64,000 bases of DNA from the NCBI GenBank assembly GCA_016928555.1, contig JAFGKM010000003.1, positions 1,112-65,111 on the forward strand. The letters are read 5' to 3'. The position numbers and the translations under genes were made by a program. This document shows, in pieces, positions 1-64,000 of this stretch. How positions within the stretch are numbered: the first letter of the stretch is position 1; each line of letters starts with the position of its first letter. Origin of the DNA: Candidatus Omnitrophota bacterium. GTDB taxonomy: Bacteria; Ratteibacteria; UBA8468; B48-G9; JAFGKM01. The notes under the pieces were generated by a model. That model was not told where the DNA came from. It did no database searches and worked only from the letters and a program-made list of their open reading frames with translations.

Positions 1-467
1 TGTATTGAATGAGAAAATATAACTCCTTCGTGCTTTTCAATGGTTCCGGGAGCGATGAATCCGGCTAAAACCCCCACTGATAAAAAGGGAAGAATCAACT
101 GCGGGTGTTCGACAATGCATATGTGAAGATGCATTTCCGCTCCGAGAAGATATCCCGCAATGTAAGGGATGAATATGTCGCTTATTCCGCAGATGCCCAG
201 AGAACCTACGGTCCCGATTACCAAAGCTTTCAGGAATTTTTTCTCATACTGCCAGTACATTGCCGTAGTGGCAAGAGCTGAAACAAGCATATGCGAAGGA
301 TGAAACACGTGAAACAGCGACTGCATCAGTTTTGCGGGTTCTGCAATTCCGACAGCTTCGGTTATGAATGTCAGAATGCCCAAAAGTATCAGTCCTGCCA
401 CAACGCTTAAAATCGAAAAAGGCAGATGCTGTTTTAACCCCTCCCACACAAATTTCAACTTTTCCAC
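1..467 (-). CDS. Partial (3'-truncated by window edge) multi-pass membrane protein with His-rich motifs (HVFHPSH, HLHICIVEH); last gene of the minus-strand operon
   Basis: Manual translation of minus strand: GTG at 467-465 preceded by AAAGGAGG (480-473) 5 nt upstream; open frame runs to position 1 without stop; hydrophobic helices; 20 nt after DUF1980 stop. Not in ORF track because it runs off the window. Confidence 0.35.
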   Translation of the reverse strand, partial: MEKLKFVWEGLKQHLPFSILSVVAGLILLGILTFITEAVGIAEPAKLMQSLFHVFHPSHMLVSALATTAMYWQYEKKFLKALVIGTVGSLGICGISDIFIPYIAGYLLGAEMHLHICIVEHPQLILPFLSVGVLAGFIAPGTIEKHEGVIFSHSI

Positions 468-486
468 TTTTTCCTCCTTTCCCGGA

Positions 487-1194
487 TTAATACAAATATA
501 AATCAGCCGGTTTCGGCACTTCTTTTATGTCTTCGGCAATGATTTGAGGCTTATCTTGCCCTAAGTTTCCGCGGCCGTATACTTTTACCCATATATCCTT
601 CTGCAACTGTCCGGCCAGGCTGGACTCCACTTCAATTCCGAGGGGAGTGGCGTCGGCCGCACAGCAGGTAATGAGAAAACGGACAAGGATGAACCGGTCA
701 GCCCGTCCGTTCTGCTTAAAAACTAATCCTTCTATGCATAAAGGCTTTCCGGCAATCTCATCCGGCCTTTTTTTTGCAAGTGCGAGGAACTGTTTTACAT
801 TTAATTTTCTGTACTCTCCTTCCGTCTCCAATTGCGCCTTCATTATTTCAAGAACGTCTGTTTCTCCGGCCGCAAGTTCGCCGGTGATTCCTCTTTTCAT
901 TGCGGCGAATGAGGATAAATTGCCGGGTCTAACGATGGTTGTAAGCAGAACGGGGAAAAGAAAAGCGAGGAAAGATAAAGCGGACATAAAATCAATATCC
1001 CCCGAAACTTCTTTTCTGTATCTTTTAAGTCTTATCAGGAAAAGTATAAGGAGTATAAATGAACCGAGAATGGTGAAAGGGATGTAGTCTTTTTTAATGA
1101 ATAGCTTAAGCTTCCCGCTTGATTGTATCACAAACAGGAACAAAAGCCAGATGAATATTGTAAGCGTCTGATAAAAATTCTTCTTTTTAAACAT
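487..1194 (-). CDS. TIGR03943/DUF1980 family protein (N-terminal TM helices, C-terminal soluble domain with ITCCAADA motif)
   Basis: 235 aa; N-terminal hydrophobic segments; conserved 'FLITCCAADA' CC motif typical of DUF1980, which classically partners with a COG0701 permease (present immediately upstream, 1201-2226). Confidence 0.6.
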   Translation of the reverse strand: MFKKKNFYQTLTIFIWLLFLFVIQSSGKLKLFIKKDYIPFTILGSFILLILFLIRLKRYRKEVSGDIDFMSALSFLAFLFPVLLTTIVRPGNLSSFAAMKRGITGELAAGETDVLEIMKAQLETEGEYRKLNVKQFLALAKKRPDEIAGKPLCIEGLVFKQNGRADRFILVRFLITCCAADATPLGIEVESSLAGQLQKDIWVKVYGRGNLGQDKPQIIAEDIKEVPKPADLYLY

Positions 1195-1200
1195 GTACGT

Positions 1201-2226
1201 TTATCCTCCCGTTACCGCCGCTCCCGCAAAGCCCAGTATTAATGCCGCAAAGAACACAGCGAGAAGAAGTCTGATGACGAATTTCTTTTTGAACGTTCCG
1301 AAGTAAAGAATAGCCACGGTTATATTGGCCATCGGGCCCGCGACCATGAAGATAATTTTAGAAACAACGGGAAGGTTTGTAAAGGAGCTGGCTACAAACG
1401 CATCGGCAAAAGAACATAGGGACAGGGAAATTCCGAGCGCTTCCATTAAGAAAACCGCGAGTATTTTATTGTTTGCAAGGGATAGAAATGCGGCCCGCGG
1501 AACGAAGGTCTGGAAAAGCGCGGCTATTATTGCGCCTAAAACGAGGTATTTGCCCATTATGAGGAAATCAACCTCAGCGTGATGAAAAATTTTCTCTATT
1601 TTGGAAAAAGATTTGTGATTTTCTTCGCAGTAAATTTCTCCCGTTCGCTCTTTAAGAATTCCCTCTTTCAAAAAGCGTTTCAGAATAAAAGGAGTTATTA
1701 CGGATACGGCGAACGCAATCAGAATTCTGCCCAAAACAACTTCTTTTGAAGCCGAAAAGGCAAGAAAAGTGGCTAAAATGGTAACGGGGTTTATTATTGG
1801 GGCGGCAAGCATATAGGTTATTACCCCCGATGGAGCAGCGCCTTTTTTTAAAAGCCTTTTTGCCAGCACGACGTTGCCGCATGAACAAACGGGGAAAAAC
1901 ATACCGAGAAAAGGACTCCCTATTGTATGTAAAAAACTGTTCCCGGAGAATATTTTTTGAATTTTTTCTCCCGGAATAAGAACCTCCATAATACCGGAAA
2001 TCAGGGCGCCTATCAGGATGAAGGGGAGGGCTTCCAGCAATATTGCCGCGACTATCATCGTGAAAACCTGCAACTGGGGGTTTTGCAGAATCTTTGGTAT
2101 TGCGCTGATTTCTCCAGAATGCCATAAACTGTTGAGAATAAAAATCAAGACGGCGCCTGCCGTTATGAGGGTTTTTTTCAGAAAGTTTTCATATCTGCTT
2201 GTTTTCTTCATTTGATTCTTTCCCAA
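1201..2226 (-). CDS. COG0701/DUF318 permease, ArsP-like (conserved PVCSCG motif)
   Basis: 341 aa polytopic membrane protein; 'FFPVCSCGNVV' resembles the TPFcSCS motif of ArsP-type permeases; classic partner of DUF1980; 19-nt overlap with upstream ATPase gene. Confidence 0.65.
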   Translation of the reverse strand: MGKNQMKKTSRYENFLKKTLITAGAVLIFILNSLWHSGEISAIPKILQNPQLQVFTMIVAAILLEALPFILIGALISGIMEVLIPGEKIQKIFSGNSFLHTIGSPFLGMFFPVCSCGNVVLAKRLLKKGAAPSGVITYMLAAPIINPVTILATFLAFSASKEVVLGRILIAFAVSVITPFILKRFLKEGILKERTGEIYCEENHKSFSKIEKIFHHAEVDFLIMGKYLVLGAIIAALFQTFVPRAAFLSLANNKILAVFLMEALGISLSLCSFADAFVASSFTNLPVVSKIIFMVAGPMANITVAILYFGTFKKKFVIRLLLAVFFAALILGFAGAAVTGG

Positions 2227-3083
2227 AGCTTGCCTATATCCCCGGTTATGGAATCATTGCTGAATTCGGCAAAAGGAAGCTGTTTGACAACAGACTGAAC
2301 TATTCTTTCCGAAAAAGGTATTTTCCCTATGACTTCTATGCTTTTTTCCCCACAAATTTTTTCGATGTCTTCGGAGTTTTCAATATTGATGTCGTATTTG
2401 TTTATCACAACCTTTGTTTCAACTCCGAAATGTTCGGCAACCTGTATTACCCTCTGCATGTCGCTGATGCCCGAAAGGGTGGGTTCCGTAACCACAAGAG
2501 CGATATCAACCCCGGACATGGATGCAATGACAGGGCATCCTATGCCCGGAGGGCCGTCTATTATAATATAATCGCATTTATGCATTTTTGCAATTTTATG
2601 CGCCTCTTCCTTGATTTTTGAGACCAGTTTTCCGGAATTTTCCGCCGCTATGCCCAGTTTCGCAAAAACAAACGGTCCGTATTTGGTATCCGATATGAAC
2701 CATTTGCCGCTCTCTTTTTCCTTCAGTTCCACTGCGCCAACCGGACATGCGTACCTGCAGGCGCCGCATCCTTCGCAGGAAAAAGGATCTATGACAATCT
2801 TCTCAGCGCATCCTTTTTTATCCTTTATGACTTTGATTGCTTCAAACCTGCAGGCCTTCAGACACTTCTCGCACTGTATGCATTTGTCCTGGTTTATTTC
2901 CGCTTCCCAGCCGCCTTTGAATACCTCGGCTTTTTTTATGTCGGGATGCAAGAGAAGATAAAGGTTGGCGGCGTCAACGTCGCAGTCAACCATTACCTTG
3001 TTTTTTGCAAGAACGGCAAGAGAAGCCGTCATAAAGGTTTTTCCCGTACCGCCTTTGCCGCTTATAACGAGTATTTTTTTCAT
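2208..3083 (-). CDS. MinD/ParA-superfamily P-loop ATPase with inserted 2x[4Fe-4S] ferredoxin domain (COG1149, CooC-like)
   Basis: Walker A 'SGKGGTGKT' at N-terminus; two CxxCxxCxxxC(P) motifs (CIQCEKCLKAC, CEGCGACRYACP); 4-nt overlap with upstream paralog. Confidence 0.75.
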   Translation of the reverse strand: MKKILVISGKGGTGKTFMTASLAVLAKNKVMVDCDVDAANLYLLLHPDIKKAEVFKGGWEAEINQDKCIQCEKCLKACRFEAIKVIKDKKGCAEKIVIDPFSCEGCGACRYACPVGAVELKEKESGKWFISDTKYGPFVFAKLGIAAENSGKLVSKIKEEAHKIAKMHKCDYIIIDGPPGIGCPVIASMSGVDIALVVTEPTLSGISDMQRVIQVAEHFGVETKVVINKYDINIENSEDIEKICGEKSIEVIGKIPFSERIVQSVVKQLPFAEFSNDSITGDIGKLWERIK

Positions 3084-3961
3084 TTCTGTCTTCTTTTCGC
3101 TTCAACTATGCTGCAGATATCATAAAACAGTTTTTTGAATACTTCCCTGAATTCCGGGGATGATTCAACAAGGGGAATTCCTTTTGAGTATGCAACGGCG
3201 ATTTCTCTTCTGAAGGGTATGCGCAGGAGCACGGGGACTTTTTCCTTGGAACAGTATTCTTCAACCGCGCTGTCGCCTATATCCGAACGGTTGATTACCA
3301 CGCCTGCCGGCACGTTTAATTCTCTTGTCATCTCCACTGCCAGAGCGAGGTCGTTTAATCCGAAAGGCGTAGGTTCTGTGACCAGAAGGCAGAAATCCGA
3401 ACCGTTAACCGCCTGTACTACCGGACAGCTCGTACCGGGGGAAGAATCAATAATGTTTATTTTGCCGTCCTCCGCATATTTTTTTACCGCTTTTACAAGG
3501 GGAACGGGGTTTGCTTCCGACGGCTTCAGCCGTCCATGGGCAAAGAAAAACCCATTTTTTGCGGTGCCGGTTTCCACCTCGCCTTTTTCCCCGGGCTCCT
3601 CATGGATTGCCCGTTGGGTGCATGCCAGAGAGCAGGCGCCGCAGCTGTGGCACAATTCATAGAAAAAAAGCACACTGCCTTTGGTTTTACCTGCCATTGG
3701 CTTGATAACGGCTACAGCATTGTAAACGCATGCGGAAGCGCAGCTGCCGCAAAAGTTGCATTTTTCAATGTTCACCCTGGGTTTGGGCAGATAAACCTTA
3801 ACGCTTTTATCTATCACCGGTTTTAAAAAAATATAGCCGTTGGGCTCTTCCACGTCGCAGTCAAAAAACCGTACGTTTTCAGCTCCCAGCGATAAAGCAA
3901 GCGACGTGGAAACAAGAGTTTTGCCCGTTCCCCCTTTTCCGCTCGCTACCGTAATAATCAT
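3080..3961 (-). CDS. MinD/ParA-superfamily P-loop ATPase with inserted 2x[4Fe-4S] ferredoxin domain (paralog of 2208-3083)
   Basis: Walker A 'SGKGGTGKT'; CNFCGSCASAC and CHSCGACSLAC motifs; same architecture as neighbour. Confidence 0.75.
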   Translation of the reverse strand: MIITVASGKGGTGKTLVSTSLALSLGAENVRFFDCDVEEPNGYIFLKPVIDKSVKVYLPKPRVNIEKCNFCGSCASACVYNAVAVIKPMAGKTKGSVLFFYELCHSCGACSLACTQRAIHEEPGEKGEVETGTAKNGFFFAHGRLKPSEANPVPLVKAVKKYAEDGKINIIDSSPGTSCPVVQAVNGSDFCLLVTEPTPFGLNDLALAVEMTRELNVPAGVVINRSDIGDSAVEEYCSKEKVPVLLRIPFRREIAVAYSKGIPLVESSPEFREVFKKLFYDICSIVEAKRRQK

Positions 3962-3962
3962 T

Positions 3963-4181
3963 TTATCCCCTTACCATTTTTGTTCCGCACTTTGGACAGT
4001 TTCTGTCAAAGCAGGGGACTCCTGCTTGATGCACTGCTTTCTCCCCGCATGATGGGCATACGCAAAAGCCTCCGGGTCCTGCCGCTCTGCCTCCCATTCT
4101 TCCTCCTGCGCCTCTTCCCTGTCCTCTTCTTCCTGTCATGGGTCCCTGTCCCAGCGGTCCCGTTCCGTCTCCTCTCGGCAT
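3963..4181 (-). CDS. DUF5320 family protein (MPRGDGTGP N-terminus, Gly/Arg-rich linker, C-terminal 4-Cys zinc ribbon)
   Basis: Start placed at ATG 4181 (MPRGDGTGP) because AAGGGGGGTGAG SD lies directly upstream; ORF track start 4217 is an N-terminal extension. C-term CxxC...CxxC (CPSCGEK...CPKCGTK). Confidence 0.6.
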   Translation of the reverse strand: MPRGDGTGPLGQGPMTGRRGQGRGAGGRMGGRAAGPGGFCVCPSCGEKAVHQAGVPCFDRNCPKCGTKMVRG

Positions 4182-4373
4182 GTTGCTCACCCCCCTTTTA
4201 CCCCGCTTTCCCTTCACGCATATAGGTTCATTATCTGCGTCGTCAGCTTCCTCGACGTATTATACATACGCCTCGTTGCTTCCTCCTTGCTTCTTCCTTC
4301 TATACATGAATTGAAAACGGGCGTCTATATTGCTCTGTTTTATCTCCATAGGAATTACACAAAGCAATTAACA

Positions 4374-4763
4374 CTAATCACTGTTTTTTTCGTGGTCGCA
4401 TTCTGTTTTTTCAAGACCGTAATTTTTCCCTGCGCCCGGCGCGCATAAACTTTCTCCGGATTGAAGTTCTCCTTCCAGCAGTTTCTCTATCACATCGTTG
4501 ATTTTTCCTTCAATGCCCACAATTGCCTCTATTCCGCGTTCCCTGAATAATTCTGCAGCTCTCTGGCCCATTCCGCCGCAGATAATTGAACGCACGCCCT
4601 TTTCATGCAGAAACTCCGGAAGGTAGCCGGGATGGTGTCCGGGGTTTTCCAGCACCTCCTTTTTTACAACCGCGTTAGTTTCAATGTCAACGATTGTGAA
4701 AGAGGGGCATCTTCCGAAATGAGGGGAAACGAAATCTCCTTCTGTAGAAATAGCGAAACGCAT
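4374..4763 (-). CDS. NifX/NifB-type dinitrogenase FeMo-cofactor-family domain protein (PF02579-like)
   Basis: 129 aa; 'MRFAISTEGDFVSPHFGRCPSFTIVD...ICGGMGQRAAELF...' matches the NifX/NafY/NifB C-terminal fold signature (HFG, GG.G motifs). Confidence 0.7.
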   Translation of the reverse strand: MRFAISTEGDFVSPHFGRCPSFTIVDIETNAVVKKEVLENPGHHPGYLPEFLHEKGVRSIICGGMGQRAAELFRERGIEAIVGIEGKINDVIEKLLEGELQSGESLCAPGAGKNYGLEKTECDHEKNSD

Positions 4764-4777
4764 AGTACACCTCCGAT

Positions 4778-5158
4778 TTATTGTTTCTTCCCGCCCATGC
4801 CGAAGTGAGGCGATACCGTGGGAGCGGCGGCATCTGCGTTCAGGGAGCCCTTTTTAAAGGCTTCCACGGCATCTTTCACTTTGCCGCTGGCTCCGGTTAT
4901 TGCCTTGATGCCTGCCTGCTGAAGTACGTTTGCGGCATTAGGCCCGAGATTTCCCGTAAGTACAAACTCAACTCCTTTTTCCGCCATCAACTGCCCGTTT
5001 TGCACTCCGACTCCGCCCATACCTGCCGCGTTTGTATTATCAAGCGCCTCAAAATTGTCCGTTTCAGTATCATAAAAAATAAAATAGGCGCACCTGCCGA
5101 ATCGGGGGTCAACATTCGCTTCAAGACTATTTCCGTCAGCGGTTATGCAAATCTTCAT
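4778..5158 (-). CDS. NifX/NifB-type dinitrogenase FeMo-cofactor-family domain protein (second paralog)
   Basis: Start set at internal ATG 5158 (MKICITADG...PRFGRCAYFIFYD...LTGNLGPNAANVL); the 38-aa upstream extension of the ORF track lacks support. Confidence 0.65.
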   Translation of the reverse strand: MKICITADGNSLEANVDPRFGRCAYFIFYDTETDNFEALDNTNAAGMGGVGVQNGQLMAEKGVEFVLTGNLGPNAANVLQQAGIKAITGASGKVKDAVEAFKKGSLNADAAAPTVSPHFGMGGKKQ

Positions 5159-5234
5159 AGTTATTCCTCCGTGGAAAATAATACCTGCAGGGCGGCAAAA
5201 TACCGCCCCGCAGATAGTGCGATGAACCGCACCG

Positions 5235-5660
5235 TTACTTTGCCTTTCCTGCCTCTTTCTCAAGTTCAGCAATCCTTTTCTTCATGTCGCCCAGCTGTTC
5301 CTCCAGAATCTTTGTCTGCGACTGAAGCATCTCCCTTTCTTGTTCTGGAGTTGCCTGCCAGACAGCATAAGGGTCGATTGCCGGGTCAGGAGCAAAAGGA
5401 TAGGATACAGGGCCTGTCGGATATGGTGCATTCCCAAAATAGGGGTTTCCGTAAAACCATCTGCCTCTTCCCATTCCTCTGCCAAAACCTCTGCCGAATC
5501 CTCTGCCTCTGCCAAACCCGCGGCCCCATCCAAAACCTAATCCGCGGCCGCCGGCATAAGGATTCATGTAACCGGGAACTCCATAACCTGCACAGTATCC
5601 TGCCGCCCTGCCTGTCATCGGACCGAGTCCTGCCGGTCCCGTTCCGTCTCCGCGTGGCAT
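5235..5660 (-). CDS. DUF5320 family protein with RGF/RGG low-complexity repeats and C-terminal coiled coil
   Basis: Start at ATG 5660 (MPRGDGTGPAGLGPMTGR) with AAGGAGGTGAG SD upstream, same start architecture as 3963-4181; (GRGFGRG)n repeats; C-terminal heptad-like ...EEQLGDMKKRIAELEKEAGK. Confidence 0.6.
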   Translation of the reverse strand: MPRGDGTGPAGLGPMTGRAAGYCAGYGVPGYMNPYAGGRGLGFGWGRGFGRGRGFGRGFGRGMGRGRWFYGNPYFGNAPYPTGPVSYPFAPDPAIDPYAVWQATPEQEREMLQSQTKILEEQLGDMKKRIAELEKEAGKAK

Positions 5661-5687
5661 ATTACTCACCTCCTTTACCCCGAACTC

Positions 5688-6185
5688 TCACATACTAAGC
5701 TTGCCAAGTGAGGGATTATGATTTTTATCTTCACTTCTGCATGTCTCACACAGTCCGTAAAAATGTATTATGTGACTTTTTATGTCAAACCGGTGTTTTT
5801 TGGCAAGCGCGTCCTCTGTTTTTTTAATCAGCTCCTTTTCCTCGTCAACAAAATCCGTATAGTTAACAATTTTTCTGCATTTTGTGCATACAAGATGGTG
5901 GTGGTGCGCATCTTTCCGGCTTCCTTCTATCAGCTCATACCTTGCCTTCCCGTCTCCGAAATCAAACTTTTGAACCATGCCCATCCTTGTCAGCAAATCA
6001 AGGGTTCTGTAAACGGTGGCAAAGCCGATTGAAGGGTTTATTCCGCGTACAAGAAAGTAAATATCCTCGGCGCTTAAATGTTTTGAGGTTTTACTTAGTA
6101 TGTTAAGAATAATCCTTCGCGCTTCCGTTATACGCAGACCTTCCGCAACCAGCCTTTGGTGCGCCCACGGGTTTCCGCATCTCAT
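5688..6185 (-). CDS. Fur-family metalloregulator (Fur/Zur/PerR superfamily)
   Basis: 165 aa; winged-helix N-term (TEARRIILNIL), HHHHLVC and CxxC metal-site motifs; own promoter carries a Fur box. Confidence 0.8.
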   Translation of the reverse strand: MRCGNPWAHQRLVAEGLRITEARRIILNILSKTSKHLSAEDIYFLVRGINPSIGFATVYRTLDLLTRMGMVQKFDFGDGKARYELIEGSRKDAHHHHLVCTKCRKIVNYTDFVDEEKELIKKTEDALAKKHRFDIKSHIIHFYGLCETCRSEDKNHNPSLGKLSM

Positions 6186-6196
6186 TTCCGCCCCCT

Positions 6197-6221
6197 AATG
6201 ATAATAATTCTCATTATCATT
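6197..6221 (-). promoter_or_regulatory. Fur box (inverted repeat AATGATAAT-n7-ATTATCATT; minus-strand reading GATAATGAGAATTATTATC)
   Basis: 17/19 match to canonical Fur box GATAATGATAATCATTATC; sits between -10 and SD of the fur-family gene. Confidence 0.7.
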
Positions 6222-6247
6222 TTACCTTTGTATAAAGCAACTGTCAA
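6219..6247 (-). promoter_or_regulatory. sigma70-type promoter (minus strand: TTGACA-17nt-TAAAAT) for the fur-headed operon
   Basis: Minus-strand read: cTCTTGACAgttgctttatacaaaggTAAAATgataatgag...; perfect -35, 17-nt spacer, 5/6 -10; Fur box overlaps -10/+1. Confidence 0.6.
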
Positions 6248-6321
6248 GAGATGATTGAAAATACTCTAAAGGGCTGGGATTGCCGCGCTGAGAAACGCTC
6301 GCAATGGCATAAAGCGCCAAT

Positions 6322-7023
6322 TTATGGGAGGAGGCTTTCCATGGATATCCTGCCCCAGACTCGCGCCATGGAAAAAGCCTCTGCGTATTCAACACCGCAC
6401 TGCACGCCCCTGAATCCTGCCACTTTCTCAAGCATCTTAACAGGTTCTGCCTGGTGGTGGCCCGAAAGCCACTTATACTGGCTTTCATGGGCAAGGAGCA
6501 TTTTCTTCTTTATCGCCATGAATTCTGTGATGTCAACGTAATGGCTCGGTTCAAAACCGAAGCCGGCAAGCGTTTCCATGTAGTAAATCGGCATGATTTT
6601 CTCATGGGCGGGAAGTTTTGTTTTATAAAGGGGAAGGGTTGCGGTGAAAGCCGCGTCAAATACAAGCCGGCCTGTTATTACATGGTCGGGCATGTAGTCG
6701 TTTACACTGTGGGTTATTATAACGTCGGGTTTTGCCATGCGTATGATATCCACAACCGCTATTCTCATTTCTTTTGTGGGATACAGGTCAAGGTCGCCTG
6801 CGACAGGCCCCAGCGCTTCCGCTCCTATGATTGCGGCGGAGTTTTTAGCTTCCCTGTCCCTGATATCCGCAAGTTCTTCGGGCGCTATGTCCTTTCCGCC
6901 CATGTTGCCGTTGCAAAGGTGGGCCATAAAAACTTTGTCTCCTCTTTTTGCGTACTTTGCGAGCGTTCCTCCGCAGAGTATTTCCAGGTCGTCAGGATGC
7001 GCTCCCACAGCCAGTATGTTCAT
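6322..7023 (-). CDS. PIG-L/LmbE-family N-acetylglucosaminyl deacetylase
   Basis: N-terminal 'ILAVGAHPDDLEI' (AHPDDE motif) and HxxH region characteristic of LmbE-like zinc deacetylases. Confidence 0.8.
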   Translation of the reverse strand: MNILAVGAHPDDLEILCGGTLAKYAKRGDKVFMAHLCNGNMGGKDIAPEELADIRDREAKNSAAIIGAEALGPVAGDLDLYPTKEMRIAVVDIIRMAKPDVIITHSVNDYMPDHVITGRLVFDAAFTATLPLYKTKLPAHEKIMPIYYMETLAGFGFEPSHYVDITEFMAIKKKMLLAHESQYKWLSGHHQAEPVKMLEKVAGFRGVQCGVEYAEAFSMARVWGRISMESLLP

Positions 7024-7036
7024 GCTTACTCCTCCT

Positions 7037-7987
7037 TTAATTGCATTCGGCGGTCAGCGGGCCGGCAAGTTCTTTAAGGAAAAAAAGTTTGCCAGGCAGT
7101 GTCGGCATGAAACTGCTCGGAATCCACGTGCTCGGACCGTGCCTCAGCGTTACCCATAAACTCATCCCCTGCCACATCATCCCTCTTCCGAGCGTACCGT
7201 CGGCCCCTCCGATTATTCTGTCGGCTTTCAGAAATATGCCCGGCCCTATCGTGTTGGCAAAGCATGGGACGAGAGTCGTCCTGCTTTTGAAGCTTGTTAT
7301 TGCATTCTGCTCAATGGTCAGAGGATGGAGTTTTGCGCCGACTCTGTATTCCTGTTTCTTCCATTCCTCCTCGGATTTGAATTCCGCGGCGAAATGCGGC
7401 TCCCAGAATGCTATGTGGAAAATCCTTCCTATGCCGAAAATCACAACCAGTTTCGCACCCTTTTTTTTCAGAGCGCTTATCCTTGAAGGATATTCGGGGA
7501 GCATCTTCTTTGTGGCGAAACACCTCTGGTTTTTGGGAACTGTAAGTTTGCCGAGCGGCCCGTAGAAAGCATCCTGCATTGCATTCTGGAATGCGCCCGG
7601 GTTATTTGAAGGCAGTGTTTTTCCGCCGCGGTCGCTCCATTCGTCCATGTTGAAACCGTACACATGCCTGCAGTCAACGTTCCATTCCCTGAGGAAATAA
7701 ACAATCCATTTGTACATCCCCATGGGGCCTACCGGAAGTATCAGTATCAGTTTTTTCCCCGCTTCCCGCGCAGTGCATATTTCCGCGGCTATCTCGTGCC
7801 CCATCTTTGCGTTGAATTCTTCCAGCGTTTCGCAGGGCACCGGGGCAAAGTTTTTGTTCCACCATTTCTGGCGCTCCGTTATTTTATCCGGGGGGTTAGC
7901 GCAGCATCCGTCAATCTTTTTCATGTCCCATCCGGCGGGAAAGAAATTTTCCAGAAGAGAGCCCTTCATAGTAGTTATAAGGTTCAT
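7037..7987 (-). CDS. Glucosamine-6-phosphate deaminase/isomerase (NagB) family protein
   Basis: '[12 protein letters not shown]...FNMDEW' and '[15 protein letters not shown]' correspond to NagB 'LGLPTGGTP...FNMDEY' and 'GGVGNDGHIAFNEP' motifs. Confidence 0.65.
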
Positions 7988-8051
7988 TGTTCCTCCTTGT
8001 TACCAACAGAGTTGAATTATAATAGCACAATATTTTTTGTTTGAAAAACGC

Positions 8052-8080
8052 TTGACTTTTTCAATTATTTATATTATTGT
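8052..8080 (+). promoter_or_regulatory. Putative promoter for degT-like operon (TTGACT-17nt-TATTGT)
   Basis: Good -35, weak -10; located in divergent intergenic region 7988-8116; SD GGGGAGGT 7 nt before ATG 8117. Confidence 0.3.
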
Positions 8081-8116
8081 AAATAACGTAAAAAATCAAA
8101 TACGGGGAGGTATAAA

Positions 8117-9376
8117 ATGGAAAAACTGGCAATTGAAGGGGGAAAACCGGTCAATGCTGAAAAGTTTCCGATGTGGCCGTCTTTTTCGGAAAAATCCATA
8201 AAGATGGTTTCCGAGCCGTTGAAGACGGGCAGGGTTAATTACTGGACTGGAGAAGAAGGCGTAAGGTTTGAGAAGGAATGGGCGAAATGGAACGGGGCAA
8301 AGTATGCCGTTACCACGACAAACGGCACAAGCGCCCTGCATACGGCCGTTGCGGCGCTCGGAATCGGACCCGGGGATGAAATTATATGCCCGTCATATTC
8401 CTTTATCGCCTCATCTTTCTGCGTATTGCAGGCAGGCGCCCTTCCCGTCTTTGCCGACGTTGACGAGTCGCATACCTTAAGCCCGAAAGAGATAGAGCCG
8501 CTTATTAACGAAAGGACGAAGGCGGTAATTGCCGTTCATCTTTACGGGGTTGTGGCGGACATGGAGCCGATTCTCGCGGTCGCCAAAAAACACAACCTTG
8601 CCGTTATAGAGGACTGCGCCCAGTGCTTCGGCGGGATTTACAAAGGCAATAAAGTAGGGACTGTCGGCGATGTAGGATGTTTCAGTTTCTGCCAGAGCAA
8701 GCATTTTACAACCGGCGGAGAAGGCGGGGCGATTATAACCGACAATGAGGATTTGTGGTGGGAGTGCAAGTCGTTCAGGGACCACGGTTATGACGTGAAA
8801 GAGCGCCTTCGCCTTCTTGAACTGGAAGAAAAACTTACATATATTCACAAGAGAGTCGGGTTTAATTACCGAATGACAGAGATGCAGTCTTTGATAGGCT
8901 TGTGCGAGCTTGAAAGGTTTGACAGTTGGAATCTTGCAAACAGAAAGAGAAATGCGAAGTATCTTATCGATGCATTGAAGGGGCATCCGCTGGTGCTTCA
9001 CACGCCGGTTGATACGCAGGAGAGGCAGAATGCGTTCTGGTGGGTGCCGTTTGTGATTGATGCGGATAAACTTAAGGTTACCGTGAAGCAGTTTGTCGCG
9101 GCGGTGGGAGCGGAAGGCGTGCCTGTTTACGGCGTCCAGTGGCCGGAGATGTACAGGGAAGCAGCTTATACCGGAAAACATGGCTTCGGGAAACTGCAGT
9201 ATCCGTTTAACGACCCGAGCGCAAGGAAGATTGATTACACCAAATTTGACTGCAAAAAGGCGCAGTGGCTTTCTAAGAGGACGATGAATTTCTTCCCGCA
9301 TCCGGTCTATGAGATAAAGCATATGGAAAAATGCGTTGAGGCGTTCAAAAAGGTTGCGGACGCATATATGAAATAA
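8117..9376 (+). CDS. DegT/DnrJ/EryC1/StrS-family PLP-dependent sugar aminotransferase
   Basis: 419 aa; conserved 'SFCQSKHFTTGGEGGAI' region containing the PLP-binding lysine; 'NGTSALH' motif. Confidence 0.85.
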   Translation: MEKLAIEGGKPVNAEKFPMWPSFSEKSIKMVSEPLKTGRVNYWTGEEGVRFEKEWAKWNGAKYAVTTTNGTSALHTAVAALGIGPGDEIICPSYSFIASSFCVLQAGALPVFADVDESHTLSPKEIEPLINERTKAVIAVHLYGVVADMEPILAVAKKHNLAVIEDCAQCFGGIYKGNKVGTVGDVGCFSFCQSKHFTTGGEGGAIITDNEDLWWECKSFRDHGYDVKERLRLLELEEKLTYIHKRVGFNYRMTEMQSLIGLCELERFDSWNLANRKRNAKYLIDALKGHPLVLHTPVDTQERQNAFWWVPFVIDADKLKVTVKQFVAAVGAEGVPVYGVQWPEMYREAAYTGKHGFGKLQYPFNDPSARKIDYTKFDCKKAQWLSKRTMNFFPHPVYEIKHMEKCVEAFKKVADAYMK

Positions 9377-9398
9377 ACTTTCGGGAGAGACAATATGG

Positions 9399-9455
9399 TA
9401 AATCCCCCTGTTTCCCCCTTTGTCAAAGGGGGAATTCAAAGGGGATTTGGGAGGG
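9399..9455. repeat. 57-nt structured intercistronic repeat, copy 1 (identical to 58118-58174)
   Basis: TAAATCCCCCTGTTTCCCCCTTTGTCAAAGGGGGAATTCAAAGGGGATTTGGGAGGG; inner hairpin CCCCCTTTG/CAAAGGGGG (9414-9432), outer 7-bp stem AATCCCC/GGGGATT; ends in SD-like GGGAGGG 6 nt before ATG 9462. Confidence 0.7.
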
Positions 9456-9461
9456 GAAAGG

Positions 9462-10514
9462 ATGGCTGCGGTGAAAAAGGTAAATATGGGAGTCATGGGA
9501 GCAGGGGGGATAGCGTACAGGAGAACCATCCCCGGGATGCTGAAGGCAAAAAACATAAATCTTGCCGCGGTAATGGATGTCGTGCGGATTGAAGAGATAG
9601 CAAAAGAGTTTAATGTGCCTAAGGCTTATGTCTCTGAAAAAGAGATTGTCCGGGACCCTGATATTGATGCGGTTTATATCGCGAGTCCAGTATACCTGCA
9701 CCTGAAGCATATAAAACTGGCTGCCGAGAACGGCAAGCATATCCTGTGCGAAAAACCGATAACGGCAGCCATCAGGGAGGCAAAAGAGGCCGCCAATATA
9801 TGCAGAAAAAACAAGGTATTTTTTCAGGAAGGGTACATGATGAAATTTCACGGAGCCCACGAGAAAATAAGGGAAATTATAAGCGAAGGCGGAATCGGAA
9901 AGGTCGTTTACATAAGGGCGCAGTTATCCTGCTGGTATCCTCCGATGAAGGGGGCGTGGAGGCAGGACCCGAAAAAAGGAGGAGGCGGCTCCCTGATTGA
10001 TATGGCAACGCACCTTTACGACCTGCTTGAATTCTTCACGGGCGAGAAAATAGGGTGGATATCGGCCATATCTAATAACCAGGTACAGGGCTATAAGTCA
10101 GAGGATTCCTCAACAACGATGCTGGAGTTCAAGTCGGGAACCCATGCTACGGTGGACTGTTTTTTCTGTATCCCCGACGAGTCAACCAGAACCCGGCTTG
10201 AGATATACGGTTCGCAGGGCAGTATCTTCACCGAGGGGACGATAGGGCAGAGTACCGGCGGAACGATGGAAGGGATATTCGGACTCGGAGCCGGCGGGTA
10301 TGAGGCAAAACAGAGCAAGGACGTTACCCGCAGATTCAGAAGCATAAAATTCAAAAAAATCAATCCTTATACGGCGGAGTGCGAGTACTTTGCAAACTGC
10401 ATACTGAAAAATGAAAAGCCCGGGATAAACAGCATGGAGAACGCGCTCCACATAATGGACGTTACGGAAAAAGCGTACAGTTCCTGGAAACTCAAAAAAA
10501 TCCTCAGGGTATAG
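9462..10514 (+). CDS. Gfo/Idh/MocA-family NAD(P)-dependent oxidoreductase
   Basis: Start moved to ATG 9462 (MAAVKKVNMGVMGAGGIAY, Rossmann GxGxxG); the track ORF start 9420 reads through the repeat element. 'ILCEKP' motif typical of the family. Confidence 0.8.
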   Translation: MAAVKKVNMGVMGAGGIAYRRTIPGMLKAKNINLAAVMDVVRIEEIAKEFNVPKAYVSEKEIVRDPDIDAVYIASPVYLHLKHIKLAAENGKHILCEKPITAAIREAKEAANICRKNKVFFQEGYMMKFHGAHEKIREIISEGGIGKVVYIRAQLSCWYPPMKGAWRQDPKKGGGGSLIDMATHLYDLLEFFTGEKIGWISAISNNQVQGYKSEDSSTTMLEFKSGTHATVDCFFCIPDESTRTRLEIYGSQGSIFTEGTIGQSTGGTMEGIFGLGAGGYEAKQSKDVTRRFRSIKFKKINPYTAECEYFANCILKNEKPGINSMENALHIMDVTEKAYSSWKLKKILRV

Positions 10515-10517
10515 TAA

Positions 10518-10973
10518 TTATTGTTTTTTCTTCGGCGCGAGGAGTTCCAAATCGGCTTTATCCTGTTTTCTGCCCGAAACCTTTTTGCTTTTTATCAGAT
10601 GTGCAAGGTCTATAAAATTAACTTTTATCTTTCCGTATTGTCCCTTTTTGCGATTTTTCCAGATTTCAGCGAAATCTAAATGGGATATTGAAGTGATTAT
10701 GTCTATTCTCACAGGTTCATATCCCAGCTGAATAATTTGCTCTTCGCAGATAAAATCCTTTTCGGAGAGATTTAGCGATTTGAACCCGAATTCATTCAGC
10801 GCTTTAAGAATTTTCCTGGCATTTCCCGGTGTCGGCTCAATCAGGATGTCAATGTCTTTGGTATACCGGGGCATGGCGTAAAAAGCAACCGCATATGCGC
10901 CGATGATGCAGTATTTAACCTTGTTTTTGTTTAATAATTCTAACAACTCTGCGTAGTCTTTTTCCGTTTTCAT
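10518..10973 (-). CDS. Pol-beta-superfamily nucleotidyltransferase-fold protein (possible toxin-antitoxin component)
   Basis: 151 aa; 'IIGAYAVAFYAMPRYTKDIDILIE' fits G[SA]-x(9-13)-DxD minimal nucleotidyltransferase motif; no SD; inserted between two unrelated operons. Confidence 0.45.
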   Translation of the reverse strand: MKTEKDYAELLELLNKNKVKYCIIGAYAVAFYAMPRYTKDIDILIEPTPGNARKILKALNEFGFKSLNLSEKDFICEEQIIQLGYEPVRIDIITSISHLDFAEIWKNRKKGQYGKIKVNFIDLAHLIKSKKVSGRKQDKADLELLAPKKKQ

Positions 10974-11118
10974 AATTAGTTTTGTTTATCTTAAACCACA
11001 TTTCTCTTAACATCTGAACGGTCTCTAACCTTTGTTCGGCGCTCATCTTCAAATAATAATTTTTATCAAACCGTGCGGCTTCTGCAAAATTTCCCGCTTT
11101 ATTTACCCAAATCTTCAT
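10915..11118 (-). CDS. Small hypothetical protein (67 aa) overlapping the nucleotidyltransferase start by 59 nt
   Basis: Has GGAG SD 9 nt upstream of ATG 11118; basic C-terminus; no recognisable family; could be spurious. Confidence 0.25.
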   Translation of the reverse strand: MKIWVNKAGNFAEAARFDKNYYLKMSAEQRLETVQMLREMWFKINKTNYENGKRLRRVVRIIKQKQG

Positions 11119-11213
11119 ATTTTCCGCTCCGTTAATGTGGTGAGTTCCTTAGGTAATTATACTATATCTCCACCTATTTTACCAATATCTCATAATGGTT
11201 TTTATCTTATCCC

Positions 11214-11242
11214 TTGACACTTTTTATTTCTGATAGTATAAT
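11214..11242 (+). promoter_or_regulatory. Consensus sigma70 promoter (TTGACA-17nt-TATAAT) for the iclR/queG-like operon
   Basis: Perfect -35 (11214-11219), 17-nt spacer, perfect -10 (11237-11242); SD ATAAGGAGG at 11271-11279 before ATG 11281. Confidence 0.6.
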
Positions 11243-11280
11243 AATACAAAATTTAATTCAATATTATAAAATAAGGAGGC

Positions 11281-12036
11281 ATGATGATACAGGTGCTTGA
11301 AAGGGCGTTCAAGATACTGGATTTTATCGCGGAGAATCCCGAAGAACCTAAAGGCCTTGGTGCTCTTGCTAAATACGGCGGGCTTAATCAGGGAACCTGC
11401 GCCAATATTGTAAAGAGTTTGTGCCAGCACAATTTTCTGGAACAGGTCGGCAGGAAAAAAGGGTATATTCTCGGGCCGGCCGTCTATTATCTCGCCCGCA
11501 ACGGGCCCTACCGCAGGGATATCGTTGCGGCGGCGGAACCTTTGCTGTCGCGCCTTGCTTCGGAGGTGCAGGAAACGGTTCTTGTTGCAACCCTCCATCA
11601 GGGAAAAAGGTCTATTCTCCTGCAGGTAAACGGCAACAGGGTGATGAATATAAGCAATGACTTTCTTCTGCAGGAAAGCACCTATGATACTGCTACGGGA
11701 CGGCTGCTTCTTGCTTTCCTGTCTGCTTCAGAACTGGAGAATTTTTTGGCCCGGAAGGGACTGCCCGGCAGGGAAGCATGGCCGGAAGCGGCAAGTAGAA
11801 AAAAACTTGACGCCTGTTTATGCGAAATAAGAAAAAAAGGCGTTGTCATGCACAGTTCGCGGCCTGATATTATGGGTATAAGCTATCCCTTGAAAAGCGA
11901 AGGCGAGGTGATTGCGGCGCTGGGGTTGTTTCTCCCGTCTTTCAGGTTTAAAGGGAAACATAAAGAGCTGGTGCTTAAAAAAATGGGAAAAACCGCAGAT
12001 GAGATAAGTAAAACTATAATAGGGAGGATGCAATGA
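11281..12036 (+). CDS. IclR-family transcriptional regulator
   Basis: N-terminal 'VLERAFKILDFIAE' HTH typical of IclR; C-terminal effector domain length; ATGA 4-nt overlap with next gene. Confidence 0.8.
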   Translation: MMIQVLERAFKILDFIAENPEEPKGLGALAKYGGLNQGTCANIVKSLCQHNFLEQVGRKKGYILGPAVYYLARNGPYRRDIVAAAEPLLSRLASEVQETVLVATLHQGKRSILLQVNGNRVMNISNDFLLQESTYDTATGRLLLAFLSASELENFLARKGLPGREAWPEAASRKKLDACLCEIRKKGVVMHSSRPDIMGISYPLKSEGEVIAALGLFLPSFRFKGKHKELVLKKMGKTADEISKTIIGRMQ

Positions 12037-14264
12037 ATATAACGGAAGAAGTTTTGAAAAAAGCGAAAGAGTTGGGTTGTGATTTAGCAGGCATTGCGCC
12101 GGTGGAAAGGTTTAAGAACGCGCCTTTGCGGATGAGCCCCAAGGGTCTTCTGCCTTCTGCAAAGTCTGTTATTGTCGCGGGCATTCATCATCTGGATGCC
12201 TCGGTTGAGATGGGCGGTGAACCTACACCGCACGACAAGGGCCCTTATGCGAGTCAGAGTTCGGTAATTAATCCCAAACTGGATGACATTTCTTTTTTGC
12301 TGGCACGGTTTCTTGAGGGCAAAGGATATACTGCTCTTCCCATAACGGCAAGCAATATCTGGCGTTACCATCATTACAAAGACTTGAAAGTGGATTTTGC
12401 CCCGGACCTTGCCCACCGTTACTCAGCGGTGGCCGCGGGACTGGGCGAAATCGGCTGGTCTGGACTTTTCCTCTCTCCCCAATTCGGGCCCAGGCAGAGG
12501 GTGATATCCATTATTACCGAGGCGGAATTGAAACCTACGCCTATGTATGACGGTCCTCCTCTCTGCGACAAATGTTTTGAGTGCGTAAAAACCTGTCCGA
12601 CGGATGCTTTCCGCAAAGAGGTAAAAAAAATAAACGAAATAGAGATAGGAGGGAAAATTTTCAAGTTTCCCGAAATAAACAAGTGGCGGTGCGCATGGGC
12701 GGAGAATTTCGGGCTGAATCTTTCCCACAAGATACCGGAAAAGGTGGATGAAAAAGTTATTCTGGAGTACCTTGAAAGATACGGCATGTTTGCCGGGGAA
12801 GAAGGTTCCTGCCTGAAATTCTGCATGGTGCCGGAGAAAAGGTATTACGATACCGGTTACTGCAGGGCTCCGAGGAGGAAGAAACAGCATCTGGTTTCTC
12901 CTGAGAAAGCAAGCGCGGAGATAAGGGCGATGTGCGAGAATGCGGGAGCGGATGCGTATTGCATACTGCCGGCAGATTCGTTCAGCGGAGATATAGAGAT
13001 GCATCCGGCACTTCATATGCCGGATGCCGCTTCCGTAATTTCAATCGGGATGGATGTCCCTCTTTATAATGCCGCCAACCGGGAGGTTTGCGAAACCATC
13101 AGCCGCAGGCTCTATTATCTTGCCTTTGACATAGCGCACTATTTTGATGTCAACGGGTACTCTGGGATAACGCAGACGAAGATTTCAAACGACCGGGTGG
13201 CGCAGAAGGCCGGACTTTACAGGGAAAACAGGCTTTTTATGACGGTGTTGGTGAGTGCGAAAATGAAACAATCAGCTTGCTACAGCAATGTGGCAAAAGG
13301 GAAGAAGACAAAAATTGACGGGAAAAGCATAAAAGATTTTTGCCTTAAGTCCGGAGCTGACATTGCCGGAATATTCAACACGGCAAGGTTTGAAGAATTT
13401 AGCAGGGAATTTGAAAAAAAGATGCATGTTTCGGAAGAAATAAAGGCGGTAAAGGACAAGGGATGCATTTACGGGCAGTATGTTCCTGAAATATACAGCG
13501 AAAGGTTTTTTCTCAAGACTCCCGCAAGCTGGCTCAAAAATGCAAGGTCAGTGATTGTTCTCGGACTGCATTTTCCTGACAGCGCTCTGGATACGGCAAA
13601 GGTAACGCCTGCCGAAACAGTCGGCCCTTACGCCTTTGTACAGTATGAATCCCTGCGTTTGCTCAAGGATGCAGCGTTGAAGGTTGTCAGGCATCTTAAA
13701 TCTCATGGATACCGTGCGGTATTCACTGCGGACATGACGGGGCTTGCTTCGATAACACACAATCCCCGTGAGGTTACTCCGGACATGAGGGCGAATCTTT
13801 ATCCGGCGATGCTTGCCGGGCTTGCTTACCCGGGACTGCACGGATGTCCGATTACCGAAAAATTCGGCGTCCGGCAGAGGTTTCTTGCGATTGTCACCGA
13901 CTGCCCACTGGAAAATGACCCTCTCTATGCCGGGGAATATGCCTGTTCCGAATGTGGAAAACCATGCATTTCTCACTGCCCGACCAAGGCTCTTAAAGAG
14001 GAGTTTTCTGAGATAACAGTTGAAGGGAAGAAATTCCGCCTTCCTTCGATTGACAATTATGCCTGCGAATGGGCGAAAAGGTATGTTCTGAGCGGTAAAG
14101 AGGGTCCCGAGTACTACGGTTTGAAATCAGATACCCCCGTACCGGAGAAAAAAAATGCGGAAGCGATTGTAAAAGCGGTTAACAAAATTGACTGGGGCGT
14201 GCAGAAACGCTTGATGAGCATATGCGAAGAGTGCATAAAGGTGTGCCCCGAAAAGGGGGAGTGA
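12033..14264 (+). CDS. Tandem-duplicated QueG/reductive-dehalogenase-like Fe-S protein (two DUF1730-like modules fused)
   Basis: Two repeats of 'A..GLGE.GW...FL.P.FGPRQR' (compare QueG 'GIGFSAKNCMITPEYGS'); module 1 retains CxxCxxCxxxCP (CDKCFECVKTCP); module 2 has CSECGKPCISHCP. Confidence 0.55.
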   Translation: MNITEEVLKKAKELGCDLAGIAPVERFKNAPLRMSPKGLLPSAKSVIVAGIHHLDASVEMGGEPTPHDKGPYASQSSVINPKLDDISFLLARFLEGKGYTALPITASNIWRYHHYKDLKVDFAPDLAHRYSAVAAGLGEIGWSGLFLSPQFGPRQRVISIITEAELKPTPMYDGPPLCDKCFECVKTCPTDAFRKEVKKINEIEIGGKIFKFPEINKWRCAWAENFGLNLSHKIPEKVDEKVILEYLERYGMFAGEEGSCLKFCMVPEKRYYDTGYCRAPRRKKQHLVSPEKASAEIRAMCENAGADAYCILPADSFSGDIEMHPALHMPDAASVISIGMDVPLYNAANREVCETISRRLYYLAFDIAHYFDVNGYSGITQTKISNDRVAQKAGLYRENRLFMTVLVSAKMKQSACYSNVAKGKKTKIDGKSIKDFCLKSGADIAGIFNTARFEEFSREFEKKMHVSEEIKAVKDKGCIYGQYVPEIYSERFFLKTPASWLKNARSVIVLGLHFPDSALDTAKVTPAETVGPYAFVQYESLRLLKDAALKVVRHLKSHGYRAVFTADMTGLASITHNPREVTPDMRANLYPAMLAGLAYPGLHGCPITEKFGVRQRFLAIVTDCPLENDPLYAGEYACSECGKPCISHCPTKALKEEFSEITVEGKKFRLPSIDNYACEWAKRYVLSGKEGPEYYGLKSDTPVPEKKNAEAIVKAVNKIDWGVQKRLMSICEECIKVCPEKGE

Positions 14265-14266
14265 TA

Positions 14267-15094
14267 ATGGAAAGTTATAAACTGAAGGAATATGCGAAAA
14301 AGGCAGGGGCGGATATCGTCGGGATTGCGAACATAAAAAGGTTTGATGAATTGCCTTCCGAAAAACATCCGTGTTCAATTTTTCCCGAAGCAAAATCCGT
14401 AATTGTACTTGGAAGGCGTATTACAAGAGGTGCTTTGAGAGGCGTTGAGGAGGGAACAAACTTCCAGAATTACGCGCTTTACGGCTATGACTGGCTTGAC
14501 AACCGGTTTTTGGCCCTCACCACATTCACCGTTTCCGAGTTTCTTGAGGATAACGGCTGGGAGGCAGTGCCTCTGCAGAACCTGCCGCCGGAGGTCCCGC
14601 CCATGGGCGTCTCTGTCAGGGAAGGAAGTCCGGCACCAAATATTATGCTGGATTTTGATGATGCGGCGGTCAGGGCCGGCGCCGGAGAGATAGGATACTG
14701 CGGCGTTTTTCTGACTCCGGAGTTCGGTCCGCGCCAGCGTTTCCAGATAATTCTGACGGATGCGGAGATTGAGCCGGACCCTCTGTCGGCTGAACCTGTA
14801 TGCCTCTTTGATAAAGGCTGCAGGGGATTCTGTCCGCTCGGAGCGTTTGAAGGAGAGAAGGAAATTATTATCGCAGGAAAAAAGATGACGGGGGCGGGGA
14901 TAGATTACAGGGGTAAATGCCTCACCTGTAAAAACGGTGCTATGCCAAACCGTTATCACCCCGCAGGAAGGCCTGACCGTCTCGCCGCTGTCTGTATAAG
15001 AAGCTGCGCGGATGCTCTCGAAAAAAGCGGGCGCATCAAAAACAGGTTTGAACTTCCGTTCCGCATGAGAGACGCATGGACAGTAAAAGATTAA
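14267..15094 (+). CDS. QueG/reductive-dehalogenase-like Fe-S domain protein (paralog)
   Basis: Start set to ATG 14267 (MESYKLKEYAKKAGADIVGIAN) with GGGGGAG SD; 'PEAKSVIVLGRRI', 'GAGEIGYCGVFLTPEFGPRQRF'; degenerate Cys motif Cx5Cx3CP. Confidence 0.55.
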   Translation: MESYKLKEYAKKAGADIVGIANIKRFDELPSEKHPCSIFPEAKSVIVLGRRITRGALRGVEEGTNFQNYALYGYDWLDNRFLALTTFTVSEFLEDNGWEAVPLQNLPPEVPPMGVSVREGSPAPNIMLDFDDAAVRAGAGEIGYCGVFLTPEFGPRQRFQIILTDAEIEPDPLSAEPVCLFDKGCRGFCPLGAFEGEKEIIIAGKKMTGAGIDYRGKCLTCKNGAMPNRYHPAGRPDRLAAVCIRSCADALEKSGRIKNRFELPFRMRDAWTVKD

Positions 15095-15144
15095 ACTGAT
15101 TTATACGGTTTGTAAAAACTATATCTGACAGGAAGGAGAAATGA

Positions 15145-16200
15145 ATGGATAAAAAACCGACGAAAAAAAAGATAAAAGAATTTGCGCTGTCCCGCGGTCT
15201 TGATCTTTTTGGCATCGCCAATATAGAAAGGTTTAAAGGCGCTCCGAAGAGGATGCATCCCGCAAGCATATTTCCCGAAGCAAAGTCGGTAATAGTCGTA
15301 GGCAGGCGTATTGTCCGCGGCGGCTGGCGCGGTATTGAAGAAGGGACTTACTGGCCTAATTATACATACTTTGATTACCACGGTCTTCTCAATTCCTATT
15401 TTTTGCAGCTGCCGCTCTATGAAACCTCCTGTTTTATAGAAAATTTCGGGTATGAAGCGGTTCCTGTTTATTCGGGGGTCCCTGAAGCAGAGCCGGCTGG
15501 AGAGGTCTTGCGACCGGGGGGTGTTGCCCCCGATGTCTGGCTGGCTATCCGTATAGCTGCGGTGGCAGCGGGCATAGGCGAAATCGGGTGGTCTAAAGTC
15601 TTTTTAACAAGGAAATTCGGACCAAGACAGAGACTTGCTGCGATATTAACCGACCTTGAACTTGAGCCGGATCCGCTCGTTGAGCCGAACAGCATATGCA
15701 AGCTTGATATGGCCTGTGTCAGGGGATGTCCGGGCGCCATACCTCACATAAAAAAGAAGAAGTTTGTGGAAATAAAAATAGAGGATAAGACGTACAGGTG
15801 GGCTGACGTGGACATGGGTAAATGCACCCTTATTTACCATGGAGGAGACCCGCGTATGTCACCGTTTATACCAAGGGCGTTACCGGGATACAGTTTTGAC
15901 GTAATGCAGCAAAATGTTTCGGAAGAGACTGCATACAAGTTTTGCTGGCCCATGTCGAGCAATATATGGAGAAAAACGGAAGAAGACCCTTCAGGATATA
16001 TAATAGAAGGGCACGCCTACATAAAGAAATGGGGGCAGGCTGGAAGTTACGGGATTGGAGGTTCGCGCGGATGCATGCGCAGTTGTTTTGACTATCTTGA
16101 AAAACACAACATGATTGAACAGACCTTTCATAACGGGCCTTTTATCAGGCGTTCCAGGTGGATGCTTGATTGTTCAGGGAACCCCGTGGAAAGGCGATAA
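15145..16200 (+). CDS. QueG/reductive-dehalogenase-like Fe-S domain protein (paralog)
   Basis: GGAAGGAG SD 6 nt upstream; 'PEAKSVIVVGRRI', 'GIGEIGWSKVFLTRKFGPRQRL'; Cys motif Cx5Cx3CP. Confidence 0.55.
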   Translation: MDKKPTKKKIKEFALSRGLDLFGIANIERFKGAPKRMHPASIFPEAKSVIVVGRRIVRGGWRGIEEGTYWPNYTYFDYHGLLNSYFLQLPLYETSCFIENFGYEAVPVYSGVPEAEPAGEVLRPGGVAPDVWLAIRIAAVAAGIGEIGWSKVFLTRKFGPRQRLAAILTDLELEPDPLVEPNSICKLDMACVRGCPGAIPHIKKKKFVEIKIEDKTYRWADVDMGKCTLIYHGGDPRMSPFIPRALPGYSFDVMQQNVSEETAYKFCWPMSSNIWRKTEEDPSGYIIEGHAYIKKWGQAGSYGIGGSRGCMRSCFDYLEKHNMIEQTFHNGPFIRRSRWMLDCSGNPVERR

Positions 16201-16205
16201 TCCGG

Positions 16206-17171
16206 CTACAGGATAATGAATTCTTCGGGGTTTATACTTGTTGTGTCTGTAGTCTCTGAACCCATGAATTTCCGCACCCTTTTTCTGTAAAAGTACATCC
16301 TGCCTTTTGTTTTCTTTATCCCGGGAAGGTCTGCCTTTGCCGCTTCCCTGCCTTTTTCTATTGCATAGCGGTATCTTGAGAAATTGTTCCACCGCATATC
16401 GCCGAGGTCGGGTTTTACTATGAAATCCGCCATCCGGCTGTTGTAAAGGTCAAACCTGGAAGAAATGAGAGCGTCTGTTCTCATGTGTATGTCAAACACG
16501 GAATTCAGCTCTCCGAAAGATGAATGAAACCGGTTTACGTCCACTGCCGTGATGCTTTTGGCGCCGGCAAGCACTGCGCATTTCACGGGAAGGCGGTTGG
16601 TGATGCCCCCGTCAATAAGAAGCATATCGCCGTATTCCACGGGGGGGAGAAGTCCGGGTATGGAGCAGGATGCAAGAATGCCTTTCCATAATTTGCCAGT
16701 TTTTATGTAGACGTCCTTTCCCGAAACAATGTCGAAGGCAACCGCTATGAGGGGAACGGGAAGCTGTTCAAAAGCAATGTCCCTGAAAAGGTTTTTGAAA
16801 ACCGGCTCAACATCTTCCTTTTTCAGAAGCGCATTGTCCCGGAGCATCCTTACAAGAAGAAGTTTCTTTTTTACGGTGTAAAGGGTTTTCAAGAAGAAGC
16901 CTTCTTTATCCCCCTCAAAGTCAACCGAGTCCAGTTTCATCCCCTTGAGGACCTTAAACTCGTATGTTTCTTCTATGTTTTCAAACTCGTTTATCCTTTC
17001 GGCATACAGCGAATAAAAAGCTCCGGCTATTGAGCCTGCCGACGTGCCGCACAGGATATCCGGCCTGAGTCCTTCTTTCTCAAGTGTTGTCAGGACGCCC
17101 AGATGGGCGAACCCCTTGGCGCCGCCTCCCCCGAGAACTATTGCGTTTTTATATTTTTTGTCCATTTCCAT
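16206..17171 (-). CDS. Patatin-like phospholipase
   Basis: 'IVLGGGGAKGFAHLGV' oxyanion loop, 'GTSAGS' nucleophile elbow (GxSxG), 'IDGG' Asp dyad motif. Confidence 0.85.
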   Translation of the reverse strand: MEMDKKYKNAIVLGGGGAKGFAHLGVLTTLEKEGLRPDILCGTSAGSIAGAFYSLYAERINEFENIEETYEFKVLKGMKLDSVDFEGDKEGFFLKTLYTVKKKLLLVRMLRDNALLKKEDVEPVFKNLFRDIAFEQLPVPLIAVAFDIVSGKDVYIKTGKLWKGILASCSIPGLLPPVEYGDMLLIDGGITNRLPVKCAVLAGAKSITAVDVNRFHSSFGELNSVFDIHMRTDALISSRFDLYNSRMADFIVKPDLGDMRWNNFSRYRYAIEKGREAAKADLPGIKKTKGRMYFYRKRVRKFMGSETTDTTSINPEEFIIL

Positions 17172-17754
17172 GCAGAGGTTTGGAATGTTTTATCAGATGC
17201 CAGTAGGCGGCGAGTTCACGTTCAATGGGTTTCCTGTCGCCGAATTTGTCTATTATGATTGCGTAAAATCTCCTGTTGTGGCCTTTTTCCACCCTGTGGG
17301 CAACCTCATGGAAGAGGATGTATTCAATCAGCCTGTCCGGCAGAAACATCAGAAGCGTATTGACTGTTATTCTCCCGTCGTTGCCGCAGCTGCCCCACCT
17401 GCCTTTGAATTTCCTGAAAAGAATTTTGCCTGTTTCCACGTTGAGTTCCGCGGAAAAAGCCCTTACGATTTTTTCAACAGAGGCTTTGAATTCCGCCGTA
17501 TCCGCGCCTTCTTTCAGTTTAAGTGTTTTTGAGGCTTCCTTCAGTTCTTCAAAACGGTCCATCTGTTTTATTATCCAGCCGCTGTGATTTTCCAGCAGTC
17601 TGCGTTCTTCCGTAAATTTCAAAGGCAGGATCAGGTAGAGCATCCCGTTTTCAAATTCAAGCCGGGGGGATTTAACCCGCCTGTAGAATTTTTCATAGAT
17701 TATCTCCCTGCCGTTCAGCGTTACCTTTTCCATGTTAACCTTTAATGACCGCAA
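17149..17754 (-). CDS. DUF45/YgjP-type (WLM/SprT-like, M48-related) zinc metallopeptidase-fold protein
   Basis: 'ILFHEVAHRVEKGHNRRF' HExxH...H motif as in DUF45; overlaps RtcB stop and patatin start. Confidence 0.7.
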   Translation of the reverse strand: MRSLKVNMEKVTLNGREIIYEKFYRRVKSPRLEFENGMLYLILPLKFTEERRLLENHSGWIIKQMDRFEELKEASKTLKLKEGADTAEFKASVEKIVRAFSAELNVETGKILFRKFKGRWGSCGNDGRITVNTLLMFLPDRLIEYILFHEVAHRVEKGHNRRFYAIIIDKFGDRKPIERELAAYWHLIKHSKPLHGNGQKI

Positions 17755-19171
17755 GCGGAACCATCCGCGCTATCTTTCCGGATAACCCCGCGCCTTCCAC
17801 TATCTCTATCACTTCGTCTATGTCCTTGTATGCTTCAGGCATTTCCTCCGCAAGCCCTTTACCGCTGACGCCTTTTGCCAGTATGCCGCGTCCGGCAAGC
17901 TCCCCGGCGATTGACCTGTTTCTGCCTTCTTTTACCGCCTGGTGTCTTGACATCATCCTGCCCGCTCCGTGGCAGGTGCTTCCCCACGTTTCCTCCATCG
18001 CTTTCTCGGTGCCCACGAGTATATAAGAAGATGTTCCCATGGTGCCGGGGATAATGACCGGCTGTCCCGTGCTTCTATACCTTTCCGGCAGCTGCGGATG
18101 TCCCTTGGGGAATGCTCTTGTCGCTCCTTTGCGGTGGACATACAGCGTTTTTTCCCTCCCGTCCACAGTGTGTTTTTCAATTTTGCAGATGTTATGGGTT
18201 ACGTCATAGACAAGGGACATCTGCATTTTTTCATATGGCACCCCGAACACAGAGGAGAAGGTCTCCCTTATCAGGTGCGTCATAATCTGCCTGTTGGCAA
18301 AGGCATAGTTTGCCGCGGCGTTCATCGCCCTGAAATACCGCCTGCCTTCTTTTGACGATACGGGCGCACAGGCGAGCTGTCTGTCGGAAAGTTTTATGCC
18401 GTAATCCGCGGCCACCCTGCCGAATCTGTCAAGGTAGTCGCCGCATACCTGATATCCGAGCCCTCTGCTGCCCGAGTGGACCATCACCGTTATTTGCCCG
18501 GGAAAGATGCCGAACGAATCGGCCGCCGTTTTGTCGTATATGTCCGCCACACGCTGGATTTCAATAAAATGGTTGCCCGAGCCGAGCGTGCCGAGCTGGG
18601 AAGTCCCTCTTTCGTAAGCCCTGTTGCCCACCGCGTCCGGGTCGGCTTCTTTTATCCTTCCGTTTTCCTCCGTGTTTTCAAGGTCGCCCGCTGTTCCGAA
18701 CCCGTTTTTTACCGCCCATTCTGCACCCTCTGCCGTCACTTTTTCAAGGTCTTTTCTTTTCAGCTTAAGGGCGCCGGTTGAGCCTACTCCGCAGGGAATA
18801 TTTGTGAAAAGAAGGTTTATCAGGTCTTCCAGTTTATTCTTAACGTCATCTGCCGTTAAGTTGCTTCTTATAAGCCGCACCCCGCAATTTAGGTCGTAGC
18901 CCACAAATCCGGGGGCGATAACTCCCGATTCCGCGTCAAATGCGCCGACTCCCCCTATTGGCGCCCCGTAGCCCCAGTGGACGTCGGGCATGGCAAGGCT
19001 GTATTTGACTATACCGGGAAGTTTTGACACGTTTATTATCTGCTCGGGGGCTTTTTCGGAGACGGCTTTATTCAGAAGTTTTTCCGAGATGTAAATAATG
19101 CCGGGGACGCGCATCCCTTCCATTCTCGGGATAAGCCACTTGAAGTCATTAATCTTTTCTATGGATATCAT
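17735..19171 (-). CDS. rtcB: RtcB-family RNA 3'-phosphate ligase
   Basis: 478 aa; N-terminus aligns with archaeal RtcB (..RVPG..Y); 'GYDLNCGVRL', 'GSGNHFIEIQ', 'HRKGATRA', 'STCHGAGR' signature motifs. Confidence 0.9.
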   Translation of the reverse strand: MISIEKINDFKWLIPRMEGMRVPGIIYISEKLLNKAVSEKAPEQIINVSKLPGIVKYSLAMPDVHWGYGAPIGGVGAFDAESGVIAPGFVGYDLNCGVRLIRSNLTADDVKNKLEDLINLLFTNIPCGVGSTGALKLKRKDLEKVTAEGAEWAVKNGFGTAGDLENTEENGRIKEADPDAVGNRAYERGTSQLGTLGSGNHFIEIQRVADIYDKTAADSFGIFPGQITVMVHSGSRGLGYQVCGDYLDRFGRVAADYGIKLSDRQLACAPVSSKEGRRYFRAMNAAANYAFANRQIMTHLIRETFSSVFGVPYEKMQMSLVYDVTHNICKIEKHTVDGREKTLYVHRKGATRAFPKGHPQLPERYRSTGQPVIIPGTMGTSSYILVGTEKAMEETWGSTCHGAGRMMSRHQAVKEGRNRSIAGELAGRGILAKGVSGKGLAEEMPEAYKDIDEVIEIVEGAGLSGKIARMVPLAVIKG

Positions 19172-19727
19172 TATTTCCTGAGGATTGGAGCATGTCCCAT
19201 CCTGTTTCTATACTTTTTTTGCTTAGGGCGGCAAGTTCTTTTGAAGGGAGGATTTTATCGGCCGAGTAGTATAAGCCTGTTCTGGTAAAGGGGAAGAAAT
19301 TAGCGTTTATTACGTATGCCAGCGCCCCTGCCGCTACCATGTTGGCGGTTTTTATACTGCCTTCTTTTTCCGCGGTTTCGCTGGCGGGTATCTCCGCTAT
19401 TTTGTAGCCGGAAGAGCCGGGTTTTTTAATGAGTGAGGAGTTTAAAATCAGGTGAGCGTCTTTTTTGAGGTATCCCCTCAGCATTTTGAACGATTGTTCA
19501 TTCATGAACACGCCTATGTCCGTTTCCGAACTGACGGGAGAAGAAATCTTGTCTGAAGAGGAAATTACTATCGTGCAGTATACGTATCCTCCGCGCATCT
19601 CGGCTCCGTATGAAGGCAGGCAGGAGACCTGCAGTTTCTGGTGCATCGCGGCATAAGAAATGACCTTTCCTAGCGTCAGTATGCCCTGTCCGCCCGAGCC
19701 GCCTGTGATTATTCTGACTTTTTCCAT
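19149..19727 (-). CDS. 2-oxoacid:ferredoxin oxidoreductase gamma-subunit-family protein (orphan)
   Basis: 'IITGGSGGQGILTLG' matches POR/IOR gamma GxGGQG motif; similar to IorB at 59641-60207; no alpha/beta partner nearby; overlaps rtcB start by 23 nt. Confidence 0.6.
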   Translation of the reverse strand: MEKVRIITGGSGGQGILTLGKVISYAAMHQKLQVSCLPSYGAEMRGGYVYCTIVISSSDKISSPVSSETDIGVFMNEQSFKMLRGYLKKDAHLILNSSLIKKPGSSGYKIAEIPASETAEKEGSIKTANMVAAGALAYVINANFFPFTRTGLYYSADKILPSKELAALSKKSIETGWDMLQSSGNNDIHRKD

Positions 19728-19745
19728 AATCCGCCTTTCATGTTT

Positions 19746-20711
19746 TTACGTCCACCACGCCTTTGGTTTTGCCTCAACTATAAGGATGTTTTTGAGGAAA
19801 CTGACCGCTTTTCCCAGTCCTTCGTCAACGCTCATCAGACTGTCCTCGTGTTCTATGCTGAGCGTTCCGTCATAACCTGTCATTCTGAGCGCTGATACAA
19901 AATCATTCCAGAACTCATGGCTGTGCCCGTACCCTACGGTTCTAAAAATCCATGAGCGGTTAATCTCGTCAAGATACGTCTTTGTGTCAAGAACGCCGTT
20001 TACCGAAGTATTGCAAACGTCTATTTTTGTGTCCTTCGCATGTACGTGGTATACGGCGCCTTTTAGTTTTTTTAGGGCGGCAAGCGGGTCTATCCCCTGC
20101 CAGAAGAGGTGGCTCGGGTCAAAGTTGGCGCCTATCTCTTTCCCTGCGGCGTCCCTCAGCTTCAACAGAGTTTCGGGGTTATAGACAACAAATCCCGGAT
20201 GCATCTCAAGGCATATCTGTTTCACGTTGTGGTTTTTTGCAAACCTGACTTCTTCCTTCCAGTACGGGATTGCCTTCTTTTCCCACTGCCACCTGACTAT
20301 CTTTGAAAAATCATCGGGCCACGGGCATGTTACCCAGTTGGGGTATTTTGCCTTTTCATTGTCTCCCGGACAGCCGGAAAAGGTTATGATGCGCGGTATC
20401 CCGAGCTTTTCGGCAAGAAGAATAGTCTTTCTCTGGCAGTCTCTGTGCGCTTTCGCTATTGTGGAATCCGGATGCAGTGGATTGCCGTGGCAGGAGAGGG
20501 CGGATATTTCCAGACCCCTTTCCGCAACTGCATCTCTGAATTTCTTAAGCGCTGAATCGCTTTTGAGCAGTTTTTCGGGATTGCAGTGTGCGTTCCCGGG
20601 GTAGTTGCCCGTTCCTATCTCCACGGTATCAAGGCCCAGTCCCTTTGCCCTGTCCAGCGCCTGTTCAAAAGTCTGACTGCTGAAAAGCACAAGAAAAACA
20701 CCCAGTTTCAT
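19746..20711 (-). CDS. Sugar phosphate isomerase/epimerase (xylose-isomerase-like TIM barrel)
   Basis: Start set to ATG 20711 (MKLGVFLVLFS); 'LSIEHED' and His/Glu/Asp metal ligand pattern typical of AP-endonuclease-2/xylose isomerase-like TIM barrels. Confidence 0.7.
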   Translation of the reverse strand: MKLGVFLVLFSSQTFEQALDRAKGLGLDTVEIGTGNYPGNAHCNPEKLLKSDSALKKFRDAVAERGLEISALSCHGNPLHPDSTIAKAHRDCQRKTILLAEKLGIPRIITFSGCPGDNEKAKYPNWVTCPWPDDFSKIVRWQWEKKAIPYWKEEVRFAKNHNVKQICLEMHPGFVVYNPETLLKLRDAAGKEIGANFDPSHLFWQGIDPLAALKKLKGAVYHVHAKDTKIDVCNTSVNGVLDTKTYLDEINRSWIFRTVGYGHSHEFWNDFVSALRMTGYDGTLSIEHEDSLMSVDEGLGKAVSFLKNILIVEAKPKAWWT

Positions 20712-20901
20712 ATGCCCGTCTCCTTCTCCTCCGATATTCAAAAAGAGGATAGGTTTAAAACTTAGCACATTGTTTCTGCACTGTCAATGAAGCTGCAACC
20801 ATAAACGCGGTAAGGCACTAAAATATCTGTAAAAACGGGAAGACATCCTGTATAATATCTTGGTATAGTCAGCAACTGATACCAAAAAAGGAGGTTTCCC
20901 G

Positions 20902-21488
20902 ATGAGTAGATATAGAATACCACCGAGCAAGAAAATACGCAAGGAAATAAGGGCAATGGCAGAAGGTATTACAAGCGAAGGGAAGTTTGAAGGTAATCCG
21001 ATAGAGAAGCTGATGGAAAAGGCAAAGTTGTTGATAGTGGAGGAACTTTTGGAGAAAGAAGTGGAAGAGTTTCTGGAGCGGCCATACTATCAACGCAAGA
21101 AGGCGGAGGGTGAACTTAAGGGCTACCGGAACGGATACGAACCGCGCAAGTTGAAGACAGCAGAGGGAGCATTAACTTGGAGGTTCCGCAGGTACGTGAC
21201 AGCCAGGAACCGTTCCGTTCGCAGATACAGAAGTTTTTTAAGAATAATACGGATGTGCTTGAAAAACTGTCCACGGAGATGTATGCCAGAGGTTTAAGCA
21301 CTCGGGGTATAGAGGATGCGCTGTATACGGCAACAGGTGACCGGCTGCTGTCCAAAAGCAGTGTCTCGCGGGTAACCGAGATACTGTGGAAAGAATACGA
21401 GTGGTTTATCAGCCGGGACTTGACCTTCCATAAATTCCTTTATTCAAAAGAAAATAGATGGTCGAACTTCGTTATAAATCCTTCTTAA
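20902..21488 (+). pseudogene. IS256-family (Mutator-like) transposase remnant: N-terminal ~190 aa, frameshifted near 21175, 3' part missing
   Basis: Frame 1 'ELLEKEVEEFLER...KGYRNGYEPRKLKTAEGAL' then frame 3 'EVPQVRDSQEPF...EMYARGLSTRGIEDAL...SKSSVSRVTEIL' match the IS256 transposase N-terminal region; no catalytic DDE part; marks the start of a lower-GC island. Confidence 0.7.
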
Positions 21489-21520
21489 TTTATACTGTGA
21501 ATGATACTACGAATTTTGTT

Positions 21521-22783
21521 CTAGGAATGTCCGTAACCAGCAACGATTTCCGCGGCAATACGAGACCATTCCCAAAGCCTTTGCGGCTGATAACATACAG
21601 TACTGATGTCTTTTAATATCACCTCTGTTATACAATCCCTGGTTTTTTTCAGGTTTTCTTCCAGGTTTTTCCTTACCAGTTCAGGTTTCCATATATTACT
21701 GGCGAGAAATGCCGGATTTGGTTTCATAGAGTAAACATAGTCCTGTCCAATTTCATCCGCCCCTTCTTCTGTATTCACCCATGGGCTCATTGAAATCTTG
21801 CGCAAGTTAGGTATCTGCCGCAGAATGCCGATTTTTTTGTGTAAAGGTTCGCAACAACCGTAATAGGTGAGTCCGAACTGGCCTAGGTACTTAAGTTCAT
21901 ATTGGAGTGCAAACTCATCATGCATTGCCGGAGACACTGCAGAGAATATCTGCGACATGGTGCGTCCCCACATATCCAGAGGACGTACATGCCTAGGATT
22001 GAAATCCTTCTGGGGCAGTTCATCAGTATACTGCAGACCCCCTCCGAGATAGGTATTATCGTTGTTTAGAGCGAGAAGGTTTAACTGTTCACATTGTTTC
22101 AGGTGTGAGAGATAAGCGTCTGTCATTCTGCTGATGACTTTATGTACATAATTTGGACGAACAGCCATATCGGTAAGTATCTCATTTACTCCGGTGAGCC
22201 GTACCAGTTCATCCCATGGCGCTACGGATGTGTACTTTACACCTTCTTTCCGCACAGGAAGGAGTCCGTCGAAAATATCGCTCAACAATTGAAAATTTCT
22301 TTCCGACTCTTCTTCGTTATGTCTCACTACAGGTTTTTTTATTTTTTCTAAGTTCTCTTCTGTCCTTATCTGAATGTTAAAATGACGGGAGACAATATCG
22401 CTACGCTCATCGGTTTTAGATGTAACAACATTTTCACTTAATCCTATACCTGTATCGCTAATGGCAAGAGGCGAGGCAACAAATCCTTCGATTACCATAT
22501 CGCCCTGCATATGTCGCCACTGGTAAATCGTGCGACGCATCTTTATTTCTATTTCCTTTAAAAAGGAATTATGGCAGAGTGAAGTAAGTTCATTCTCATA
22601 TTCCATTTCATGCCAAGGTATCTCAAAGATGAAAATGAGCGGACGGACACATTTCAATCCGTTCAACCGCTTCCAGAGTATCTTACGCTCTCCGTTTATG
22701 GAATCAGCGGCGATATCCCGGATTATTGTGCCTAGTTCTCGAAGTACTCTTCTATCATCTTTATTCGTCGCATTCCTTCTCAT
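21521..22783 (-). CDS. Hypothetical protein (420 aa), possibly a distant URO-D-like fold
   Basis: Long ORF in AT-richer island; weak resemblance ('MVIEGFVASPLAISDTGIG') to URO-D family segment; no firm motif. Confidence 0.4.
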   Translation of the reverse strand: MRRNATNKDDRRVLRELGTIIRDIAADSINGERKILWKRLNGLKCVRPLIFIFEIPWHEMEYENELTSLCHNSFLKEIEIKMRRTIYQWRHMQGDMVIEGFVASPLAISDTGIGLSENVVTSKTDERSDIVSRHFNIQIRTEENLEKIKKPVVRHNEEESERNFQLLSDIFDGLLPVRKEGVKYTSVAPWDELVRLTGVNEILTDMAVRPNYVHKVISRMTDAYLSHLKQCEQLNLLALNNDNTYLGGGLQYTDELPQKDFNPRHVRPLDMWGRTMSQIFSAVSPAMHDEFALQYELKYLGQFGLTYYGCCEPLHKKIGILRQIPNLRKISMSPWVNTEEGADEIGQDYVYSMKPNPAFLASNIWKPELVRKNLEENLKKTRDCITEVILKDISTVCYQPQRLWEWSRIAAEIVAGYGHS

Positions 22784-23193
22784 CTCTCCTCATGATATAA
22801 CGCTTATTGTATTAGTTAACAAATAATGAATTTTTAGATTAGAATATTAATTTTTTAAGCTTGTAACTTTTTGAAAAAATGGATCAGGGTTAAGTATGTA
22901 ATATGTATGTTCAACGATAAATTTAACTACATTTATAACATCTTTTTTTATCCAGTGTTCCTTTACGAAAAAAGCTCTGGCGGAGTCTCCGGCATACTGC
23001 TGGAGAGTGTACCCCCGTACAGGTATTTTATATGGTATAATCGAAAGTTCCCCGCCTTATAATTTATATTCTAAGAACTGCCCTTTCAAGATACATCACT
23101 TTTTCATCTGTTTTTTTGCCGTCTGGAAATTCCGGGCCGGCAAATTTTATGCGAGCACATATCTCATAAAAAGTTTTTGGGGCAGGTTGTTTT

Positions 23194-24333
23194 TCAAACC
23201 AGCCAGCCGGTTGCCCGGGCTACAAGTCTGCAATAGTCAACATAATTGGACCAAGAAACGTCAGGCGGTACGCCGTGGTCGCAGCTGGGGATGTATCCTC
23301 CATCCCGGATAACCGGCTCAATGTGACTCATTTCACGGATGATGTCCTGACCTCCCTTTGCAATTTTCCTCTTATCAACGCCGCCCTTGAAAGCTATATT
23401 TTTCCCGAACTTCTTTCTGAATTCGACCACGTCGTTCCCCGCGGCAACTTCCATCGGGAGGCAGATATTTACACCGGCTTCTATCCAAAACGGTATCAGT
23501 CCGCCCACATAACCATCCGAATCTATGGCATAAACGGGAACTCCTGCGGAATGGATGTATTCACCCCATTTTGTCCAGACAGGCAGTAAAAATTCACGTA
23601 TCATTTCCGGGGAAACCATTGCCTGCCCTTTAAATGCCATGTCTTCGGAAATGTAGAACTGATCGGGAATACAGTATTGGAAAGCCCTTTCCAAAAGGCG
23701 AAGAACATAATTCTGCCAGAACTTAAGCATTTCCTTTATCAGGCCGGGGTTGTCATAAAACATCATGCTCAATTTCTCAAAACCCAACCATTCACGGAGT
23801 TGCCAGTAGGGACCGCCAAAAGTGAAAGAAATATAATGCTCCCTTTTTTCGAGTCTCCTGCCAAGAACGGACGCATCTTCAGGGAGACGTTCGGGCAGTT
23901 CCGGATCATACCGTTTTTTCATATCTTCCCAATCTGTACGGGTTTCAACGGGACATTTTATCCAGCGTCTTGTAACAAAATCCATACCCCAGCGCAGATA
24001 CTCTATGGGATATTCATTTCCTATCTCGCAGATATTGCCCTGCCAATCCTGGACTATCTTAGAATTGAATTTTTGTTCAAGAATTTTTTCTTCAAACTGT
24101 GGTATCATACTTGCCTCAATATAAAACTCTTCCCCCCCTCTTGGCAATTGCTCTTTGCCGCCGGCCATCTGATAGACGTATTCAATTGCTTCCCCCGCCG
24201 ATACAATATTTGCGGGGAGTCCTTCGGAATGCCATCTTTTCAGAGTGGATATCCGTCCCCTCCCGGGAGTAAATGGTATTCTTTCGGGTTTTCCGAAAAG
24301 TATCGTCTCCAAATACATCCGGCGTTCATTCAT
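23194..24333 (-). CDS. Uroporphyrinogen decarboxylase (URO-D) family protein (MtaA/CmuA-like)
   Basis: 379 aa; 'YISEDMAFKGQAMVSPEMIREFLLP', 'IDSDGYV', 'GYIPSCDHGVPPD' resemble the URO-D-like methyltransferase/decarboxylase fold. Confidence 0.55.
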   Translation of the reverse strand: MNERRMYLETILFGKPERIPFTPGRGRISTLKRWHSEGLPANIVSAGEAIEYVYQMAGGKEQLPRGGEEFYIEASMIPQFEEKILEQKFNSKIVQDWQGNICEIGNEYPIEYLRWGMDFVTRRWIKCPVETRTDWEDMKKRYDPELPERLPEDASVLGRRLEKREHYISFTFGGPYWQLREWLGFEKLSMMFYDNPGLIKEMLKFWQNYVLRLLERAFQYCIPDQFYISEDMAFKGQAMVSPEMIREFLLPVWTKWGEYIHSAGVPVYAIDSDGYVGGLIPFWIEAGVNICLPMEVAAGNDVVEFRKKFGKNIAFKGGVDKRKIAKGGQDIIREMSHIEPVIRDGGYIPSCDHGVPPDVSWSNYVDYCRLVARATGWLV

Positions 24334-24694
24334 TCAATACATCCCTTTCTGTGTTTTTCTAAAAACCTCGCATTGAACTATAAAAACAGTTTTCTCTGTA
24401 AACTATTAATCGATATCTTCTATTTGATTTTCAAAAAGAGCTGTTTGTACGCAAAATTCATACTTTCTCTTCACCTTTTACTTCGATATAACTTCCGTAT
24501 CAAATAAAAATCCGCAAAAATTTCCTGATTTTTCTTTATCCACTTATTATGTTTTCCTTCACTTCATAGGAAAGAGCCACAAGTTATGTGTCAACACAAT
24601 TACACTGAAGATGTTTCCGAAAGTAATCTTTTAATCGTTTTATAAATCATAAGCATCATCTGTTTTTAAATTCATATGATATATCTCTTCAGTT

Positions 24695-25687
24695 TTATAC
24701 GAGACTCGTTCCGTCAGAAGAAAAATTTATACCCATTAATTTTGCTATGGTAGGGGAAAAATCTATTATTTCTCCATAGGAAATGCTTTTCTTCCTTAAA
24801 TCCTGAGGCAGGGCGCCGCCGTTGATCATAAAAGTGGTTCTCCGACAACAGTTACTTTTCTTATTTGTAACAGTGTTATTTTTAAAATCCCATTGACGGC
24901 AATCATAAGGGGGCTGGTGATTGCTGCAATAGTTGGAAAGACTTTTTTCAGGGATGCCTCTGCTTCTTCCTTCCTCCACCGCCGTCTCGCATCCGTAATG
25001 ACAGCCGTGATCGGATGCAATAAATAACAAGGTTTCATTCCACCAGCCGCTTTCTTTAAGCAATTCTATTATCATCCATAAGATTTTATCAAGATACAGG
25101 AGTGAATGATGCTTATCTTCCGTATAAAATACATCTTTTTTATATACCGGGCAGTTGCCTGTTAAGTCATATTGGGCAAGATAAAGGAGAGTCATCTTCC
25201 AATCAGGATTTTCTGTCATCCACTTAAAACAGTATTGCGTCGTCAGAAAATCAGAAAAATAACCCCCAAAACCGTATGTGGCGTCTGGAGCTTTCCACCA
25301 TCCGCTTTGCATCCATGCATCAGAACCGAAACTTGCCACTTTACCTGCGGGATACTGTTCCTTGCAGGCATTGAGTATTGTTTTCCTGTCCATCCCTTCG
25401 GTTAGTTGGCAAAAGGAACCATTCATTGCTTCAGCCTTTACCTTATATGTACCGGAGGCCAAGTATTTTTGTCCGTAAGGGGTATTGCAATTGCCATTGT
25501 TCCATGAATATACAAAAACTCCCTGTTCAATACATTCCCTAAAAGCGGGCAATTTACCTGCTTTAACATAACCCATAACATTTGGAGGTTGTAATCCGGT
25601 GGAAGGTACGACTATACTCTTGTCCCAGTGACCTGCCAGCATGTCGAACACAACGATCAACGCTTTTTTTTTCATAGAAAATTTCAA
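24695..25687 (-). CDS. Alkaline-phosphatase-superfamily type I phosphodiesterase/nucleotide pyrophosphatase-like protein
   Basis: 'ALIVVFDMLAGHW' N-terminal metal-site region and 'LFIASDHGCHYG' C-terminal metal-site region typical of the Phosphodiest/sulfatase-like fold. Confidence 0.5.
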   Translation of the reverse strand: MKFSMKKKALIVVFDMLAGHWDKSIVVPSTGLQPPNVMGYVKAGKLPAFRECIEQGVFVYSWNNGNCNTPYGQKYLASGTYKVKAEAMNGSFCQLTEGMDRKTILNACKEQYPAGKVASFGSDAWMQSGWWKAPDATYGFGGYFSDFLTTQYCFKWMTENPDWKMTLLYLAQYDLTGNCPVYKKDVFYTEDKHHSLLYLDKILWMIIELLKESGWWNETLLFIASDHGCHYGCETAVEEGRSRGIPEKSLSNYCSNHQPPYDCRQWDFKNNTVTNKKSNCCRRTTFMINGGALPQDLRKKSISYGEIIDFSPTIAKLMGINFSSDGTSLV

Positions 25688-25807
25688 TAAGGAAAAAATT
25701 AACCTTTATGTTGATTTAATATAGTTCAATATATTTCGACTTTTTCGCACTGAAATAAGAATTTCAAAATTTTCCTGTCAAATTCCTGCTATATCTGAAC
25801 ACTTAGC

Positions 25808-27031
25808 CTACACAAGAGTAATCACCGTATCAAGCATATTCCATGTCTCTGAAGGAGATAAAGTCAGATGCACACCGGAGTTGTCCTGGAGAAACAAGAC
25901 AGGTTTGCCGGTTGCGTACAGTTTTGCCTGCGAGAACTTCCTGCCGTCTGCCGGTACGGGGAGGTTTAAAGTCCTTACAGCTGGCGGCCGCAGCACATGG
26001 ACATAGGTCTCTTTCCCATTTTTAGATTGAGTGGCGACATTCAGCATCCAACGGTCTCCGTCGTTAAGACTGTACGTACCTGCCGGGGTGGTAAAGGATT
26101 GGCTGGGTTTTGTGCCTAGTATTGTGGGAAGAACCGGTTTGATATAACTGCCCAGTTTACTGTAGAACTCGCGCACGCCCGGTTCCCATTTCCCTCCCGG
26201 ATACGGACCGGCAGACCATGCAACGCCGCCGCCGATATGACCTTCCACAGATGCCTGCATTACGGTATACTGAAACGCCATCTCCGGTGAGAACCATGCA
26301 TAACCACAGTCAGCCCAGTACTGAAGGGATATGGTCTGGGTCACCCGGCATTTATGCCCCTGTGCATAGGGCCAGCGGACGCTTTCGCTGCTGCCGTAGT
26401 CAGCCCATTTACCAACTCCACAGTCCCCGTTCATTATGATTTCAGGGTTTTTGTCAATCCGGCGGAATTTCTCCATAAGCTTTACCATGTCTTCTTGGGT
26501 CATGGCACCGCCGGGCCGGCCCACCCCGTCAACCCAGTATCCGGCTATCTCGCCTTTATATCGGTTGGCAAGTTCTTCAAATACCGCAGTGATAAACTCA
26601 TTCCACCGTGAGTAGGGCGGTCCCTCGTTCCAACCCACCTTATCCTGGTCCTCTTTACAAAAATCATGGCCGTCGTTCGGATGGACGTAGAGGTAAAGTT
26701 TAATGCCAGTGTCTTTCAGGGCATTGATGAGGTCTCTTATAACATCTCTCCTGGAACAGTGGCCCGGCAGCATCCGTTTCATCGTTTCGCTGGGATAAAG
26801 CACGTTCATATTGGCATGCCAAGCGGTGAACTCCATATATTCGGCACACATGCTCTTGGCTACATCAACCAAGTCTTTCACGTCGAGACCATCAGCCAGT
26901 TCATCCAGACTTGCAATTGCACTGCCGTTTGCCCGTCTTCCGAGAATAACGTTGCTTTTATAACAGGGCTTACCGGCATATACACACGTTACCATCATCC
27001 CAAGTCTCAAGTCCTTGTAACTTTCCGACAT
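25808..27031 (-). CDS. Putative TIM-barrel glycoside hydrolase (GH29/fucosidase-like; uncertain)
   Basis: 407 aa; 'GIKLYLYVHPNDGHDF' and 'GYWVDGVG' loosely resemble GH29-type motifs; no signal peptide evident. Confidence 0.3.
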   Translation of the reverse strand: MSESYKDLRLGMMVTCVYAGKPCYKSNVILGRRANGSAIASLDELADGLDVKDLVDVAKSMCAEYMEFTAWHANMNVLYPSETMKRMLPGHCSRRDVIRDLINALKDTGIKLYLYVHPNDGHDFCKEDQDKVGWNEGPPYSRWNEFITAVFEELANRYKGEIAGYWVDGVGRPGGAMTQEDMVKLMEKFRRIDKNPEIIMNGDCGVGKWADYGSSESVRWPYAQGHKCRVTQTISLQYWADCGYAWFSPEMAFQYTVMQASVEGHIGGGVAWSAGPYPGGKWEPGVREFYSKLGSYIKPVLPTILGTKPSQSFTTPAGTYSLNDGDRWMLNVATQSKNGKETYVHVLRPPAVRTLNLPVPADGRKFSQAKLYATGKPVLFLQDNSGVHLTLSPSETWNMLDTVITLV

Positions 27032-27086
27032 TGCCTCTCTCCTTTGCCCTACGGGCGCAGCCGCCCCGCACAGGCAAGAACGCTGT

Positions 27087-30000
27087 TTAGTTCCCCCTTT
27101 TTGTTACGTAAAAGCTCCCCTCCGTTGTTATTTTAGTTGCCACATCAGTCACCACAATTTTCCACTCTCCTGACGGGTCGTTTAATGCAAGGGTGAAAGA
27201 ACCCTCCCCGATTCCCTCCGGCAGAGAAAGATTCTGGCAGTATTCTTTGTAGGTTCTTCCTTCCGGAGTAAAAACATCCACCCTGACTACCTGCGGGATA
27301 ATGACCCCCGGGGAGGTTATGGTACGTATAGAGTACTTGATTTCCGTTCCCGGAATGTAGTCCTTTTTTATTTTCTCCAGGACAAGGGTCTGCACCTTAC
27401 AAGGCAGGAGAGCATAAAGTTTCGGCACCGCGGATTCAATTGTGGTATCTATGTTCTTTGTGTAGCCCAGGTAATTTTTCTCAAGCACCGAATAGACGTG
27501 GAAAGTTTCAGGTAGCGTGATGGTTACCGGTCTGCCAGCATCTTCATCTTTATCCTGGATATATTCCCGTCCCTGCAGGATACCCAGGTAGGTTGCCTTT
27601 CCGTTCTTAAACTCCACCACCTCGCAGCCGTTAAGTTTGCCCTGGTCCTTGGGAGTAATCCGGAAACGTGGTTCAATGCCCGCATTAGCCAGAACTGCAC
27701 GCACTTCCTTGCGGTATGCTAAACCCGCATTCGTATCCCGTACAGACAAATATTTCCATAGAGGATTGCTTGCAGTAGCTACGGTAATTCCGGAAAGCAT
27801 ATTTATAGCGGCCTCTGTCCCGTGTTCGTTCATGATGCCTGCCGGGCCATCGGCGAAAATGACTCCGCCTTTGGCGACAAACTCCCTCATTGCTTTTGCC
27901 TCGCCTTCCCAGATGGCACGTGAGTAAGGCAATATCAGGAACTTGTAGTTGGATAATTTGCCATCGGCCATCTGCTCTTTTGATACGTAGTCGTACTGTA
28001 ATCCCATGTCCTCCAGTAGGGTACAGAACGCACGGGAAGATTCCTTACGCTCCTTACCTTCTAGGATGGTTTCCACATGATTGTTAACCGGTGAGTAGTG
28101 GATGGCAATGCCGTTGTTTTCTCTCCGGCATTCAAGAAGCATCTTGCCGATGCCGCCCTTGATCTCATGGATGGTACTGGTGATGTTTTCACCCCAGGGG
28201 GTAATCCTCATGTCTGTAGAATACCAGCCCCACCAGTCAGTGTTTCTGGACGCCCAAAAGGTAGTACCGTTCATACCATTGAAGAGGCCGAACCATGGCA
28301 CATAGCGGTCGGTTTTTTGCGCGTGGTAGTAATCTTTGAAGTAGCCGCCGGGAGCGTCTTCAAATGGGTTTGTAAAAGTCCACAAGACGCTGCCTGGAGC
28401 GGCAAATGACCTAAGGAATTCGATTTGCGGATAGAATTGGTTATGGAAGTAACAGCCCCATATCTTACCCTGGGGGATGACCTGTCCGAAATCATAACCG
28501 TTGAAACTATCTTCACCGTTCGCTGTCAACATAGAGTGCATACCTTCTGCTCCAACCCGCGGGTTGGGGTCACCCTTGCCGATGGCATTTGTGGCGAACC
28601 GGAACGTGTCCGCCCACATGGCTTCCATAGCCAGACGCAGGTCTATCCATGGCGCAAATTTGCCATAGTTCCTTGCCTCCTTCAGTGTCATGGGTATCAC
28701 CTGGTCCCATGAGTTGTAATCTTTACCCCACTCGGTGTTAAGCTTCCCGATATCCCCGTATTGGGATTTCAGGTACTGGCGGATAAAGACAAGCCCTGAC
28801 GGCGAGAAGTCAAAATCCTGTCCGAGAACGGAGACGGCGATTTCATCTCCGAGTGAATACGCCACGATTGGAAAATCATGACCCACCGTTCCTTTCATGA
28901 ACAGTTCGTTGTAAAGGCCCTCGCGGAATTTCTCGCCTCTCAATGGACGACCGCGTACAGTATCCGTGAGATTTTTGCTGCCGGCCATTCCATTGCTAAT
29001 CTGACCGCTCGTAAACACCATTGCTGTCAGGTTATGTCTTGCAGCGTTAAGCAACATCTCCCTGAACTGGTCCGGTGGGCTTTCAAACAGGGTAGAATAC
29101 AGATAGGCAGCGTCAATACCCCGATTATACATATCTTCGAGCATGTATGTTTCAATAAAATTGTTGCCTTCTTTGCCTCCCCACGAATAGAAACGGAATT
29201 CATCGGAGGGATTAAACTCTTTCTTCACCACAAATTCGCATCTTCCATGGCTGATTGCTTTCCCGTTTTCATCCGGCAGGTCAACTGCGATATTGTGGAC
29301 GATGGCAATCGTTCCTTTGAGCGAGAAACTGAAAGAAACGCTGTTTTGATTGGAACCGTTTACTTTTTTTTCATCCAGCAGGCGGCCCAGGGAATCCTGC
29401 AGTTGAATACTAATCTTCATGTCCGGCGTTAGAGTTTGGTCTGTAGTAACCATTCCTTCCACCTGTTCTCCGGGACCGTAGGAGAACCTGTCCGTCGTCA
29501 CTGATAGAATATTGACTTCGGAAGTGGTGTCAAATGAAGTGCTGCCCCAGTTGAGCACTTTTCCCTGGGCGTCCCTGAGCCAGAGGTCTACGAAATGTCT
29601 GCCGGATTTAAGCGGGGGTATCTGCCGGGTGAATGAGGTCTCCCCCTGAGTTATCTGCAGCGGACGCGCTTCCTTATATTCAATCATGCCGTCAATATCG
29701 CGGATAGCAATTTCCACAGATGTATTCTTGATATCTACCGGACTTTTCAATATCACAGAAACCTCCCTTTCCATAGCAGAAAACTTGGAAATGGAGAGGT
29801 TGCTTTCTTTCTGGCCGGCCCAGAGCACTAACTTAGCAAGCCACCCATGGTAGTAATCGTAGTAGAGCGGTTTTGACCCCGGGTCGTAAGAGGTCTCAGG
29901 GGTAAAAGGAAGGTTCTTTCCACTGAAATACTTCTGTTCAACCTTAAAGAATTTCAGGTCTTCATTGTAGTAGTTCACGACCGCCACCCGGCCCTTGCCG

Positions 30001-31649
30001 TACGAGTAGCACTTGAGCCAATTGTCGCCCTTTGATTCTCCGCCCAGCGCGGGTAATGCTTCAAAAGACACTTCTGCAAGTACAAACTTCGGTATCGGCA
30101 AAACACTCTGCATTGCCGGAGCCAGCCATTCAATGTTTATAGGTCTAATCACAACCAACCCGGTTCCATCCGCCACCTTCTTAAGCAATGCATCCTTCAA
30201 CACTTCCGCCATCATTGACAGGTCATACTTGCCGACCATGATAACATCCAGCGGCTGTTCTATCTTCTGGAAGAAGGTACTGGCGAAGTAGACCAGCCCG
30301 CGGTCCGGCGGGTTGTAATAAAGCCTATCCATTACATCCTTCGCACCGTAACTCAATCCTTCAATATTCTTCTGCCATGTTAAAAAATCCATATCCAGCC
30401 GCTGTGCCAGTTCTACAACTTCGCGGTGCGGGGGTATGGCAAGGATTTTCAGTCTTCCTCCTGCCCATGGCAAAGCCCAGGAGATGTGGGGGGTGACCAC
30501 ATCACTGGTTAGGTGGAGATAGGGAGTTTCGCCTTTCTTCAGTTCGGTGTTATCCTCTTGACTTCCGGTAAAACTGAACTCCTTGAGACTTAAATCATCC
30601 ACCCAGAATTTGCCGGAAGACTCCCAGATGTAGGCGGTGACCAAAGCCCCTTTGTTACCCTCCTTAGTTTCAAATTCAAACCGATACTCTTTCCACTCAT
30701 CGGAGTACTTTTCTACCGGAAATTGAATGTTCTTTCGCTCACCATCCGCTCCGTATTCTTCCACTTTCACCCCGGCATTCTTAGGCTTGCCCTGTGCCTT
30801 TGCCCAGAAGGTCATTACATAGGTGGTCTTGGGTTTCATTCCCACACGGGTGGACCAACCACCGATACCCTTGTAACCGTCCGGGATGTCTATCAGGATG
30901 GAATGTTTCCCCGAATGTGAGTCGGAAGAAACAACACTGTAGGAGTCTTTGCCGTGCTGTTCTATGGGACTATCATCAACTGACAGGTGGTCTTCTGTAA
31001 AACGCTTCCACCCGACGGGATTGTCTGAGATATCCAATTCCTCGAATCCTCCGTTCTGAATTAAATTCATACCAGAGATATCAGTTCCAGTAGTCATTAA
31101 CCGAACATCTGGAACCCGGAAATACTCCAACTGGATTATTGCATTCTCTTCGGTCAAAGCAGTGTCCGCTATGTAGATTGGCTGGAAACGAAGATTTTTG
31201 ACAGTACCCTTCCAATACTGATTTTCCGACATATCCACTTCGTAGTCATGCCATTCACCATCCTTGAATGGTGCGAAGGAAACCAGCTTTTTGTCGTCCC
31301 AAGTGGGTGCCGAATCGGAGATGAAGAGGATGACCCCACCGGATACCAGTCCTTTTGCCACTTTCATGCGGAAATTAACAACCGGCTGGTTAGCCGTATT
31401 TATCTTTGTCTCCGGCGAAAGAAGTACAGGACAACCTCTGGCTGCCCGAATCGTCCATACGCCGTTGGAAATGCTGGTTTCCGCAACGTTCCAGAATGTC
31501 CACCCATCCGCACCGCCCGGCTCACTAAAGTCCCAATTTACCTCCGCTGTCGTCATGCGACCCGCCACGGAAAGAAAGCATATTAATCCAACCAAATATA
31601 ATTTTTTGAAAAGCATCCTGTCCCCTTTGAATAACTCCTTCAATTTCAA
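27087..31649 (-). CDS. Giant (1520 aa) secreted multidomain glycoside-hydrolase-like protein (GH42-like trimerisation/GATase-like modules plus CBM4/9-like module)
   Basis: N-terminal signal peptide (MLFKKLYLVGLICFLSVAG; alternative start 31616); 'NGGFEE' CBM4/9-like module; two 'LKILAIPP...' / 'YKFLILPYSRAIWEGEAKAMREFVAKGGVIFADG' GH42-M-like modules. Confidence 0.5.
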   Translation of the reverse strand: MKLKELFKGDRMLFKKLYLVGLICFLSVAGRMTTAEVNWDFSEPGGADGWTFWNVAETSISNGVWTIRAARGCPVLLSPETKINTANQPVVNFRMKVAKGLVSGGVILFISDSAPTWDDKKLVSFAPFKDGEWHDYEVDMSENQYWKGTVKNLRFQPIYIADTALTEENAIIQLEYFRVPDVRLMTTGTDISGMNLIQNGGFEELDISDNPVGWKRFTEDHLSVDDSPIEQHGKDSYSVVSSDSHSGKHSILIDIPDGYKGIGGWSTRVGMKPKTTYVMTFWAKAQGKPKNAGVKVEEYGADGERKNIQFPVEKYSDEWKEYRFEFETKEGNKGALVTAYIWESSGKFWVDDLSLKEFSFTGSQEDNTELKKGETPYLHLTSDVVTPHISWALPWAGGRLKILAIPPHREVVELAQRLDMDFLTWQKNIEGLSYGAKDVMDRLYYNPPDRGLVYFASTFFQKIEQPLDVIMVGKYDLSMMAEVLKDALLKKVADGTGLVVIRPINIEWLAPAMQSVLPIPKFVLAEVSFEALPALGGESKGDNWLKCYSYGKGRVAVVNYYNEDLKFFKVEQKYFSGKNLPFTPETSYDPGSKPLYYDYYHGWLAKLVLWAGQKESNLSISKFSAMEREVSVILKSPVDIKNTSVEIAIRDIDGMIEYKEARPLQITQGETSFTRQIPPLKSGRHFVDLWLRDAQGKVLNWGSTSFDTTSEVNILSVTTDRFSYGPGEQVEGMVTTDQTLTPDMKISIQLQDSLGRLLDEKKVNGSNQNSVSFSFSLKGTIAIVHNIAVDLPDENGKAISHGRCEFVVKKEFNPSDEFRFYSWGGKEGNNFIETYMLEDMYNRGIDAAYLYSTLFESPPDQFREMLLNAARHNLTAMVFTSGQISNGMAGSKNLTDTVRGRPLRGEKFREGLYNELFMKGTVGHDFPIVAYSLGDEIAVSVLGQDFDFSPSGLVFIRQYLKSQYGDIGKLNTEWGKDYNSWDQVIPMTLKEARNYGKFAPWIDLRLAMEAMWADTFRFATNAIGKGDPNPRVGAEGMHSMLTANGEDSFNGYDFGQVIPQGKIWGCYFHNQFYPQIEFLRSFAAPGSVLWTFTNPFEDAPGGYFKDYYHAQKTDRYVPWFGLFNGMNGTTFWASRNTDWWGWYSTDMRITPWGENITSTIHEIKGGIGKMLLECRRENNGIAIHYSPVNNHVETILEGKERKESSRAFCTLLEDMGLQYDYVSKEQMADGKLSNYKFLILPYSRAIWEGEAKAMREFVAKGGVIFADGPAGIMNEHGTEAAINMLSGITVATASNPLWKYLSVRDTNAGLAYRKEVRAVLANAGIEPRFRITPKDQGKLNGCEVVEFKNGKATYLGILQGREYIQDKDEDAGRPVTITLPETFHVYSVLEKNYLGYTKNIDTTIESAVPKLYALLPCKVQTLVLEKIKKDYIPGTEIKYSIRTITSPGVIIPQVVRVDVFTPEGRTYKEYCQNLSLPEGIGEGSFTLALNDPSGEWKIVVTDVATKITTEGSFYVTKRGN

Positions 31650-31755
31650 AACACTGCTTTTTCCCCCATTGTCCTGTTAGATTCCAATATTACTAACGTT
31701 ACTTACAACACAATATACTTTCAAAGACCGTTTGAGGGAAATTTCATATCATCTT

Positions 31756-32418
31756 CTATTGTTTGTTGAATCCCCACCAGAATATGTTGGTCTGCAAAGT
31801 TGGAATAGATGACGGATCTCTCCACTCAACGTGGCCATCGCAGAAGAGGCAGTTTGACCCTCCGTTGTGTCTCGTGAGGTCAATTACTCCATATCCTCCG
31901 CTGCTGGACACATAGTTAATACGCTGGCTGGGATAACCGTAAGGATTACTGGCTGGGGGTGGCCAAGTTCGTACAGAGTCTGCAACCAGAACTGTTTTAG
32001 ATGCGCTCCTTATTCTAACAGCTGGCACCCTGCCGGCGTAATACGTTGCTTCAAACGTGTAATTCATACCGTAAGTGTAATCATACCTGGTGGACTTAAC
32101 CGAGGGACATTTCCAGATTACGTTACGGAATCTATCTTTGTCATAAGGCAACGTCCCCCCCGCATAAGGTGCAAGCAGGACCATCCAGCTATCAAATCCA
32201 GTGGGGATGGACTGGGGCCAGTACTGCTCATTGTCCTGGGCATACATCTCAAAAGCAACCCCAATCTGTTTCAGATTATTCATGCACTTTGCAGTCCTTG
32301 CACGCTCTCTTGCCTTGGATAGTGCAGGTAGCAACATAGCGGCAAGAATGGCTATTATCGCTACCACTACCAACAACTCTATAAGCGTGAACCCTTTATT
32401 TCTCATTCTCATTTTCAT
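31756..32418 (-). CDS. Prepilin-type N-terminal cleavage/methylation domain protein with DUF1559 C-terminus
   Basis: Start set to ATG 32418 (MKMRMRNKG|[22 protein letters not shown]) with AGGAGG SD; C-terminal '[17 protein letters not shown]' DUF1559 signature. Confidence 0.8.
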
Positions 32419-32528
32419 CGCCTCCTTTTTCCCTTGTTCTTTTGATTCAGAAGCATTATTTCGCTTCCTTCTATCGCTTACCCTTAATACTTCTGTGTTT
32501 TCATCACCCCCTTTAAGATCCATAAAAT

Positions 32529-33584
32529 TTACTTTTTCCTTAGAGAAGCTGTTGTTTTTCTGATTATAAATTTAGGCTTGACCAGAACATTCTTGTGTTT
32601 TCCTCTTTTATTAATTAGATCCATAAGCAAAAAAACCGACTTTCTCCCAATTTCCAATAGCCGGGTGTCTATTGTAGTCAATCCGGGGTTAGATAAACCA
32701 CTTTCGGGTATGTTATCAAAACCTACGATTGACAATTGCTCCGGAACTTTGATACGGTTGTTCCGGCAATAGTCGAGAATATGCAACGCCCGGCTGTCAT
32801 TGGAGGCAAAAATTGCTGTGGGAGGATCCTTTAACGCCATCAGTTGTTTCATCGCCAACCAGTCTTTTTCCGGATTAATACCATCTGTTTCTTTTACCAG
32901 TTTCATGTCCAATTTGATTTTCTTGTTTCTTAATTCTTTAAGGTAACCTTCAAAACGTGGAATCATCCATGGTGCTGCCAGCTGCCCTGCAAAAAGGCCG
33001 ATTCGTCTGTGCCCCAGAGAAAAAAGGTGTTTCATTGCCATGGAAACGCCCTTTTTATAATCAATGCCAACGCTGCTGGCATTTTCCTTCGGCTCATATG
33101 AATGAACTACTACGTAAGTTCCTTTATTATATGAAATAGGTACATTTACTAACGCTTCCTCAAAAATAATGTTGAAAGAACTTTTTCTGTTGTTTAAAAA
33201 AGAGGGTTTGGTGATAATTGCCAGTTTAGAATGAGTTTCCTGAACCACTTCTTTAATTCCCCCGAAAATTTGAAGTTTAATATAATCTTTTGGAACATCT
33301 GTATCAGTATCAATAAAGAGGTTTATTTGTAAAGTATAAGAGTCTTTGAAAACAAAGGTGCCTTTACACGGATACTTTCTGACCAAATTAGCTTCTTGCA
33401 GTTCAGAAGTGACACGCTTTGCCGTAATCATGCTTACCTGATGTTTCTTGCAGATCTCTTTCAGTGAGTAAAAATGCTCTCCGCCGTTAAAATTACCTGT
33501 TTCCAATTCATTGCTCAGCTCGACAAATATTTCCTTCCACCGCGGACATTTGTTTTGAGTTGCTTTCAGGTTTACATTCTCCAT
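32529..33584 (-). CDS. GntR-type HTH regulator fused to LacI/PBP1-type sugar-binding domain
   Basis: N-terminal wHTH ('[23 protein letters not shown]'), C-terminal periplasmic-binding-fold ('[34 protein letters not shown]'). Confidence 0.7.
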
Positions 33585-33727
33585 TTCTGCATTATACTAT
33601 AGCATATAAAATTTGTCAAGTTTAAATTTTATAATAAGTTTCTCAATTCTTCATATTTACATGCATGACAATCCATAACAAACTTTCAGGTTTACATTCT
33701 CCATTTTTGCGTTATACTATAGCATAT
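33565..33727. repeat. 44-nt direct repeat (2 mismatches) duplicating the regulator's start/operator region
   Basis: TTTCAGGTTTACATTCTCCATTT(C/T)TGC(A/G)TTATACTATAGCATAT at 33565-33607 and 33684-33727; copy 1 contains the ATG of 32529-33584; each copy has near-palindrome TATACTATAGCATA. Confidence 0.65.
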
Positions 33728-34264
33728 GTTTTTTGCCAAGTATTATTTGCAGTTATATAAAGATAGATGTTTCAATATACCTATAAAATTTTATTCTTGC
33801 AGAAACCTAGGAAAATAAGTGTTTGAATATCGTCTGGATTATCCAATAGCAGTTAATTCTCAAAAAAGGTTATATTTTCTCACAATTTCACGGCTTTCTT
33901 CAGTCGTATTTTATGAAGCACCAAAAATTGGAGTTGAAAATATAGTGGACATGTTCGGCATTTTTTGAACTTTATTTTTATATTATTCGTGAAAGACGGG
34001 TATCAATCACCAGCATGATTTTATTGCTTACGGGATAAAGAATCAAAAAAAATATCAACGGAGATGAAATTCAACTTATCATGTGTCATCAAGCAGGGTA
34101 TAATACCCTACACTATCAGTGCCCATTAGATGGTGTGTTTAAGGCGCCCATTGACGATAGTCTGTATGAATCGTCAAAAACAACCCGACATATATTATAA
34201 CGGTTTTTCCACCATTTACAATACTATTCTAATTTTAAAATTGGTGGGAATTCTGGTATAATAA

Positions 34265-35455
34265 ATGGCTATGCTTTCATATAACTTTTTCCTTTCAAAA
34301 AAATTTGCGGGACAGAAAAGGCGTGCGGACAGCTTTCTCTGGTTCATAAGCATGTTTTCGACCGCCGGCATTGCCATAGGAGTGGTTGCCCTGATGCTGG
34401 TAATAGGCGTCATGAACGGTTTTTCAAAGGAGTTAAAGAGGAAAATAATAGGTGCGTATCCGATTATCACCATTGAAGGGAAACCGTTTATACGGAATTA
34501 CAGGCAGGTTATGGATGATGTATCTGCCGGCGTCGGCGAGGTCAAGGGGATCTCTCCGTACATAACCACGCAGGTGATATATAAGTCTAATAAATACATG
34601 CTCGGCGGCATACTTAAGGCGGTTGATCCTAATTCCGAAGATGAGGTGACCAACATAGCAAAATTTCTCAACGAGGGGGAGTTTAAAGGACTGGATGCAG
34701 GGATAATACTCGGCAGTGAGCTTGCGCAAGAGCTTGAAGTCGGTTTGGGCGACGATATCTCTATAATTACCGGCGCGTTTTCCATGGGCAGGCAGGTTAA
34801 GGTTGCCGGCATAGTTGAATACGGGGTTTATGCTTTTGATTCTTCAATGGGATTTGTATCCCTCAACAGCGGCATATTCGGCCAGGTAAGCATGGTTCAG
34901 GGGATAGGCATAAGGATAGACGACATCTACGCTTCGGAAAGGGTTGCCGCAAAAATAAAAGAGGTGGTTGACGAAAAATACACTGTTTACACATGGGTGC
35001 AGAAAAACAAGATTCTTTTTGCCGCGCTTGCACTGGAAAGGAAAGCCATGGCGGTAATACTCGGGCTGATAGTTCTCGTGGCGTCTTTCAACATATCCTC
35101 GACGCTTATGATAACGGTTTACAGGAAGGTACGGGAGATAGGAATCCTAAGGGCTCTTGGGCTTTCTTCAAGAGAAATAGAAAAGATATTCATTTACCAG
35201 GGATTGATTCTGGGAGCAAAAGGACTCGTGTCCGGACTTGTCGCGGGAGGAATACTCGCATGGCTTTTGAAAAGATACCAGTTTATAAAACTTCCAGAGT
35301 TCGTATATGACCTGTCCCGGCTGCCGATAGAGATTTCTCTGCCGGACATTTTATGGATAACGGTGTCGGTAATTGCCATTGTGACTTTTGCAAGCGTATA
35401 TCCCGCTAAGCGGGCGGCGGGGTTGAATCCTAACAGGGCTATAAGAAATGAGTAA
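34265..35455 (+). CDS. Lipoprotein-releasing system permease LolC/LolE family (FtsX-like)
   Basis: 396 aa; N- and C-terminal TM bundles with large periplasmic loop; followed by LolD ATPase with 8-nt overlap. Confidence 0.8.
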   Translation: MAMLSYNFFLSKKFAGQKRRADSFLWFISMFSTAGIAIGVVALMLVIGVMNGFSKELKRKIIGAYPIITIEGKPFIRNYRQVMDDVSAGVGEVKGISPYITTQVIYKSNKYMLGGILKAVDPNSEDEVTNIAKFLNEGEFKGLDAGIILGSELAQELEVGLGDDISIITGAFSMGRQVKVAGIVEYGVYAFDSSMGFVSLNSGIFGQVSMVQGIGIRIDDIYASERVAAKIKEVVDEKYTVYTWVQKNKILFAALALERKAMAVILGLIVLVASFNISSTLMITVYRKVREIGILRALGLSSREIEKIFIYQGLILGAKGLVSGLVAGGILAWLLKRYQFIKLPEFVYDLSRLPIEISLPDILWITVSVIAIVTFASVYPAKRAAGLNPNRAIRNE

Positions 35456-36152
35456 ATTATTGACGGGCGTTAATCTTACGAAGGAATATCCGGGCGGGGT
35501 TACGGCGCTTAAGAATGTTGATGTGGAAATAGAAAAAGGGGAGATACTGGTGTTGCTGGGCCCTTCCGGTTCGGGTAAAACCACGCTTATAAACCTGCTG
35601 GGGCTTCTTGACAAGCCAACCAAAGGAGGCGTTTATCTTGACGGCAGGGAAATAACCTCCTTAGGCGAGCGGGAAACGTGCGGCATAATGAACAGGACTT
35701 TCGGGTTCATATTCCAGTTTTTTTACCTTATCCCGGAACTTACCGTCGTTGAAAACGTAATGCTGCCTTTGTGGATAAAAGAAAAAAGCCGCCTGAAGCT
35801 CAAGGCTTATTATGAAGAGGCCGAAAGCCTGCTTGCGGAGTTCACCCTTGTAAAAAAGATAAACTCCTATCCCTCGCAGCTTTCCGGCGGCGAATTGCAG
35901 AGGGTTGCCATATGCAGGAGTCTCATATGCGGGCCGTCAGTGATATTCGCGGACGAGCCTACCGGGAGCATAGACAAAAAATCTTCGGAGATTTTTTACG
36001 ATATAGTCGGAACGCTTAATGAAAAGAGGGAAGTTACCTTTATCATAGGCACTCACAACGACAAGTTTTTACAATTTGCCACAAAAGTAGTATATTTAAA
36101 TGAGGGAGAGGTTGAAAAAACGGAACAAATAAGAGTAAAGGAGCTGCAATAA
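35448..36152 (+). CDS. lolD: Lipoprotein-releasing system ATP-binding protein LolD (ABC ATPase)
   Basis: Walker A 'GPSGSGKTT', signature 'LSGGELQRVAI', Walker B 'IFADEPTG'. Confidence 0.8.
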   Translation: MSKLLTGVNLTKEYPGGVTALKNVDVEIEKGEILVLLGPSGSGKTTLINLLGLLDKPTKGGVYLDGREITSLGERETCGIMNRTFGFIFQFFYLIPELTVVENVMLPLWIKEKSRLKLKAYYEEAESLLAEFTLVKKINSYPSQLSGGELQRVAICRSLICGPSVIFADEPTGSIDKKSSEIFYDIVGTLNEKREVTFIIGTHNDKFLQFATKVVYLNEGEVEKTEQIRVKELQ

Positions 36153-37030
36153 TGGGGTTGCTTATATATCTGAACGGCAAGCTGGTTCCCGAGAAAGAGG
36201 CGAAAGTGTCGATATTTGACCACGGTCTTCTGTACGGTGACGGGGTTTTTGAAGGCATAAGGGGTTACAACGGCAGGATATGGAAGCTGGATGAGCATCT
36301 TTCACGGCTTTATAATTCGGCAAAAGCCATAATGCTTGAAGTTCCGCTCAATTTTTATGATTTGAAAAACGCAATTGTTCAGACTGTAAGGGCAAACAAG
36401 TTGAAAGACAGCTATATAAGGGTTGTTGTAACCAGGGGGGCAGGGGACCTGGGGCTTGACCCGAGTAAGTGCAGGGTGCCTACGCTTTTTATAATAGCCG
36501 GTACCATACAGCTTTATCCCGAGGTGCTGTATGAAAAAGGGCTTGATGTGGTTACGGTAGGCACAAAAAGGAATCTGACTGAATCCGTCAGTCCTTCCAT
36601 AAAATCGCTCAACTATCTGAATAATATTCTCGCCAAGATAGAAGCGAACAATGCCGGGGCGGCGGAAGGGCTCATGTTAAACCATCTGGGATACGTTAGC
36701 GAATGCACCGGCGAGAACATTTTTACGGTCAGAAACAACTCTTTGTATACGCCGCCCGTATATGCCGGGGTGCTTGAAGGCGTGACAAGAAATATCGTCA
36801 AGGAAATTGCCGCCGGCATAGGGCTTAAGGTCGTGGAAAAAAACATGACGAGGCATGACATATTTACGGCGGATGAGTGTTTCCTCACGGGAACAGCGGC
36901 GGAGATAGTCCCCGTTGTCTCTCTCGATAAGAGGATTATAGGAACGGGCAAGCCGGGAGAAACTACCAAAAGGATAAGAAAGGAATTCTCTTTTCTGACC
37001 AGGGAGGAAGGGGTTCCGGTTTACGAATGA
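36152..37030 (+). CDS. ilvE: Class IV (branched-chain/D-amino acid) aminotransferase
   Basis: 292 aa; 'HGLLYGDGVFEG', 'KSLNYLNNILAKIEA', 'ECTGENIFTV' class-IV PLP fold motifs; TAATG 1-nt overlap with lolD. Confidence 0.75.
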   Translation: MGLLIYLNGKLVPEKEAKVSIFDHGLLYGDGVFEGIRGYNGRIWKLDEHLSRLYNSAKAIMLEVPLNFYDLKNAIVQTVRANKLKDSYIRVVVTRGAGDLGLDPSKCRVPTLFIIAGTIQLYPEVLYEKGLDVVTVGTKRNLTESVSPSIKSLNYLNNILAKIEANNAGAAEGLMLNHLGYVSECTGENIFTVRNNSLYTPPVYAGVLEGVTRNIVKEIAAGIGLKVVEKNMTRHDIFTADECFLTGTAAEIVPVVSLDKRIIGTGKPGETTKRIRKEFSFLTREEGVPVYE

Positions 37031-37047
37031 CGGCCGGGAACGGCCGT
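37030..37047 (+). terminator. Hairpin after ilvE (ACGGCCG-GGAA-CGGCCGT), weak/no U-tract
   Basis: 7-bp GC-rich stem immediately after stop 37030; followed by TTAGG rather than U-run. Confidence 0.25.
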
Positions 37048-37101
37048 TAGGCATACGCTCTGCAGATATCTGCGAGGTTAAGCGGATATTCGGGAGGTTT
37101 T

Positions 37102-39600
37102 ATGTTTGAGAGATTCACGGAAAGATTAAAGGTCCTTCTCGATTTTGCCAGGAAAGAAGCCATCAGGTTCGGGCATAACAGGATTGAACCTGAACATATT
37201 CTTCTTGCAATGATAGAGGATGCCCAGGGAGTGGGGTTTACGATTCTGCATCAGATGGGCATTGAGTTCCAGAAGATGAAGCATGAAATAGAAAGAAGCA
37301 TGAAGATAGGGGTCCCTGTTTATGTCGGTGAACTGCCCCTTAGCATCCAGTCGAAGAAGGTTCTTGAGCTTGCCATAAAAGAAGCTCAGTTTTATACCCA
37401 CAGCTATGTCGGGACGGAACACGTTTTGCTGGGCATAATTGCAGCCGAAGAGACGCTTCCTTCAAAGATACTGCGGAGCAACGGCATTACTCTTAAAAAT
37501 GCGCGCGAGGTTTTTGAAGACTTCGTTTTGAATAATAACGAGCACAAATGGGGAGGATATGAAAAATCTTATCCCTCCCAGCAATACCAGAAAAACAAGG
37601 CGACGGCTCTGCAGACTTTCGGCAGAGACCTGACCAGGCTTGCAAAGGAAGGCAAGCTGGATCCGGTGATAGGCAGGGATAAGGAAATAGAGCGGTTGAC
37701 GCAGATTTTGTGCAGGAGGAAGAAAAACAACCCTGTTTTGCTCGGGGAGCCCGGGGTGGGCAAAACGGCGATTGTTGAAGGGCTTGCACAGAAGATTGTT
37801 TCGGGCGGCTCCCCCGAGATTCTGAAAGAAAAAAAGCTTATAATGATAGACCTTCCCTCAATGGTTGCGGGCACAAAATACAGAGGCGAGTTTGAACAGA
37901 GGGTCAAGATAGTGATTGACGAGATAAAAAGCTCCCGCAACATAATAATCTTTATTGATGAAATACATACCCTTGTGGGAGCAGGCGGAGCCGAAGGAGC
38001 GATAGACGCCTCAAATATACTGAAGCCTTCCCTTTCGCGGGGGGAGTTGCAGTGCATAGGGGCAACGACTCTTGACGAATACAGAAAGTATATTGAGAAA
38101 GACGGAGCTCTTGAAAGAAGGTTCCAGCCGGTAATGGTAAATCCCGCCACCGTTGAGGAAACCATTGAGATTTTGAAAGGGCTGAAAGAGAAATATGAGA
38201 TGCATCACAATCTTAAAATTTCAGACGGCGCCGTTGAGGCGGCGGCGGTGCTGAGCGAGAGATATATATCGGGAAGGTTTCTGCCTGACAAGGCAATCGA
38301 TTTGATTGACGAGGCTGCGAGCCGGCTCAGGCTGAAGCTCTACAATCCGCCTGAAGACATAGAGAAATTCAACCGAAAGATTGAAGAGGTTGTCAGAGAG
38401 AGGGAAAATGCGGGAAAGAGGCAGGAGTACGAAACAGCCGCCGCTTTGAGGGACAAGGAAAGAGAACTGAAAAATAAGCTGGATTACCTGAGGGAGAACT
38501 GGAGCAAGCTTATCCCCGAGGAAAAAAGGATTATAACCGAAGAGAATGTTGCGGAGGTTGTTTCGCAGTGGACGGGTATTCCCGCGGTCCAGCTCTGCAA
38601 AGAGGAAAAAGAACGCCTTCTTGAAATGGAAAAAGAGGTTCACAAAATTGTTGTGGGGCAGGATGAGGCTATTTCAGCCGTCAGCAGGGCGATAAGAAGG
38701 TCGAGGGCGGGACTTCACGACAGGCGCAGGCCGATAGGAAGTTTTCTTTTCCTCGGCCCTACCGGCGTGGGGAAAACTCTGCTTGCCAGGGCGCTCGCAA
38801 AATTTCTATTCGGAGACGAAAAGGCTCTGCTGCAGATAGACATGTCTGAATACATGGAGAAGTTTTCCATAAGCAGGCTTATAGGCGCCCCTCCGGGCTA
38901 TGTCGGCTACGAGGAGGGAGGACAGATTACCGAGAGGGTGAGAAGAAGGCCTTACAGCGTTATACTCCTTGACGAAATTGAGAAAGCGCATCCCGATATT
39001 TTCAACCTGCTCCTCCAGGTTCTGGAAGACGGAAACCTGACGGACAGTTTCGGCAGGAGCGTGAGCTTCCAGAATACCGTGCTTATTCTAACTTCAAACA
39101 TAGGGAACCAGATTTTCAAAAATCAGGCCGTCATGGGATTCCGGCAGGAAGGAAAAGAAGATGTTCAGGACGGCCTTAAAGACAGGATAATGGAGCAGGT
39201 TAAACATACATTCAGGCCGGAGTTCCTTAACAGGCTGGATGAAACAATAGTATTCCATCCTCTGGAAAGAAAGCATCTCTTTGAAATTGCCGAACTGGAG
39301 ATTTCTTCCGTGAAGGAGAGGATGAAGGGACAGCATATTTCCGTTGTTGTTTCGGATAAGGCTAAGAGCTTTCTCATAGACAAAGGCACGAGTTACGAAT
39401 TCGGAGCCAGGCCGCTGAAAAGGACCATATCAAAATACATGGAAGACCCGCTTTCCGAAGAAATGCTGAAGGAATTATATCCCAAAAATTCGACGGTTCT
39501 TGTTGATTACCGCGGAAAAAATAAACTTACCTTCAGGCTTGTGAAGAAAGGAGACAACCTTGAAAAAAATAAAAATTCTGCTGTTGTGCCTCTTGCTTAA
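37102..39600 (+). CDS. clpC: ATP-dependent Clp protease ATP-binding subunit ClpC-type (Clp_N repeats, two AAA+ modules, UVR-like linker)
   Basis: 832 aa; Walker A 'GEPGVGKTA' and 'GPTGVGKT'; UVR-like 'YETAAALRDKERELKNKLDYL'; ClpB/ClpC signature motifs. Confidence 0.9.
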   Translation: MFERFTERLKVLLDFARKEAIRFGHNRIEPEHILLAMIEDAQGVGFTILHQMGIEFQKMKHEIERSMKIGVPVYVGELPLSIQSKKVLELAIKEAQFYTHSYVGTEHVLLGIIAAEETLPSKILRSNGITLKNAREVFEDFVLNNNEHKWGGYEKSYPSQQYQKNKATALQTFGRDLTRLAKEGKLDPVIGRDKEIERLTQILCRRKKNNPVLLGEPGVGKTAIVEGLAQKIVSGGSPEILKEKKLIMIDLPSMVAGTKYRGEFEQRVKIVIDEIKSSRNIIIFIDEIHTLVGAGGAEGAIDASNILKPSLSRGELQCIGATTLDEYRKYIEKDGALERRFQPVMVNPATVEETIEILKGLKEKYEMHHNLKISDGAVEAAAVLSERYISGRFLPDKAIDLIDEAASRLRLKLYNPPEDIEKFNRKIEEVVRERENAGKRQEYETAAALRDKERELKNKLDYLRENWSKLIPEEKRIITEENVAEVVSQWTGIPAVQLCKEEKERLLEMEKEVHKIVVGQDEAISAVSRAIRRSRAGLHDRRRPIGSFLFLGPTGVGKTLLARALAKFLFGDEKALLQIDMSEYMEKFSISRLIGAPPGYVGYEEGGQITERVRRRPYSVILLDEIEKAHPDIFNLLLQVLEDGNLTDSFGRSVSFQNTVLILTSNIGNQIFKNQAVMGFRQEGKEDVQDGLKDRIMEQVKHTFRPEFLNRLDETIVFHPLERKHLFEIAELEISSVKERMKGQHISVVVSDKAKSFLIDKGTSYEFGARPLKRTISKYMEDPLSEEMLKELYPKNSTVLVDYRGKNKLTFRLVKKGDNLEKNKNSAVVPLA

Positions 39601-41800
39601 TCCGCTTACTCTGCTTTTTGCTCAGAACAGGATTAATTCCGTTGAAATATCCGGCAACAGAAACGTTAGCAAAGAGCGGATATTGATGCTTATGAAAATG
39701 AAGCCGGGCGTGGAGTTCAATGAAGAGGTTTTAATAGAAGACATAAGGAAGATAGGCGAAACCGGGTTCTTTTTCAGCATAGGATACGAAAAAGAGGAAA
39801 CTGAAGCAGGGGTTGACATAAAGCTTAAAGTTGTTGAAAATCCCGTAATAAGGGAAATAAGGTTTACGGGCAACAAGGCATTTAAATCGGCAAAACTTCT
39901 GGAATTTCTCGGCGTGAAAAAAGGGGATATTCTGAATGAAGTCAAGATTGCCGGGGGGATTGAAGAGATAAAGGCAAAATACAGAGAGAAAAGGTTTCAT
40001 CTTGCGGATGTCAGGTATGAAATGGAGGATAAGGAAGGGGATGTCATTCTTAAGATAACGGTAATGGAGGAAGGCAGGGCATATGTTTCGTCAATAAATT
40101 TTGAAGGAAACAAGGCTTTTTCCGCTTACAGCCTGCGTAAACTTATGAAGGTAAAGCAAAGGAAGATGCCCTTTATAAAAGGTACTTTTAAAGAAGACCT
40201 TTTTGAAAAGGACGTTGAAAACATAATAAATTTCTACAAAGACCATGGTTTTCTTGACGTGAAGGCGGAGAAGAAGGTAACTCAGGACGGGAAAGGCAGG
40301 ACGCTTGTCCTGCACATACTTATTGAAGAAGGCACGCAATATTACCTTGGGGACATAAATTTCAGGGGCAATCTCATTGTTGACGAAAAAGAACTGCGGG
40401 ATACGCTGGCGCTGAAGAGAAAAGGAGAGCTTTTCAGCAGGAAGAAAGCGGATGCGAACATCAGGGATTTGTCGGTTTTCTACATGAACAAGGGATATCT
40501 TAAAATCAAAATTAACGAGATTCCCGTGGCGGCGGAAAAGCCTGGCGTTGTGAACGTAACGTATTTCATTGAACCCGATGAAATATTCTATGCCGGGGAA
40601 ATTATCGTGAGGGGCAATGTTAAGACAAAGGATAAGGTTATAAGGCGCGAAGTGAGGGTTGAGCCGGGAGATAAGATTACCTCGGATAAAGTCCGCAGAA
40701 GTTACAGCAGGCTTTTTGACCTGAATTATTTTGAAAAGATAAACATTTACCCTGAATTTACCGATAGGCCGGGTATTGCCAACGTAGTGGTTGACGTTGA
40801 AGAGAAAGAGAGAACGGGGCTTTTTGTCATAGGCGGCGGCTACAGCAGCGTTGATGATATAGTGGGCATGATAAGCGTAGAGCAGAGCAATTTTGACATA
40901 GCGAATCCGCCTTCCTTTACCGGAGGCGGCCAGAATATAGGAGTCAGCGTTGAATTTGGAACCGAGGCAAGGAATTACAGGTTCAGTTTTACGGAACCGT
41001 ATTTTTTTGACAGGCCCGTCTGGTTCGGAACCGATTTATACAGGACAAGAAGGGCATGGAGCGAGTACACGGAGGAAAGGACGGGCGGGGCGTTGAGGAT
41101 AGGCAGGAGATGGGAGAGAACCTCGCTTGGATTTACATTCAGGGTGGAAGAGCTTTCTCTTTCGGACGTTGACGTTCCGTCGCCCTTAAGGCCCGAGGGA
41201 GACATCTGGAAGAACAGCATAACGGCATCTTTGACTCACAGCACGCTTGACAGCAAGCGCTCTCCGACAAAAGGGAATCTTTCCCGTCTTTCTGTAGAGT
41301 ATGCGGGAGACTTTCTTGAGGGCGACCTTTCTTTTGTAAAACCGGTGCTGGAAAATGATTTTTACTGGCCTTTAGGCAGGACTGTTTTCCGCAGTAAAAC
41401 CTATGCGGGCATGGTAAGCGAAACGGCGGATACCGATGTAATCCCCGTTTATGAAAGATTTTTCGGCGGCGGGATAGGGACAGTCAGGGGATACAGGGAA
41501 AGAGAACTGGGCCCTTCCGGAAGCGAGGATGACGGAGGCCAGTCGCTCTTTGCCCAAAATTTTGAGTTGATTTATCCTTTATATGAAGATATACTAAAGG
41601 GAGTTTTATTTTTTGATGCGGGCAACGTGTGGGAAGACTGGGGGGATTTCGGCGGGTTGCGAAAGAGCGTAGGAGCAGGCATTAAGGTTATTGTTCCGCT
41701 GTTTAATGCCCCTATTGAAATTTATTATGGGCACGCTCTTGACGGTAGAGAAGGGGATCCTGACGGCAGGTGGCATTTCGGAATGAGCTTCGGGTTCTGA
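39560..41800 (+). CDS. bamA: Outer membrane protein assembly factor BamA (POTRA repeats + Omp85 barrel)
   Basis: Signal peptide; repeated 'F.GN..F' POTRA modules; C-terminal barrel ending ...GMSFGF; start may lie downstream (41-nt overlap with clpC). Confidence 0.9.
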   Translation: MKKIKILLLCLLLNPLTLLFAQNRINSVEISGNRNVSKERILMLMKMKPGVEFNEEVLIEDIRKIGETGFFFSIGYEKEETEAGVDIKLKVVENPVIREIRFTGNKAFKSAKLLEFLGVKKGDILNEVKIAGGIEEIKAKYREKRFHLADVRYEMEDKEGDVILKITVMEEGRAYVSSINFEGNKAFSAYSLRKLMKVKQRKMPFIKGTFKEDLFEKDVENIINFYKDHGFLDVKAEKKVTQDGKGRTLVLHILIEEGTQYYLGDINFRGNLIVDEKELRDTLALKRKGELFSRKKADANIRDLSVFYMNKGYLKIKINEIPVAAEKPGVVNVTYFIEPDEIFYAGEIIVRGNVKTKDKVIRREVRVEPGDKITSDKVRRSYSRLFDLNYFEKINIYPEFTDRPGIANVVVDVEEKERTGLFVIGGGYSSVDDIVGMISVEQSNFDIANPPSFTGGGQNIGVSVEFGTEARNYRFSFTEPYFFDRPVWFGTDLYRTRRAWSEYTEERTGGALRIGRRWERTSLGFTFRVEELSLSDVDVPSPLRPEGDIWKNSITASLTHSTLDSKRSPTKGNLSRLSVEYAGDFLEGDLSFVKPVLENDFYWPLGRTVFRSKTYAGMVSETADTDVIPVYERFFGGGIGTVRGYRERELGPSGSEDDGGQSLFAQNFELIYPLYEDILKGVLFFDAGNVWEDWGDFGGLRKSVGAGIKVIVPLFNAPIEIYYGHALDGREGDPDGRWHFGMSFGF

Positions 41801-41947
41801 TAAAAACGGTAAATCGAAACCCCTCATCGTTTATCATTACGAACGGATGTGAAGCAATCTCAATGGAAAGTATGGTTGGGATTGCCGCGCCCCAAATTAC
41901 GGGGCTCGCAATGACAAAAACGTCGGTTCAAAAAAAGGAGGATTTCA

Positions 41948-42457
41948 ATGGATAAAATTAAAAAGATGTTTTTAACCGGAATTTTTTCAAGCCTGATATT
42001 TGCTGGAACAGCTTTTTCGCAGACCGTTAAAATAGGTTGCGTAGATTTAAAAACGGTTTTTGACAGGTACGAGAAAGCCAAATCGGTTGAAGCGGATTTT
42101 CTCAAGAAGGTTGAAACAAAACAGAAGGAAGTAGGCGTTATGGAAGAGAAGATAAAAAAGATGCAGGCCGAGTACGAGCAGAAGAAAGACGTTATGAAGC
42201 CGGAAGAGAAGAGCAAAAAGGAGTCCGAGCTGAAGGAAGAAATCAAGAAGTTTGCAGATAAGTGGACAGAGGTTAACAAGGAGTTGGATAAGGAGCGTAA
42301 AGAACTTGAAGAAGAGCTTCTCGAAGAGATACGCAAAGAAGTTAAAGCCTACGGAGAAAAAAACGGGTTTGCGGTCATTCTTGATTCGAGGGTGGTTATT
42401 TACGGACAGAAATCGGTTGACCTGACCGAGCAAATGATAAAGATAGTGAACAAATGA
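41948..42457 (+). CDS. skp: Periplasmic chaperone Skp/OmpH
   Basis: 169 aa, signal peptide, Lys/Glu-rich coiled-coil, canonical position between bamA and lpxD. Confidence 0.8.
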   Translation: MDKIKKMFLTGIFSSLIFAGTAFSQTVKIGCVDLKTVFDRYEKAKSVEADFLKKVETKQKEVGVMEEKIKKMQAEYEQKKDVMKPEEKSKKESELKEEIKKFADKWTEVNKELDKERKELEEELLEEIRKEVKAYGEKNGFAVILDSRVVIYGQKSVDLTEQMIKIVNK

Positions 42458-42478
42458 CAAAACAGGCGGGAAAAACAA

Positions 42479-43546
42479 GTGAGAATGACAGTAAGGGAAA
42501 TAGCGGAGATAGTAGGCGGGGTTGTTATAGGCGATGAGAGCTTAAGCATCACCGGCCTGTCGGGGATAAAGGAGGCCAAGGAGGGAGAACTTACCTTCAT
42601 AGCCAACAACAAGTACAGGCCTTTGCTGAAACTTACCAAGGCGTCCGCCGTCATTGTCCCTTCCGACATAAATAACAGTGTCAGCGCCTCGCTTATACAG
42701 GTGGAAAACCCTTCGCTGGCATTTGCGAAAATAATGGCTATCGCAGGTCCCGAACCGGTCACTTTCAAATCCGGCATAGACCCGACAGCCGTTATAGGCA
42801 ATGATGTTATCATAGGCAAAAATGTTTCAATACAGCCGTATGCCGTTATAGAAGATAAGGTTGAGATAGGCGACGGTTCCATTATAGGGGCATGTGTTTA
42901 CATCGGTCACTATACCAGAGTTGGGAAGGATTCGCTTATATATCCTCATGTTGTAATCAGGGAAAGGGTGCTCATGGGTGCCAGGGTCATTATTCATCCC
43001 GGCACGGTTATAGGAGGAGACGGCTTCGGGTTTGCCACCGTCAAAGGAGTCCATCATAAGATTCCCCAGATAGGGACCGTTGAAATAGGCGATGATGTTG
43101 AAATAGGTTCAAATGTCACTATAGACAGGGCGAGATTCGACAAGACTTATATAGGCAACGGAGTGAAAATAGACAATCTTGTCCAGATAGCACACAATGT
43201 TTACATAGGAGAGAATACCATTGTTGTCGCCCAGGTCGGCATATCGGGAAGTACGGTTGTGGGCAGGAATGTCATAATAGCCGGGCAGGCGGGAATTACA
43301 GGCCACATAACGATAGGAGATAATTCCATAATAGGCGGGAAGGCCGGAGTGACGAAAAACATTCCGCCGAATACCCATGTAACGGGATTTCCGGCCCGCG
43401 ACAAGTGGGAGGACATGAGGCTTCAGGCATATTCAAGGAGACAGCCGGAGTTTATAGACAAAATTAAAAAGCTGGAAGAAAAGATTGAAGCAATGGGAAG
43501 GAAAATAAAGGACATATATGGAGAAGAAGAGCCAGAAAACAATTGA
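42479..43546 (+). CDS. lpxD: UDP-3-O-acylglucosamine N-acyltransferase LpxD
   Basis: 355 aa; N-terminal LpxD domain plus left-handed beta-helix hexapeptide repeats. Confidence 0.9.
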
Positions 43547-44843
43547 AAAAGCAGTTACCATAGAAGGCATAGGTCTTCATACCGGCGAAGAAAGCCGGTT
43601 GACTTTTAAGCCTTCCGCCGCAAATTCCGGAATACTTTTTGTCAAAAAGGGCACTGCGGACGCGGAGCCGGTTAAGCCGGATATCGACAGCCTCCTTGAT
43701 ACTAAAAAATTTCCGAGAAGGACGTCCATAGGCAACGGGCATTTCCAGATTCATACCGTTGAACATCTTCTTTCCGCTCTTTACTCCATGGAGGTAGATA
43801 ACGTTATCATAGAAATTGAGGGAAACGAATGTCCGGGGATGGACGGAAGCGCAAAGCCTTTTGTGGACATTTTCAAGAAAGCCGGCATAAAAACGCTGAA
43901 TAGCGAAAGAGACGTTTTTACCGTAAAAGAACCCATATATGTTTCAAACAACGGGACGCACATAATCGCCTTGCCTTCCGATGAACTTAAGATATCCTAT
44001 ATGCTTGACTATCCCGACACGATGCTGAATTCCCAGTATGCTTCTTACACAATAACTCCGGAGAGCTACGAGAAGGAGATAGCCCCCGCAAGGACTTTTT
44101 GCATGCGGGAGGAAGTGGATTCTTTGAAAAAACTCGGGCTCGGGAAAGGGTCGGACTACAAAAACACCCTGGTAATTGACGGGAAAAAAGGAGTTATTGA
44201 CAATAAATTCAGGTTTGAGGATGAACCGGTAAGGCACAAAATAAGCGATTTGATAGGAGACCTTGCGCTGTTCGGCGATTACGTCTCCGCGCATATAATC
44301 GGTATAAAAAGCGGGCATTCAATAAACACAAAACTCATAAAAAAAATAAGGGAGATTTACAACAGAGAAAGAGCCAGCGCCGTAGGAAGGCCGTCTTTAT
44401 CCAAGGAGTCCTTTGAAACCCTTTCTGTTGAAGGTATTACAAACATTATCCCTCACAGGTACCCGTTCCTTCTTGTAGACAGGATTCTTGAGTTGAACGA
44501 TACGAAAGCCATCGGCATTAAGAATGTCACCATAAACGAATGGTTTTTCCAGGGGCACTTCCCCGGACACCCCGTTATGCCTGGGGTTCTTGTCGTGGAA
44601 GCTCTGGCTCAGGTGGGAGGAGTGTTAATGCTGAGCAAGGAAGAGAACAGGGGAAAGCTTGCTTATTTCATGAGTATAGAAAATGTAAAATTCAGAAGAG
44701 CGATAACGCCCGGCAGCCAGCTGCTGCTGCAGGTGGAGGTTATCAAAATGAAAAGCAAGGTGGCGCGTCTGCAGGGTAAGGCCTTTGTCGATGGGAAAAT
44801 TGCCGCAGAAGGGTTTTTTATGTCCACCATAGTAGATGCCTGA
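43518..44843 (+). CDS. lpxC-fabZ: Bifunctional UDP-3-O-acyl-GlcNAc deacetylase / 3-hydroxyacyl-ACP dehydratase (LpxC-FabZ fusion)
   Basis: N-terminal LpxC ('[14 protein letters not shown]','[10 protein letters not shown]'), C-terminal FabZ hot-dog ('[14 protein letters not shown]...[16 protein letters not shown]'). Confidence 0.9.
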
Positions 44844-44866
44844 AAAGTATTATATAGATATTTACC

Positions 44867-45646
44867 ATGATACATCATCCTACTGCCGTAATCTCACCGA
44901 AAGCCCGCATAGAAGAAGACGTTGCGATAGGACCTTATGCCGTTGTTGAAGACAACGTAATAATACGCAGAGGCTGTAAAATAGGGCCCCATGTCCATAT
45001 TGCCGGCTATACCGAGATAGGTCCGGGGTGTTCCATATTTACAGGCGCCGTGGTAGGAAGCATCCCCCAAGACCTCAAGTACAGAGGGGGAAAGACGTAT
45101 CTCCGGATAGGCGAAAGGACCGTCATAAGGGAATTTGTCACCATGAATTCAGGGACATCCGAAGGTGAGAGTACGGTTGTGGGCAGCCATAATCTTCTGA
45201 TGGCTTACGTCCATGTGGCCCATAACTGCATAATAGGGAACAACGTCATAATTGCCAATGCTGGGACGCTTGCAGGGCATGTTGTCATTGAGGATTTTGC
45301 GATAATAGGAGGCCTTGCGGGCATACATCAGTTCTGCAGGGTGGGAAGTCATTCTATCATAGGCGGCTGTTCAAAGATTACGAAAGACATAGTGCCTTTT
45401 GTGATGGCGGACGGGCATCCCGCAAGCCCTTCGGGCATCAATAAAGTGGGCCTTAAAAGAAGGAACTTTCCCGAAGACAAAATAATGCTCATAGAAGAAG
45501 CATACAAAAAACTGTTCCGCTCCGGACTTAACGTTGCCGATGCGCTTGCCGCTCTTGAAAAAATGGAAAAATCGGAGGAGATTCTGCATATTAGAGAGTT
45601 CATAAAAAAATCGGAACGCGGCATAGCAAAGGAAAAGCACGCCTGA
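44867..45646 (+). CDS. lpxA: Acyl-ACP--UDP-GlcNAc O-acyltransferase LpxA
   Basis: 259 aa hexapeptide-repeat protein starting 'MIHHPTAVISPKA'; conserved position after lpxC/fabZ. Confidence 0.9.
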   Translation: MIHHPTAVISPKARIEEDVAIGPYAVVEDNVIIRRGCKIGPHVHIAGYTEIGPGCSIFTGAVVGSIPQDLKYRGGKTYLRIGERTVIREFVTMNSGTSEGESTVVGSHNLLMAYVHVAHNCIIGNNVIIANAGTLAGHVVIEDFAIIGGLAGIHQFCRVGSHSIIGGCSKITKDIVPFVMADGHPASPSGINKVGLKRRNFPEDKIMLIEEAYKKLFRSGLNVADALAALEKMEKSEEILHIREFIKKSERGIAKEKHA

Positions 45647-45656
45647 TTGTAAAATA

Positions 45657-46445
45657 ATGGGAAAAAAAACGGGGCTGTTTGTAAGCAATGACGGATTATC
45701 GGAGTACGTGTACAGGAAACTTGCCGGTAACTGCGAGGTTTATCCTTTTTCCTTTTCTCCCGTAGATTTTGTTGACAGCGCGGTTTTTTCCTTCGGAGAC
45801 ATGGCGGGCCTTCTGCTTCATTTCAAAAAAACAGGAATAAACAAGCTGGTTTTTATAGGCAGTATTCCTCCCCGCTTCCTTTTTAAAAATGAAATGCACG
45901 TTTCGGGAAAGAAGTTTCTCAATGAGTCGGGACAGCCGTGGCATGGCGAGCGGATTCTTTCGGATTTAATCGCTTATCTTGCAAAAGAAAACATTGAAGT
46001 CCTTCCGCTTACGGAAGTTCTGTGCAAAGAGCTGGCGGAGGAGAAGGTTTACACGGATGTTCCCCCGGATGTGTCGGAGCTGTCCGATATAAAGATTGGG
46101 ACGGCCATGCTGAAAGACCTTATGAAATACAGGGCTGGGCAGTCCGCCGCAGTGAAAAACGGCATGATTGTTGCCGTTGAAGGGATTGAAGGAACAAACG
46201 AGATGATAAAGAGAGCCGGCATGTACTGCGGAAGCAAGGGTTTTACGGTTGTAAAGATTGCGGGCGGGAACAAAGATGAACGTTTCGACCTTCCTGTAAT
46301 AGGCACTGAAACCGCGGAGGCGTTAAAATCGGCGGGCGGAAACGTTATTGCCGTTGAGGCGGGCAGAACCGTAATTTTACATAAAAAAGAGACTGCGGCA
46401 ATGTGCAATGAAAGCAGGATAAAACTTCTCGGCATAAGAGTTTGA
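45657..46445 (+). CDS. lpxI: UDP-2,3-diacylglucosamine hydrolase LpxI (DUF1009) family
   Basis: C-terminal 'RFDLPVIGTETAEALKSAGGNVIAVEAGRTVIL' matches LpxI C-domain; sits after lpxA as in LpxI-type lipid A clusters. Confidence 0.65.
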   Translation: MGKKTGLFVSNDGLSEYVYRKLAGNCEVYPFSFSPVDFVDSAVFSFGDMAGLLLHFKKTGINKLVFIGSIPPRFLFKNEMHVSGKKFLNESGQPWHGERILSDLIAYLAKENIEVLPLTEVLCKELAEEKVYTDVPPDVSELSDIKIGTAMLKDLMKYRAGQSAAVKNGMIVAVEGIEGTNEMIKRAGMYCGSKGFTVVKIAGGNKDERFDLPVIGTETAEALKSAGGNVIAVEAGRTVILHKKETAAMCNESRIKLLGIRV

Positions 46446-46453
46446 AGGGAAAA

Positions 46454-47884
46454 ATGACAGTTACAATAAAAGATGACAGGCAGGAGATTCTCTCATATCT
46501 TGAAGACGCTTCAAATTTCAAGGGAGGAGATGCGGAGAGATTATATATTCCTGATAGTGAAGAAGAGCTTATGAGCGCTGTTTCGGAATGTGCGGGCAGG
46601 GGAACGTTTGTCACCGTATCGGGCGGCGGGACGGGTACGGTGGGGGGGAGAGTTCCGAGAGAAGGAGCTATAATATCACTGGAGAAATTTAACAGGATAC
46701 TGGATATAGAGAAGGAGAAGAAAAAAGCTGTGCTTCAGGCAGGCGTTGTAATAAAGGACTTTCTTAATGCAATTGAGCCGTACGGACTTTTTTATCCCCC
46801 GTTTCCTACCGAAAGGACGGCTTTTATCGGAGGCAACGCCGCAACCAATGCTTCCGGCGAATACAGCTTCAGGTTCGGGCCCACCAGAAGGTACGTGAAG
46901 CGGATAAGAATGGTTTTGACCACGGGAAAAGTTCTTGACATTTCAAGAGGGAGCCTTTCTGAAAAGAACGGCATTATAGATTACGGGCTATTTCAGATTG
47001 ACCTGCCTTCATACCGCACCCCCTGCATAAAATGTTCTGCGGGCTATTTTGCGCAGGAAGGCATGGACGGAATAGATTTGCTTATAGGGTCTGAAGGGAC
47101 GCTGGGTATTATTACGGAAGTGGAGGTTTCTCTTATAGACGCGCTTCCTCCGAGGGCAATAACCATACTTTTTTTCCGGGAAGAGGAGAAGGTTCCCGAT
47201 ATTGTCAGGGTGATGAAAAAGAGTTTCCGGGAGCTTTACAGCCTTGAATTTTTTGACGCAGGAAGCCTGCAGTTTTTAAAGAAGGATTTTCCGGAAATAC
47301 CTGAAGGCGCCTGCGCTGTCTACGTTGAGACTGCCGCCGATGCGGAACACATGGAAAAACTGGCGGAAATTGCCGAGAGGTACGATTCAGCCGATGCATT
47401 GGTTGGAGAGGACAAAAAGAATTACGAAAAGCTTATTGATTTCAGGCACCGTCTCCCCGAGAATATAAATGCATATTTTAAGAAAATAGGACTTGTTAAG
47501 GTTGCGATGGACATCGCTGTTCCCGAAGATAAATTTCCGGAGATGTACAGGTTTTACAAGGACACCATGAAAAGAGAAAAAGGCATGCATACGATACTCT
47601 TCGGGCACATCGGCGAAAACCACCTGCATTTTAATCTTTTCCCTGCCGATGAAAAACAGAAAGTGCATGCGGTGGAGATTTATGAAACCTGCGTAGGAAA
47701 GGCGCTTTCACTCGGCGGAACCGTTGCCGCGGAACACGGCATAGGCAAGATTAAGCACAAGTGGCTCAAGATTATGTACGGAGAAAAAGGTTTGAAAGAG
47801 ATGGCGCGGATAAAGAAGGCTTTTGACCCCTACTGCATTCTCGGCCCGGACAACATCTTCCCGAAAGAACTGATGTCAATGTAA
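46454..47884 (+). CDS. FAD-linked oxidase (GlcD/D-lactate dehydrogenase-like, PCMH-type FAD-binding)
   Basis: Start moved to ATG 46454 (MTVTIKDD); 'VTVSGGGTG' FAD-binding region; C-terminal 'HGIGKIKHKWL' FAD-oxidase_C. Confidence 0.75.
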   Translation: MTVTIKDDRQEILSYLEDASNFKGGDAERLYIPDSEEELMSAVSECAGRGTFVTVSGGGTGTVGGRVPREGAIISLEKFNRILDIEKEKKKAVLQAGVVIKDFLNAIEPYGLFYPPFPTERTAFIGGNAATNASGEYSFRFGPTRRYVKRIRMVLTTGKVLDISRGSLSEKNGIIDYGLFQIDLPSYRTPCIKCSAGYFAQEGMDGIDLLIGSEGTLGIITEVEVSLIDALPPRAITILFFREEEKVPDIVRVMKKSFRELYSLEFFDAGSLQFLKKDFPEIPEGACAVYVETAADAEHMEKLAEIAERYDSADALVGEDKKNYEKLIDFRHRLPENINAYFKKIGLVKVAMDIAVPEDKFPEMYRFYKDTMKREKGMHTILFGHIGENHLHFNLFPADEKQKVHAVEIYETCVGKALSLGGTVAAEHGIGKIKHKWLKIMYGEKGLKEMARIKKAFDPYCILGPDNIFPKELMSM

Positions 47885-48706
47885 TATTTTACTTAAGAAT
47901 TTGCCTGCGGCCGACCGGTTGTTATCCCATTCCAGCACAACATCCGCAGATTTTTTAACCTTCTCTCCGGCGTTTGCCGGAGCCGCGGAAAGCCCTGCAT
48001 ATTCAAGCATAGAAATATCGTTTTCTCCGTCGCCGAGAGCAATAATTTCATCCCTTCCCAGATTGAAATAATCTGCTATTTTCGCCAGAGCCGTTCCTTT
48101 GTCCGAGCCTATATTCATGAATTCCAGGTATTCGGGGTTTGTTTTCAAAACATTCAGGCCGTCCCCTATTTTATTTTTGAAATACCCGTACTGGAAGTCT
48201 CTGGACCTGAACGGATTTTTTCCGTTCACGGCATCCGTTATCAATATCATTTTTGTAGGAGAATTGCCCTTCATCATTTTCAGGTTTTTTACCGGGTGGT
48301 AAACCGCGCCTGTCTGGCAGGAATAAATTTCGGCGTACTTTCTGAGGTTTTCATCATCCTGTGCGTATAACACATCCTGCAGGTAATAGTTCAGAAGGAA
48401 GTTATTCTCCGCGCAGTAGTCAATCAGCATATCGGCGTATGCGGGACCGACGGGGTTGTGGTATATTATTCTGCGCCCTGAAGCGCGGTTAAGTTTCGCC
48501 ATCGCTCCGTTGTATGCTATTAGGGGACAGTCTATTCCCAGCATCTCCGCGAAAGGAGATATGCAGCCGGTCATTCTGCCGGAAGACAAAACCACGATTC
48601 CCCCTTTTTCCGAAAATTCTTTCAGGCAGGATATATTCTCCCTGCTGATAGTTCCGTCGTCGGAGAGGAGGGTTCCGTCCAGGTCAAGAGATATCAGTTT
48701 GTACAT
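47876..48706 (-). CDS. Cof-type HAD-IIB family hydrolase
   Basis: 'LISLDLDGTLL' motif I, 'GDGENDISML' motif IV. Confidence 0.8.
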   Translation of the reverse strand: MYKLISLDLDGTLLSDDGTISRENISCLKEFSEKGGIVVLSSGRMTGCISPFAEMLGIDCPLIAYNGAMAKLNRASGRRIIYHNPVGPAYADMLIDYCAENNFLLNYYLQDVLYAQDDENLRKYAEIYSCQTGAVYHPVKNLKMMKGNSPTKMILITDAVNGKNPFRSRDFQYGYFKNKIGDGLNVLKTNPEYLEFMNIGSDKGTALAKIADYFNLGRDEIIALGDGENDISMLEYAGLSAAPANAGEKVKKSADVVLEWDNNRSAAGKFLSKILH

Positions 48707-48779
48707 GGTGTTTTTGACAGTTATTTCTTTTGTATTATACTTAAAAGAACCTATTTAGTAAAAATTAAAGGAGGATGCG

Positions 48780-49424
48780 ATGGATTTCCAGGTAAAGGAC
48801 GGACAGAAGTTTTTGTTTATAGGAGACAGTATCACGGACTGCGGCAGAAGGGTGGATGCTGCTCCTTTTGGCAACGGCTATGTAAGGATTTTCAGGGACC
48901 TGATAACGGCTAATTTTCCGGATAGAAGGATAGAGTTTATTAACAAGGGCATAGGGGGGGATACGGTTGTCGGCCTCCGGCAGAGATGGGAGGACGACGT
49001 CATATACCATAAACCGGACTGGTTGAGTATCCTTATAGGAATAAACGACGTGCACAGGTTTATAATGAAGGGGCTGGACTGGGAAAAGCTGGATGCGGAG
49101 AATTACCGTGCCTGCTATGACGAAATTTTGAAGAAAACGAAAGAAAAACTGTCTTGCGGCATAATTCTCATGGAGCCGTTTTATATAACCCTAAATAAAA
49201 CCGATTACTGGCGCGGGGAAGTTACGGGAAGGTTGGCGGAATACAGGAAGGCGGTTGCGGAGCTGAGCAAAAAATACAACACCCTTATGATAAAAACACA
49301 GGATATTTTTAATAACCATCTGAAGTACAGAGACAGCGAAACGTTTTCTCCGGAATCCGTGCATCTGAACCAGACGGGACATCTGATAATAGCAGACGCT
49401 CTGTTCAATATTTTAAAAAAATGA
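48780..49424 (+). CDS. SGNH/GDSL hydrolase family protein
   Basis: 'FIGDSITDCG' block I with catalytic Ser; block V 'SVHLNQTGH' (DxxH-like). Confidence 0.8.
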   Translation: MDFQVKDGQKFLFIGDSITDCGRRVDAAPFGNGYVRIFRDLITANFPDRRIEFINKGIGGDTVVGLRQRWEDDVIYHKPDWLSILIGINDVHRFIMKGLDWEKLDAENYRACYDEILKKTKEKLSCGIILMEPFYITLNKTDYWRGEVTGRLAEYRKAVAELSKKYNTLMIKTQDIFNNHLKYRDSETFSPESVHLNQTGHLIIADALFNILKK

Positions 49425-50218
49425 AGGGAATAATAGACTTTCATACGCATGCTTTTCCGGATGCGCTGGCGGAAAAGGCGGTAAAACTGCTTGAGGCAGA
49501 AGGCGGCATTCCCGCCCGTCTTGACGGTACAATTGCCTCGCTTCTGAAATCAATGGATGAATGCGGAATTGAGAAAAGCGTCGTTTGTTCCATAGCTACA
49601 AAACCATCGCAGTTTGAGCCCATAATGAGATGGTCGGCCGAGATAAAATCCGACAGAATTATTCCCCTGCCTTCCGTCCATCCGGACGATACGGAAATCC
49701 TTGATAAAATAGGCGTTATCAAAGCTGAAGGGTTCAAGGGCGTAAAAATGCATCCGTATTACCAGGGATTCAACCTAAACGATGAAAAAATGATGTCCGT
49801 GTATGAGAAAATCTGCAGGGAAAACCTCATATTTGTTTCGCATACCGGCTTTGATTTTGCGTTTGAGCGCATAAAGAAATCCGACCCTGTGAAAATCGTT
49901 GAAATACATCGGGCATTTCCCGGGTTGAAGTTTGTAGCAACGCACATGGGCGCGTGGGAGGACTGGTCGGAGGTTGAGCGGCTGATGGCAGGTAAAAATA
50001 TCTATATGGAGATTTCGTTCTCTCTGGAATTTATGGAGAAGGAGCGTGCTAAAAACATAATAATGAAGCATCCGCCGGAATATATTATGTTCGGCACCGA
50101 TTCTCCCTGGACAGGGCAGAAGGAAACTCTGGATTTGTTGGAAGTCCTTTCGCTGGAACCCGCTCTCAAAAGCCGCATCTTAAGGGAGAATGCGCTTGAT
50201 TTGCTCAATTCAGTTTAG
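49421..50218 (+). CDS. Amidohydrolase-2 family metal-dependent hydrolase (TIM barrel)
   Basis: 'IIDFHTHAF' N-terminal His motif, 'HTGFD', 'ATHMG', 'FGTDSPW' metal ligand pattern; ATGA overlap with upstream gene. Confidence 0.65.
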   Translation: MKGIIDFHTHAFPDALAEKAVKLLEAEGGIPARLDGTIASLLKSMDECGIEKSVVCSIATKPSQFEPIMRWSAEIKSDRIIPLPSVHPDDTEILDKIGVIKAEGFKGVKMHPYYQGFNLNDEKMMSVYEKICRENLIFVSHTGFDFAFERIKKSDPVKIVEIHRAFPGLKFVATHMGAWEDWSEVERLMAGKNIYMEISFSLEFMEKERAKNIIMKHPPEYIMFGTDSPWTGQKETLDLLEVLSLEPALKSRILRENALDLLNSV

Positions 50219-50251
50219 TTGATGATACAATGCAGGTGGTGTATACTTACA

Positions 50252-51028
50252 ACCGTGAAAATTATATCTTTTTCAAATCAAAAAGGCGGGACGGGAAAGA
50301 CTACCGCGTGCGTCAATACGGCGGCGGCGCTTGTGAAGACGGGTGAGAGAGCGCTCATTATTGACCTTGACCCGCAGGGAAATACGACGGTGAGCGTGGG
50401 CATAAAACTTAAACCCGAGGATTTAACCGTATCCGAATTTATTTTGAGAGGCGCGAGGATTGAGGATTTGATGCTGGACAGCTATATGGCGGATTTGTCC
50501 GTAATACCTTCCGATACAACGCTTGCGCATACCGAGTTTGAACTTGTTTCGGAAAACAAAAATCAGTTTTTTCTCAAAAAGGCGATTGAGAAAAACGGAG
50601 ATGCGCTCGCTTCTTTTGACTATATTCTCATAGACTGCCCGCCTTCGCTGTCTCTGCTTACCGTAAACGGTTTATGCGCATCCGATTATGTTGTCGTGCC
50701 CGTCTTATGCGATTATCTTTCCCTTGAAGGCCTTTCCCATTTAATGGAGACAGTGGAAGAAATAAAGAAAAAACTTAATCCTTCTCTTGAGGTTCTCGGA
50801 ATACTGCCCAATATGATTGACAGGCGGCTAAGGATAACGGAAGAAAGCCTTGCCCTGATGAAAAAAGAGTTCGGAGGCCTTGTTTTTAAAAACGGCATAA
50901 ATGTATGCAGCCGCTTGAGGGAATCTCCTTCTTTCGGAAAAGCGATATTTGATTATGCGGCAAGTTCAACTGCCGCGGAGGATTTTCTGGCGGCCGCGAG
51001 AGAAATCAAAAGGAGAGTAATAAAATGA
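50252..51028 (+). CDS. ParA/MinD-family P-loop ATPase
   Basis: GTG start at 50252 (VKIISFSNQKGGTGKTT deviant Walker A); 4-nt overlap with downstream RHH gene. Confidence 0.8.
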   Translation, partial: TVKIISFSNQKGGTGKTTACVNTAAALVKTGERALIIDLDPQGNTTVSVGIKLKPEDLTVSEFILRGARIEDLMLDSYMADLSVIPSDTTLAHTEFELVSENKNQFFLKKAIEKNGDALASFDYILIDCPPSLSLLTVNGLCASDYVVVPVLCDYLSLEGLSHLMETVEEIKKKLNPSLEVLGILPNMIDRRLRITEESLALMKKEFGGLVFKNGINVCSRLRESPSFGKAIFDYAASSTAAEDFLAAAREIKRRVIK

Positions 51029-51234
51029 AAAGGCTGGGACCTCAGGCAAAAAAGCTTTTTGAAACGGAGAGCAGAACCGGTGCTGCAAAAAAGGACATGA
51101 GGCAAAAGAGCAAAAAATACACCTTTATACTGCCCTTTGAGCTTATGAAGAAGGTAAAGCACAATGCCGTGGAGCAGGATAAAACAATCTCTCAATGGCT
51201 GGCCGAAGCAATTGAAAAAAATCTTCCCGGATAG
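51025..51234 (+). CDS. Small ribbon-helix-helix (CopG/ParG-like) protein
   Basis: 69 aa; 'KYTFILPFELMKKVKHNAVEQDKTISQWLAEAIE' fits RHH beta-alpha-alpha; partner position of ParA. Confidence 0.5.
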   Translation: MKRLGPQAKKLFETESRTGAAKKDMRQKSKKYTFILPFELMKKVKHNAVEQDKTISQWLAEAIEKNLPG

Positions 51235-51305
51235 AGCGCCTTCCCGGGCGTATTTTACGGCAGGAAAAGGTTGACATTTTCAATGTTTTGTGTTAATGTA
51301 AAAAC

Positions 51306-53015
51306 ATGCCGACTAAAAAGGAAGTAATAAATATAATATCGAGCATCGGTCTGTGGGACAAAAAATCGATAGAATCTGCTCTTGAAGAGCAGGAATCAAC
51401 GGGGAATTCCTTAAAAGAGGTTTTCCAGAACAGGGGGATGCTTCCTTTCGGCGAAGTTTCCCCCTCTTTTTACTTTCAGATGGGCGTGGTTCAGAAAGAA
51501 CTTCCCGCCAGGGAAATTCCTTCGGAATTGTTGAACGCCATCCCCCCGAAAGTTGCAAAAAATCACAGGGTGATACCGTGGGAAAAAAGGGAAGACGGAA
51601 GGTTTATCCTTGTTTCAGACGACCCCATTAACATCCTCGCTTCCGATTACTTCAGAAGGCTTATAGGTGCGGAGGATGTGAAAACTGTTGAAGTTTTGAT
51701 AACTTTCCCCGAAGAAATCAACCAGCTGCTTGAAAAATATTATGCCCAGGAATCAATGGAAGACCTTTCCCAGATGCTTCAGGAAGCGAGCAGCGCCACC
51801 ATAGACCTTGACCTGCCTGAAGCCGAGGTGGACGAGGGAGACGATGAAGCCCTTGCCCTGCAGGCGCCTGTAGTAAAAATATGCAACCTTGTTTTTGTTG
51901 AAGCGTTGAGGCGGAGGGCAAGCGATATACATTTTGAACCCCTGGAAAAAAAATTCAGGGTCAGGTTCCGCATAGACGGCGTCTTATATGAAGTTGTTGC
52001 GCCGCCGAAAAGGGTGGAAAAAGCCGTTATAGCAAGAGTGAAATTAATGGCAAAGATGGACCTTGCGGAAAAGCGCCTGCCGCAGGACGGAAGAATAATG
52101 CTTGATATCGGAGGCAAGCCCATAGATTTCCGCGTATCCGCCCTTCCCGGCATATACGGGGAAAGCATTGTACTGAGAATACTTGACAAGACTTCCATGT
52201 TAAAAGGGCTTGAGGAGCTCGGATTCCTTCCCGAGGATTTGGAAAAATGGACGGAACTTCTGAAATATACGGGAGGGCTGGTGCTTGTAACCGGACCGAC
52301 GGGTTCCGGAAAAACAACAACGCTTTATGCCGCCCTCCAGACGCTTAATACAATGGACAGGAAGCTGATGACGGTTGAAGAGCCGGTTGAATATCAGATT
52401 CCGGGTATCAACCAGACTCCCGTCAATTCGGACATCGGGCTTACTTTTGCGTCTGTGCTGAGGTCTTTTCTGCGCCAGTCCCCGGACGTCATACTTATAG
52501 GGGAAATCAGGGATTTTGAAACTTCAGATATTGCGCTCAGGGCCGCTCTTACCGGACATCTCGTATTCAGCACTCTGCATACAAATGACGCTCCCGGCGC
52601 AATTACACGCCTTATAGACATGGGCGCCCCTCCTTTTCTTATCGCCTCTTCAGTACAGGGCGTTATGGCCCAGCGCCTGGTAAGGGTTCTGTGCTCCTAC
52701 TGCAAAGAGAAAATAGAGCCGGATGAGAATATGAAGAAAATATTGCGGGCGAAGGAAGGAGAGGAGCTTAATGTTTGCAAGCCGAAAGGATGCAATGAAT
52801 GCAACTTTACCGGCTTCCGCGGCAGGCTGGGTATATTTGAGATTTTCTCCATGAACGATGAATTGAGGGAACTTGCTCTCAAGAGGGTCGGAACGACAGA
52901 GATAAGGGATGCGGCAAGAAGGGCGGGCATGAAGCTGATGGTGGAAGACGGCTACGAAAAAGTTAAAAGAGGCATTACTACGCTTGACGAAGTATATACG
53001 GTAACGGGAGAATGA
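51306..53015 (+). CDS. Type IV pilus assembly / type II secretion ATPase PilB/GspE family
   Basis: N-terminal T2SSE_N-like domain; Walker A 'GPTGSGKTTT'; Asp/His boxes; tetracysteine CxxC...CxxC (CSYCKEK...CNEC). Confidence 0.85.
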   Translation: MPTKKEVINIISSIGLWDKKSIESALEEQESTGNSLKEVFQNRGMLPFGEVSPSFYFQMGVVQKELPAREIPSELLNAIPPKVAKNHRVIPWEKREDGRFILVSDDPINILASDYFRRLIGAEDVKTVEVLITFPEEINQLLEKYYAQESMEDLSQMLQEASSATIDLDLPEAEVDEGDDEALALQAPVVKICNLVFVEALRRRASDIHFEPLEKKFRVRFRIDGVLYEVVAPPKRVEKAVIARVKLMAKMDLAEKRLPQDGRIMLDIGGKPIDFRVSALPGIYGESIVLRILDKTSMLKGLEELGFLPEDLEKWTELLKYTGGLVLVTGPTGSGKTTTLYAALQTLNTMDRKLMTVEEPVEYQIPGINQTPVNSDIGLTFASVLRSFLRQSPDVILIGEIRDFETSDIALRAALTGHLVFSTLHTNDAPGAITRLIDMGAPPFLIASSVQGVMAQRLVRVLCSYCKEKIEPDENMKKILRAKEGEELNVCKPKGCNECNFTGFRGRLGIFEIFSMNDELRELALKRVGTTEIRDAARRAGMKLMVEDGYEKVKRGITTLDEVYTVTGE

Positions 53016-53016
53016 G

Positions 53017-54162
53017 ATGCCTAAGAAGATAGAGGAGCTTCTTACTATGCAGGTTAAGTCAAACGCGGCTGACCTGCACCTTAACGTGGGGCTTCCCCCT
53101 ATGCTCAGAATGCACGGGGGATTGACAAAGGTTGACAACGAACCTCTTACCCCGGAGGATACCGCCAATTATATGAAAGCCATAACGTCAAGGGAGCACC
53201 AGGAAGAACTGCAGAAGATAGGCGGTACGGACTTCGGCTTTGCTTTCAAGGACCTTGCGAGGTTCAGGGTCAGCGTTTTCAAGGAAAGAGGCAGTGTTGC
53301 CATGGCATTGAGGCTGATCCCTTACCAGTTTTTAAGGTTTGACCAGATAGGGCTTGAAGAAAAGACGATGAGGTATCTGCTTACGAGGCCCAGGGGGCTT
53401 ATCCTTGTTGTGGGGCCCACAGGTTCGGGTAAAACAACCACTCTTGCCACAATGGTGGACTGGATTAACGAAAATCTTGACAGGCATATCATTACTGTGG
53501 AAGACCCCATAGAATATTATCACGGGCATAAAAGGTCTATTGTTACCCAGAGGGAACTTGGGGTTGACGTACCCACTTTTGAAGAAGCTCTCAGAAGGGG
53601 ATTGCGGCAGGACCCAGACGTTTTCCTCGTAGGTGAAATGAGAGACCTTGACACTATTGAAGCCGCGATTACCGCCGCGGAGACAGGCCACATAGTTTTT
53701 GCCACCCTGCACACGACGGGAGCTCCCAGAACGGTGGACAGAATTGTGAATGTTTTCCCGGTTGCCCAGCAGGAGCAGATAAGGGTTATGCTTTCGGTTT
53801 CAATCCTTGCCATCGTGTCGCAGGTTCTTTTGAAGCGCGTGGATAAGCCCGGGAGGGTTGCCGCTTTTGAGGTGATGCTTGCGACTACCTCAATACAGAA
53901 CCTTATACGCGAAAGGAAGACTTACAGAATAGTTTCCGAGATACAGACGGGAGGCAAGATGGGGATGGTTACCCTGGACTCTTTTCTCATGAATCTGTTC
54001 AGGGAGGGAAAGATAAACTTTGAAGACGTCCTTACGTATGCCTACGACCCCACATCCGCAAAAGCGGAGCTGGCGGCAGAGGGGTTGATTGACGAATCCA
54101 TGCTTTCCATGCAGACGGAAGGCGTTACGGACGTTAAGCTTGACAGGGATAAAAATGGCTGA
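53017..54162 (+). CDS. pilT: PilT-family type IV pilus retraction ATPase
   Basis: 381 aa; 'GPTGSGKTTTLA', 'GEMRDLDTIEAAITAAETGH', 'ATLHT'; no N-terminal T2SSE_N domain. Confidence 0.8.
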   Translation: MPKKIEELLTMQVKSNAADLHLNVGLPPMLRMHGGLTKVDNEPLTPEDTANYMKAITSREHQEELQKIGGTDFGFAFKDLARFRVSVFKERGSVAMALRLIPYQFLRFDQIGLEEKTMRYLLTRPRGLILVVGPTGSGKTTTLATMVDWINENLDRHIITVEDPIEYYHGHKRSIVTQRELGVDVPTFEEALRRGLRQDPDVFLVGEMRDLDTIEAAITAAETGHIVFATLHTTGAPRTVDRIVNVFPVAQQEQIRVMLSVSILAIVSQVLLKRVDKPGRVAAFEVMLATTSIQNLIRERKTYRIVSEIQTGGKMGMVTLDSFLMNLFREGKINFEDVLTYAYDPTSAKAELAAEGLIDESMLSMQTEGVTDVKLDRDKNG

Positions 54163-55873
54163 GAAAAAACTGTTGGGACAGATGCTTCTGGAAGAAGGGG
54201 TTGTTACCGAGTCGGAGTTAAAAAAGGCCCTTGATAATCAGAGAAAAACGGGGCATTTTCTCGGAAGAATCCTTGTCGACATGGGGTTTGTCGACGAGAA
54301 AGAGCTGAAGCGCATTCTCAGCATTCAGGCAGGGATTGAGATGATAGACCTGAAGAATACACCTATAGACAAGAAAGGCGTGGAGGTTTTTCCCTCGGCT
54401 CTTGCCAAGACGTATAATGCCGTTCCCGTGAAGCTTGAAAGAAATATATTGACCCTCGCCGTAGGCGATACCCTGAGCCTGAATATACAGGACGATATAT
54501 CGTTTATCCTCGGCTACAAGACAAAAATGGTTCTGGCCGATGAGAATGACATAAGGGATGCCATAGAGACTCATTACGGGAAAGAAATAGAGACTATAGA
54601 CGACCTTATAAAATGGCTCGCCCAGGATGTTGAAGAGATGGAAGAGCTGGATGCAATTGCCAGCCAGGGTGAATACGCCACAATCACTTCGCTTGAAGAA
54701 ATAGCATCGCTTCCGCCTGTAGTAAAACTTTTTGACCTGATACTTTTACAGACGGTAAGAGACAATGCTTCCGACGTGCACCTGGAGCCTTTTGAAGAAG
54801 ACTTCCGGGTAAGATACAGGGTTGACGGCGTTCTGTACGACCTTGTCCATCCTCCGAGAGGGCTGTCTTTTGCTCTTTTCTGCAGGTTTAAAATCATGGC
54901 CGGCATGGATATTGCGGAGAGGCGCCTTCCGCAGGACGGCAGAATAGAACTGTCCATGATGGGGAGAGCCGTGGACCTTCGTATAAATACGGTGCCCACT
55001 GTTTTCGGAGAGTGCCTTGCCATAAGGGTGCTCGACAGAGCAAAAACCATTTTTGAGCTTGAGAACCTCGGCCTGGACCAAAGCAACATGGAAAGGGTTG
55101 ACGGCATCATAAGAAAACCAAACGGGATAGTGCTTGCCACGGGCCCGACCGGATGCGGCAAGACTACAACTCTTTATGCGGTGTTGAGGAAGCTTAATAC
55201 GCCCGATGTCAAGGTAATAACCACAGAGGACCCCGTAGAATACATGCTGGAAGGCTCCATACAGGTGCCCATCAGGGAAAAGATAGGGCTTACTTTCGCA
55301 AAATGCCTCAGAAGCATATTGAGGCAGGACCCGGACATCATCCTGGTGGGAGAGGTCAGGGATTTTGATACCGCCCAGATGGCGATACAATCGTCTTTGA
55401 CGGGACATCTTGTCTTGAGCACACTCCATACAAACGACGCACCCAGTACTATTATGAGGCTCATAGACATGAAAATAGAACCCTTTCTGCTTGCTTCTAC
55501 GATAGAAGGGGTTGTTGCCCAGAGGCTTTTGAGGGTGCTTTGTCCCAGGTGTAAAGAGGAATACAGGCCTTCAAAAAACGAACTGTTTGAAGTAAAATTG
55601 TCCGGGGAAGATGCGGATAAAATGAAATTCTATAAACCAAAGGGCTGCCCTTTCTGCAGGAGCGGCTACAAAGGGCGTATCGCCCTGTTTGAGATACTTA
55701 TACCCACGGAACCTTTTTGGGAAGCGGTCGTGGAAGGCAAGCCTCTGGGGGAAATCAGGAAGGTTGCGGTTGAGAAGTGCGGAATGAAAACTTTGCTTGA
55801 CGATGGACTTGACAAGATAAATGAGGGTATAACATCATTGGAGGAAGTTGCAAAGGAAATACACGGCTATTAA
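54155..55873 (+). CDS. Second PilB/GspE-family secretion ATPase
   Basis: ATG 54155 overlaps pilT stop by 8 nt; T2SSE_N-like N-term; 'GPTGCGKTTT'; CPRCKEE...CPFC zinc motif. Confidence 0.85.
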   Translation: MAEKKLLGQMLLEEGVVTESELKKALDNQRKTGHFLGRILVDMGFVDEKELKRILSIQAGIEMIDLKNTPIDKKGVEVFPSALAKTYNAVPVKLERNILTLAVGDTLSLNIQDDISFILGYKTKMVLADENDIRDAIETHYGKEIETIDDLIKWLAQDVEEMEELDAIASQGEYATITSLEEIASLPPVVKLFDLILLQTVRDNASDVHLEPFEEDFRVRYRVDGVLYDLVHPPRGLSFALFCRFKIMAGMDIAERRLPQDGRIELSMMGRAVDLRINTVPTVFGECLAIRVLDRAKTIFELENLGLDQSNMERVDGIIRKPNGIVLATGPTGCGKTTTLYAVLRKLNTPDVKVITTEDPVEYMLEGSIQVPIREKIGLTFAKCLRSILRQDPDIILVGEVRDFDTAQMAIQSSLTGHLVLSTLHTNDAPSTIMRLIDMKIEPFLLASTIEGVVAQRLLRVLCPRCKEEYRPSKNELFEVKLSGEDADKMKFYKPKGCPFCRSGYKGRIALFEILIPTEPFWEAVVEGKPLGEIRKVAVEKCGMKTLLDDGLDKINEGITSLEEVAKEIHGY

Positions 55874-56006
55874 AAGAGGAAAATACGACAGATATACAAT
55901 AGTTATACAGTAGAAATAAATAATATAGCGCAAATGGAATTTGCGTATAGCAGGGACAAAGTTCCTGTATAAGAAAAACGAAGTTCTCATATATAAAGGT
56001 GTAATT

Positions 56007-57287
56007 ATGGGACAATTTCAGTACAATGCCATGGAATCGGGCGGCAAGCCGATAACCGGTACGATAGAAGCCAGCCAGATGCAGGAGGCCGTCTCAAAGC
56101 TTAAGGGTATGGGTTATTTTGTTACGAGTATTTCTCCGGCGAAGGCCTCCGCAATAAAAAAAGAAACCGGCAGTAAGCCCGCTGCGGCATCAAAGGCTGC
56201 CGGGAAAAAGAAATCCGCCGGCATGAACATCTCTTTCGGGGGAAACAAGATTAAAACGAAAGAGTTGATGATAGTTACAAGACAGCTTGCAACCCTTGTC
56301 GGTTCGGGACTGCCTTTGCTGAGGTCCTTGAGGGTTTTGAGGGAGCAGAGGAAAGGCGGGGCGGCAGCGGTACTCGGAAAGGTGGCGGAGGATATTGAAA
56401 GCGGCGCGTTGTTTTCCGAAGCCCTTGCGAAACATCCGAAGAGTTTCCCCAGGATTTACGTTTCAATGGTAAGGGCGGGAGAAGCGGGCGGCGCCCTTGA
56501 GTCTGTTTTAAACAGGCTCGCGGAATTCATGGAGAAAGAGGCAAAATTGAGGGGCAAGATAAAAGCGGCCATGGCATACCCGCTTGTTATCCTCGTTGTT
56601 GCCGTGGGCATATTGACTTTCATCATGTTGAAGATAGTTCCCACATTTATACAGATTTTTGCGGATATGGAGGCGGGCGAACTTCCGGGGCCTACCATTC
56701 TTCTGATGAATATATCAAACCTTCTGACGCAGAGATTTTATCTTATAATCATTTTTGTGGCGGCGATGGTGATTCTGTTCAAGATACTGAACAAGGTGAA
56801 ATTTACAAAGTATTATATTGACATGGCGAAGATGCGGATACCCGTTTTCGGCCCTGTTGTTGCCAAGACTATAGTCGCAAGATTTGCCAGGACTTTTGCG
56901 ACTCTGATTACCAGCGGCGTGCCCATACTGCAGTCGCTCCAGATAGTCAGGGATACGACCGGCAATGAAGTGGTGTCCAAAGGCATTAACGAGATAAGAA
57001 ACAGGGTAAGAGAAGGAGAAGGCATTGCCGGGCCCATGCTCAGGTCAAAGGTTTTTCCGTCCATGGTTACCAACATGGTTGCCGTAGGCGAGGAGACAGG
57101 CGCGATGGATGCCATGCTTGAGAAGATAGCGGAAGCGTATGAGGCGGAGGTTGATGCGGCGGTATCGGCTATGACCGCCATGCTTGAACCGCTCATGATA
57201 GTTTTTCTCGGAGGCATAGTCGGATTCATCGTCATAGCGCTTTTCATGCCCTTGATAAAACTTGCCATGGGGCTTTCCGGAGGCTGA
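56007..57287 (+). CDS. pilC: Type II secretion system F / PilC inner-membrane platform protein
   Basis: Start at ATG 56007 (MGQFQYNA); two T2SSF repeats, C-terminal 'MLEPLMIVFLGGIVGFIVIALFMPL'. Confidence 0.85.
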   Translation: MGQFQYNAMESGGKPITGTIEASQMQEAVSKLKGMGYFVTSISPAKASAIKKETGSKPAAASKAAGKKKSAGMNISFGGNKIKTKELMIVTRQLATLVGSGLPLLRSLRVLREQRKGGAAAVLGKVAEDIESGALFSEALAKHPKSFPRIYVSMVRAGEAGGALESVLNRLAEFMEKEAKLRGKIKAAMAYPLVILVVAVGILTFIMLKIVPTFIQIFADMEAGELPGPTILLMNISNLLTQRFYLIIIFVAAMVILFKILNKVKFTKYYIDMAKMRIPVFGPVVAKTIVARFARTFATLITSGVPILQSLQIVRDTTGNEVVSKGINEIRNRVREGEGIAGPMLRSKVFPSMVTNMVAVGEETGAMDAMLEKIAEAYEAEVDAAVSAMTAMLEPLMIVFLGGIVGFIVIALFMPLIKLAMGLSGG

Positions 57288-57400
57288 ACAGTAGCGGTGC
57301 GATTCATCGCACAAATGCAGAGGTGTTCCGCCACTGATACGTAGGCGGACTGAAGAATTTATTGCACGAATTTCTTTTTGACGTGAGAAGGAGGGGCAAA

Positions 57401-58093
57401 ATGGAAAATCTGAATACTATACGCTGTACGCTATACGCTGAACGCCAAGGTTTCACTTTGATAGAACTGCTTGTTGTCATAGCCATTATCGGCGTGCTTG
57501 CCGCCCTGCTCCTGCCTACGCTGGCAACGGCGAGGGAGAGGGCAAGAAGAACTACCTGTGTAAACAACCTGCGTCAGATTTCAATGGCTTATGAGATGTA
57601 TGCGGCCGATTTTTACGAGAAGTTCCCTGTCAGCAAATATGCGGTGGGAGGAACCGGCACTGCGGGCGCAAAAACTATCATTCCCTTTTACCTGAATACG
57701 CCGAGGACATTCTGGTGTCCTTCAAGCGCAAGCAGGAACAATGCGTCTCCGGGTGCTGTAGATTCCGCAAATTGTGAAAACTCCTATTCGTTTGTTTTCG
57801 GGCTGACCGCTTCAAACAGAGCTACCAATCCCGTGCCCATGATAAGCGACAGCCACATATACCAGAGCGGGATAACCGGCTTCGGCAATCACAAGTACGG
57901 TGTTAACGTGCTTTTCATAGACGGGAGCGTTCAGTGGATAAACATGGAAGATATCCGTTATGCCGATACTGCGGCTGACGGTTCCAAGGGTCCTGAAAAC
58001 AGCAATTTAAACGTTGCGTATTATTTTAACGGAACGGACACGCTCAGCTCCATAACAATAGCGGATGCGAATAAATCAAACTGGGGCGAATAA
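57401..58093 (+). CDS. Prepilin-type N-terminal methylation domain protein with DUF1559-like C-terminus
   Basis: Start ATG 57401 after GAAGGAGG SD; leader [17 protein letters not shown]|[22 protein letters not shown]; C-term '[12 protein letters not shown]'. Confidence 0.75.
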
Positions 58094-58117
58094 AAAATGC
58101 GGAGGAATCAATGACGA

Positions 58118-58174
58118 TAAATCCCCCTGTTTCCCCCTTTGTCAAAGGGGGAATTCAAAGGGGATTTGGGAGGG
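58118..58174. repeat. 57-nt structured intercistronic repeat, copy 2 (identical to 9399-9455)
   Basis: Same 57-mer; lies between the two pilin genes; GGGAGGG SD-like end 9 nt before ATG 58184. Confidence 0.7.
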
Positions 58175-58183
58175 AGGAAAAAT

Positions 58184-58846
58184 ATGATTACTGAACGCAA
58201 GGGATTTACTCTTATAGAACTGCTGGTTGTAATGGTTATCATAGCGGTGCTTGCCGGGCTCCTTCTGCCCGCAATAAGGAAGTCACGTTCCAAGGCGCTG
58301 GTAGACAAGGCGCAGGCGGAGATGACGTCTTTAGCCGCCATTGTTGCCATGGCAAAGATGGATGTGGGATACTACGTCCGGTTATGCGACCTGAATATGG
58401 TTGATGGGGATATAAAAGATGACTTAGACCCTAATCCTAAACCATACTACTATACCGAAAATTTTGCCGTTCCTGCAGAAGTTGCGCCGTTGGTAAATAC
58501 TACGACGGGTGTTCCTTATGATACCGTTGTCAAATTAGCAGCCGTCTGGGACGGCCCCTACCAGGTTTTCCAGGTCAGCGCCGTGCTCAACGGATACGGA
58601 AGCATTCCTGCCGCCGGCACTACGTCATGGAACGTTACTCCAAACACGGGAGATTTTCCGGACGGAACGCCTCTCGACCCGTGGGGAAGGGCATACGGAA
58701 TGTCCTACAACTATGCCGTGGATGCCGCCTCCGACAGGAAGTCGATGATTATTTACTCTGCAGGCCCCAACGGCACAATGGAGACGAATGTAGGGGATTC
58801 TCTCATACCCGCAGGTTCCGACGACCTCCTGTGGATATTCCGTTAA
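58184..58846 (+). CDS. GspG-like type II secretion pseudopilin / type IV pilin-like protein
   Basis: Start ATG 58184 (MITERKG|[22 protein letters not shown]); 'KAQAEMTSLAAIVAMAKMDVGYY' and C-terminal 'DPWGRAY...YSAGPNG' typical of GspG. Confidence 0.8.
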   Translation: MITERKGFTLIELLVVMVIIAVLAGLLLPAIRKSRSKALVDKAQAEMTSLAAIVAMAKMDVGYYVRLCDLNMVDGDIKDDLDPNPKPYYYTENFAVPAEVAPLVNTTTGVPYDTVVKLAAVWDGPYQVFQVSAVLNGYGSIPAAGTTSWNVTPNTGDFPDGTPLDPWGRAYGMSYNYAVDAASDRKSMIIYSAGPNGTMETNVGDSLIPAGSDDLLWIFR

Positions 58847-58901
58847 TCATGGGGTCAACTCTTGACACTTGACATCCTTATTTTTAGTGTGGATAAAATA
58901 A

Positions 58902-59654
58902 TTGAAACTGATAGACGCGTTTATTCTTGGAGCGGTTCAGGGGATTGCCGAATGGCTGCCGGTAAGCAGTTCCGGACATCTCGCTGTTTTTCACCATCTA
59001 TTCGGACTTGAAGGCAATATTTCTTTTGACGTTTTTCTCCACCTTTCCTCTCTTTGTGTAATTCTTATATTCTTCCGCAGGGATATCTTCAAGGTTGCCG
59101 GGGCGCTCTTTACATGGAATAAAAAAAATTATGATTTCAGGGTAGCCGTTTACATTATTTGCGCCACTGCCGTCACGGTTGCCGCAGGCCTTTTATTGAA
59201 ACCGCATATTGAACTGTTTTCAACCCTTAAGTTCCTTCCCTTTGCGTTTCTACTGACATCCTTACTGCTTTTTGCCTCTCTTCGCAGGGGTTCGGGTGAA
59301 CTGGATGCGAAAAAAGCGTTTTTTATCGGGTTAATACAGGGGATTGCCTTATTGCCCGGGGTATCGCGTTCCGGCGCCACTATATCCGCAGGCAAAATCG
59401 CAGGGATTAAGAATGAAGAGGTGTTCAGATTTTCTTTTCTCATGGCAATACCGGCTATTGCCGGTGCTATAGTTTATGAGATGAAGGATTTTTCTACGTT
59501 GCCTTTAGGGTTTCTTCTGACGGGATTCATAACTTCTTTCGTATTGGGGCTGTGTTTTCTTTATGTTCTCAAACGGGTTTTTCTCTCGGGCAGGATGTAT
59601 CTGTTCGGCTTCTACACGCTGGCTCTTTCAATACTGTTGTTTATTGCAGGGTAA
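58902..59654 (+). CDS. uppP: Undecaprenyl-diphosphatase UppP (BacA)
   Basis: TTG start; 'ILGAVQGIAEWLPVSSSGHL' and 'PGVSRSGATI' UppP motifs. Confidence 0.85.
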   Translation: MKLIDAFILGAVQGIAEWLPVSSSGHLAVFHHLFGLEGNISFDVFLHLSSLCVILIFFRRDIFKVAGALFTWNKKNYDFRVAVYIICATAVTVAAGLLLKPHIELFSTLKFLPFAFLLTSLLLFASLRRGSGELDAKKAFFIGLIQGIALLPGVSRSGATISAGKIAGIKNEEVFRFSFLMAIPAIAGAIVYEMKDFSTLPLGFLLTGFITSFVLGLCFLYVLKRVFLSGRMYLFGFYTLALSILLFIAG

Positions 59655-60207
59655 TGCTTATCCCCCGGTTTAGAGCGGCCGCGTTAAGTTCAATAAAGTC
59701 TTTTTTTACCGTTTTTCCGATTGCTGCGGCAATGCTTTCTTTTTTCAGGGGAAGGAATTTTAAGGCGGCGCCGAGCATAAGCACGTTAAGAGTTTGTATT
59801 GAACCGAGCTTTATGGCTTCTTCCGTAAAATCGCGCGTTATTATATTTCCCGCACTTTCTTTTATAATCTCCGCCATGTCCTCCGTTTTGTAGGTTTGTC
59901 CGACAGGCGGAATCTGAGCCGTGTTTACAACCGCAATTCCGCCCTTTTTCAGCCAGCCTGAAAACCTCGCGCCTTCAAGAGGTTCGGCCGCGATAAGCAT
60001 GTCGGCAGAGCCGCGGGGTATCATAGGCCCGTAAAAGCATCCTATCCTTACATGGGCTTCAACGGAGCCGCCCCTCTGCGCCATTCCATGGACCTCTGCG
60101 CCCTTTACGGGCATGCCCTCAATTATGCAGGCTGTCCCCAGTATGTTTGAGCACAGCAATATGCCCTGTCCGCCCACCCCTGCGATAAGCACGTCACATT
60201 TTTTCAT
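59641..60207 (-). CDS. iorB: Indolepyruvate:ferredoxin oxidoreductase subunit beta (IorB)
   Basis: 'VLIAGVGGQGIL' gamma-type motif; 14-nt overlap with iorA upstream. Confidence 0.8.
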   Translation of the reverse strand: MKKCDVLIAGVGGQGILLCSNILGTACIIEGMPVKGAEVHGMAQRGGSVEAHVRIGCFYGPMIPRGSADMLIAAEPLEGARFSGWLKKGGIAVVNTAQIPPVGQTYKTEDMAEIIKESAGNIITRDFTEEAIKLGSIQTLNVLMLGAALKFLPLKKESIAAAIGKTVKKDFIELNAAALNRGISITLQ

Positions 60208-61984
60208 ATTTTTTTATTGCTCCGGCGGGGCAAATCTCCGCGCATATGCCGCATCCTGTGCAGTATAGGGATATAGCCGCTTTATTTTCCTTGAAAGTTA
60301 TTGCCGGGCAGTTAATCTGCATGCATATTTTACAGCCGGTGCATTTCTCAGCATCCACGCGGAATTTTTCTTTCTGTTTTCTCTCAACGAAGATGCATCC
60401 TCTCTTTGCAATAATAACTCTGACGCCTTTTTTGCCCTTAAGAGCCTTAAGTTTTTGAACCGATTCCTTTATACGGTAAGGGTCTATCGTTACAACCTTT
60501 TCCGCTCCGCAGGCATATGCAATTTTTTCAATGTCTATACCGGCCGATTTTTCGCCTCCGGCAGTTATTCCGGTTCCCGGATGCGGCTGGTGTCCCGTCA
60601 TAGCCGTGGTGCGGTTATCCAGTATGGCTATTATCTGGTTTGCTTTATTGTAGCAGGCGTTGATGAGTCCCGTTATGCCTGCGTGGAAAAATGTTGAATC
60701 GCCTATTATTGATATTACCTCGCGTTCTTTTTCAAACCTGGACATGCCGGAGCCGGTGTTTATTCCTCCGCCCATGCACAGGCAGGTGTCTATCGTCCCG
60801 GATTGTATGCCGAGAGTGTAGCATCCTATGTCTCCCGGGAAAAGGGCATCTTTCCCGAAAACTTTTTTCAGTATGTAAAAAGAGCCCGTGTGTGAACAGC
60901 CCGGGCATAAAACAGGCATTCTGACGGGAAGACTGGCGGGGCTTTCCGGTTCTCCCTGTTGCTTTTCCTCTGCGCCGGAAACTTTTTTCAGTATTTTTTT
61001 CAGCAGGTCTACGGAAAGTTCTCCTCCCTCCGGTACAATTCCGTTCATCCTTCCGGAGATGCAGACTAACGGATTGCACGATTTTGAGATAATATATATT
61101 TTTTCCTCGATTACAGGGTCCCCTTCTTCGAGAACGAGAATTTTCTTTTTTCCTTTTATGAATAATGCAAGCTTGTTTTCCGGAAGCGGGAAAGTAGATG
61201 CCTTAAATACGGCAACAGGCAGATTCTCCTCTGCTTTCATCTCCATGATATACGGATAGGATATGCCCGATGCGACAATCCCCGTTTCCGAAGGATTCCC
61301 GTCCGTTTTATTAAAGGGCATTTCTTCCATGATTTTTTTCAAAACCGGCTGTTTTTCATTAAGGCGTTTTAACGCGGTGCGCGCATTGGACGGCACCATT
61401 ACAAATCTTGACGGGTCCTTTCGGAATTGCGAATCGCGCTTTATATGGTTTAGTTTCCCGAGTTCCACGTCGGATTTGCCGTGGGAAATTCTGGTTACGC
61501 TTCTCAGCATGACGGGAAGCCCCGTTTTTTCAGAAAGGGAAAACGCAAAAGCAGCCATATCTTTTGCCTCCTGTATGGACGAGGGCTCAAGATACGGTAT
61601 TTTTGCGAGAAGAGCATATCTTCTTGAATCCTGTTCGTTCTGTGAGGAATGGGCGTAAGGGTCGTCTGCAACCACAAGTACAAGCCCGCCGATTATTCCA
61701 GTGTATGCCGAGGTTATGAAGGCGTCGGAGGCTACGTTGAGCCCCACGTGTTTCATTATCGCCGCGGCCCTCCTGCCAGTAAGAGAAACGCCGTATGCGT
61801 TTTCGTAAGCCGATTTTTCGTTCACCGACCATTCAGTGTAAAATCCGTGAGTTTTTGAAAGCTCAATCAGTTTTTCCGTGATTTCCGACGACGGGGTTCC
61901 CGGATAGGCAAAAGAAGCTTCAATTCCCCCTTCCAGCAATCCATAGGCGATCGCATCGTTCCCAAGCAGGTATTCTTTTTTCAT
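60194..61984 (-). CDS. iorA: Indolepyruvate:ferredoxin oxidoreductase subunit alpha (IorA), TPP-dependent with C-terminal 2x[4Fe-4S]
   Basis: 596 aa; TPP-binding 'GDSTFFHAG'; C-terminal CTGCKICMQINCP and CTGCGICAEICP ferredoxin motifs. Confidence 0.85.
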   Translation of the reverse strand: MKKEYLLGNDAIAYGLLEGGIEASFAYPGTPSSEITEKLIELSKTHGFYTEWSVNEKSAYENAYGVSLTGRRAAAIMKHVGLNVASDAFITSAYTGIIGGLVLVVADDPYAHSSQNEQDSRRYALLAKIPYLEPSSIQEAKDMAAFAFSLSEKTGLPVMLRSVTRISHGKSDVELGKLNHIKRDSQFRKDPSRFVMVPSNARTALKRLNEKQPVLKKIMEEMPFNKTDGNPSETGIVASGISYPYIMEMKAEENLPVAVFKASTFPLPENKLALFIKGKKKILVLEEGDPVIEEKIYIISKSCNPLVCISGRMNGIVPEGGELSVDLLKKILKKVSGAEEKQQGEPESPASLPVRMPVLCPGCSHTGSFYILKKVFGKDALFPGDIGCYTLGIQSGTIDTCLCMGGGINTGSGMSRFEKEREVISIIGDSTFFHAGITGLINACYNKANQIIAILDNRTTAMTGHQPHPGTGITAGGEKSAGIDIEKIAYACGAEKVVTIDPYRIKESVQKLKALKGKKGVRVIIAKRGCIFVERKQKEKFRVDAEKCTGCKICMQINCPAITFKENKAAISLYCTGCGICAEICPAGAIKKYEKM

Positions 61985-62007
61985 TTTTTGAAAAACAGCA
62001 AAAAAAC

Positions 62008-62037
62008 TTGACAGAATAAGCCGGAAAGTTTTAAACT
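62008..62037 (+). promoter_or_regulatory. Putative promoter for paaK-like gene (TTGACA-17/18nt-TTAAAC/TAAACT)
   Basis: Perfect -35 at 62008-62013; weak -10; in 106-bp divergent intergenic region with iorA. Confidence 0.3.
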
Positions 62038-62090
62038 ACACAATTATACGCCAGAATTCCGACAATGGCAAGTTTGCGCAAGGAGGCCTG

Positions 62091-63395
62091 ATGGGCGATT
62101 TTGACGCGAAGATTGAAACCGCTTCGGCAAGCGGCCTGCTAAAAATACAATCCGAACGTTTGAAAACATTATTGAGATACGCTGACGCCAGAATGCCTTT
62201 CTACAGCAATGCCTTCCGGGAAAAAAAGATAAGCGTTGAAAAGCTTTCGCTCCCCGGCGATTTGAAGCACCTGCCTTTTACCCTGAAATCCGACCTGCGC
62301 GACAATTATCCGTTTTCTCTTTTTGCGGTGCCTGTTTCGGATGTCGCGGAGATACACGCTTCGTCCGGCACGACGGGAAAACTTACGGTTGTAGGTTATA
62401 CGAAAAACGATATAAAGCTGTGGTCCGAAGTAATGGCAAGAACCCTGGCATGCGCCGGCGTAGTGAAAGGAGACATGATTCAGAATGCTTACGGCTACGG
62501 GCTTTTTACGGGCGGGCTGGGCGTTCATTACGGCGCCCTTGAGCTGGGCGCGACTGTTATTCCCGTATCGTCCGGAGGGACTAAAAGGCAGTTGATGCTG
62601 ATGCAGGATTTCAAGAGCACTGTCTTGACCTGCACTCCTTCATACTCTCTCTTTATGGCAGAAGAGGCGAGAGAAGACGGAATAGACCCGTCAAAAACAA
62701 ATCTCAGGGTGGGCGTCTTCGGAGCGGAACCGTGGACTGAAGGCATGAGGGAGCAGATAGAAAAGGAATGGAACATACTCGCTCTGGATATCTACGGTCT
62801 TTCTGAAATCATAGGTCCCGGGGTTGCAATGGAATGCGAAGGCAAAAACGGACTGCACATATGGGCCGACCACTTCCTGCCGGAAGTCATAAACCCTGCA
62901 ACGGGCGAAGTGCTCGGAGAAGGGGATGAAGGAGAGCTGGTCATAACCACTATTACCAAGGAAGCGCTGCCGCTGATACGCTACAGGACGGGAGACATAG
63001 TTGCGTTGACCTGCGGAACCTGCTCTAACTGCGGCAGGACAATGCCGAGGATAAGCAAGATAAAGGGAAGGATTGACGATATGCTGATTATAAGGGGGGT
63101 TAACATCTTCCCTTCGCAGATAGAAACCGTATTGATGAACATACCCGAGGCGGCTCCGCATTACCAGATTATAGTCAAAAGAGAAAAGCATCTTGATAAG
63201 ATGGAAATACTGGTAGAAGTGGTTGAAGAAATTTTCTCAGACGAAGTCAGGAAGCTTGAGGAGCTTGAAAAAAAGGTTGTATCCGAGATTGAAAGCACAC
63301 TCGGTATATCTGTGGACGTAAAGCTTGTCGAGCCGAAAAGCATAGAAAGGAGCATGGGGAAAGCAAAGAGGGTTGTGGACCAGAGGGAAAAATAA
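62091..63395 (+). CDS. paaK: Phenylacetate-CoA ligase (PaaK) family adenylate-forming enzyme
   Basis: 434 aa; 'SSGTTGK' AMP-binding P-loop, 'YGLSE', PaaK-family N-terminal 'LKIQSERLK...L..ADARMPFY'. Confidence 0.85.
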
Positions 63396-63439
63396 CCTTG
63401 CCGTTTTCAACTTTCTTCAGCGGGGAAGAGAGGGTAAAA

Positions 63440-63868
63440 ATGTCTATCACACAGCTGTCTGTTTTTCTTGAGAACAGGCTGGGACGGCTTAACGACGTTC
63501 TGGCCGTTCTGGGTCAAGGCGGAATTAATATAAGGGCTTTATCGCTGGCGGATAAGGCGAATTACGGCATCCTGCGTCTGATAGTGGATAATGCGCAATC
63601 GGCAATTGAAAAACTTAAAAAAGCGGACATATCCGTAAACTCCGCTTCCGTAGTGGCGGCGGAAATTGAGGATGAGCCGGGAGGGCTTCTAAAGGCGGTA
63701 AAAATTCTTGTAGATAACGGTGTAAATGTTGAATACATGTATGCTTTTGTGGAGAAGTCGGGCGATAAGGCGGTGGTGGTTTTCAGGGTTGAGGATAACG
63801 AAAAGGCGGAAGAGGTTTTAAAGGCGAGCGGAATAAAACTGTTCACCGATAATAAAGGTTCTTTTTAA
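63440..63868 (+). CDS. Tandem ACT-domain protein
   Basis: Start ATG 63440 (MSITQLSVFLENRLGRL) with GAGAGGG SD; two beta-alpha-beta-beta-alpha-beta ACT-like halves; common partner of PaaK. Confidence 0.75.
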   Translation: MSITQLSVFLENRLGRLNDVLAVLGQGGINIRALSLADKANYGILRLIVDNAQSAIEKLKKADISVNSASVVAAEIEDEPGGLLKAVKILVDNGVNVEYMYAFVEKSGDKAVVVFRVEDNEKAEEVLKASGIKLFTDNKGSF

Positions 63869-63913
63869 CCGTTCATAGAAAAGAGAGGATTTTGCATAGG
63901 GGAGGAAGAGGAA

Positions 63914-64000
63914 ATGGACAGGAACTGGATTGCTTGGTGGCTTATAGTATTGCTGAGCACGGTTTTTACCGCTATCGGGCTGACGGTAAGAATAAGGAGG
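63914..64000 (+). CDS. Partial (5' end only) membrane protein ORF running off window
   Basis: GGGAGGAAGAGGAA SD then ATG 63914; MDRNWIAWWLIVLLSTVFTAIGL hydrophobic helix. Confidence 0.35.
   Translation, partial: MDRNWIAWWLIVLLSTVFTAIGLTVRIRR

Follow-up and report, generated by a model that had tools for sequence, protein, structure and literature searches.

An ORP-type operon of a Candidatus Omnitrophica genome carries its own Fur-family repressor gene and a putative membrane transport module

Whether the minus-strand genes behind a Fur-type box at one end of a 64,000-nt stretch of DNA (the window) form a single unit, and what such a unit might do, is the question raised by this locus, which we identify as an operon of the ORP (orange protein complex) type from a Candidatus Omnitrophica genome. 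All called genes of the operon lie on the minus strand, and at least ten co-directional genes follow fur in the order DUF5320, orange-protein homologue, free MrpORP Di-Nase domain, Cys-rich DUF5320, two ATPases, ArsP_1, DUF1980, Mem210, and Mrp/NBP35. An earlier note had counted ten genes. Profile searches against Pfam confirmed nine of these, and the tenth leaves the window edge; an identical contig (L001), read beyond this point, completes gene 10 as a 210-aa protein and places the start of an Mrp/NBP35 gene 7 nt further on, giving a total of at least 11. In close relatives, the operon goes on into further genes. Several gene junctions overlap or are 1 to 19 nt apart. The 192-nt spacer before gene 5 had been put forward as the sole gap of more than 20 nt; it is present, but a second gap of 73 nt, containing a hairpin, follows gene 2.

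The core genes resemble a known set. Gene 2 (5235-5669) encodes a DUF5320 protein (PF17253, 89 bits) with the N-terminus MPRGDGTGP, a coiled coil at its C-terminus, and RGF repeats. Gene 3 (4778-5161) encodes a PF02579 protein (E 2e-26), an Orp8-like orange-protein homologue that also matched the Desulfovibrio gigas ORP structure 2wfb (E 2.9e-16). Its start is most likely the ATG at 5161, preceded by a predicted GGAGGA ribosome-binding site, and it is this choice that yields the 73-nt gap after gene 2. The second PF02579 protein (4374-4763) matched positions 265-365 of the NCBIfam MrpORP model (101 bits), as a free-standing equivalent of the MrpORP C-terminal Di-Nase domain, and its SPHFGRC and CDH motifs are close to the CXHFGHCE and CDH of MrpORP (PMC6345978). 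The short DUF5320 protein encoded by gene 5 (3963-4181) carries a six-Cys ribbon (CVCPSCG...CFDRNCPKCG) and scored 26.4 bits against PF17253, slightly below the cutoff of 27; its start, the ATG of another MPRGDGTGP, was chosen by analogy with gene 2. Two Orp3/Orp4-like MinD/ParA-type ATPases follow (Pfam CbiA/ParA; paralogue a, 3080-3961; paralogue b, 2208-3083), which are 33% identical and each contain an inserted 2x[4Fe-4S] ferredoxin domain with two CX2CX2CX3C motifs, an arrangement also reported for Orp3 and Orp4 (PMC6345978). The Mrp/NBP35 gene beyond the window scored 369 bits against the MrpORP model. By domain content and motifs, the core is the ORP cluster of Desulfovibrio vulgaris, with MrpORP split here into two genes, and the small DUF5320 proteins may be the counterparts of Orp5 and Orp7. 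The earlier view that no such unit was on record and that no function had been assigned is only half right: the core corresponds to the D. vulgaris cluster, a gene set that is known but functionally unexplained. In species-representative genomes, 80 ORP loci were sampled; the two ATPase genes were adjacent in every one of them, and were accompanied by PF02579 (73 loci), DUF5320 (41 loci), and Mrp (37 loci).

A promoter scan revealed a -35 hexamer, TTGACA (6242-6247, minus strand), separated by 17 nt from a -10 hexamer, TAAAAT (6219-6224). With 11 of 12 positions matched, this sigma70-type promoter is the best promoter-like site within positions 1-7100 (7.1 kb), and TTGACA likewise lies upstream of the fur homologues of L004, L005, L011, L085, L150, L157, and L162. 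No sigma54 element was found near the operon. Directly 3' of the -10 element, covering the expected transcription start and with fur coming next, is a predicted Fur-type operator (6199-6218, minus strand). This comprises a 19-bp box, GATAATGAGAATTATTATC, at 6218-6200, which matches the Escherichia coli Fur consensus at 17 positions, and a 7-1-7 core, TGAGAAT-T-ATTATCA, at 6213-6199. Both the promoter and the 17/19 box were thus located as first proposed. The core is the sole exact match to the family pattern within the 64-kb window, and the operator, conserved as TGAAAAT-N-ATTTTCA, occupies the same position in all fur-ORP loci compared. A weight matrix built from six sites (the window and five homologous loci) was highly specific when scanned over 1.9 Mb, nearly all top matches being at this same position in fur-ORP loci. 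The operator consensus is that of the delta-proteobacterial dFUR-box, WTGAAAATNATTTTCAW, an iron Fur box that stands upstream of feoAB and fur (PMC545781). The same 7-1-7 sequence, TGAAAATGATTTTCA, is also identical to the footprinted Zur operator consensus of Streptomyces coelicolor, and so the operator cannot identify the metal.

The first gene of the operon (5688-6185) encodes a 165-aa Fur-family protein (PF01475, E 6e-32), a putative repressor with a Trp-containing N-terminal extension. The best NCBIfam model was Bacillus-type Fur (126.7 bits, under the equivalog cutoff of 220), followed by PerR (81 bits) and Zur (52 bits), and the PDB matches ranked alike (Fur 9ire, 8e-28; PerR 2fe3, 4.5e-18; Zur, 6e-15). 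Residues invariant in the subfamily are H36, E84, H95-97, C100/C103, E116, H138, and C146/C149. The regulatory metal site of Fur is of the His/Glu type, with which H36, E84, and H95-97 are compatible. Model scores, PDB E-values, and invariant residues together point to Fur rather than Zur or PerR.

A Fur homologue heads the ORP cluster in all 11 distinct homologous loci examined. Homologues with 53-65% identity do so in L004, L005, L011, L085, L150, and L157, and three more (56-59%), chosen from different phyla, do so in L169, L170, and L171. The arrangement is the same in L162 and in L167, the latter having the fur of L085. DUF5320 comes next after fur in L004, L005, L011, L157, L162, L169, and L171. 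These proteins appear to constitute an ORP-dedicated subfamily of Fur, of which no description was found in the literature.

Three membrane proteins are encoded between the ATPase and Mrp/NBP35 genes. The ArsP_1 (COG0701) permease gene (1201-2211; PF03773, 164 bits), whose call was confirmed on L001, has an ATG that overlaps the stop codon of ATPase b (ATGA); the protein contains a CSC motif and gave partial matches, both under cutoff, to the SO_0444 and SaoE models. It is followed by a putative DUF1980/TIGR03943 permease subunit (487-1194; PF21537 and PF09323) with a TCC motif, which scored 117 bits against TIGR03943 (cutoff 88.8). The third protein, Mem210, has a GTG start at 467 and its first 155 codons within the window (1-467), the remainder being taken from L001. 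It is a 210-aa membrane protein of six or seven helices with a 3+3 internal repeat and a CC motif, and belongs to a small family that lacks annotation and has a predicted TRIC-like fold. The His-rich tract previously ascribed to gene 10 was not borne out; instead, there are conserved His, Cys, and Asp motifs inside the transmembrane helices, which suggest a metal site. A Fur-family gene lies directly upstream of Mem210 in 11 of 64 loci. The gene order of the window, L162, and L163 is ATPa-ATPb-ArsP-DUF1980-Mem210-Mrp, and that of L002, L085, L086 (a fragment that begins within DUF1980), L167, and L168 is ATPa-ArsP-DUF1980-Mem210-ATPb, with Mrp after ATPb in L085, L167, and L168, as seen where the contig reaches that far. 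The trio thus lies inside ORP clusters at two differing insertion points, in a small number of lineages of Omnitrophota and Ratteibacteria. The permease pair was present in only 1 of the 80 sampled ORP loci, which makes it an accessory of few lineages rather than a general part of the system. Neither this module in ORP clusters nor the Mem210 family was found described in the literature.

Folding of the gap after gene 2 revealed that it is filled by a GC-rich stem-loop (5216-5182, minus strand; 16 bp, nine of them GC pairs) followed by UUAUUUUCC; the surrounding region, 5150-5245, has a minimum free energy of -39.5 kcal/mol (z -5.1). All seven fur-ORP loci compared have a hairpin between genes 2 and 3, of differing sequence (dG -20 to -36), and the element probably acts as a leaky terminator or stabilizes the transcript. 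The 192-nt spacer (4182-4373, minus strand) is also structured (z -6.7) but lineage-specific: it had no Rfam match and no second copy in the window or the loci, and the corresponding spacer of L163 (88% related) is just 55 nt. Together, the hairpin and the spacer could split transcription units.

That the genes form separate units or lie together by chance, with the Fur box governing fur (plus DUF5320) only, would account for the terminator-like hairpin 3' of gene 2, the structured spacer 5' of gene 5, and a total of promoter-like sites in the region that is at the chance level. We regard it as highly improbable. Neither gap has a promoter-like site on its coding strand, several junctions elsewhere are tight, and the membrane trio recurs within ORP clusters at both insertion points. 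The fur-ORP order is kept in Omnitrophota, WOR-3, Clostridia, Elusimicrobiota, and Nitrospirota loci, and because independent contigs of several phyla show the same order of genes, layout of the promoter, and operator, the operon is more than chance. The neighborhood comparison thus upholds the earlier claim of a conserved unit, albeit not a fixed one, since loci of the L167 type are without PF02579 genes.

Which signal the regulator senses is a separate matter. It could respond to a non-iron metal (zinc, nickel, or cobalt) or a thiometallate former (molybdenum, tungsten, or copper), with the ORP proteins as chaperones or cluster carriers in the homeostasis of that metal. The Zur-identical operator would fit, as would the Mo-Cu-S cluster bound by orange protein, the annotation of SO_0444 relatives of the permease as Cu/Zn transporters, the weak ZIP matches of Mem210 members with His-rich loops, and the location of Mem210 relatives near ZnuA/ZnuC-like genes (L083) or, in a few loci and as judged by eye, NikR-, LarB-, and LarC-like genes. 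We nonetheless consider this doubtful given the Zur scores, the same box at feoAB in delta-proteobacteria, and L165, in which the ORP ATPases occur together with NifU, ZIP, and FeoAB. By established structural knowledge, Zur proteins would have Asp and Cys at the sites of His36 and Glu84, both kept in the subfamily. Detoxification through efflux of thiophilic metal(loid)s, making the operon a resistance system, is suggested by the ArsP_1 match, the CSC motif common to SO_0444 and SaoE efflux proteins, and the TCC and CC motifs of DUF1980 and Mem210. It is unlikely, however, because Fur-family repressors turn genes on at metal scarcity, which is the wrong logic. In addition, the SO_0444 and SaoE models were matched only in part, the module is located between Fe-S carrier and ATPase genes, and neither a sensor of the ArsR, MerR, or CsoR type nor any ars, mer, or cop gene was present among the called genes of related loci or in the open reading frame listing of window positions 1-9000 (those upstream of 6250 without a Pfam scan). 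A PerR-like peroxide or redox sensor, an OrpR counterpart coupling ORP expression to redox state, would recall the redox control of orp in D. vulgaris. PerR is the second-best model class, and a peroxiredoxin/thioredoxin gene diverges from the fur promoter region in L167 and L168. Yet there is no such neighbor in the window or L162, the operator is of the TGA type, unlike the TTATAAT-type operators of PerR, and oxidation derepresses PerR but turns off the D. vulgaris orp genes. PerR also has Asp at the site of the invariant Glu84. We consider such a sensor quite improbable.

The conserved predicted operator and the dedicated Fur-family regulator make metal-responsive cofactor or metal trafficking the best reading, as the earlier note had proposed. 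In the form that we consider probable, the operon is run by its own Fur-family repressor, is extended with a membrane transport module, and serves iron-repressed metal or Fe-S trafficking; we infer both the signaling metal and the transport direction. The co-repressor metal, most likely Fe(II), would load a Fur dimer that covers the -10/+1 region and silences the operon, its own gene included, and low metal would derepress it. The membrane module would then transport a thiophilic metal species, uptake being favored. Mrp/NBP35 would give Fe-S clusters to both ATPases, by D. vulgaris in vitro precedent, the PF02579 and DUF5320 proteins would keep or hand over metal-sulfur clusters, and the hairpin may fix the ratio of the regulator/DUF5320 part to the structural genes. 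An own Fur-type repressor together with three membrane proteins suggests a role for the ORP system in metal handling rather than in cell division.

Several observations sit uneasily with this scheme. The characterized ArsP_1 relatives (ArsP and SO_0444) are exporters, a poor fit to Fur-repressed uptake; iron repression of an operon encoding very iron-rich proteins is counter-intuitive; the proposed sign of regulation is opposite to that in D. vulgaris, in which OrpR is an activator of orp when conditions are reducing; and the regulator scored below the Fur equivalog cutoff.

The locus may be seen as an uncultivated anaerobe's form of a known ORP metal-cluster gene set, placed under its own predicted Fur-type repressor. 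The permease shares PF03773 and the CSC motif with ArsP, SO_0444, and SaoE, and an adjacent TIGR03943 partner with the COG0701-TIGR03943 pair, but lies inside an ORP cluster, scores under the equivalog cutoffs, and has no ars or SAO genes nearby. Mem210 is 9-12% identical to prokaryotic TRIC channels (PDB 5h36 and 5wtr), with no Pfam match and no significant Foldseek match, and is distinguished from them by its conserved His, Cys, and Asp motifs. The E. coli sufABCDSE operon is a Fur-repressed Fe-S assembly operon, on at iron shortage, that has an ATPase and cluster carriers. The proposed Fur repression of Fe-S cluster handling would resemble it in regulatory logic alone, as the components are not homologous, suf is without a membrane module, and fur lies outside suf. 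The 7-1-7 palindrome, promoter-overlapping sites, and, by prediction, autoregulated fur are shared with the delta-proteobacterial Fur regulon (Rodionov et al. 2004), but that regulon is feoAB-centered with orp genes not listed, whereas here the regulator gene sits in the ORP cluster itself and its product has the N-terminal extension. In D. vulgaris, the ORP complex has been purified, Fe-S transfer by MrpORP demonstrated in vitro, and regulation by sigma54, OrpR, and IHF characterized (PMC6345978, PMC8359166, PMC3897727). The D. vulgaris Hildenborough cluster (orp5-orp4-orp3 and orp7-orp8-orp9, DVU2103-2109) and the present operon have in common two paralogous MinD-type ATPases with two [4Fe-4S] motifs apiece, a PF02579 orange-protein homologue, an Mrp/NBP35 carrier and Di-Nase domain, small accompanying proteins, and a restriction to anaerobes. 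However, the D. vulgaris genes form two divergent sigma54 operons that are controlled by OrpR and IHF, whereas here there is one sigma70-type, putatively Fur-repressed operon with a split MrpORP, a second PF02579 gene, an intercistronic hairpin, and three inserted membrane proteins.

Every gene on the earlier note's list was found, all of them on the minus strand and nine of them with Pfam support. The operon opens with a Fur family gene (5688-6185; PF01475, E 6e-32), followed by a long-form DUF5320 gene with RGF repeats and a coiled coil (5235-5669; 89 bits), two PF02579 genes (gene 3, 4778-5161, E 2e-26, and gene 4, 4374-4763, E 4e-25), a short-form DUF5320 gene encoding six cysteines (3963-4181; 26.4 bits against a cutoff of 27) and two CbiA/ParA ATPase genes with two CX2CX2CX3C motifs each (3080-3961 and 2208-3083). 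An ArsP_1 permease gene with a CSC motif (1201-2211), a DUF1980/TIGR03943 gene with a TCC motif (487-1194) and the gene for a membrane protein, here called Mem210, complete the series; the last starts at GTG 467 and leaves the window. The start of gene 3 is most likely ATG 5161, which lies behind a GGAGGA ribosome-binding site. The ten genes of the proposed operon are real, but the set is longer: the Logan contig L001, identical to the window, extends beyond position 1, where it completes the 210-aa tenth gene and adds a 286-aa Mrp/NBP35 ATPase gene starting 7 nt after it. At the 88%-related locus L162/L163, the operon runs on with a ~290-aa protein, an ARMT1-like (DUF89) protein and an MBL-fold protein. 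The window itself derives from a metagenome-assembled genome of Candidatus Omnitrophica.

None of the three upstream neighbours is part of the operon. They apparently encode a PIG-L-type deacetylase (6322-7023), a glucosamine-6-phosphate isomerase-like protein (7037-7987) and a DegT-type aminotransferase (8117-9376), judging by the sequences themselves and by the genes called at syntenic positions in L162 and L167; the PIG-L gene is also syntenic in L162. A 305-aa plus-strand open reading frame (4781-5698) overlaps a DUF5320 and a PF02579 gene in antisense orientation and was rejected as spurious because both of these have Pfam support.

The earlier note regarded this gene set as not described as a unit, a view that does not hold for its core, which is the cluster known from Desulfovibrio vulgaris as the orange protein (ORP) complex. 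The two ATPases are 33% identical and each contains two [4Fe-4S] ferredoxin motifs (CNFCGSCASAC and CHSCGACSLAC in one, CIQCEKCLKAC and CEGCGACRYAC in the other); paralogous ATPases with two such motifs apiece are a described feature of Orp3/Orp4 (PMC6345978). The first PF02579 protein (4778-5161) matched the D. gigas orange protein structure 2wfb with an E value of 2.9e-16. A fused MrpORP (Orp9) is absent from the locus, and neither separate gene reaches the full-length cutoff of 450 of the NCBIfam MrpORP model. This model matched the Mrp gene with 369 bits over positions 2-259, the P-loop part, and the second PF02579 gene with 101 bits over positions 265-365, the C-terminal Di-Nase part. Since the two matches fall in two genes, MrpORP is present but split. 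Together, the MrpORP, 2wfb and Orp3/Orp4 matches identify the NifX-like/COG1149/DUF5320/Mrp set as an ORP cluster. The DUF5320 proteins, one of them with six cysteines, are only candidate counterparts of Orp5 and Orp7, two small D. vulgaris proteins of which Orp5 binds [2Fe-2S].

The ORP ATPase has >8000 homologues. A scan of species-representative genomes with an ATPase alignment yielded 80 loci, spread over many phyla of anaerobic bacteria and archaea; the ATPase pair was adjacent in all 80, with PF02579 genes in 73, DUF5320 genes in 41 and Mrp in 37. Variants were also seen. Contig L165 (1-7849), another ORP-type cluster and one tied to iron/zinc transport and an Fe-S scaffold, interleaves COG1149-type ATPases with TrmO_N, NifU_N, ZIP, MBL-fold, FeoA, FeoB and a RACo-like protein. 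The variant in L167/L168 (6459-12337) and L085 keeps Fur, two small proteins, both ATPases, ArsP_1, DUF1980, Mem210 and Mrp and is without a PF02579 gene; one small protein is DUF5320-like with an MPGGDGTGP N terminus and the other is Trp/Arg-rich with a coiled coil, and a peroxiredoxin/thioredoxin gene diverges from the fur promoter. ARMT1-like (DUF89) and MBL-fold genes, at times with a methyltransferase gene, recur directly 3' of ORP clusters (L003 3144-4941, L026 2471-4543, L162 11726-12610, L163 7449-9066, L167 14165-16461 and L169 13438-14151) and may be further members of the ORP system.

The PF01475 fold of the regulator is confirmed, as is its structural zinc site (CX2C...CX2C). Across 24 subfamily members, the four cysteines of this site (C100, C103, C146 and C149) are invariant, alongside H36, E84, H95-97, E116 and H138. 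Of these, H36, E84 and H95-97 align with Fur 9ire, and following published Fur structures we take them to lie at the metal-regulatory site; the His/Glu residues of the subfamily likewise presumably fit Fur sites and not the Asp/Cys site that Zur has. Among relatives with solved structures, the best matches are Fur proteins, and model scores were 127 bits for Fur, 81 for PerR and 52 for Zur, so that by its sequence the protein leans towards Fur rather than PerR or Zur. It nevertheless fell below all curated equivalog cutoffs (126.7 against 220 for Bacillus-type Fur and 93 against 146 for E. coli-type Fur). These scores, together with an N-terminal extension carrying an invariant Trp, place it in a Fur subfamily of its own.

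Members of this subfamily are consistently found in front of ORP genes. In L004 (Omnitrophota), L005 (WOR-3), L011 (Clostridia), L085, L150 and L157, Fur homologues with 53-65% identity head ORP clusters whose gene order is the same; L162 and L167, the latter with the same fur as L085, are arranged likewise with fur first. Directly behind three more homologues with 56-59% identity, from an unclassified bacterium, an Elusimicrobiota and a Nitrospirota, lie DUF5320 and/or PF02579 genes. The gene-neighbourhood comparison proposed earlier bears out a recurring fur-ORP order, with the subfamily gene at the head of the cluster in 11 of 11 distinct loci examined from several phyla.

The near-consensus promoter and Fur box reported earlier were both located as described (6247-6200). 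TTGACA (6247-6242) and TAAAAT (6224-6219) are separated by a 17-nt spacer and form the sole 11/12 match in 7.1 kb; the Fur box GATAATGAGAATTATTATC (6218-6200) begins immediately after the -10 element. Nowhere but at the 7-1-7 core TGAGAAT-T-ATTATCA (6213-6199) does the 64-kb window match the family pattern exactly, and a search for sigma54 promoters found no -24/-12 element near the operon. Each fur-ORP locus has a TTGACA-type promoter and a 7-1-7 dyad just before the ribosome-binding site. The dyad reads TGAGAATTATTATCA in the window, L085, L162 and L167, TGAAAATGATTTTCA in L004, TGGAAACCATTTTCA in L005, TGGAAATGGTTATCA in L011, TGAAAATCATTTTCA in L150 and TGAAAACCATTATCA in L157 and L169. 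When a weight matrix made from these operator sites was scanned across 1.9 Mb of DNA, the top hits fell almost only at the fur-ORP promoter position and, in one subfamily branch, at a further site that separates fur from DUF5320. This second copy, between fur and the next gene, belongs to the branch with a PWWHG N terminus (L004 5535, L005 1633, L157 954, L169 9493, L170 9500 and L171 9489); the branch that includes the Fur of the window has a single operator and a gap of 18 nt from fur to the next gene. Operator-like sites elsewhere in the window (at 2133, 35109 and 41350) were rejected, being inside genes and occurring at chance frequency.

The operator consensus equals the "dFUR-box" WTGAAAATNATTTTCAW, which lies upstream of feoAB and fur in delta-proteobacteria (Rodionov et al.), and the same consensus is the footprinted Zur operator of Streptomyces coelicolor. 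Because the two share it, the DNA reveals an operator of the Fur family and does not discriminate between metals.

Two intercistronic regions are structured. Of the single gap above 20 nt that the earlier note had allowed, the spacer at 4182-4373 is real, but a second gap of 73 nt follows gene 2 and contains a 16-bp GC-rich hairpin (5216-5182) and then UUAUUUUCC (z -5.1). In seven of seven loci (window, L004, L005, L011, L157, L162 and L169), a hairpin occupies the junction between the genes for the long-form DUF5320 and the first PF02579 protein, with the structure kept and the sequence not; folding energies range from -20 to -36 kcal/mol, and some hairpins have a U-run behind them. The element probably sets expression ratios, either by terminating leakily or by stabilising the transcript. 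The 192-nt spacer (4182-4373, minus strand) is purine-rich, and its predicted folding far exceeds that of shuffled sequences (z -6.7). Its sequence is not conserved and no second copy was found, nor did Rfam give a match for 1-7100, spacer included, at E values up to 1. The corresponding spacer before gene 5 is just 55 nt in L163, the closest relative, and the 192-nt form is therefore lineage-specific.

The membrane module consists of the ArsP_1 permease (PF03773, 164 bits), which has the transmembrane Cys-pair motif FFPVCSCGNV, the TIGR03943 protein, which scored above its cutoff (117 against 88.8 bits) and is encoded 6 nt from the permease gene, and Mem210. This trio is rare in ORP clusters (1 of 80 genome loci). 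It lies 3' of both ATPase genes in the window and L162/L163 and between them in L002 (Ratteibacteria), L085, L086 and L167/L168. Among trio-bearing loci, Fur comes first in L085, L162 and L167/L168, and Mrp lies downstream in L085, L162/L163 and L167/L168, where contigs reach that far. That the same partners recur at two insertion points argues that their co-expression has been selected for. Contig L084 has DUF1980, a Fur-like gene and Mem210 in that order, with no ORP genes in view.

Mem210 had no Pfam or NCBIfam match at E values up to 1. Its 354 homologues are all unnamed, and the family comprises 408 cluster representatives among 1.84 billion proteins; a profile search of these proteins joined it to no larger family. 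The AlphaFold model of an 88% relative is confident (pLDDT 91.8), and Foldseek against the PDB gave nothing significant (best E 0.18). The halves of the protein share motifs (hhalign P 0.004), with FHxFHPxH...SAxATT and CGISDIxIPY in the first and SHSxHV...SAxAS and PCCxSDIxFPL in the second. Directly 5' of Mem210, 11 of 64 loci (about a sixth) have a Fur-family gene, and in 8 of 46 loci ORP genes are no more than 10 kb away. Most of these Fur genes represent another branch with its own palindrome, ATGCAATAnTATTGCAT, found ~60 nt upstream of the Fur-like gene in L127, L129, L134, L138, L139, L142, L144 and L145; relatives of Mem210 with ~36% identity follow this separate branch, which is ~27% identical to the Fur of the window. 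A Pfam scan of longer members revealed only fusions to DUF3299 or a methyltransferase, plus weak ZIP hits. Two such fusions are P0510 (588 aa) and P0464 (395 aa), one with a DUF3299 domain and the other with a class I methyltransferase. The DUF3299 fusion carries LLRTTQTCC, resembling LVRFLITCC of DUF1980_C; BLASTP of DUF1980 against this fusion was not significant, the similarity being limited to the short TCC motif. In view of its motifs, its Fur and ORP neighbours and the TCC-bearing fusion, a candidate metal transporter is the best reading of Mem210.

These observations can be accommodated in a scheme in which a metal-loaded Fur dimer would sit on the promoter and block the operon, which would open once that metal, in all likelihood Fe(II), runs short. 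A thiophilic metal species would then be transported by the membrane module, Mrp would load Fe-S clusters onto the ATPases, and the PF02579 and DUF5320 proteins would carry metal-sulfur clusters. By analogy, the regulatory logic resembles that of the Fur-repressed suf operon, and the interleaving of ORP ATPases with NifU, ZIP, FeoA and FeoB in L165 supports an iron/Fe-S reading. Against the scheme, known ArsP_1 members export their substrates, an iron-repressed operon encoding iron-rich proteins is odd, and D. vulgaris OrpR acts with the opposite sign. Our fullest proposal has three parts: that the ORP complex is the cytoplasmic half of an iron-starvation-induced uptake and processing pathway for metal-sulfur species in sulfidic habitats, that Mem210 is a new metal-transporter family with a TRIC-like fold working with ArsP_1/DUF1980, and that ORP clusters of many uncultivated anaerobic phyla were ancestrally regulated by the dedicated Fur subfamily. 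As a joint claim it is tentative, and we consider it unlikely to be correct in its entirety.

The ORP complex is widespread in anaerobic bacteria and archaea, and the only role proposed for it, septum placement, rests on MinD similarity. A conserved Fur-type regulator and operator before ORP clusters, together with inserted putative metal transporters, point to metal or Fe-S handling instead of cell division. The metal-trafficking interpretation offered in the earlier note is supported in part: the core is of an already known kind, but a dedicated Fur subfamily with its operator accompanies it. The unannotated Mem210 family stands out as a set of candidate metal transporters, with its conserved His/Cys motifs and a Fur-family gene directly upstream at about a sixth of the loci examined.

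A literature search for DUF1980, COG0701, TIGR03943, DUF5320 and COG1149 found nothing functional, and a search of the Fur-regulon literature found no mention of PF02579 proteins. These searches gave no account of the dedicated Fur subfamily with its operator, of a split MrpORP, of the membrane trio inserted into the cluster or of Mem210 as a family. Among known systems, the ArsP organoarsenical efflux permeases share PF03773 and the Cys pair with the permease of the window but differ in their ars operon context, no ars genes (arsR, arsC and similar) being present in the operon or related loci; the two-component permease formed by COG0701 and TIGR03943 is matched by the adjacent pair in the window, and Mem210 lies outside the sequence family of the TRIC channels. 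The D. vulgaris ORP cluster is arranged as two divergent operons that have sigma54 promoters and are controlled by OrpR and IHF, its complex has been purified, Orp3 and Orp4 receive Fe-S clusters from MrpORP in vitro, and the physiological role is given only "putatively" as cell division (PMC6345978, PMC8359166, PMC3897727). Where D. vulgaris orp has sigma54 promoters and OrpR, the window has a sigma70-type promoter and a Fur-family regulator, and the P-loop and Di-Nase parts that are fused in the D. vulgaris type of MrpORP are encoded by two genes.

Follow-up and report, generated by a model that had tools for sequence, protein, structure and literature searches.

A probably mobile hairpin repeat carrying a Shine-Dalgarno sequence at the starts of unrelated genes in an Omnitrophota genome

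A 57-nt sequence occurs twice in the 64-kb stretch of DNA analysed here (the window), each time in the gap between two genes and directly ahead of the second. We favour, with moderate confidence, the idea that it represents a mobile repeat of REPIN- or MITE-like type, small, non-autonomous and hairpin-forming, whose Omnitrophica-type subfamily carries a Shine-Dalgarno (SD) sequence and survives in translation-initiation regions. Insertion, dispersal, sequence conservation, and a fixed position and orientation were all observed, and the element is probably mobile. Among the points against this reading are that the 64 kb of source DNA show only two copies and that a clean target-site duplication is missing.

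Searching the window with the 57-mer (TAAATCCCCCTGTTTCCCCCTTTGTCAAAGGGGGAATTCAAAGGGGATTTGGGAGGG) revealed two exact copies on the forward strand with 0 mismatches, which confirms the 57/57 identity at a distance of 48 kb reported in the sequence-only reading; none of 100 dinucleotide-preserving shuffles contained a match. Further or degenerate copies were absent from the 64-kb window at up to 3 mismatches or with looser regular expressions. The identity breaks off sharply at both ends, the flanks of the two copies are unrelated, and a repeat finder detected no larger duplicated block around them in the window, so that the copies are not parts of a larger duplicated segment, the outcome that the earlier reading had named as damaging to it. 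The edges of copy 1 are the limits of a stretch that is nearly unchanged in an orthologous copy at locus L252. Both copies are extragenic, located between the upstream stop codon and the annotated start of the next gene, and Pfam assigns the neighbouring genes as described earlier, DegT and Gfo at copy 1 and two pilin-like genes at copy 2 (Table 1).

Table 1. Coordinates of the two 57-nt copies in the window and of the features around them
Feature	Position	Strand	Remarks
Copy 1, 57-nt element	9399-9455	+	degT-Gfo/Idh/MocA intercistronic gap; exact match
Copy 2, 57-nt element	58118-58174	+	between two pilin-like genes; 57/57 identical to copy 1
Predicted nested hairpin, copy 1	9399-9449	+	outer stem 9399-9407/9441-9449; inner stem 9412-9421/9425-9434; 3-nt loop 9422-9424
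Predicted nested hairpin, copy 2	58118-58168	+	outer stem 58118-58126/58160-58168; inner stem 58131-58140/58144-58153
SD2 (GGGAGGG), 3' foot of copy 1 hairpin	9449-9455	+	6 nt before ATG 9462
SD2 (GGGAGGG), copy 2	58168-58174	+	9 nt before ATG 58184
Upstream SD1 (GGGAGAG, 9383-9389) and ATG 9395	9383-9397	+	3 nt before the element's AAT
Upstream SD1 (GGAGGA, 58101-58106) and ATG 58111	58101-58113	+	6 nt before the element's AAT
Upstream ORF 1, 65 aa, MVNPPVSPFVKGGIQRGFGRGK...	9395-9592	+	through the hairpin, then out of frame into the Gfo gene
Upstream ORF 2, 27 aa, MTINPPVSPFVKGGIQRGFGREEKYDY	58111-58194	+	frame of ORF 1 through the element; stops 11 nt inside the pilin gene
Gene upstream of copy 1: DegT/DnrJ/EryC1 aminotransferase	8117-9376	+	Pfam PF01041, E = 7e-88
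Gene downstream of copy 1: Gfo/Idh/MocA oxidoreductase, 350 aa, P0001	9462-10514	+	
Gene upstream of copy 2: prepilin-type N_methyl + DUF1559 protein	57404-58093	+	start not certain
Gene downstream of copy 2: prepilin-type N_methyl pilin, 220 aa, P0122	58184-58846	+	

The presence of only two copies in the window might invite explanation by chance similarity, by a larger segmental duplication or by an intrinsic terminator common to two operons. The probability that we leave to these explanations is close to nil, and they are already refuted by the failure of all shuffles to match, by the unrelated flanks and by the related copies in other genomes. Moreover, the stem is followed by GGGAGGG and no U-tract, and neither the terminator scan nor the promoter scan reports the element, which removes both a terminator and a promoter from consideration.

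The MFE and centroid folds of copy 1 give the nested hairpin at -27.9 kcal/mol (z = -2.2), and RNAalifold on seven related copies returns the same consensus; copy 2 folded with its flanks has z = -2.65. The outer and inner stems proposed earlier are therefore reproduced by folding. In both the MFE and the centroid fold the GGGAGGG is unpaired, as the single-stranded motif 6-9 nt ahead of the ATG had been described, and an SD-like GGAG comes right after GATTT in 7/7 aligned copies. The 3' end supplies or abuts the SD of the downstream gene. The ends of the 57-mer form terminal inverted repeats, in which 5' AAATCCCC pairs with 3' GGGGATTT, and the nested members of a wider superfamily have the same termini. 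Covariation of the stems, proposed in the sequence-only reading as a check, was found in part: the stems of the close subfamily are invariant (RNAalifold, 7 copies), so that the structure has no separate covariation support at that level, and in the wider superfamily covariation occurs at the closing pair of the inner stem only. No Rfam family matched anywhere in the window at gathering thresholds, and ranking by E-value gave only chance-level hairpin matches at the element (E >= 0.1). A G-quadruplex in the G-rich 3' half, including the SD, was considered and dropped, since the four G-tracts of the window copies do not occur in L236, L247 and L250.

NCBI places the starts of the two downstream genes at ATG 9462 (P0001) and ATG 58184 (P0122). 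Compared with the usual family starts, both proteins have 3 extra N-terminal residues (MAAVKK versus MKKV in Gfo, MITERKG versus MRKKG in the pilin). A longest-ORF listing gives both genes a common TTG-start N-terminus, MSKGEFKGDLGG, which the NCBI annotation does not use; given the NCBI starts, this shared N-terminus is an artefact, of the kind that ORF callers had been predicted to add. A comparable effect is seen at rhaM, which is called from an internal Met (93 aa) and not from the MSTLQ start (109 aa) in the element-bearing contigs L262-L266. The element thus shifts start-codon calls, here towards a spurious N-terminus and there towards an internal Met.

Several other repeats were noticed in the window. 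The region 51865-55766 contains paralogous secretion/pilus ATPase genes, recognisable by several repeat families (Walker-A-like and others), beside the pilin genes, and it resembles a type II secretion or type IV pilus-like cluster. An AT-rich intergenic segment of about 66 nt is repeated 120 nt apart at 33563-33628 and 33683-33748 with 85% identity, and could be a duplicated promoter or operator region. The 120-nt spacing occurs again for a 20-nt repeat at 60855-60874 and 60975-60994 (95% identity). Two copies of a 69-nt segment, at 4129-4197 and 5608-5676 (78% identity), lie 1.5 kb from each other and probably represent paralogous gene ends on the minus strand.

Scanning with the pattern AATCCCCCTGTNTCCCCCTTTGNCAAAGGGGGAATT and with a looser pattern revealed the same nested unit at L236 and L194 in the genome collection and at L247, L249 and L250 in metagenomes, which together with the two window copies makes seven independent loci. 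Apart from the element, no DNA similarity was found between the window and these five contigs. At 6/6 loci with a readable 3' side (the L194 contig ends inside the element, and its 3' side is not covered), the element points the same way as the gene behind it, and GATTT runs straight into an SD-like GGAG, after which comes a start codon. Between the stop codon of the preceding gene and the element there are usually 21-40 nt. The proteins encoded downstream are not related to one another, comprising Gfo, a pilin, RhaM, a BNR-repeat protein and two proteins without Pfam hits. At L236, L247, L249 and L250 the conserved DNA runs past SD2 into ATG-TCT-ACT-CTA-CAA or near variants, and because the conservation continues into the gene, the unrelated proteins at these 4 loci share an N-terminus and begin with MSTLQ or MSALL. 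The close subfamily had no hits in the viral scan, and the plasmid collection gave one weak partial hit.

We also notice that a 15-nt start, ATG-KCT-ACT-CTA-CAR (MSTLQ/MATLQ), heads unrelated genes at L236 (6180-6194), L247, L249, L250, L255 (147-161) and L257 (240-254). It stands directly after the hairpin and SD in four of these cases, and the hairpin is absent from the other two, which are Gfo orthologs.

Comparison of orthologous sites revealed that the element is an insertion, with empty sites at both the degT-Gfo and the rhaM locus. At the window's degT-Gfo position, the element is present in L252/L253 (90%). In L256 (88% amino acid identity in Gfo), the degT stop codon TAA is followed by AGGGAGGAAA and the ATG, leaving a spacer of 10 nt with no element, and in L254 (82%) the element is likewise absent from a 32-nt degT-Gfo spacer that ends GGAGGATGAA-ATG. 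A Gfo distance tree groups the window with L252, with L256 as their sister and L254 outside. Taken together with the empty sites in L256 and L254, this grouping indicates that the element was gained on the branch leading to the window and L252. The rhaM gene without the element (L259-L261; a cluster mate at >85% identity) encodes 106 aa starting MKRVCF, behind a 16-nt spacer that reads TGA AAGAAGAGGGGGGAGT ATG AAA AGG GTA, whereas rhaM with the element (L249) encodes 109 aa starting MSTLQRVCF, and its Pfam rhaM domain begins at residue 6. The comparison of filled and empty sites places the right junction exactly at ...CTACAA|AGGGTA. Our findings support the earlier idea of a dispersed element, in that presence/absence polymorphism at two loci reflects insertion and not local duplication. 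For the pilin locus, no ortholog closer than 58% identity was found.

Direct repeats at the junctions were also considered. Every close copy is bracketed by SD-like GGAG(G)/GGGAG pentamers, and functional SDs would look alike; longer flank similarity around the close copies reaches only 60-70%. The flank pairs show similarity of the SD...ATG type only, in which no clear target-site duplication can be recognised. Elsewhere at the degT-Gfo junction, L258 has a 242-nt spacer (1529-1770) with different G+C-rich hairpins, for example GGGGCGGCGATGCCCC, so this junction was struck by other insertions too. Meanwhile, L255 and L257, two Gfo orthologs on separate branches, have a MATLQ/MATQQ start (ATG GCT ACT CWA CAR) behind a G-rich SD with no hairpin. 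We speculate that recombination between the two SDs may have removed the hairpin and left these starts behind as scars.

The 57-mer has changed little while its surroundings diverged. Identity between the degT genes of the window and L252 is 88.5% over the whole gene and drops to 72.6% at third codon positions; sequences just outside the 57-mer have diverged with indels. Within the 57-mer, 2/57 positions differ, besides a 26-nt insertion in the apical loop. This insertion (L252 1771-1797, and also in L253) is a mini-hairpin, CCGCCACAAAGCGCAGGCGG... (CCGCC...GGCGG), forming a palindrome nested in a palindrome. From these comparisons, the 57-mer is under constraint or homogenised. The two paralogous copies in the window are 100% identical and thus more alike than the orthologous window/L252 pair, which suggests recent copying or homogenisation within the genome.

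A further feature, missed by the earlier reading, is an SD and ATG upstream of every close copy. They precede the element at 7/7 independent loci, with the ATG always 3 or 6 nt before AAT, and the orthologous L252 copy has a GTG in place of the ATG. The start codons of ORF 1 and ORF 2 (M..NPPVSPFVKGGIQRGFGR...) are in the same frame relative to the element. Since all three frames through the core are open, avoidance of stop codons does not explain this fixed frame. The length of the upstream ORF ranges from 20 to 102 aa across the loci, and the position of its stop varies. Compared with random start regions of the window, the upstream SD+ATG modules are only slightly more alike, as 45/2000 random sets reach the observed similarity. 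The upstream module could be a displaced native start, a part of the element or a duplicated target. Judged from the sequences, the simplest edit from an L256-like ancestor would be one insertion between TAA-A and the native GGGAGG, and the simplest edit at rhaM would be an insertion after codon 2. A role of the upstream ORF as a real small protein was rejected: a peptide search gave 7 candidates and one weak hit, and in L252 the reading frame of the peptide is interrupted.

A selected cis-regulatory leader would also account for a strongly conserved sequence that stands strictly at gene starts and has an upstream start codon in a fixed frame. In such a leader, ribosomes would translate an upstream ORF (M-x-NPPVSPF-x-KGG...) across a stable hairpin reaching to the main gene's SD. 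Their passage, or a stall at sites such as the Pro-Pro codons, would refold the hairpin and so control translation of the next cistron, much as in a leader-peptide attenuator or a device for translational coupling. We consider this explanation unlikely, even though the same frame at 7/7 loci plus the GTG of L252 (offset 3 or 6 nt), the far slower evolution of the 57-mer than of synonymous sites, and the constant placement at gene starts in one orientation all speak for it. The element was gained and is absent from close relatives at the same locus, where the gene works without it; the downstream genes have no common function; and the upstream ORF is constant in neither length nor stop. In L252, the 26-nt loop insertion puts the 3' half of the ORF into another frame, which together with the GTG start indicates that the hairpin is conserved and the peptide is not. 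The predicted fold also leaves SD2 free, and no alternative pairing that would sequester SD2 was seen.

The hairpin could instead act at the RNA level, as a domesticated element that blocks 3'-5' exonucleases and stabilises the upstream cistron, or as a site of processing that leaves the downstream cistron with a structured 5' end. Some REP sequences in operons, such as malE-malF, block exonucleases and stabilise the upstream mRNA, and an element with a stable predicted hairpin (-27.9 kcal/mol), located exactly between cistrons and conserved beyond neutral expectation, might do the same. A stabiliser, however, needs no fixed orientation, terminal SD or upstream start codon, and among the matches listed the wider superfamily has no orientation bias towards genes. 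We regard this role as quite improbable as the full explanation. Both the leader-peptide and the mRNA-stabilising role are compatible with a mobile origin, and they are live alternatives.

The 57-mer is best explained as a member of a very widespread superfamily with the arrangement AAATCCCCC ... CCCCCTTT-loop-AAAGGGGG ... GGGGGATTT. The core motif AATCCCCC-N4-CCCCCTTT-loop-AAAGGGGG was found, among the matches listed, in MAGs with more than 15 phylum-level names, labelled Nitrospirae, Binatia, Delta-, Beta- and Gammaproteobacteria, Chloroflexi, Omnitrophica, Elusimicrobia, Planctomycetota, Ignavibacteriae, Acidobacteriota, Latescibacterota and others; one isolate, a Lysobacter, is also among them. 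The pattern AATCCCCC-N3-8-CCCCCTT-N1-7-AAGGGGG occurs in at least 120 viral-contig stretches, and a core pattern with 31 specified bases occurs in at least 119 stretches of species-representative genomes. Many core matches among those listed lie at contig ends and are often multi-copy. In some genomes the core is embedded in longer, lineage-specific units that are present in many copies. Genomes rich in the core include the Binatia MAGs and the Nitrospirae MAG JACQXD01; the latter, for example, has a 138-nt composite unit of four hairpins (L131, L137, L141, L144 and others). It accounts for 17 of the loci listed, and the 10 copies with full flanks that we aligned have sharp ends, often at contig ends, and no target-site duplication. 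Other units are about 110 nt long and bounded by AAATCCCCC...GGGGGGATT. Searches of the literature by DNA words, peptide words and topic found no description of the core motif.

At the base pair that closes the inner stem we observed covariation among 317 distinct cores in the matches listed, with T-A in 176 and C-G in 92. Base frequencies predict 157 Watson-Crick pairs there, whereas 269/317 were observed, and pairing does not extend to the next three positions outward. Under a crude ORF model, we observed no orientation bias of the superfamily relative to genes among the matches listed, and its nested members there have no upstream ATG. The association with gene starts is therefore specific to the close subfamily. 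Among REP-like repeats it is uncommon for a core to be conserved nearly base for base across many phyla and viral contigs, and this points to a common mobilising or binding factor, which it should be possible to identify. As many copies lie at contig ends, the element also breaks metagenome assemblies.

Returning to the mobile repeat that we favour, its behaviour may be pictured as follows. The close variant, present here and in a small number of related uncultured genomes, sits one way round in translation-initiation regions, where its 3' end supplies or abuts the SD, and some copies also supply the ATG and four codons. Owing to this SD, and sometimes the ATG, the downstream gene would stay translatable after insertion, and the built-in SD may be the reason why copies survive. 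At the 5' side, the SD and ATG would start a short ORF through the hairpin, and ribosomes there would melt the hairpin. Our best guess for the mechanism of movement is that an HUH-type (RAYT/IS200-like) enzyme, supplied in trans, would transpose the element as a single-stranded hairpin; this guess draws on the hairpin itself, on the conserved termini and on the absence of a clear target duplication. An effect on mRNA stability or on translational coupling may accompany the insertion. In compact genomes, which have almost no neutral space, an SD-carrying repeat could colonise operon junctions without silencing genes, and it would rewrite gene starts by creating new N-termini and new upstream ORFs.

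A bolder proposal, which we put forward tentatively and find somewhat doubtful, is that the element is a mobile translation-initiation cassette, one branch of an undescribed hairpin superfamily of many phyla and viral contigs with AAATCCCCC/GGGGGATTT termini and presumably a conserved mobilising enzyme. The hairpin transposon would land in, or survive only in, SD and start-codon regions. Genes would thereby receive a new head made of the element's own SD, to which full-length copies would add ATG-TCT-ACT-CTA-CAA (MSTLQ), and the old start would be left behind as the upstream ORF. Loss of the hairpin would then leave N-terminal 'scars', such as MATLQ/MATQQ in L255 and L257.

Among known systems, leader-peptide attenuators of the ermC type, and the short ORF-11 that overlaps attI in integrons and boosts cassette translation, share with our element a short ORF with its own SD that overlaps a structured region ending at the SD of the main gene. 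In our element, by contrast, neither the peptide nor the position of its stop is conserved, and no pairing that would hide SD2 is predicted. The genes that follow it are unrelated to one another, and even close relatives differ in whether they carry it.

The hallmark of REP sequences is a conserved GTAG/GTGG head beside the palindrome, which is the cleavage site of RAYT. The 57-mer differs in starting TAAATCCCCC, with no GTAG at either end. The earlier description as a REP/BIME-like element or small MITE therefore holds for a dispersed palindromic family with insertion and terminal inverted repeats, and is not supported for REP/BIME proper (definitions of REP/REPIN and MITE in PMC3116915, PMC3337134, PMC3184786). 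As in the REP/REPIN-RAYT system (PMC3116915, PMC3337134), we find short extragenic palindromes whose two inverted halves form one long hairpin, dispersed, long-lived at orthologous sites and near a family master sequence, with no obvious target-site duplication. By contrast, the core here is common to many phyla, whereas REP sequences are usually lineage-specific, and the close subfamily stands at gene starts in one orientation with an SD, a placement that REPs do not require. The copy-number criterion for REPs is tens to hundreds per genome; the window has 2 copies in 64 kb, and other MAGs hold many superfamily units.

The element also resembles bacterial MITEs such as Correia/NEMIS and the Rickettsia palindromic elements (reviewed in PMC3184786), being small (about 60-140 nt) and ending in the inverted repeats AAATCCCC / GGGGATTT. 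Presence/absence polymorphism is a further likeness: the degT-Gfo site is occupied in the window and in L252/L253 but lacks the element in L256 and L254. It differs in that target duplication is unclear, an SD-like pentamer lying on both sides. Correia/NEMIS and Rickettsia palindromic elements alter or fuse with genes, and both they and the present element can provide adjacent genes with expression signals or codons. To our knowledge, no described MITE carries an SD, or an SD and start codon, with which to re-head a gene.

For identical 5' regions before unrelated genes, the nearest concept is promoter reuse in prokaryotes, the reuse or 'mobility' of 5' regulatory regions (PMC3575422). In both cases, near-identical DNA lies upstream of non-homologous genes within and between genomes, and sometimes extends into the first codons. 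In promoter reuse (PMC3575422) it is promoter regions that are shared, whereas here the moving part, which has no promoter-like site, would be a hairpin with a translation-initiation signal inside operons.

Follow-up and report, generated by a model that had tools for sequence, protein, structure and literature searches.

The window analysed here (the whole 64-kb stretch of DNA) carries, on the forward strand, an IclR-type regulator gene followed by three ORFs, designated A, B and C, with the following features:

11214..11242, + strand: sigma-70-type promoter, TTGACA (11214-11219), 17-nt spacer, TATAAT (11237-11242), 12/12 matches
11245..11272, + strand: operator-like element, 3' of the -10 box and 5' of the ribosome-binding site, TACAAAA-TTTAA-TTCAATA followed by TTATAAAAT
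11281..12036, + strand: iclR, IclR-family transcription regulator, 251 aa (Pfam HTH_IclR and IclR_C)
12033..14264, + strand: ORF A, 743 aa
12033..12887, + strand: A module 1 (aa 1-285), RdhA/QueG-type alpha/beta and ferredoxin domain
12900..13322, + strand: vestigial half-module of A (aa about 290-430), alpha/beta domain alone
13323..14264, + strand: linker and module 3 of A (aa 431-743), second complete module
14267..15094, + strand: protein B, 275 aa, predicted smaller subunit of the B-C pair
15145..16200, + strand: protein C, 351 aa, predicted larger subunit and the most conserved

The ATG of ORF A (12033-12035) and the stop codon of iclR (TGA, 12034-12036) overlap in an ATGA. The start of B at 14267, which agrees with that of NCBI, lies 2 nt past the A stop, with its ribosome-binding site (AAGGGGGAG) within the end of A, and a further ribosome-binding site (AGGAAGGAGAA) precedes C. 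The three proteins are mutual paralogs: in an internal BLAST analysis B and C share 49% identity (E about 1e-60), the N-module of A and C 36% (E 1e-34), and the N- and C-modules of A 29% (E 1e-30). A preliminary description of this DNA had reported a perfect consensus promoter ahead of iclR, the ATGA overlap with the first paralog and three consecutive paralogs, all of which are confirmed here. We hold with moderate confidence that iclR-A-B-C form one effector-controlled operon of cytoplasmic redox enzymes with the RdhA/QueG fold.

The iclR gene and its upstream region

Two perfect TTGACA-17-TATAAT sequences are present in the 64-kb window where 0.03 would be expected, and in 12 aligned loci from at least five phyla the TTGACA is invariant and found at the same distance to the iclR ATG. 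Upstream of iclR in loci of Planctomycetota, Verrucomicrobiota, Ratteibacteria and TA06 there is a palindrome, TGTAAAA-N5-TTTTACA, followed by (A)TTATAAAA, which is present as a perfect 7/7 copy in locus L032. The element at 11245-11263 of the window is positionally homologous to this palindrome, but weaker (half-sites 4/7), and a repeat search detected an inverted repeat with 13-nt arms (11241-11253 and 11255-11267) and 77% complementarity. As judged from these alignments, the iclR promoter and the operator-like palindrome are conserved across phyla, and IclR would bind at the predicted operator (11245-11272).

The regulator contains an N-terminal HTH_IclR domain (PF09339, 29.4 bits versus a Pfam cut-off of 22, E 7e-7) and a C-terminal effector domain, IclR_C (PF01614, 60.1 bits versus 24, E 2.6e-16). 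It does not reach the threshold of any NCBIfam equivalog (PcaR, IclR, BhcR, KdgR, AllR), and NCBI records the product as an HTH domain-containing protein (MBN1444539.1). Like members of the IclR family such as PcaR/PobR, IclR, KdgR and BhcR, it combines HTH_IclR with the IclR_C effector domain, its gene is immediately 5' of the target operon, and a palindromic operator (predicted in the window) lies near the promoter. In contrast to these systems, the window iclR appears co-transcribed and translationally coupled with its targets, instead of divergently transcribed.

Module architecture and Fe-S ligands

Protein A has two complete modules separated by a half-module. The Fe-S ligands of module 1 are C178-x2-C181-x2-C184-x3-C188-P, then C220 and C260-x3-C264, all seven Cys being invariant across 36 orthologs, and this module scores 141 bits with the C-family HMM versus 112 bits with the B-family HMM. 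In module 3 the ligands are C638-x2-C641-x3-C645-x3-C649-P, then C678 and C734-x3-C738, and the B-family HMM (59 bits) is slightly above the C-family HMM (52 bits). The half-module (aa about 290-430) contains neither the AGLG/GPRQR motif nor an Fe-S motif, weakly resembles the N-termini of B and C (internal BLAST), and in the AF2 model (pLDDT 92.7) its order of helices and strands is that of the N-domain of module 1. It parallels the vestigial duplication of the Cbl domain in catabolic RdhAs (PMC10463259). Pfam identifies Fer4_16 in A, together with a partial QueG_DUF1730 match (positions 1-23 of 77). Protein A is a fused relative whose modules are, in order, C-like, vestigial and B-like. Instead of the five modules in four reading frames described previously, the three ORFs hold four complete modules (A1, A3, B and C) and a vestigial one.

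In B the ligands are C179-x2-D182-x2-C185-x3-C189-P, then C218-x2-C221 and C243-x3-C247, and a D129-x6-R136-AG.G motif is also present. Residues C189, C218, C221 and C243 are found in 68/68 B orthologs, and the distal-cluster ligands are variable and often lost in this set (n=68). B has no match in Pfam or NCBIfam. The ligands of C are C185-x2-D188-x2-C191-x3-C195-P, then C227 and C310-x3-C314, with an 80-residue insert from C227 to C310 and an invariant aromatic-rich loop, R58-N83. C has no Pfam domain and only sub-threshold RDH and QueG matches, and is highly conserved: the window protein is 64-85% identical to those of other phyla, and across 68 loci the pairwise identity averages 68%, with a minimum of 55% (55-85% between phyla). 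The most conserved non-Cys elements are the AAG.GE.GW helix and GPRQR. The core motifs reported earlier (KSVIV.G and A.AGLGE.GW...FL.P.FGPRQR) are found in A module 1, B and C, whereas A module 3 has a variant, LAGLAYPGLHG...FGVRQR.

The ferredoxin motifs had been described as only partly intact, with Cx5Cx3CP in A's second motif, in B and in C. In A this motif is actually CxxCxxxCxxxCP, with four Cys. In B and C the pattern does occur, as CxxDxxCxxxCP, but as a conserved variant of the whole family and not as a sign of decay: its D position is Cys in 45/68 and Asp in 23/68 C orthologs, and across the aligned sequences the deviations in the Fe-S motifs appear as family-wide conserved features. 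A1, A3 and C each provide seven ligand positions, and since the counterpart of QueG Cys236, a proximal-cluster ligand, is missing, their proximal cluster would be held by three Cys only.

Placement in the QueG/RdhA superfamily

Foldseek searches with the AF2 models of A (pLDDT 92.7) and C (pLDDT 79.5) returned a probability of 1.0 for QueG, PceA and NpRdhA only (E 1e-7 to 1e-11), followed by MMACHC/CblC. The best match of A is NpRdhA (2e-11), and that of C is QueG (6e-8). There is no flavin nitroreductase in the best 50 matches (lowest listed E: A 0.012, C 0.15), and all those listed are corrinoid binders. The C-family profile matches the structures of PceA (8q4h, 7e-16; 4uqu, 9e-9), QueG (5e-6) and NpRdhA (7e-3). 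The curated families give scores below their cut-offs, both for QueG (TIGR00276: A 66.4 bits, C 24.6 bits, B no match; cut-off 200) and for RdhA (TIGR02486: A 70.1 bits, C 31.4 bits, B no match; cut-off 160.35). Foldseek and Pfam together show a Cbl-type domain with a nitroreductase-like fold joined to a ferredoxin domain of the bacterial 2x[4Fe-4S] type, and from the models each complete module is predicted to pair such a two-cluster ferredoxin domain with a nitroreductase-like domain of the kind that holds base-off corrinoid in RdhA, QueG and CblC. By profile and predicted fold A, B and C belong to the QueG/RdhA (class III cobalamin) superfamily, bearing out a membership that had been put forward for checking by such comparisons.

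We know of no simple sequence motif that defines corrinoid binding; on the modelled fold these are probably corrinoid-dependent enzymes. The second Arg of GPRQR aligns with PceA Arg305 and is kept in 68/68 C orthologs. In PceA this residue pairs with Tyr246 for proton transfer, and the Arg is not found in QueG (PMC4646009). Ahead of a long helix every module has an invariant Tyr (A Y72, B Y69, C Y73/Y78), which on topology is a plausible candidate for the counterpart of Tyr246. A, B and C are predicted to be cytoplasmic: they have no TAT signal (no N-terminal RR plus hydrophobic region, the sole RR, R54-R55 of C, being inside the fold) and no transmembrane segment (Kyte-Doolittle(19) maximum <1.6), and no small hydrophobic ORF, as an rdhB anchor gene would be, is present beside their genes.

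The respiratory PceA/RdhA proteins (4UQU, 8Q4H) share with the window proteins the order of a nitroreductase-like corrinoid-type domain and a two-cluster ferredoxin domain, the A.AGLG helix, the FGP..R motif with the Arg aligned to catalytic Arg305, a pair of modules as working form (predicted for the window proteins) and the best profile match (7e-16). In contrast, the window proteins lack the TAT signal, the RdhB gene and the N-terminal extension, B and C have 275-351 aa per subunit versus about 450-550 aa and are unlike each other instead of forming a homodimer, A1, A3 and C have seven Cys ligands rather than eight, and the neighbourhoods relate to sugar/oligomer utilisation and not to organohalide respiration. 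NpRdhA/BhbA (4RAS, 6ZXX) is cytoplasmic and has a vestigial module, as does A, but its sequence similarity to the window proteins is marginal (E 0.004-0.007), these lack a PDOR reductase domain, two complete Fe-S modules are present in A versus one, and B-C is split over two genes. NpRdhA is a pseudo-dimer, in which a vestigial duplicate of the corrinoid-binding domain mimics the dimer partner, and PceA is a homodimer (PMC10463259), both being precedents for module pairing in the superfamily.

QueG (5D6S, 5D08) has the same core of Cbl and ferredoxin domains and is likewise cytoplasmic and soluble, and the D-x6-R-AGxG spacing of B is that of D134/R141 in the B. subtilis protein. However, the C-terminal HEAT-like RNA-binding domain of B. 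subtilis QueG (L257-L385, PMC5175355) has no counterpart, HEAT-like or other helical-repeat, in A, B or C (Pfam, AF2 secondary structure): only 28 aa in B and 37 aa in C follow the last cluster Cys, and the extra length of A corresponds to further modules. The catalytic D-Y-H motif of QueG, which also relies on Asp130/134 (PMC4646009, PMC5175355), is absent from every module, and the Asp position is occupied by His128 in A1 and Ile135 in C, a conserved Asp with the D-x6-R spacing being found in B only. Where QueG has eight Cys for two [4Fe-4S] clusters, A1, A3 and C have seven, and B and C have Asp at position two of motif 1. The window proteins further differ in the RdhA-type Arg, the heteromeric or fused multi-module form and the dedicated effector-binding regulator. 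The sub-cut-off TIGR00276 scores and the lack of a tRNA-binding HEAT domain rule out A, B and C as QueG orthologs. CblC/MMACHC (3SOM) has the nitroreductase-like fold for base-off cobalamin binding and is a weak Foldseek match (E about 1e-2), but has no ferredoxin domain, acts on the cofactor itself and shows no sequence-level similarity to the window proteins.

Distribution of the B-C pair and proposed function

The B-C gene pair is a conserved unit that the preliminary description had missed. It is present in at least 345 species genomes from many phyla, in a clade that forms 218 clusters (50% identity, E below 1e-30). B is directly 5' of C in the 68 loci retained after strict filtering for adjacency, and in those inspected the two genes are about 0-12 nt apart. 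The hosts (Omnitrophota, Planctomycetota, Verrucomicrobiota, Kiritimatiellia, Lentisphaerae, Armatimonadota, Limnochordia and Ratteibacteria) are uncultured anaerobic polysaccharide degraders, and in the best 80 loci all pair-carrying genomes are MAGs. Clade members are either not annotated or mistaken for QueG. A dedicated small-molecule regulator usually precedes the pair: an IclR gene occupies the adjacent 5' position in at least 24 of the roughly 87 related loci, an AraC gene does so in 11 and a GntR-PBP gene in three. This linkage, together with the conserved promoter and operator-like palindrome, upholds the dedicated IclR regulator proposed earlier.

In L064 a PFOR operon with the orientation of B-C lies immediately 5' of the pair, and gene lengths suggest the same for L063 and L068. 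Other neighbours are sugar- or oligomer-related (DegT, Gfo/Idh/MocA, ThuA-like, GH123_N/CBM9, SBP5-Opp transporters), but none except the regulator is constant across loci, and for this reason they point only weakly to a class of substrate. In several loci, genes for components of corrinoid methyltransferases (URO-D-like, MTTB, Met_synt_B12, RACo) lie no more than about 10 kb away from A or B-C. In the window there is a URO-D-like gene about 7 kb downstream of C. The operon has no cobalamin riboswitch or B12 gene, and several tandem B-C pairs per locus are present in L038, L040 and L084.

By analogy with the superfamily, B and C may together make up a conserved heteromeric enzyme, as one subunit each, and form a physical complex. 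We infer corrinoid binding, electron donor, chemistry and substrate, and propose, with belief and doubt in about equal measure, that iclR-A-B-C is one operon for an effector-induced, cytoplasmic, ferredoxin-fed and probably corrinoid-dependent reductase acting on a small molecule. IclR would sit on the operator just 3' of the -10 box, and the effector, when present, would cause release or activation. Low-potential electrons from ferredoxin, supplied for example by a 2-oxoacid:ferredoxin oxidoreductase, would pass through the distal and then the proximal cluster to the corrinoid. Co(I) could then attack a carbon bearing a leaving group in a small metabolite whose source is probably a carbohydrate or imported oligomer, with the conserved Tyr/Arg pair as putative proton source, in a two-electron reductive elimination comparable to dehalogenation or epoxide reduction. 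An inducible reductive enzyme for a small molecule, not queuosine maturation, had been suggested before and is the best-supported reading, given the fold, the sub-cut-off QueG scores and the missing HEAT domain, the chemistry being inferred.

The scaffold could instead have lost cobalamin and serve as a corrinoid-free Fe-S oxidoreductase (alone or with flavin or another cofactor) or electron-transfer complex. The corrinoid-binding domain of the superfamily is a nitroreductase-type module (PMC4646009), its duplicate in NpRdhA was able to lose cobalamin, the Fe-S ligand sets depart from the canonical eight Cys, and scores against both curated families are very low. We consider this unlikely, as the AAG.GE.GW helix and GPRQR top the non-Cys conservation, PceA Arg305 lies in the active site, the best 50 Foldseek matches are all corrinoid binders with no flavin nitroreductase, and the invariant loop R58-N83 of C argues for a catalytic pocket over a simple electron wire. 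RdhAs diversify along with their substrates, and an identity of 55-85% for C across phyla is unusual for them, which makes a non-respiratory (catabolic or detoxifying) dehalogenase, acting in the cytoplasm on natural organohalogens with IclR sensing the halogenated substrate, distinctly improbable. TIGR02486 scores (70 and 31 bits, cut-off 160), lengths of 275-351 aa versus about 450-700 aa in characterised RdhAs, and neighbourhoods mostly of sugar, amino-sugar and oligomer uptake, rather than aromatic or haloalkane catabolism, also oppose it, even though PceA-type RdhAs are the best sequence matches, NpRdhA is the best fold match of A, the RdhA-specific catalytic Arg (PceA R305), missing in QueG, is kept, and cytosolic rdhA-like genes often occur with IclR/MarR regulators and galactose-degradation genes in a metagenome survey (PMC12219181).

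A corrinoid-processing enzyme, such as a CblC-like dealkylase/decyanase or reductive activator conditioning salvaged cobamides, would suit CblC/MMACHC as the only other fold match and the corrinoid-methyltransferase components within about 10 kb in several loci, including the URO-D-like gene of the window. These neighbours are neither adjacent nor constant, though, the operon has no cobalamin riboswitch, the regulators (IclR, AraC, GntR-PBP) are of the sugar or small-acid type and the tandem pairs in L038, L040 and L084 suggest substrate diversification, so that we give this option very little credence. An isofunctional QueG, converting epoxyqueuosine to queuosine in tRNA, is close to refuted: to the names of homologs in some database records ('epoxyqueuosine reductase QueG'), the partial QueG_DUF1730 match of A (1-23 of 77) and the QueG-like D-x6-R-AGxG spacing of B are opposed TIGR00276 scores of 66 and 25 bits against 200, the absence of the HEAT-like domain and of the D-Y-H motif, the dedicated effector-binding regulator and the multi-copy arrays.

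To our knowledge, only two activities have been characterised for class III B12 enzymes, reductive dehalogenation and epoxyqueuosine reduction. More tentatively than the effector-induced reductase proposed above, we can envisage B-C and the fused form A as a third class III branch: a heteromeric ferredoxin-driven Co(I) reductase carrying out a new reductive elimination on a non-halogenated metabolite derived from carbohydrates or oligomers in anaerobic glycan degraders from many phyla, and spread among these as a self-contained, mobile regulator-promoter-operator-enzyme cassette. Candidate reactions for such a branch are deoxygenation and the loss of an ester or ether leaving group.

The A/B/C clade is a widespread, uncharacterised two-subunit branch of the superfamily in anaerobic sugar-degrading bacteria, in which the B-C clade is large, very strongly conserved and split over two subunits, and iclR-A-B-C offers a compact regulator-linked system that is open to testing. 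If corrinoid is bound, these enzymes would bring both a new type of reaction and a further demand for B12 to anaerobic carbon cycling; if not, the RdhA scaffold would have been reused for the chemistry of another cofactor.

Operon structure and module composition

The window belongs to a Candidatus Omnitrophota MAG. The operon described in the preliminary reading, with a promoter, an iclR gene, an ATGA overlap and tandem iron–sulfur paralogs, is borne out by inspection of the sequence, and is formed by the following elements, where A, B and C are proteins of 743, 275 and 351 aa, respectively:

11214-11219 and 11237-11242, plus strand: promoter, TTGACA and TATAAT with a 17-nt spacer, both boxes perfect
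11281-12036, plus strand: iclR, with HTH_IclR and IclR_C domains (Pfam)
12033-14264, plus strand: A, its ATG overlapped by the TGA of iclR
14267-15094, plus strand: B, starting 2 nt past the A stop, with its ribosome-binding site within A
15145-16200, plus strand: C, 50 nt past B, with a strong ribosome-binding site of its own

A convergent patatin gene terminates 5 nt beyond C, so the operon consists of iclR-A-B-C with no further genes. At NCBI these are named as one 'HTH domain-containing protein' and three 'hypothetical proteins' (MBN1444539-42). The window contains two perfect matches to TTGACA-N16-18-TATAAT, compared with an expectation of 0.03; the second (TTGACA-17-TATAAT, 33591-33619, minus strand) lies directly upstream of a minus-strand ORF of 351 aa (32529-33584). 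Separating iclR from the DegT and Gfo/Idh/MocA genes, the minus strand carries a 67-aa ORF and a 151-aa DUF6036/DUF2204 nucleotidyltransferase (10518-11118), which look like a toxin-antitoxin pair and are transcribed divergently from a 10/12 promoter-like site (11185-11156, minus strand).

Internal BLAST comparisons gave identities of 49% between B and C, and of 36, 33 and 29% between the N-terminal module of A and, respectively, C, B and the C-terminal module of A, with a weak additional match pointing to another, incomplete module at residues ~294-380 of A. In the AF2 model of A (pLDDT 92.7, pTM 0.93) the same order of helices and strands recurs three times, with a ferredoxin domain in copies 1 and 3 only. 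The three ORFs thus comprise four complete modules and one vestigial half-module, instead of the five QueG-like modules in four reading frames first proposed. The N-terminal module of A (A1) scores higher with the C-family HMM (141 bits) than with the B-family HMM (112 bits), and the C-terminal one (A3) marginally higher with the B-family HMM (59 versus 52 bits), so that A resembles a C-like and a B-like module fused around a vestigial spacer.

Fold assignment and conserved residues

Pfam detects only Fer4-type domains and a QueG_DUF1730 fragment in A, and no domain in B or C. The NCBIfam models for reductive dehalogenases (RDH; 70 and 31 bits, cut-off 160) and for epoxyqueuosine reductase (QueG; 66 and 25 bits, cut-off 200) both score below threshold. 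Sequence matches in the PDB rank PceA-type dehalogenases before QueG and NpRdhA, the C-family profile giving E-values of 7e-16 and 9e-9 for PceA-type proteins, 5e-6 for QueG and 7e-3 for NpRdhA. Foldseek searches with the models of A and C reached a probability of 1.0 for QueG, PceA and NpRdhA only, followed by MMACHC/CblC, and no flavin nitroreductase was present among the best 50 matches. Together, the profile and structural evidence confirms the initial placement, and membership of the RdhA/QueG fold superfamily is solid, with neither named family reached. QueG orthology is ruled out by the lack of the HEAT-like tRNA-binding domain and of the D-Y-H motif and by the sub-threshold score. The initial view of an inducible reductive pathway unlike tRNA queuosine maturation is supported, with corrections. 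A respiratory RdhA is likewise ruled out, since TAT signal, transmembrane segment and rdhB gene are all lacking. The PDOR reductase domain present in most catabolic RdhAs is also absent, and an Rfam scan of the window found no cobalamin riboswitch or other RNA family.

Seven cysteines per complete module are invariant in all 36 A orthologs, and C185, C191, C195, C227, C310 and C314 are invariant across 68 C orthologs. Of these 68 proteins, 45 have Cys and 23 Asp at position 188 of C, and the window protein has Asp. The motif initially read as a partly intact Cx5Cx3CP therefore has the spacing reported, but is not degenerate, corresponding to CxxC/DxxCxxxCP with interchangeable Cys and Asp. Asp-ligated clusters are known from Pyrococcus-type ferredoxins.

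In Streptococcus thermophilus QueG the distal cluster is bound by Cys184, 187, 190 and 243, and the proximal one by Cys194, 210, 236 and 239 (PMC4646009). When positions are mapped onto this protein, the equivalent of Cys236 is missing in A1, A3 and C, leaving three cysteines at the cluster beside the presumed corrinoid and implying that this may be a [3Fe-4S] cluster or have a fourth ligand that is not Cys or comes from another subunit. The pattern is reversed in B, where the proximal-site C189, C218, C221 and C243 are kept in 68/68 orthologs and the distal ligands vary.

An AAG.GE.GW helix and a GPRQR motif show almost no variation in A1, B and C. Of the two arginines of GPRQR, the second aligns with Arg305 of PceA, which together with Tyr246 forms a proton-transfer pair and lacks a counterpart in QueG (PMC4646009). 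B contains D129-x6-R136-AG.G, with the same spacing as Asp134/Arg141 of Bacillus subtilis QueG, where Arg141 lies beneath the corrin (PMC5175355); C and A1 have Ala at the Arg141 position. An invariant Tyr is also found in every module, directly N-terminal to the long helix ahead of the strand-loop-AGLG helix, and this Tyr may occupy the topological place of QueG Tyr101 and PceA Tyr246. The HMMER-based mapping is secure for the AGLG helix and GPRQR only; the Tyr and Asp/Asn positions sit in loops differing in length, and we infer their correspondence to RdhA/QueG residues. An invariant aromatic-rich loop of C, R58-GGWRGIEEGTYWPNYTYFDYHGLLN-83, modelled by AF2 with low confidence, is likely a pocket or lid element.

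Family distribution, gene context and regulatory cassette

A-type proteins (~740 aa), with 40-77% identity, are found in Omnitrophota, WOR-3, TA06, Verrucomicrobiota, Kiritimatiellia, Planctomycetota, Anaerolineae and others. C is more conserved than A, with 935 matches and 64-85% identity to the window protein in other phyla. Relatives of C are encoded in at least 345 stretches, each in a species-representative genome (one genome per species was scanned). The best 80 of these 345 all come from MAGs, of Ratteibacteria, Omnitrophota, Verrucomicrobiota, Planctomycetota, Lentisphaerae/Victivallales, Kiritimatiellia, Armatimonadota, Hydrogenedentota, Firestonebacteria, Chloroflexota, Bacillota/Limnochordia and 'Ca. 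Thermosaccharophagus'. An exhaustive profile search retrieved 218 clusters (50% identity) at E ≤ 1e-30, falling into three length classes of ~290, 350 and 760 aa.

We surveyed 87 loci by all-versus-all clustering of ORFs with targeted counting, labelling all ORFs. The conserved unit is B directly followed by C, with a gap of 0-12 nt in the loci inspected, and among 68 strictly filtered pairs B averages 55% and C 68% pairwise identity. A occurs in 21 of the 87 loci, typically between the regulator and B. The regulator directly upstream is IclR in at least 24 loci, replaced by AraC in 11 and by a GntR-periplasmic-binding-type regulator with a ThuA-like protein in three. Two to four B-C pairs stand in tandem in several loci (L003, 12174-16071; L038, 5305-15588; L040, 754-4440; L084, 1830-6671), a pattern that resembles substrate-driven paralog expansion; in L038, genes for SBP5 solute-binding proteins and a U32-peptidase-like gene are interspersed among the pairs. 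A-type proteins (~740 aa) without B-C are also encoded (L005, 10001-18643; L008, 10001-17917; L001, 403-4815), and these solitary genes adjoin or overlap genes of 1000-1470-aa GH123_N, GHL6 or CBM9 proteins, a hint that the fused form has a separate role linked to glycans.

No constant partner gene that would name the pathway was found in the 87 loci, only regulators recurring directly beside B-C. DegT, Gfo/Idh/MocA, FAD oxidoreductases, SBP5 transporters and esterases occur in 4-10 loci each, the SBP5/Opp transporters being neighbours in Bacillota, and a GlcD-like FAD oxidase is a further recurrent neighbour. DegT and Gfo/Idh/MocA genes lie near B-C in the window (8117-10514) and in 6-10 other loci from different phyla, a possible connection of the system to the metabolism of amino or keto sugars. 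The window genes in this region are:

6322-7023, minus strand: PIG-L-type de-N-acetylase
7037-7987, minus strand: 316-aa ORF of no assigned family
8117-9376, plus strand: DegT/DnrJ/EryC1 aminotransferase
9420-10514, plus strand: Gfo/Idh/MocA oxidoreductase

In L064 ('Ca. Thermosaccharophagus'; 4824-9089) a complete 2-oxoacid:ferredoxin oxidoreductase operon and a tandem-Usp gene immediately precede B-C in the same orientation and could plausibly supply low-potential electrons; the gene lengths in L063 and L068 point to a like arrangement there. The window has a lone POR gamma-subunit-like gene beside rtcB (19149-19727, minus strand).

A glycan-degradation-like cluster is also found in the window, with the following products:

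within 23194-31649, minus strand: URO-D-like protein, 379 aa
within 23194-31649, minus strand: sulfatase/phosphodiesterase-like protein, 330 aa
within 23194-31649, minus strand: alpha-L-fucosidase-like protein, 407 aa
within 23194-31649, minus strand: 1520-aa protein with CBM_4_9, GH42M and MG2 domains

URO-D-like genes adjoin glycoside hydrolases in L007 and L089 too, and could encode corrinoid-dependent methyltransferases with methylated sugars as substrates. L089 (492-1661 and 18690-21068) encodes a URO-D-like protein, a CbiA-like ATPase and a RACo-type reductive activator of corrinoid enzymes, 5-8 kb from its A-B-C genes, which shows that corrinoid enzymology exists in this organism. Two adjoining ParA/CbiA-type P-loop ORFs occur in the window (2208-3961, minus strand), one of which (3080-3961, minus strand) is NUBPL/Mrp-like with an inserted 2x[4Fe-4S] ferredoxin motif.

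Unusually, conservation over at least five phyla extends to the non-coding DNA that precedes iclR, as seen in 12 aligned loci (window 11208-11283, L003, L010, L015, L018, L025, L026, L028, L030, L032, L033 and L034). TTGACA is invariant in 12/12, 50-70 nt upstream of the iclR ATG, and is followed by a -10-like box and a palindrome, TGTAAAA-N5-TTTTACA, that is perfect in L032 and matches at 6/7 positions in L030, L028 and L034. Next comes (A)TTATAAAA and then the iclR start codon, the element following TGTAAAA-N5-TTTTACA in the conserved arrangement being ATTATAAAA. The window copy, TACAAAA-TTTAA-TTCAATA (11245-11263) with TTATAAAAT (11264-11272), has a weaker palindrome and is homologous to the other loci by position and sequence. 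A putative operator directly 3' of the -10 box would fit an autoregulated IclR repressor released by its effector. The IclR protein scores under the cut-off of every curated equivalog. The joint conservation of regulator, promoter, operator-like element and enzyme genes, and that of non-coding DNA at such phylogenetic depth, suggests that they spread horizontally as one cassette.

Proposed function and place in the superfamily

In the best-supported reading, A/B/C would be a cytoplasmic, effector-induced and ferredoxin-fed two-electron reductase of the RdhA/QueG type. B and C would work as a heterodimer, with the active site in B, in C or in both, and A would be a fused version of the same type of enzyme. 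Such a heterodimer matches the paired-module habit of the superfamily, in which PceA forms homodimers and NpRdhA a pseudo-dimer that includes a vestigial domain (PMC10463259). The apparent retention of Tyr/Arg-type acid-base residues of RdhA and of the redox chain points to a Co(I) that would cleave a C-X bond of the substrate, with protonation. We infer corrinoid binding as well as the substrate, and a corrinoid-free Fe-S enzyme built on the same scaffold is a serious rival to the Co(I) mechanism. Regulators of sugar/acid type, amino-/keto-sugar enzymes, glycoside hydrolase-like giants and oligomer transporters point weakly to a substrate derived from carbohydrates or oligomers instead of classical organohalide pollutants; natural organohalogens are also conceivable as substrates of the proposed reductase. 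The gene anatomy gives no hint of a role in anti-phage defence.

Database labels for clade members are hypothetical, 'ferredoxin' or, wrongly, QueG. We found no description of the clade in the literature on DUF1730, the QueG/RdhA superfamily, planctomycete RdhA-like genes or QueG with IclR, the nearest statement concerning cytosolic rdhA-like genes adjoining IclR/MarR regulators (PMC12219181). The clade represents a branch of its own within the class III B12-type fold, heteromeric or fused in architecture and equipped with a conserved regulatory cassette dedicated to it. The family is large and ecologically widespread, shows strong conservation and lends itself to experiments.
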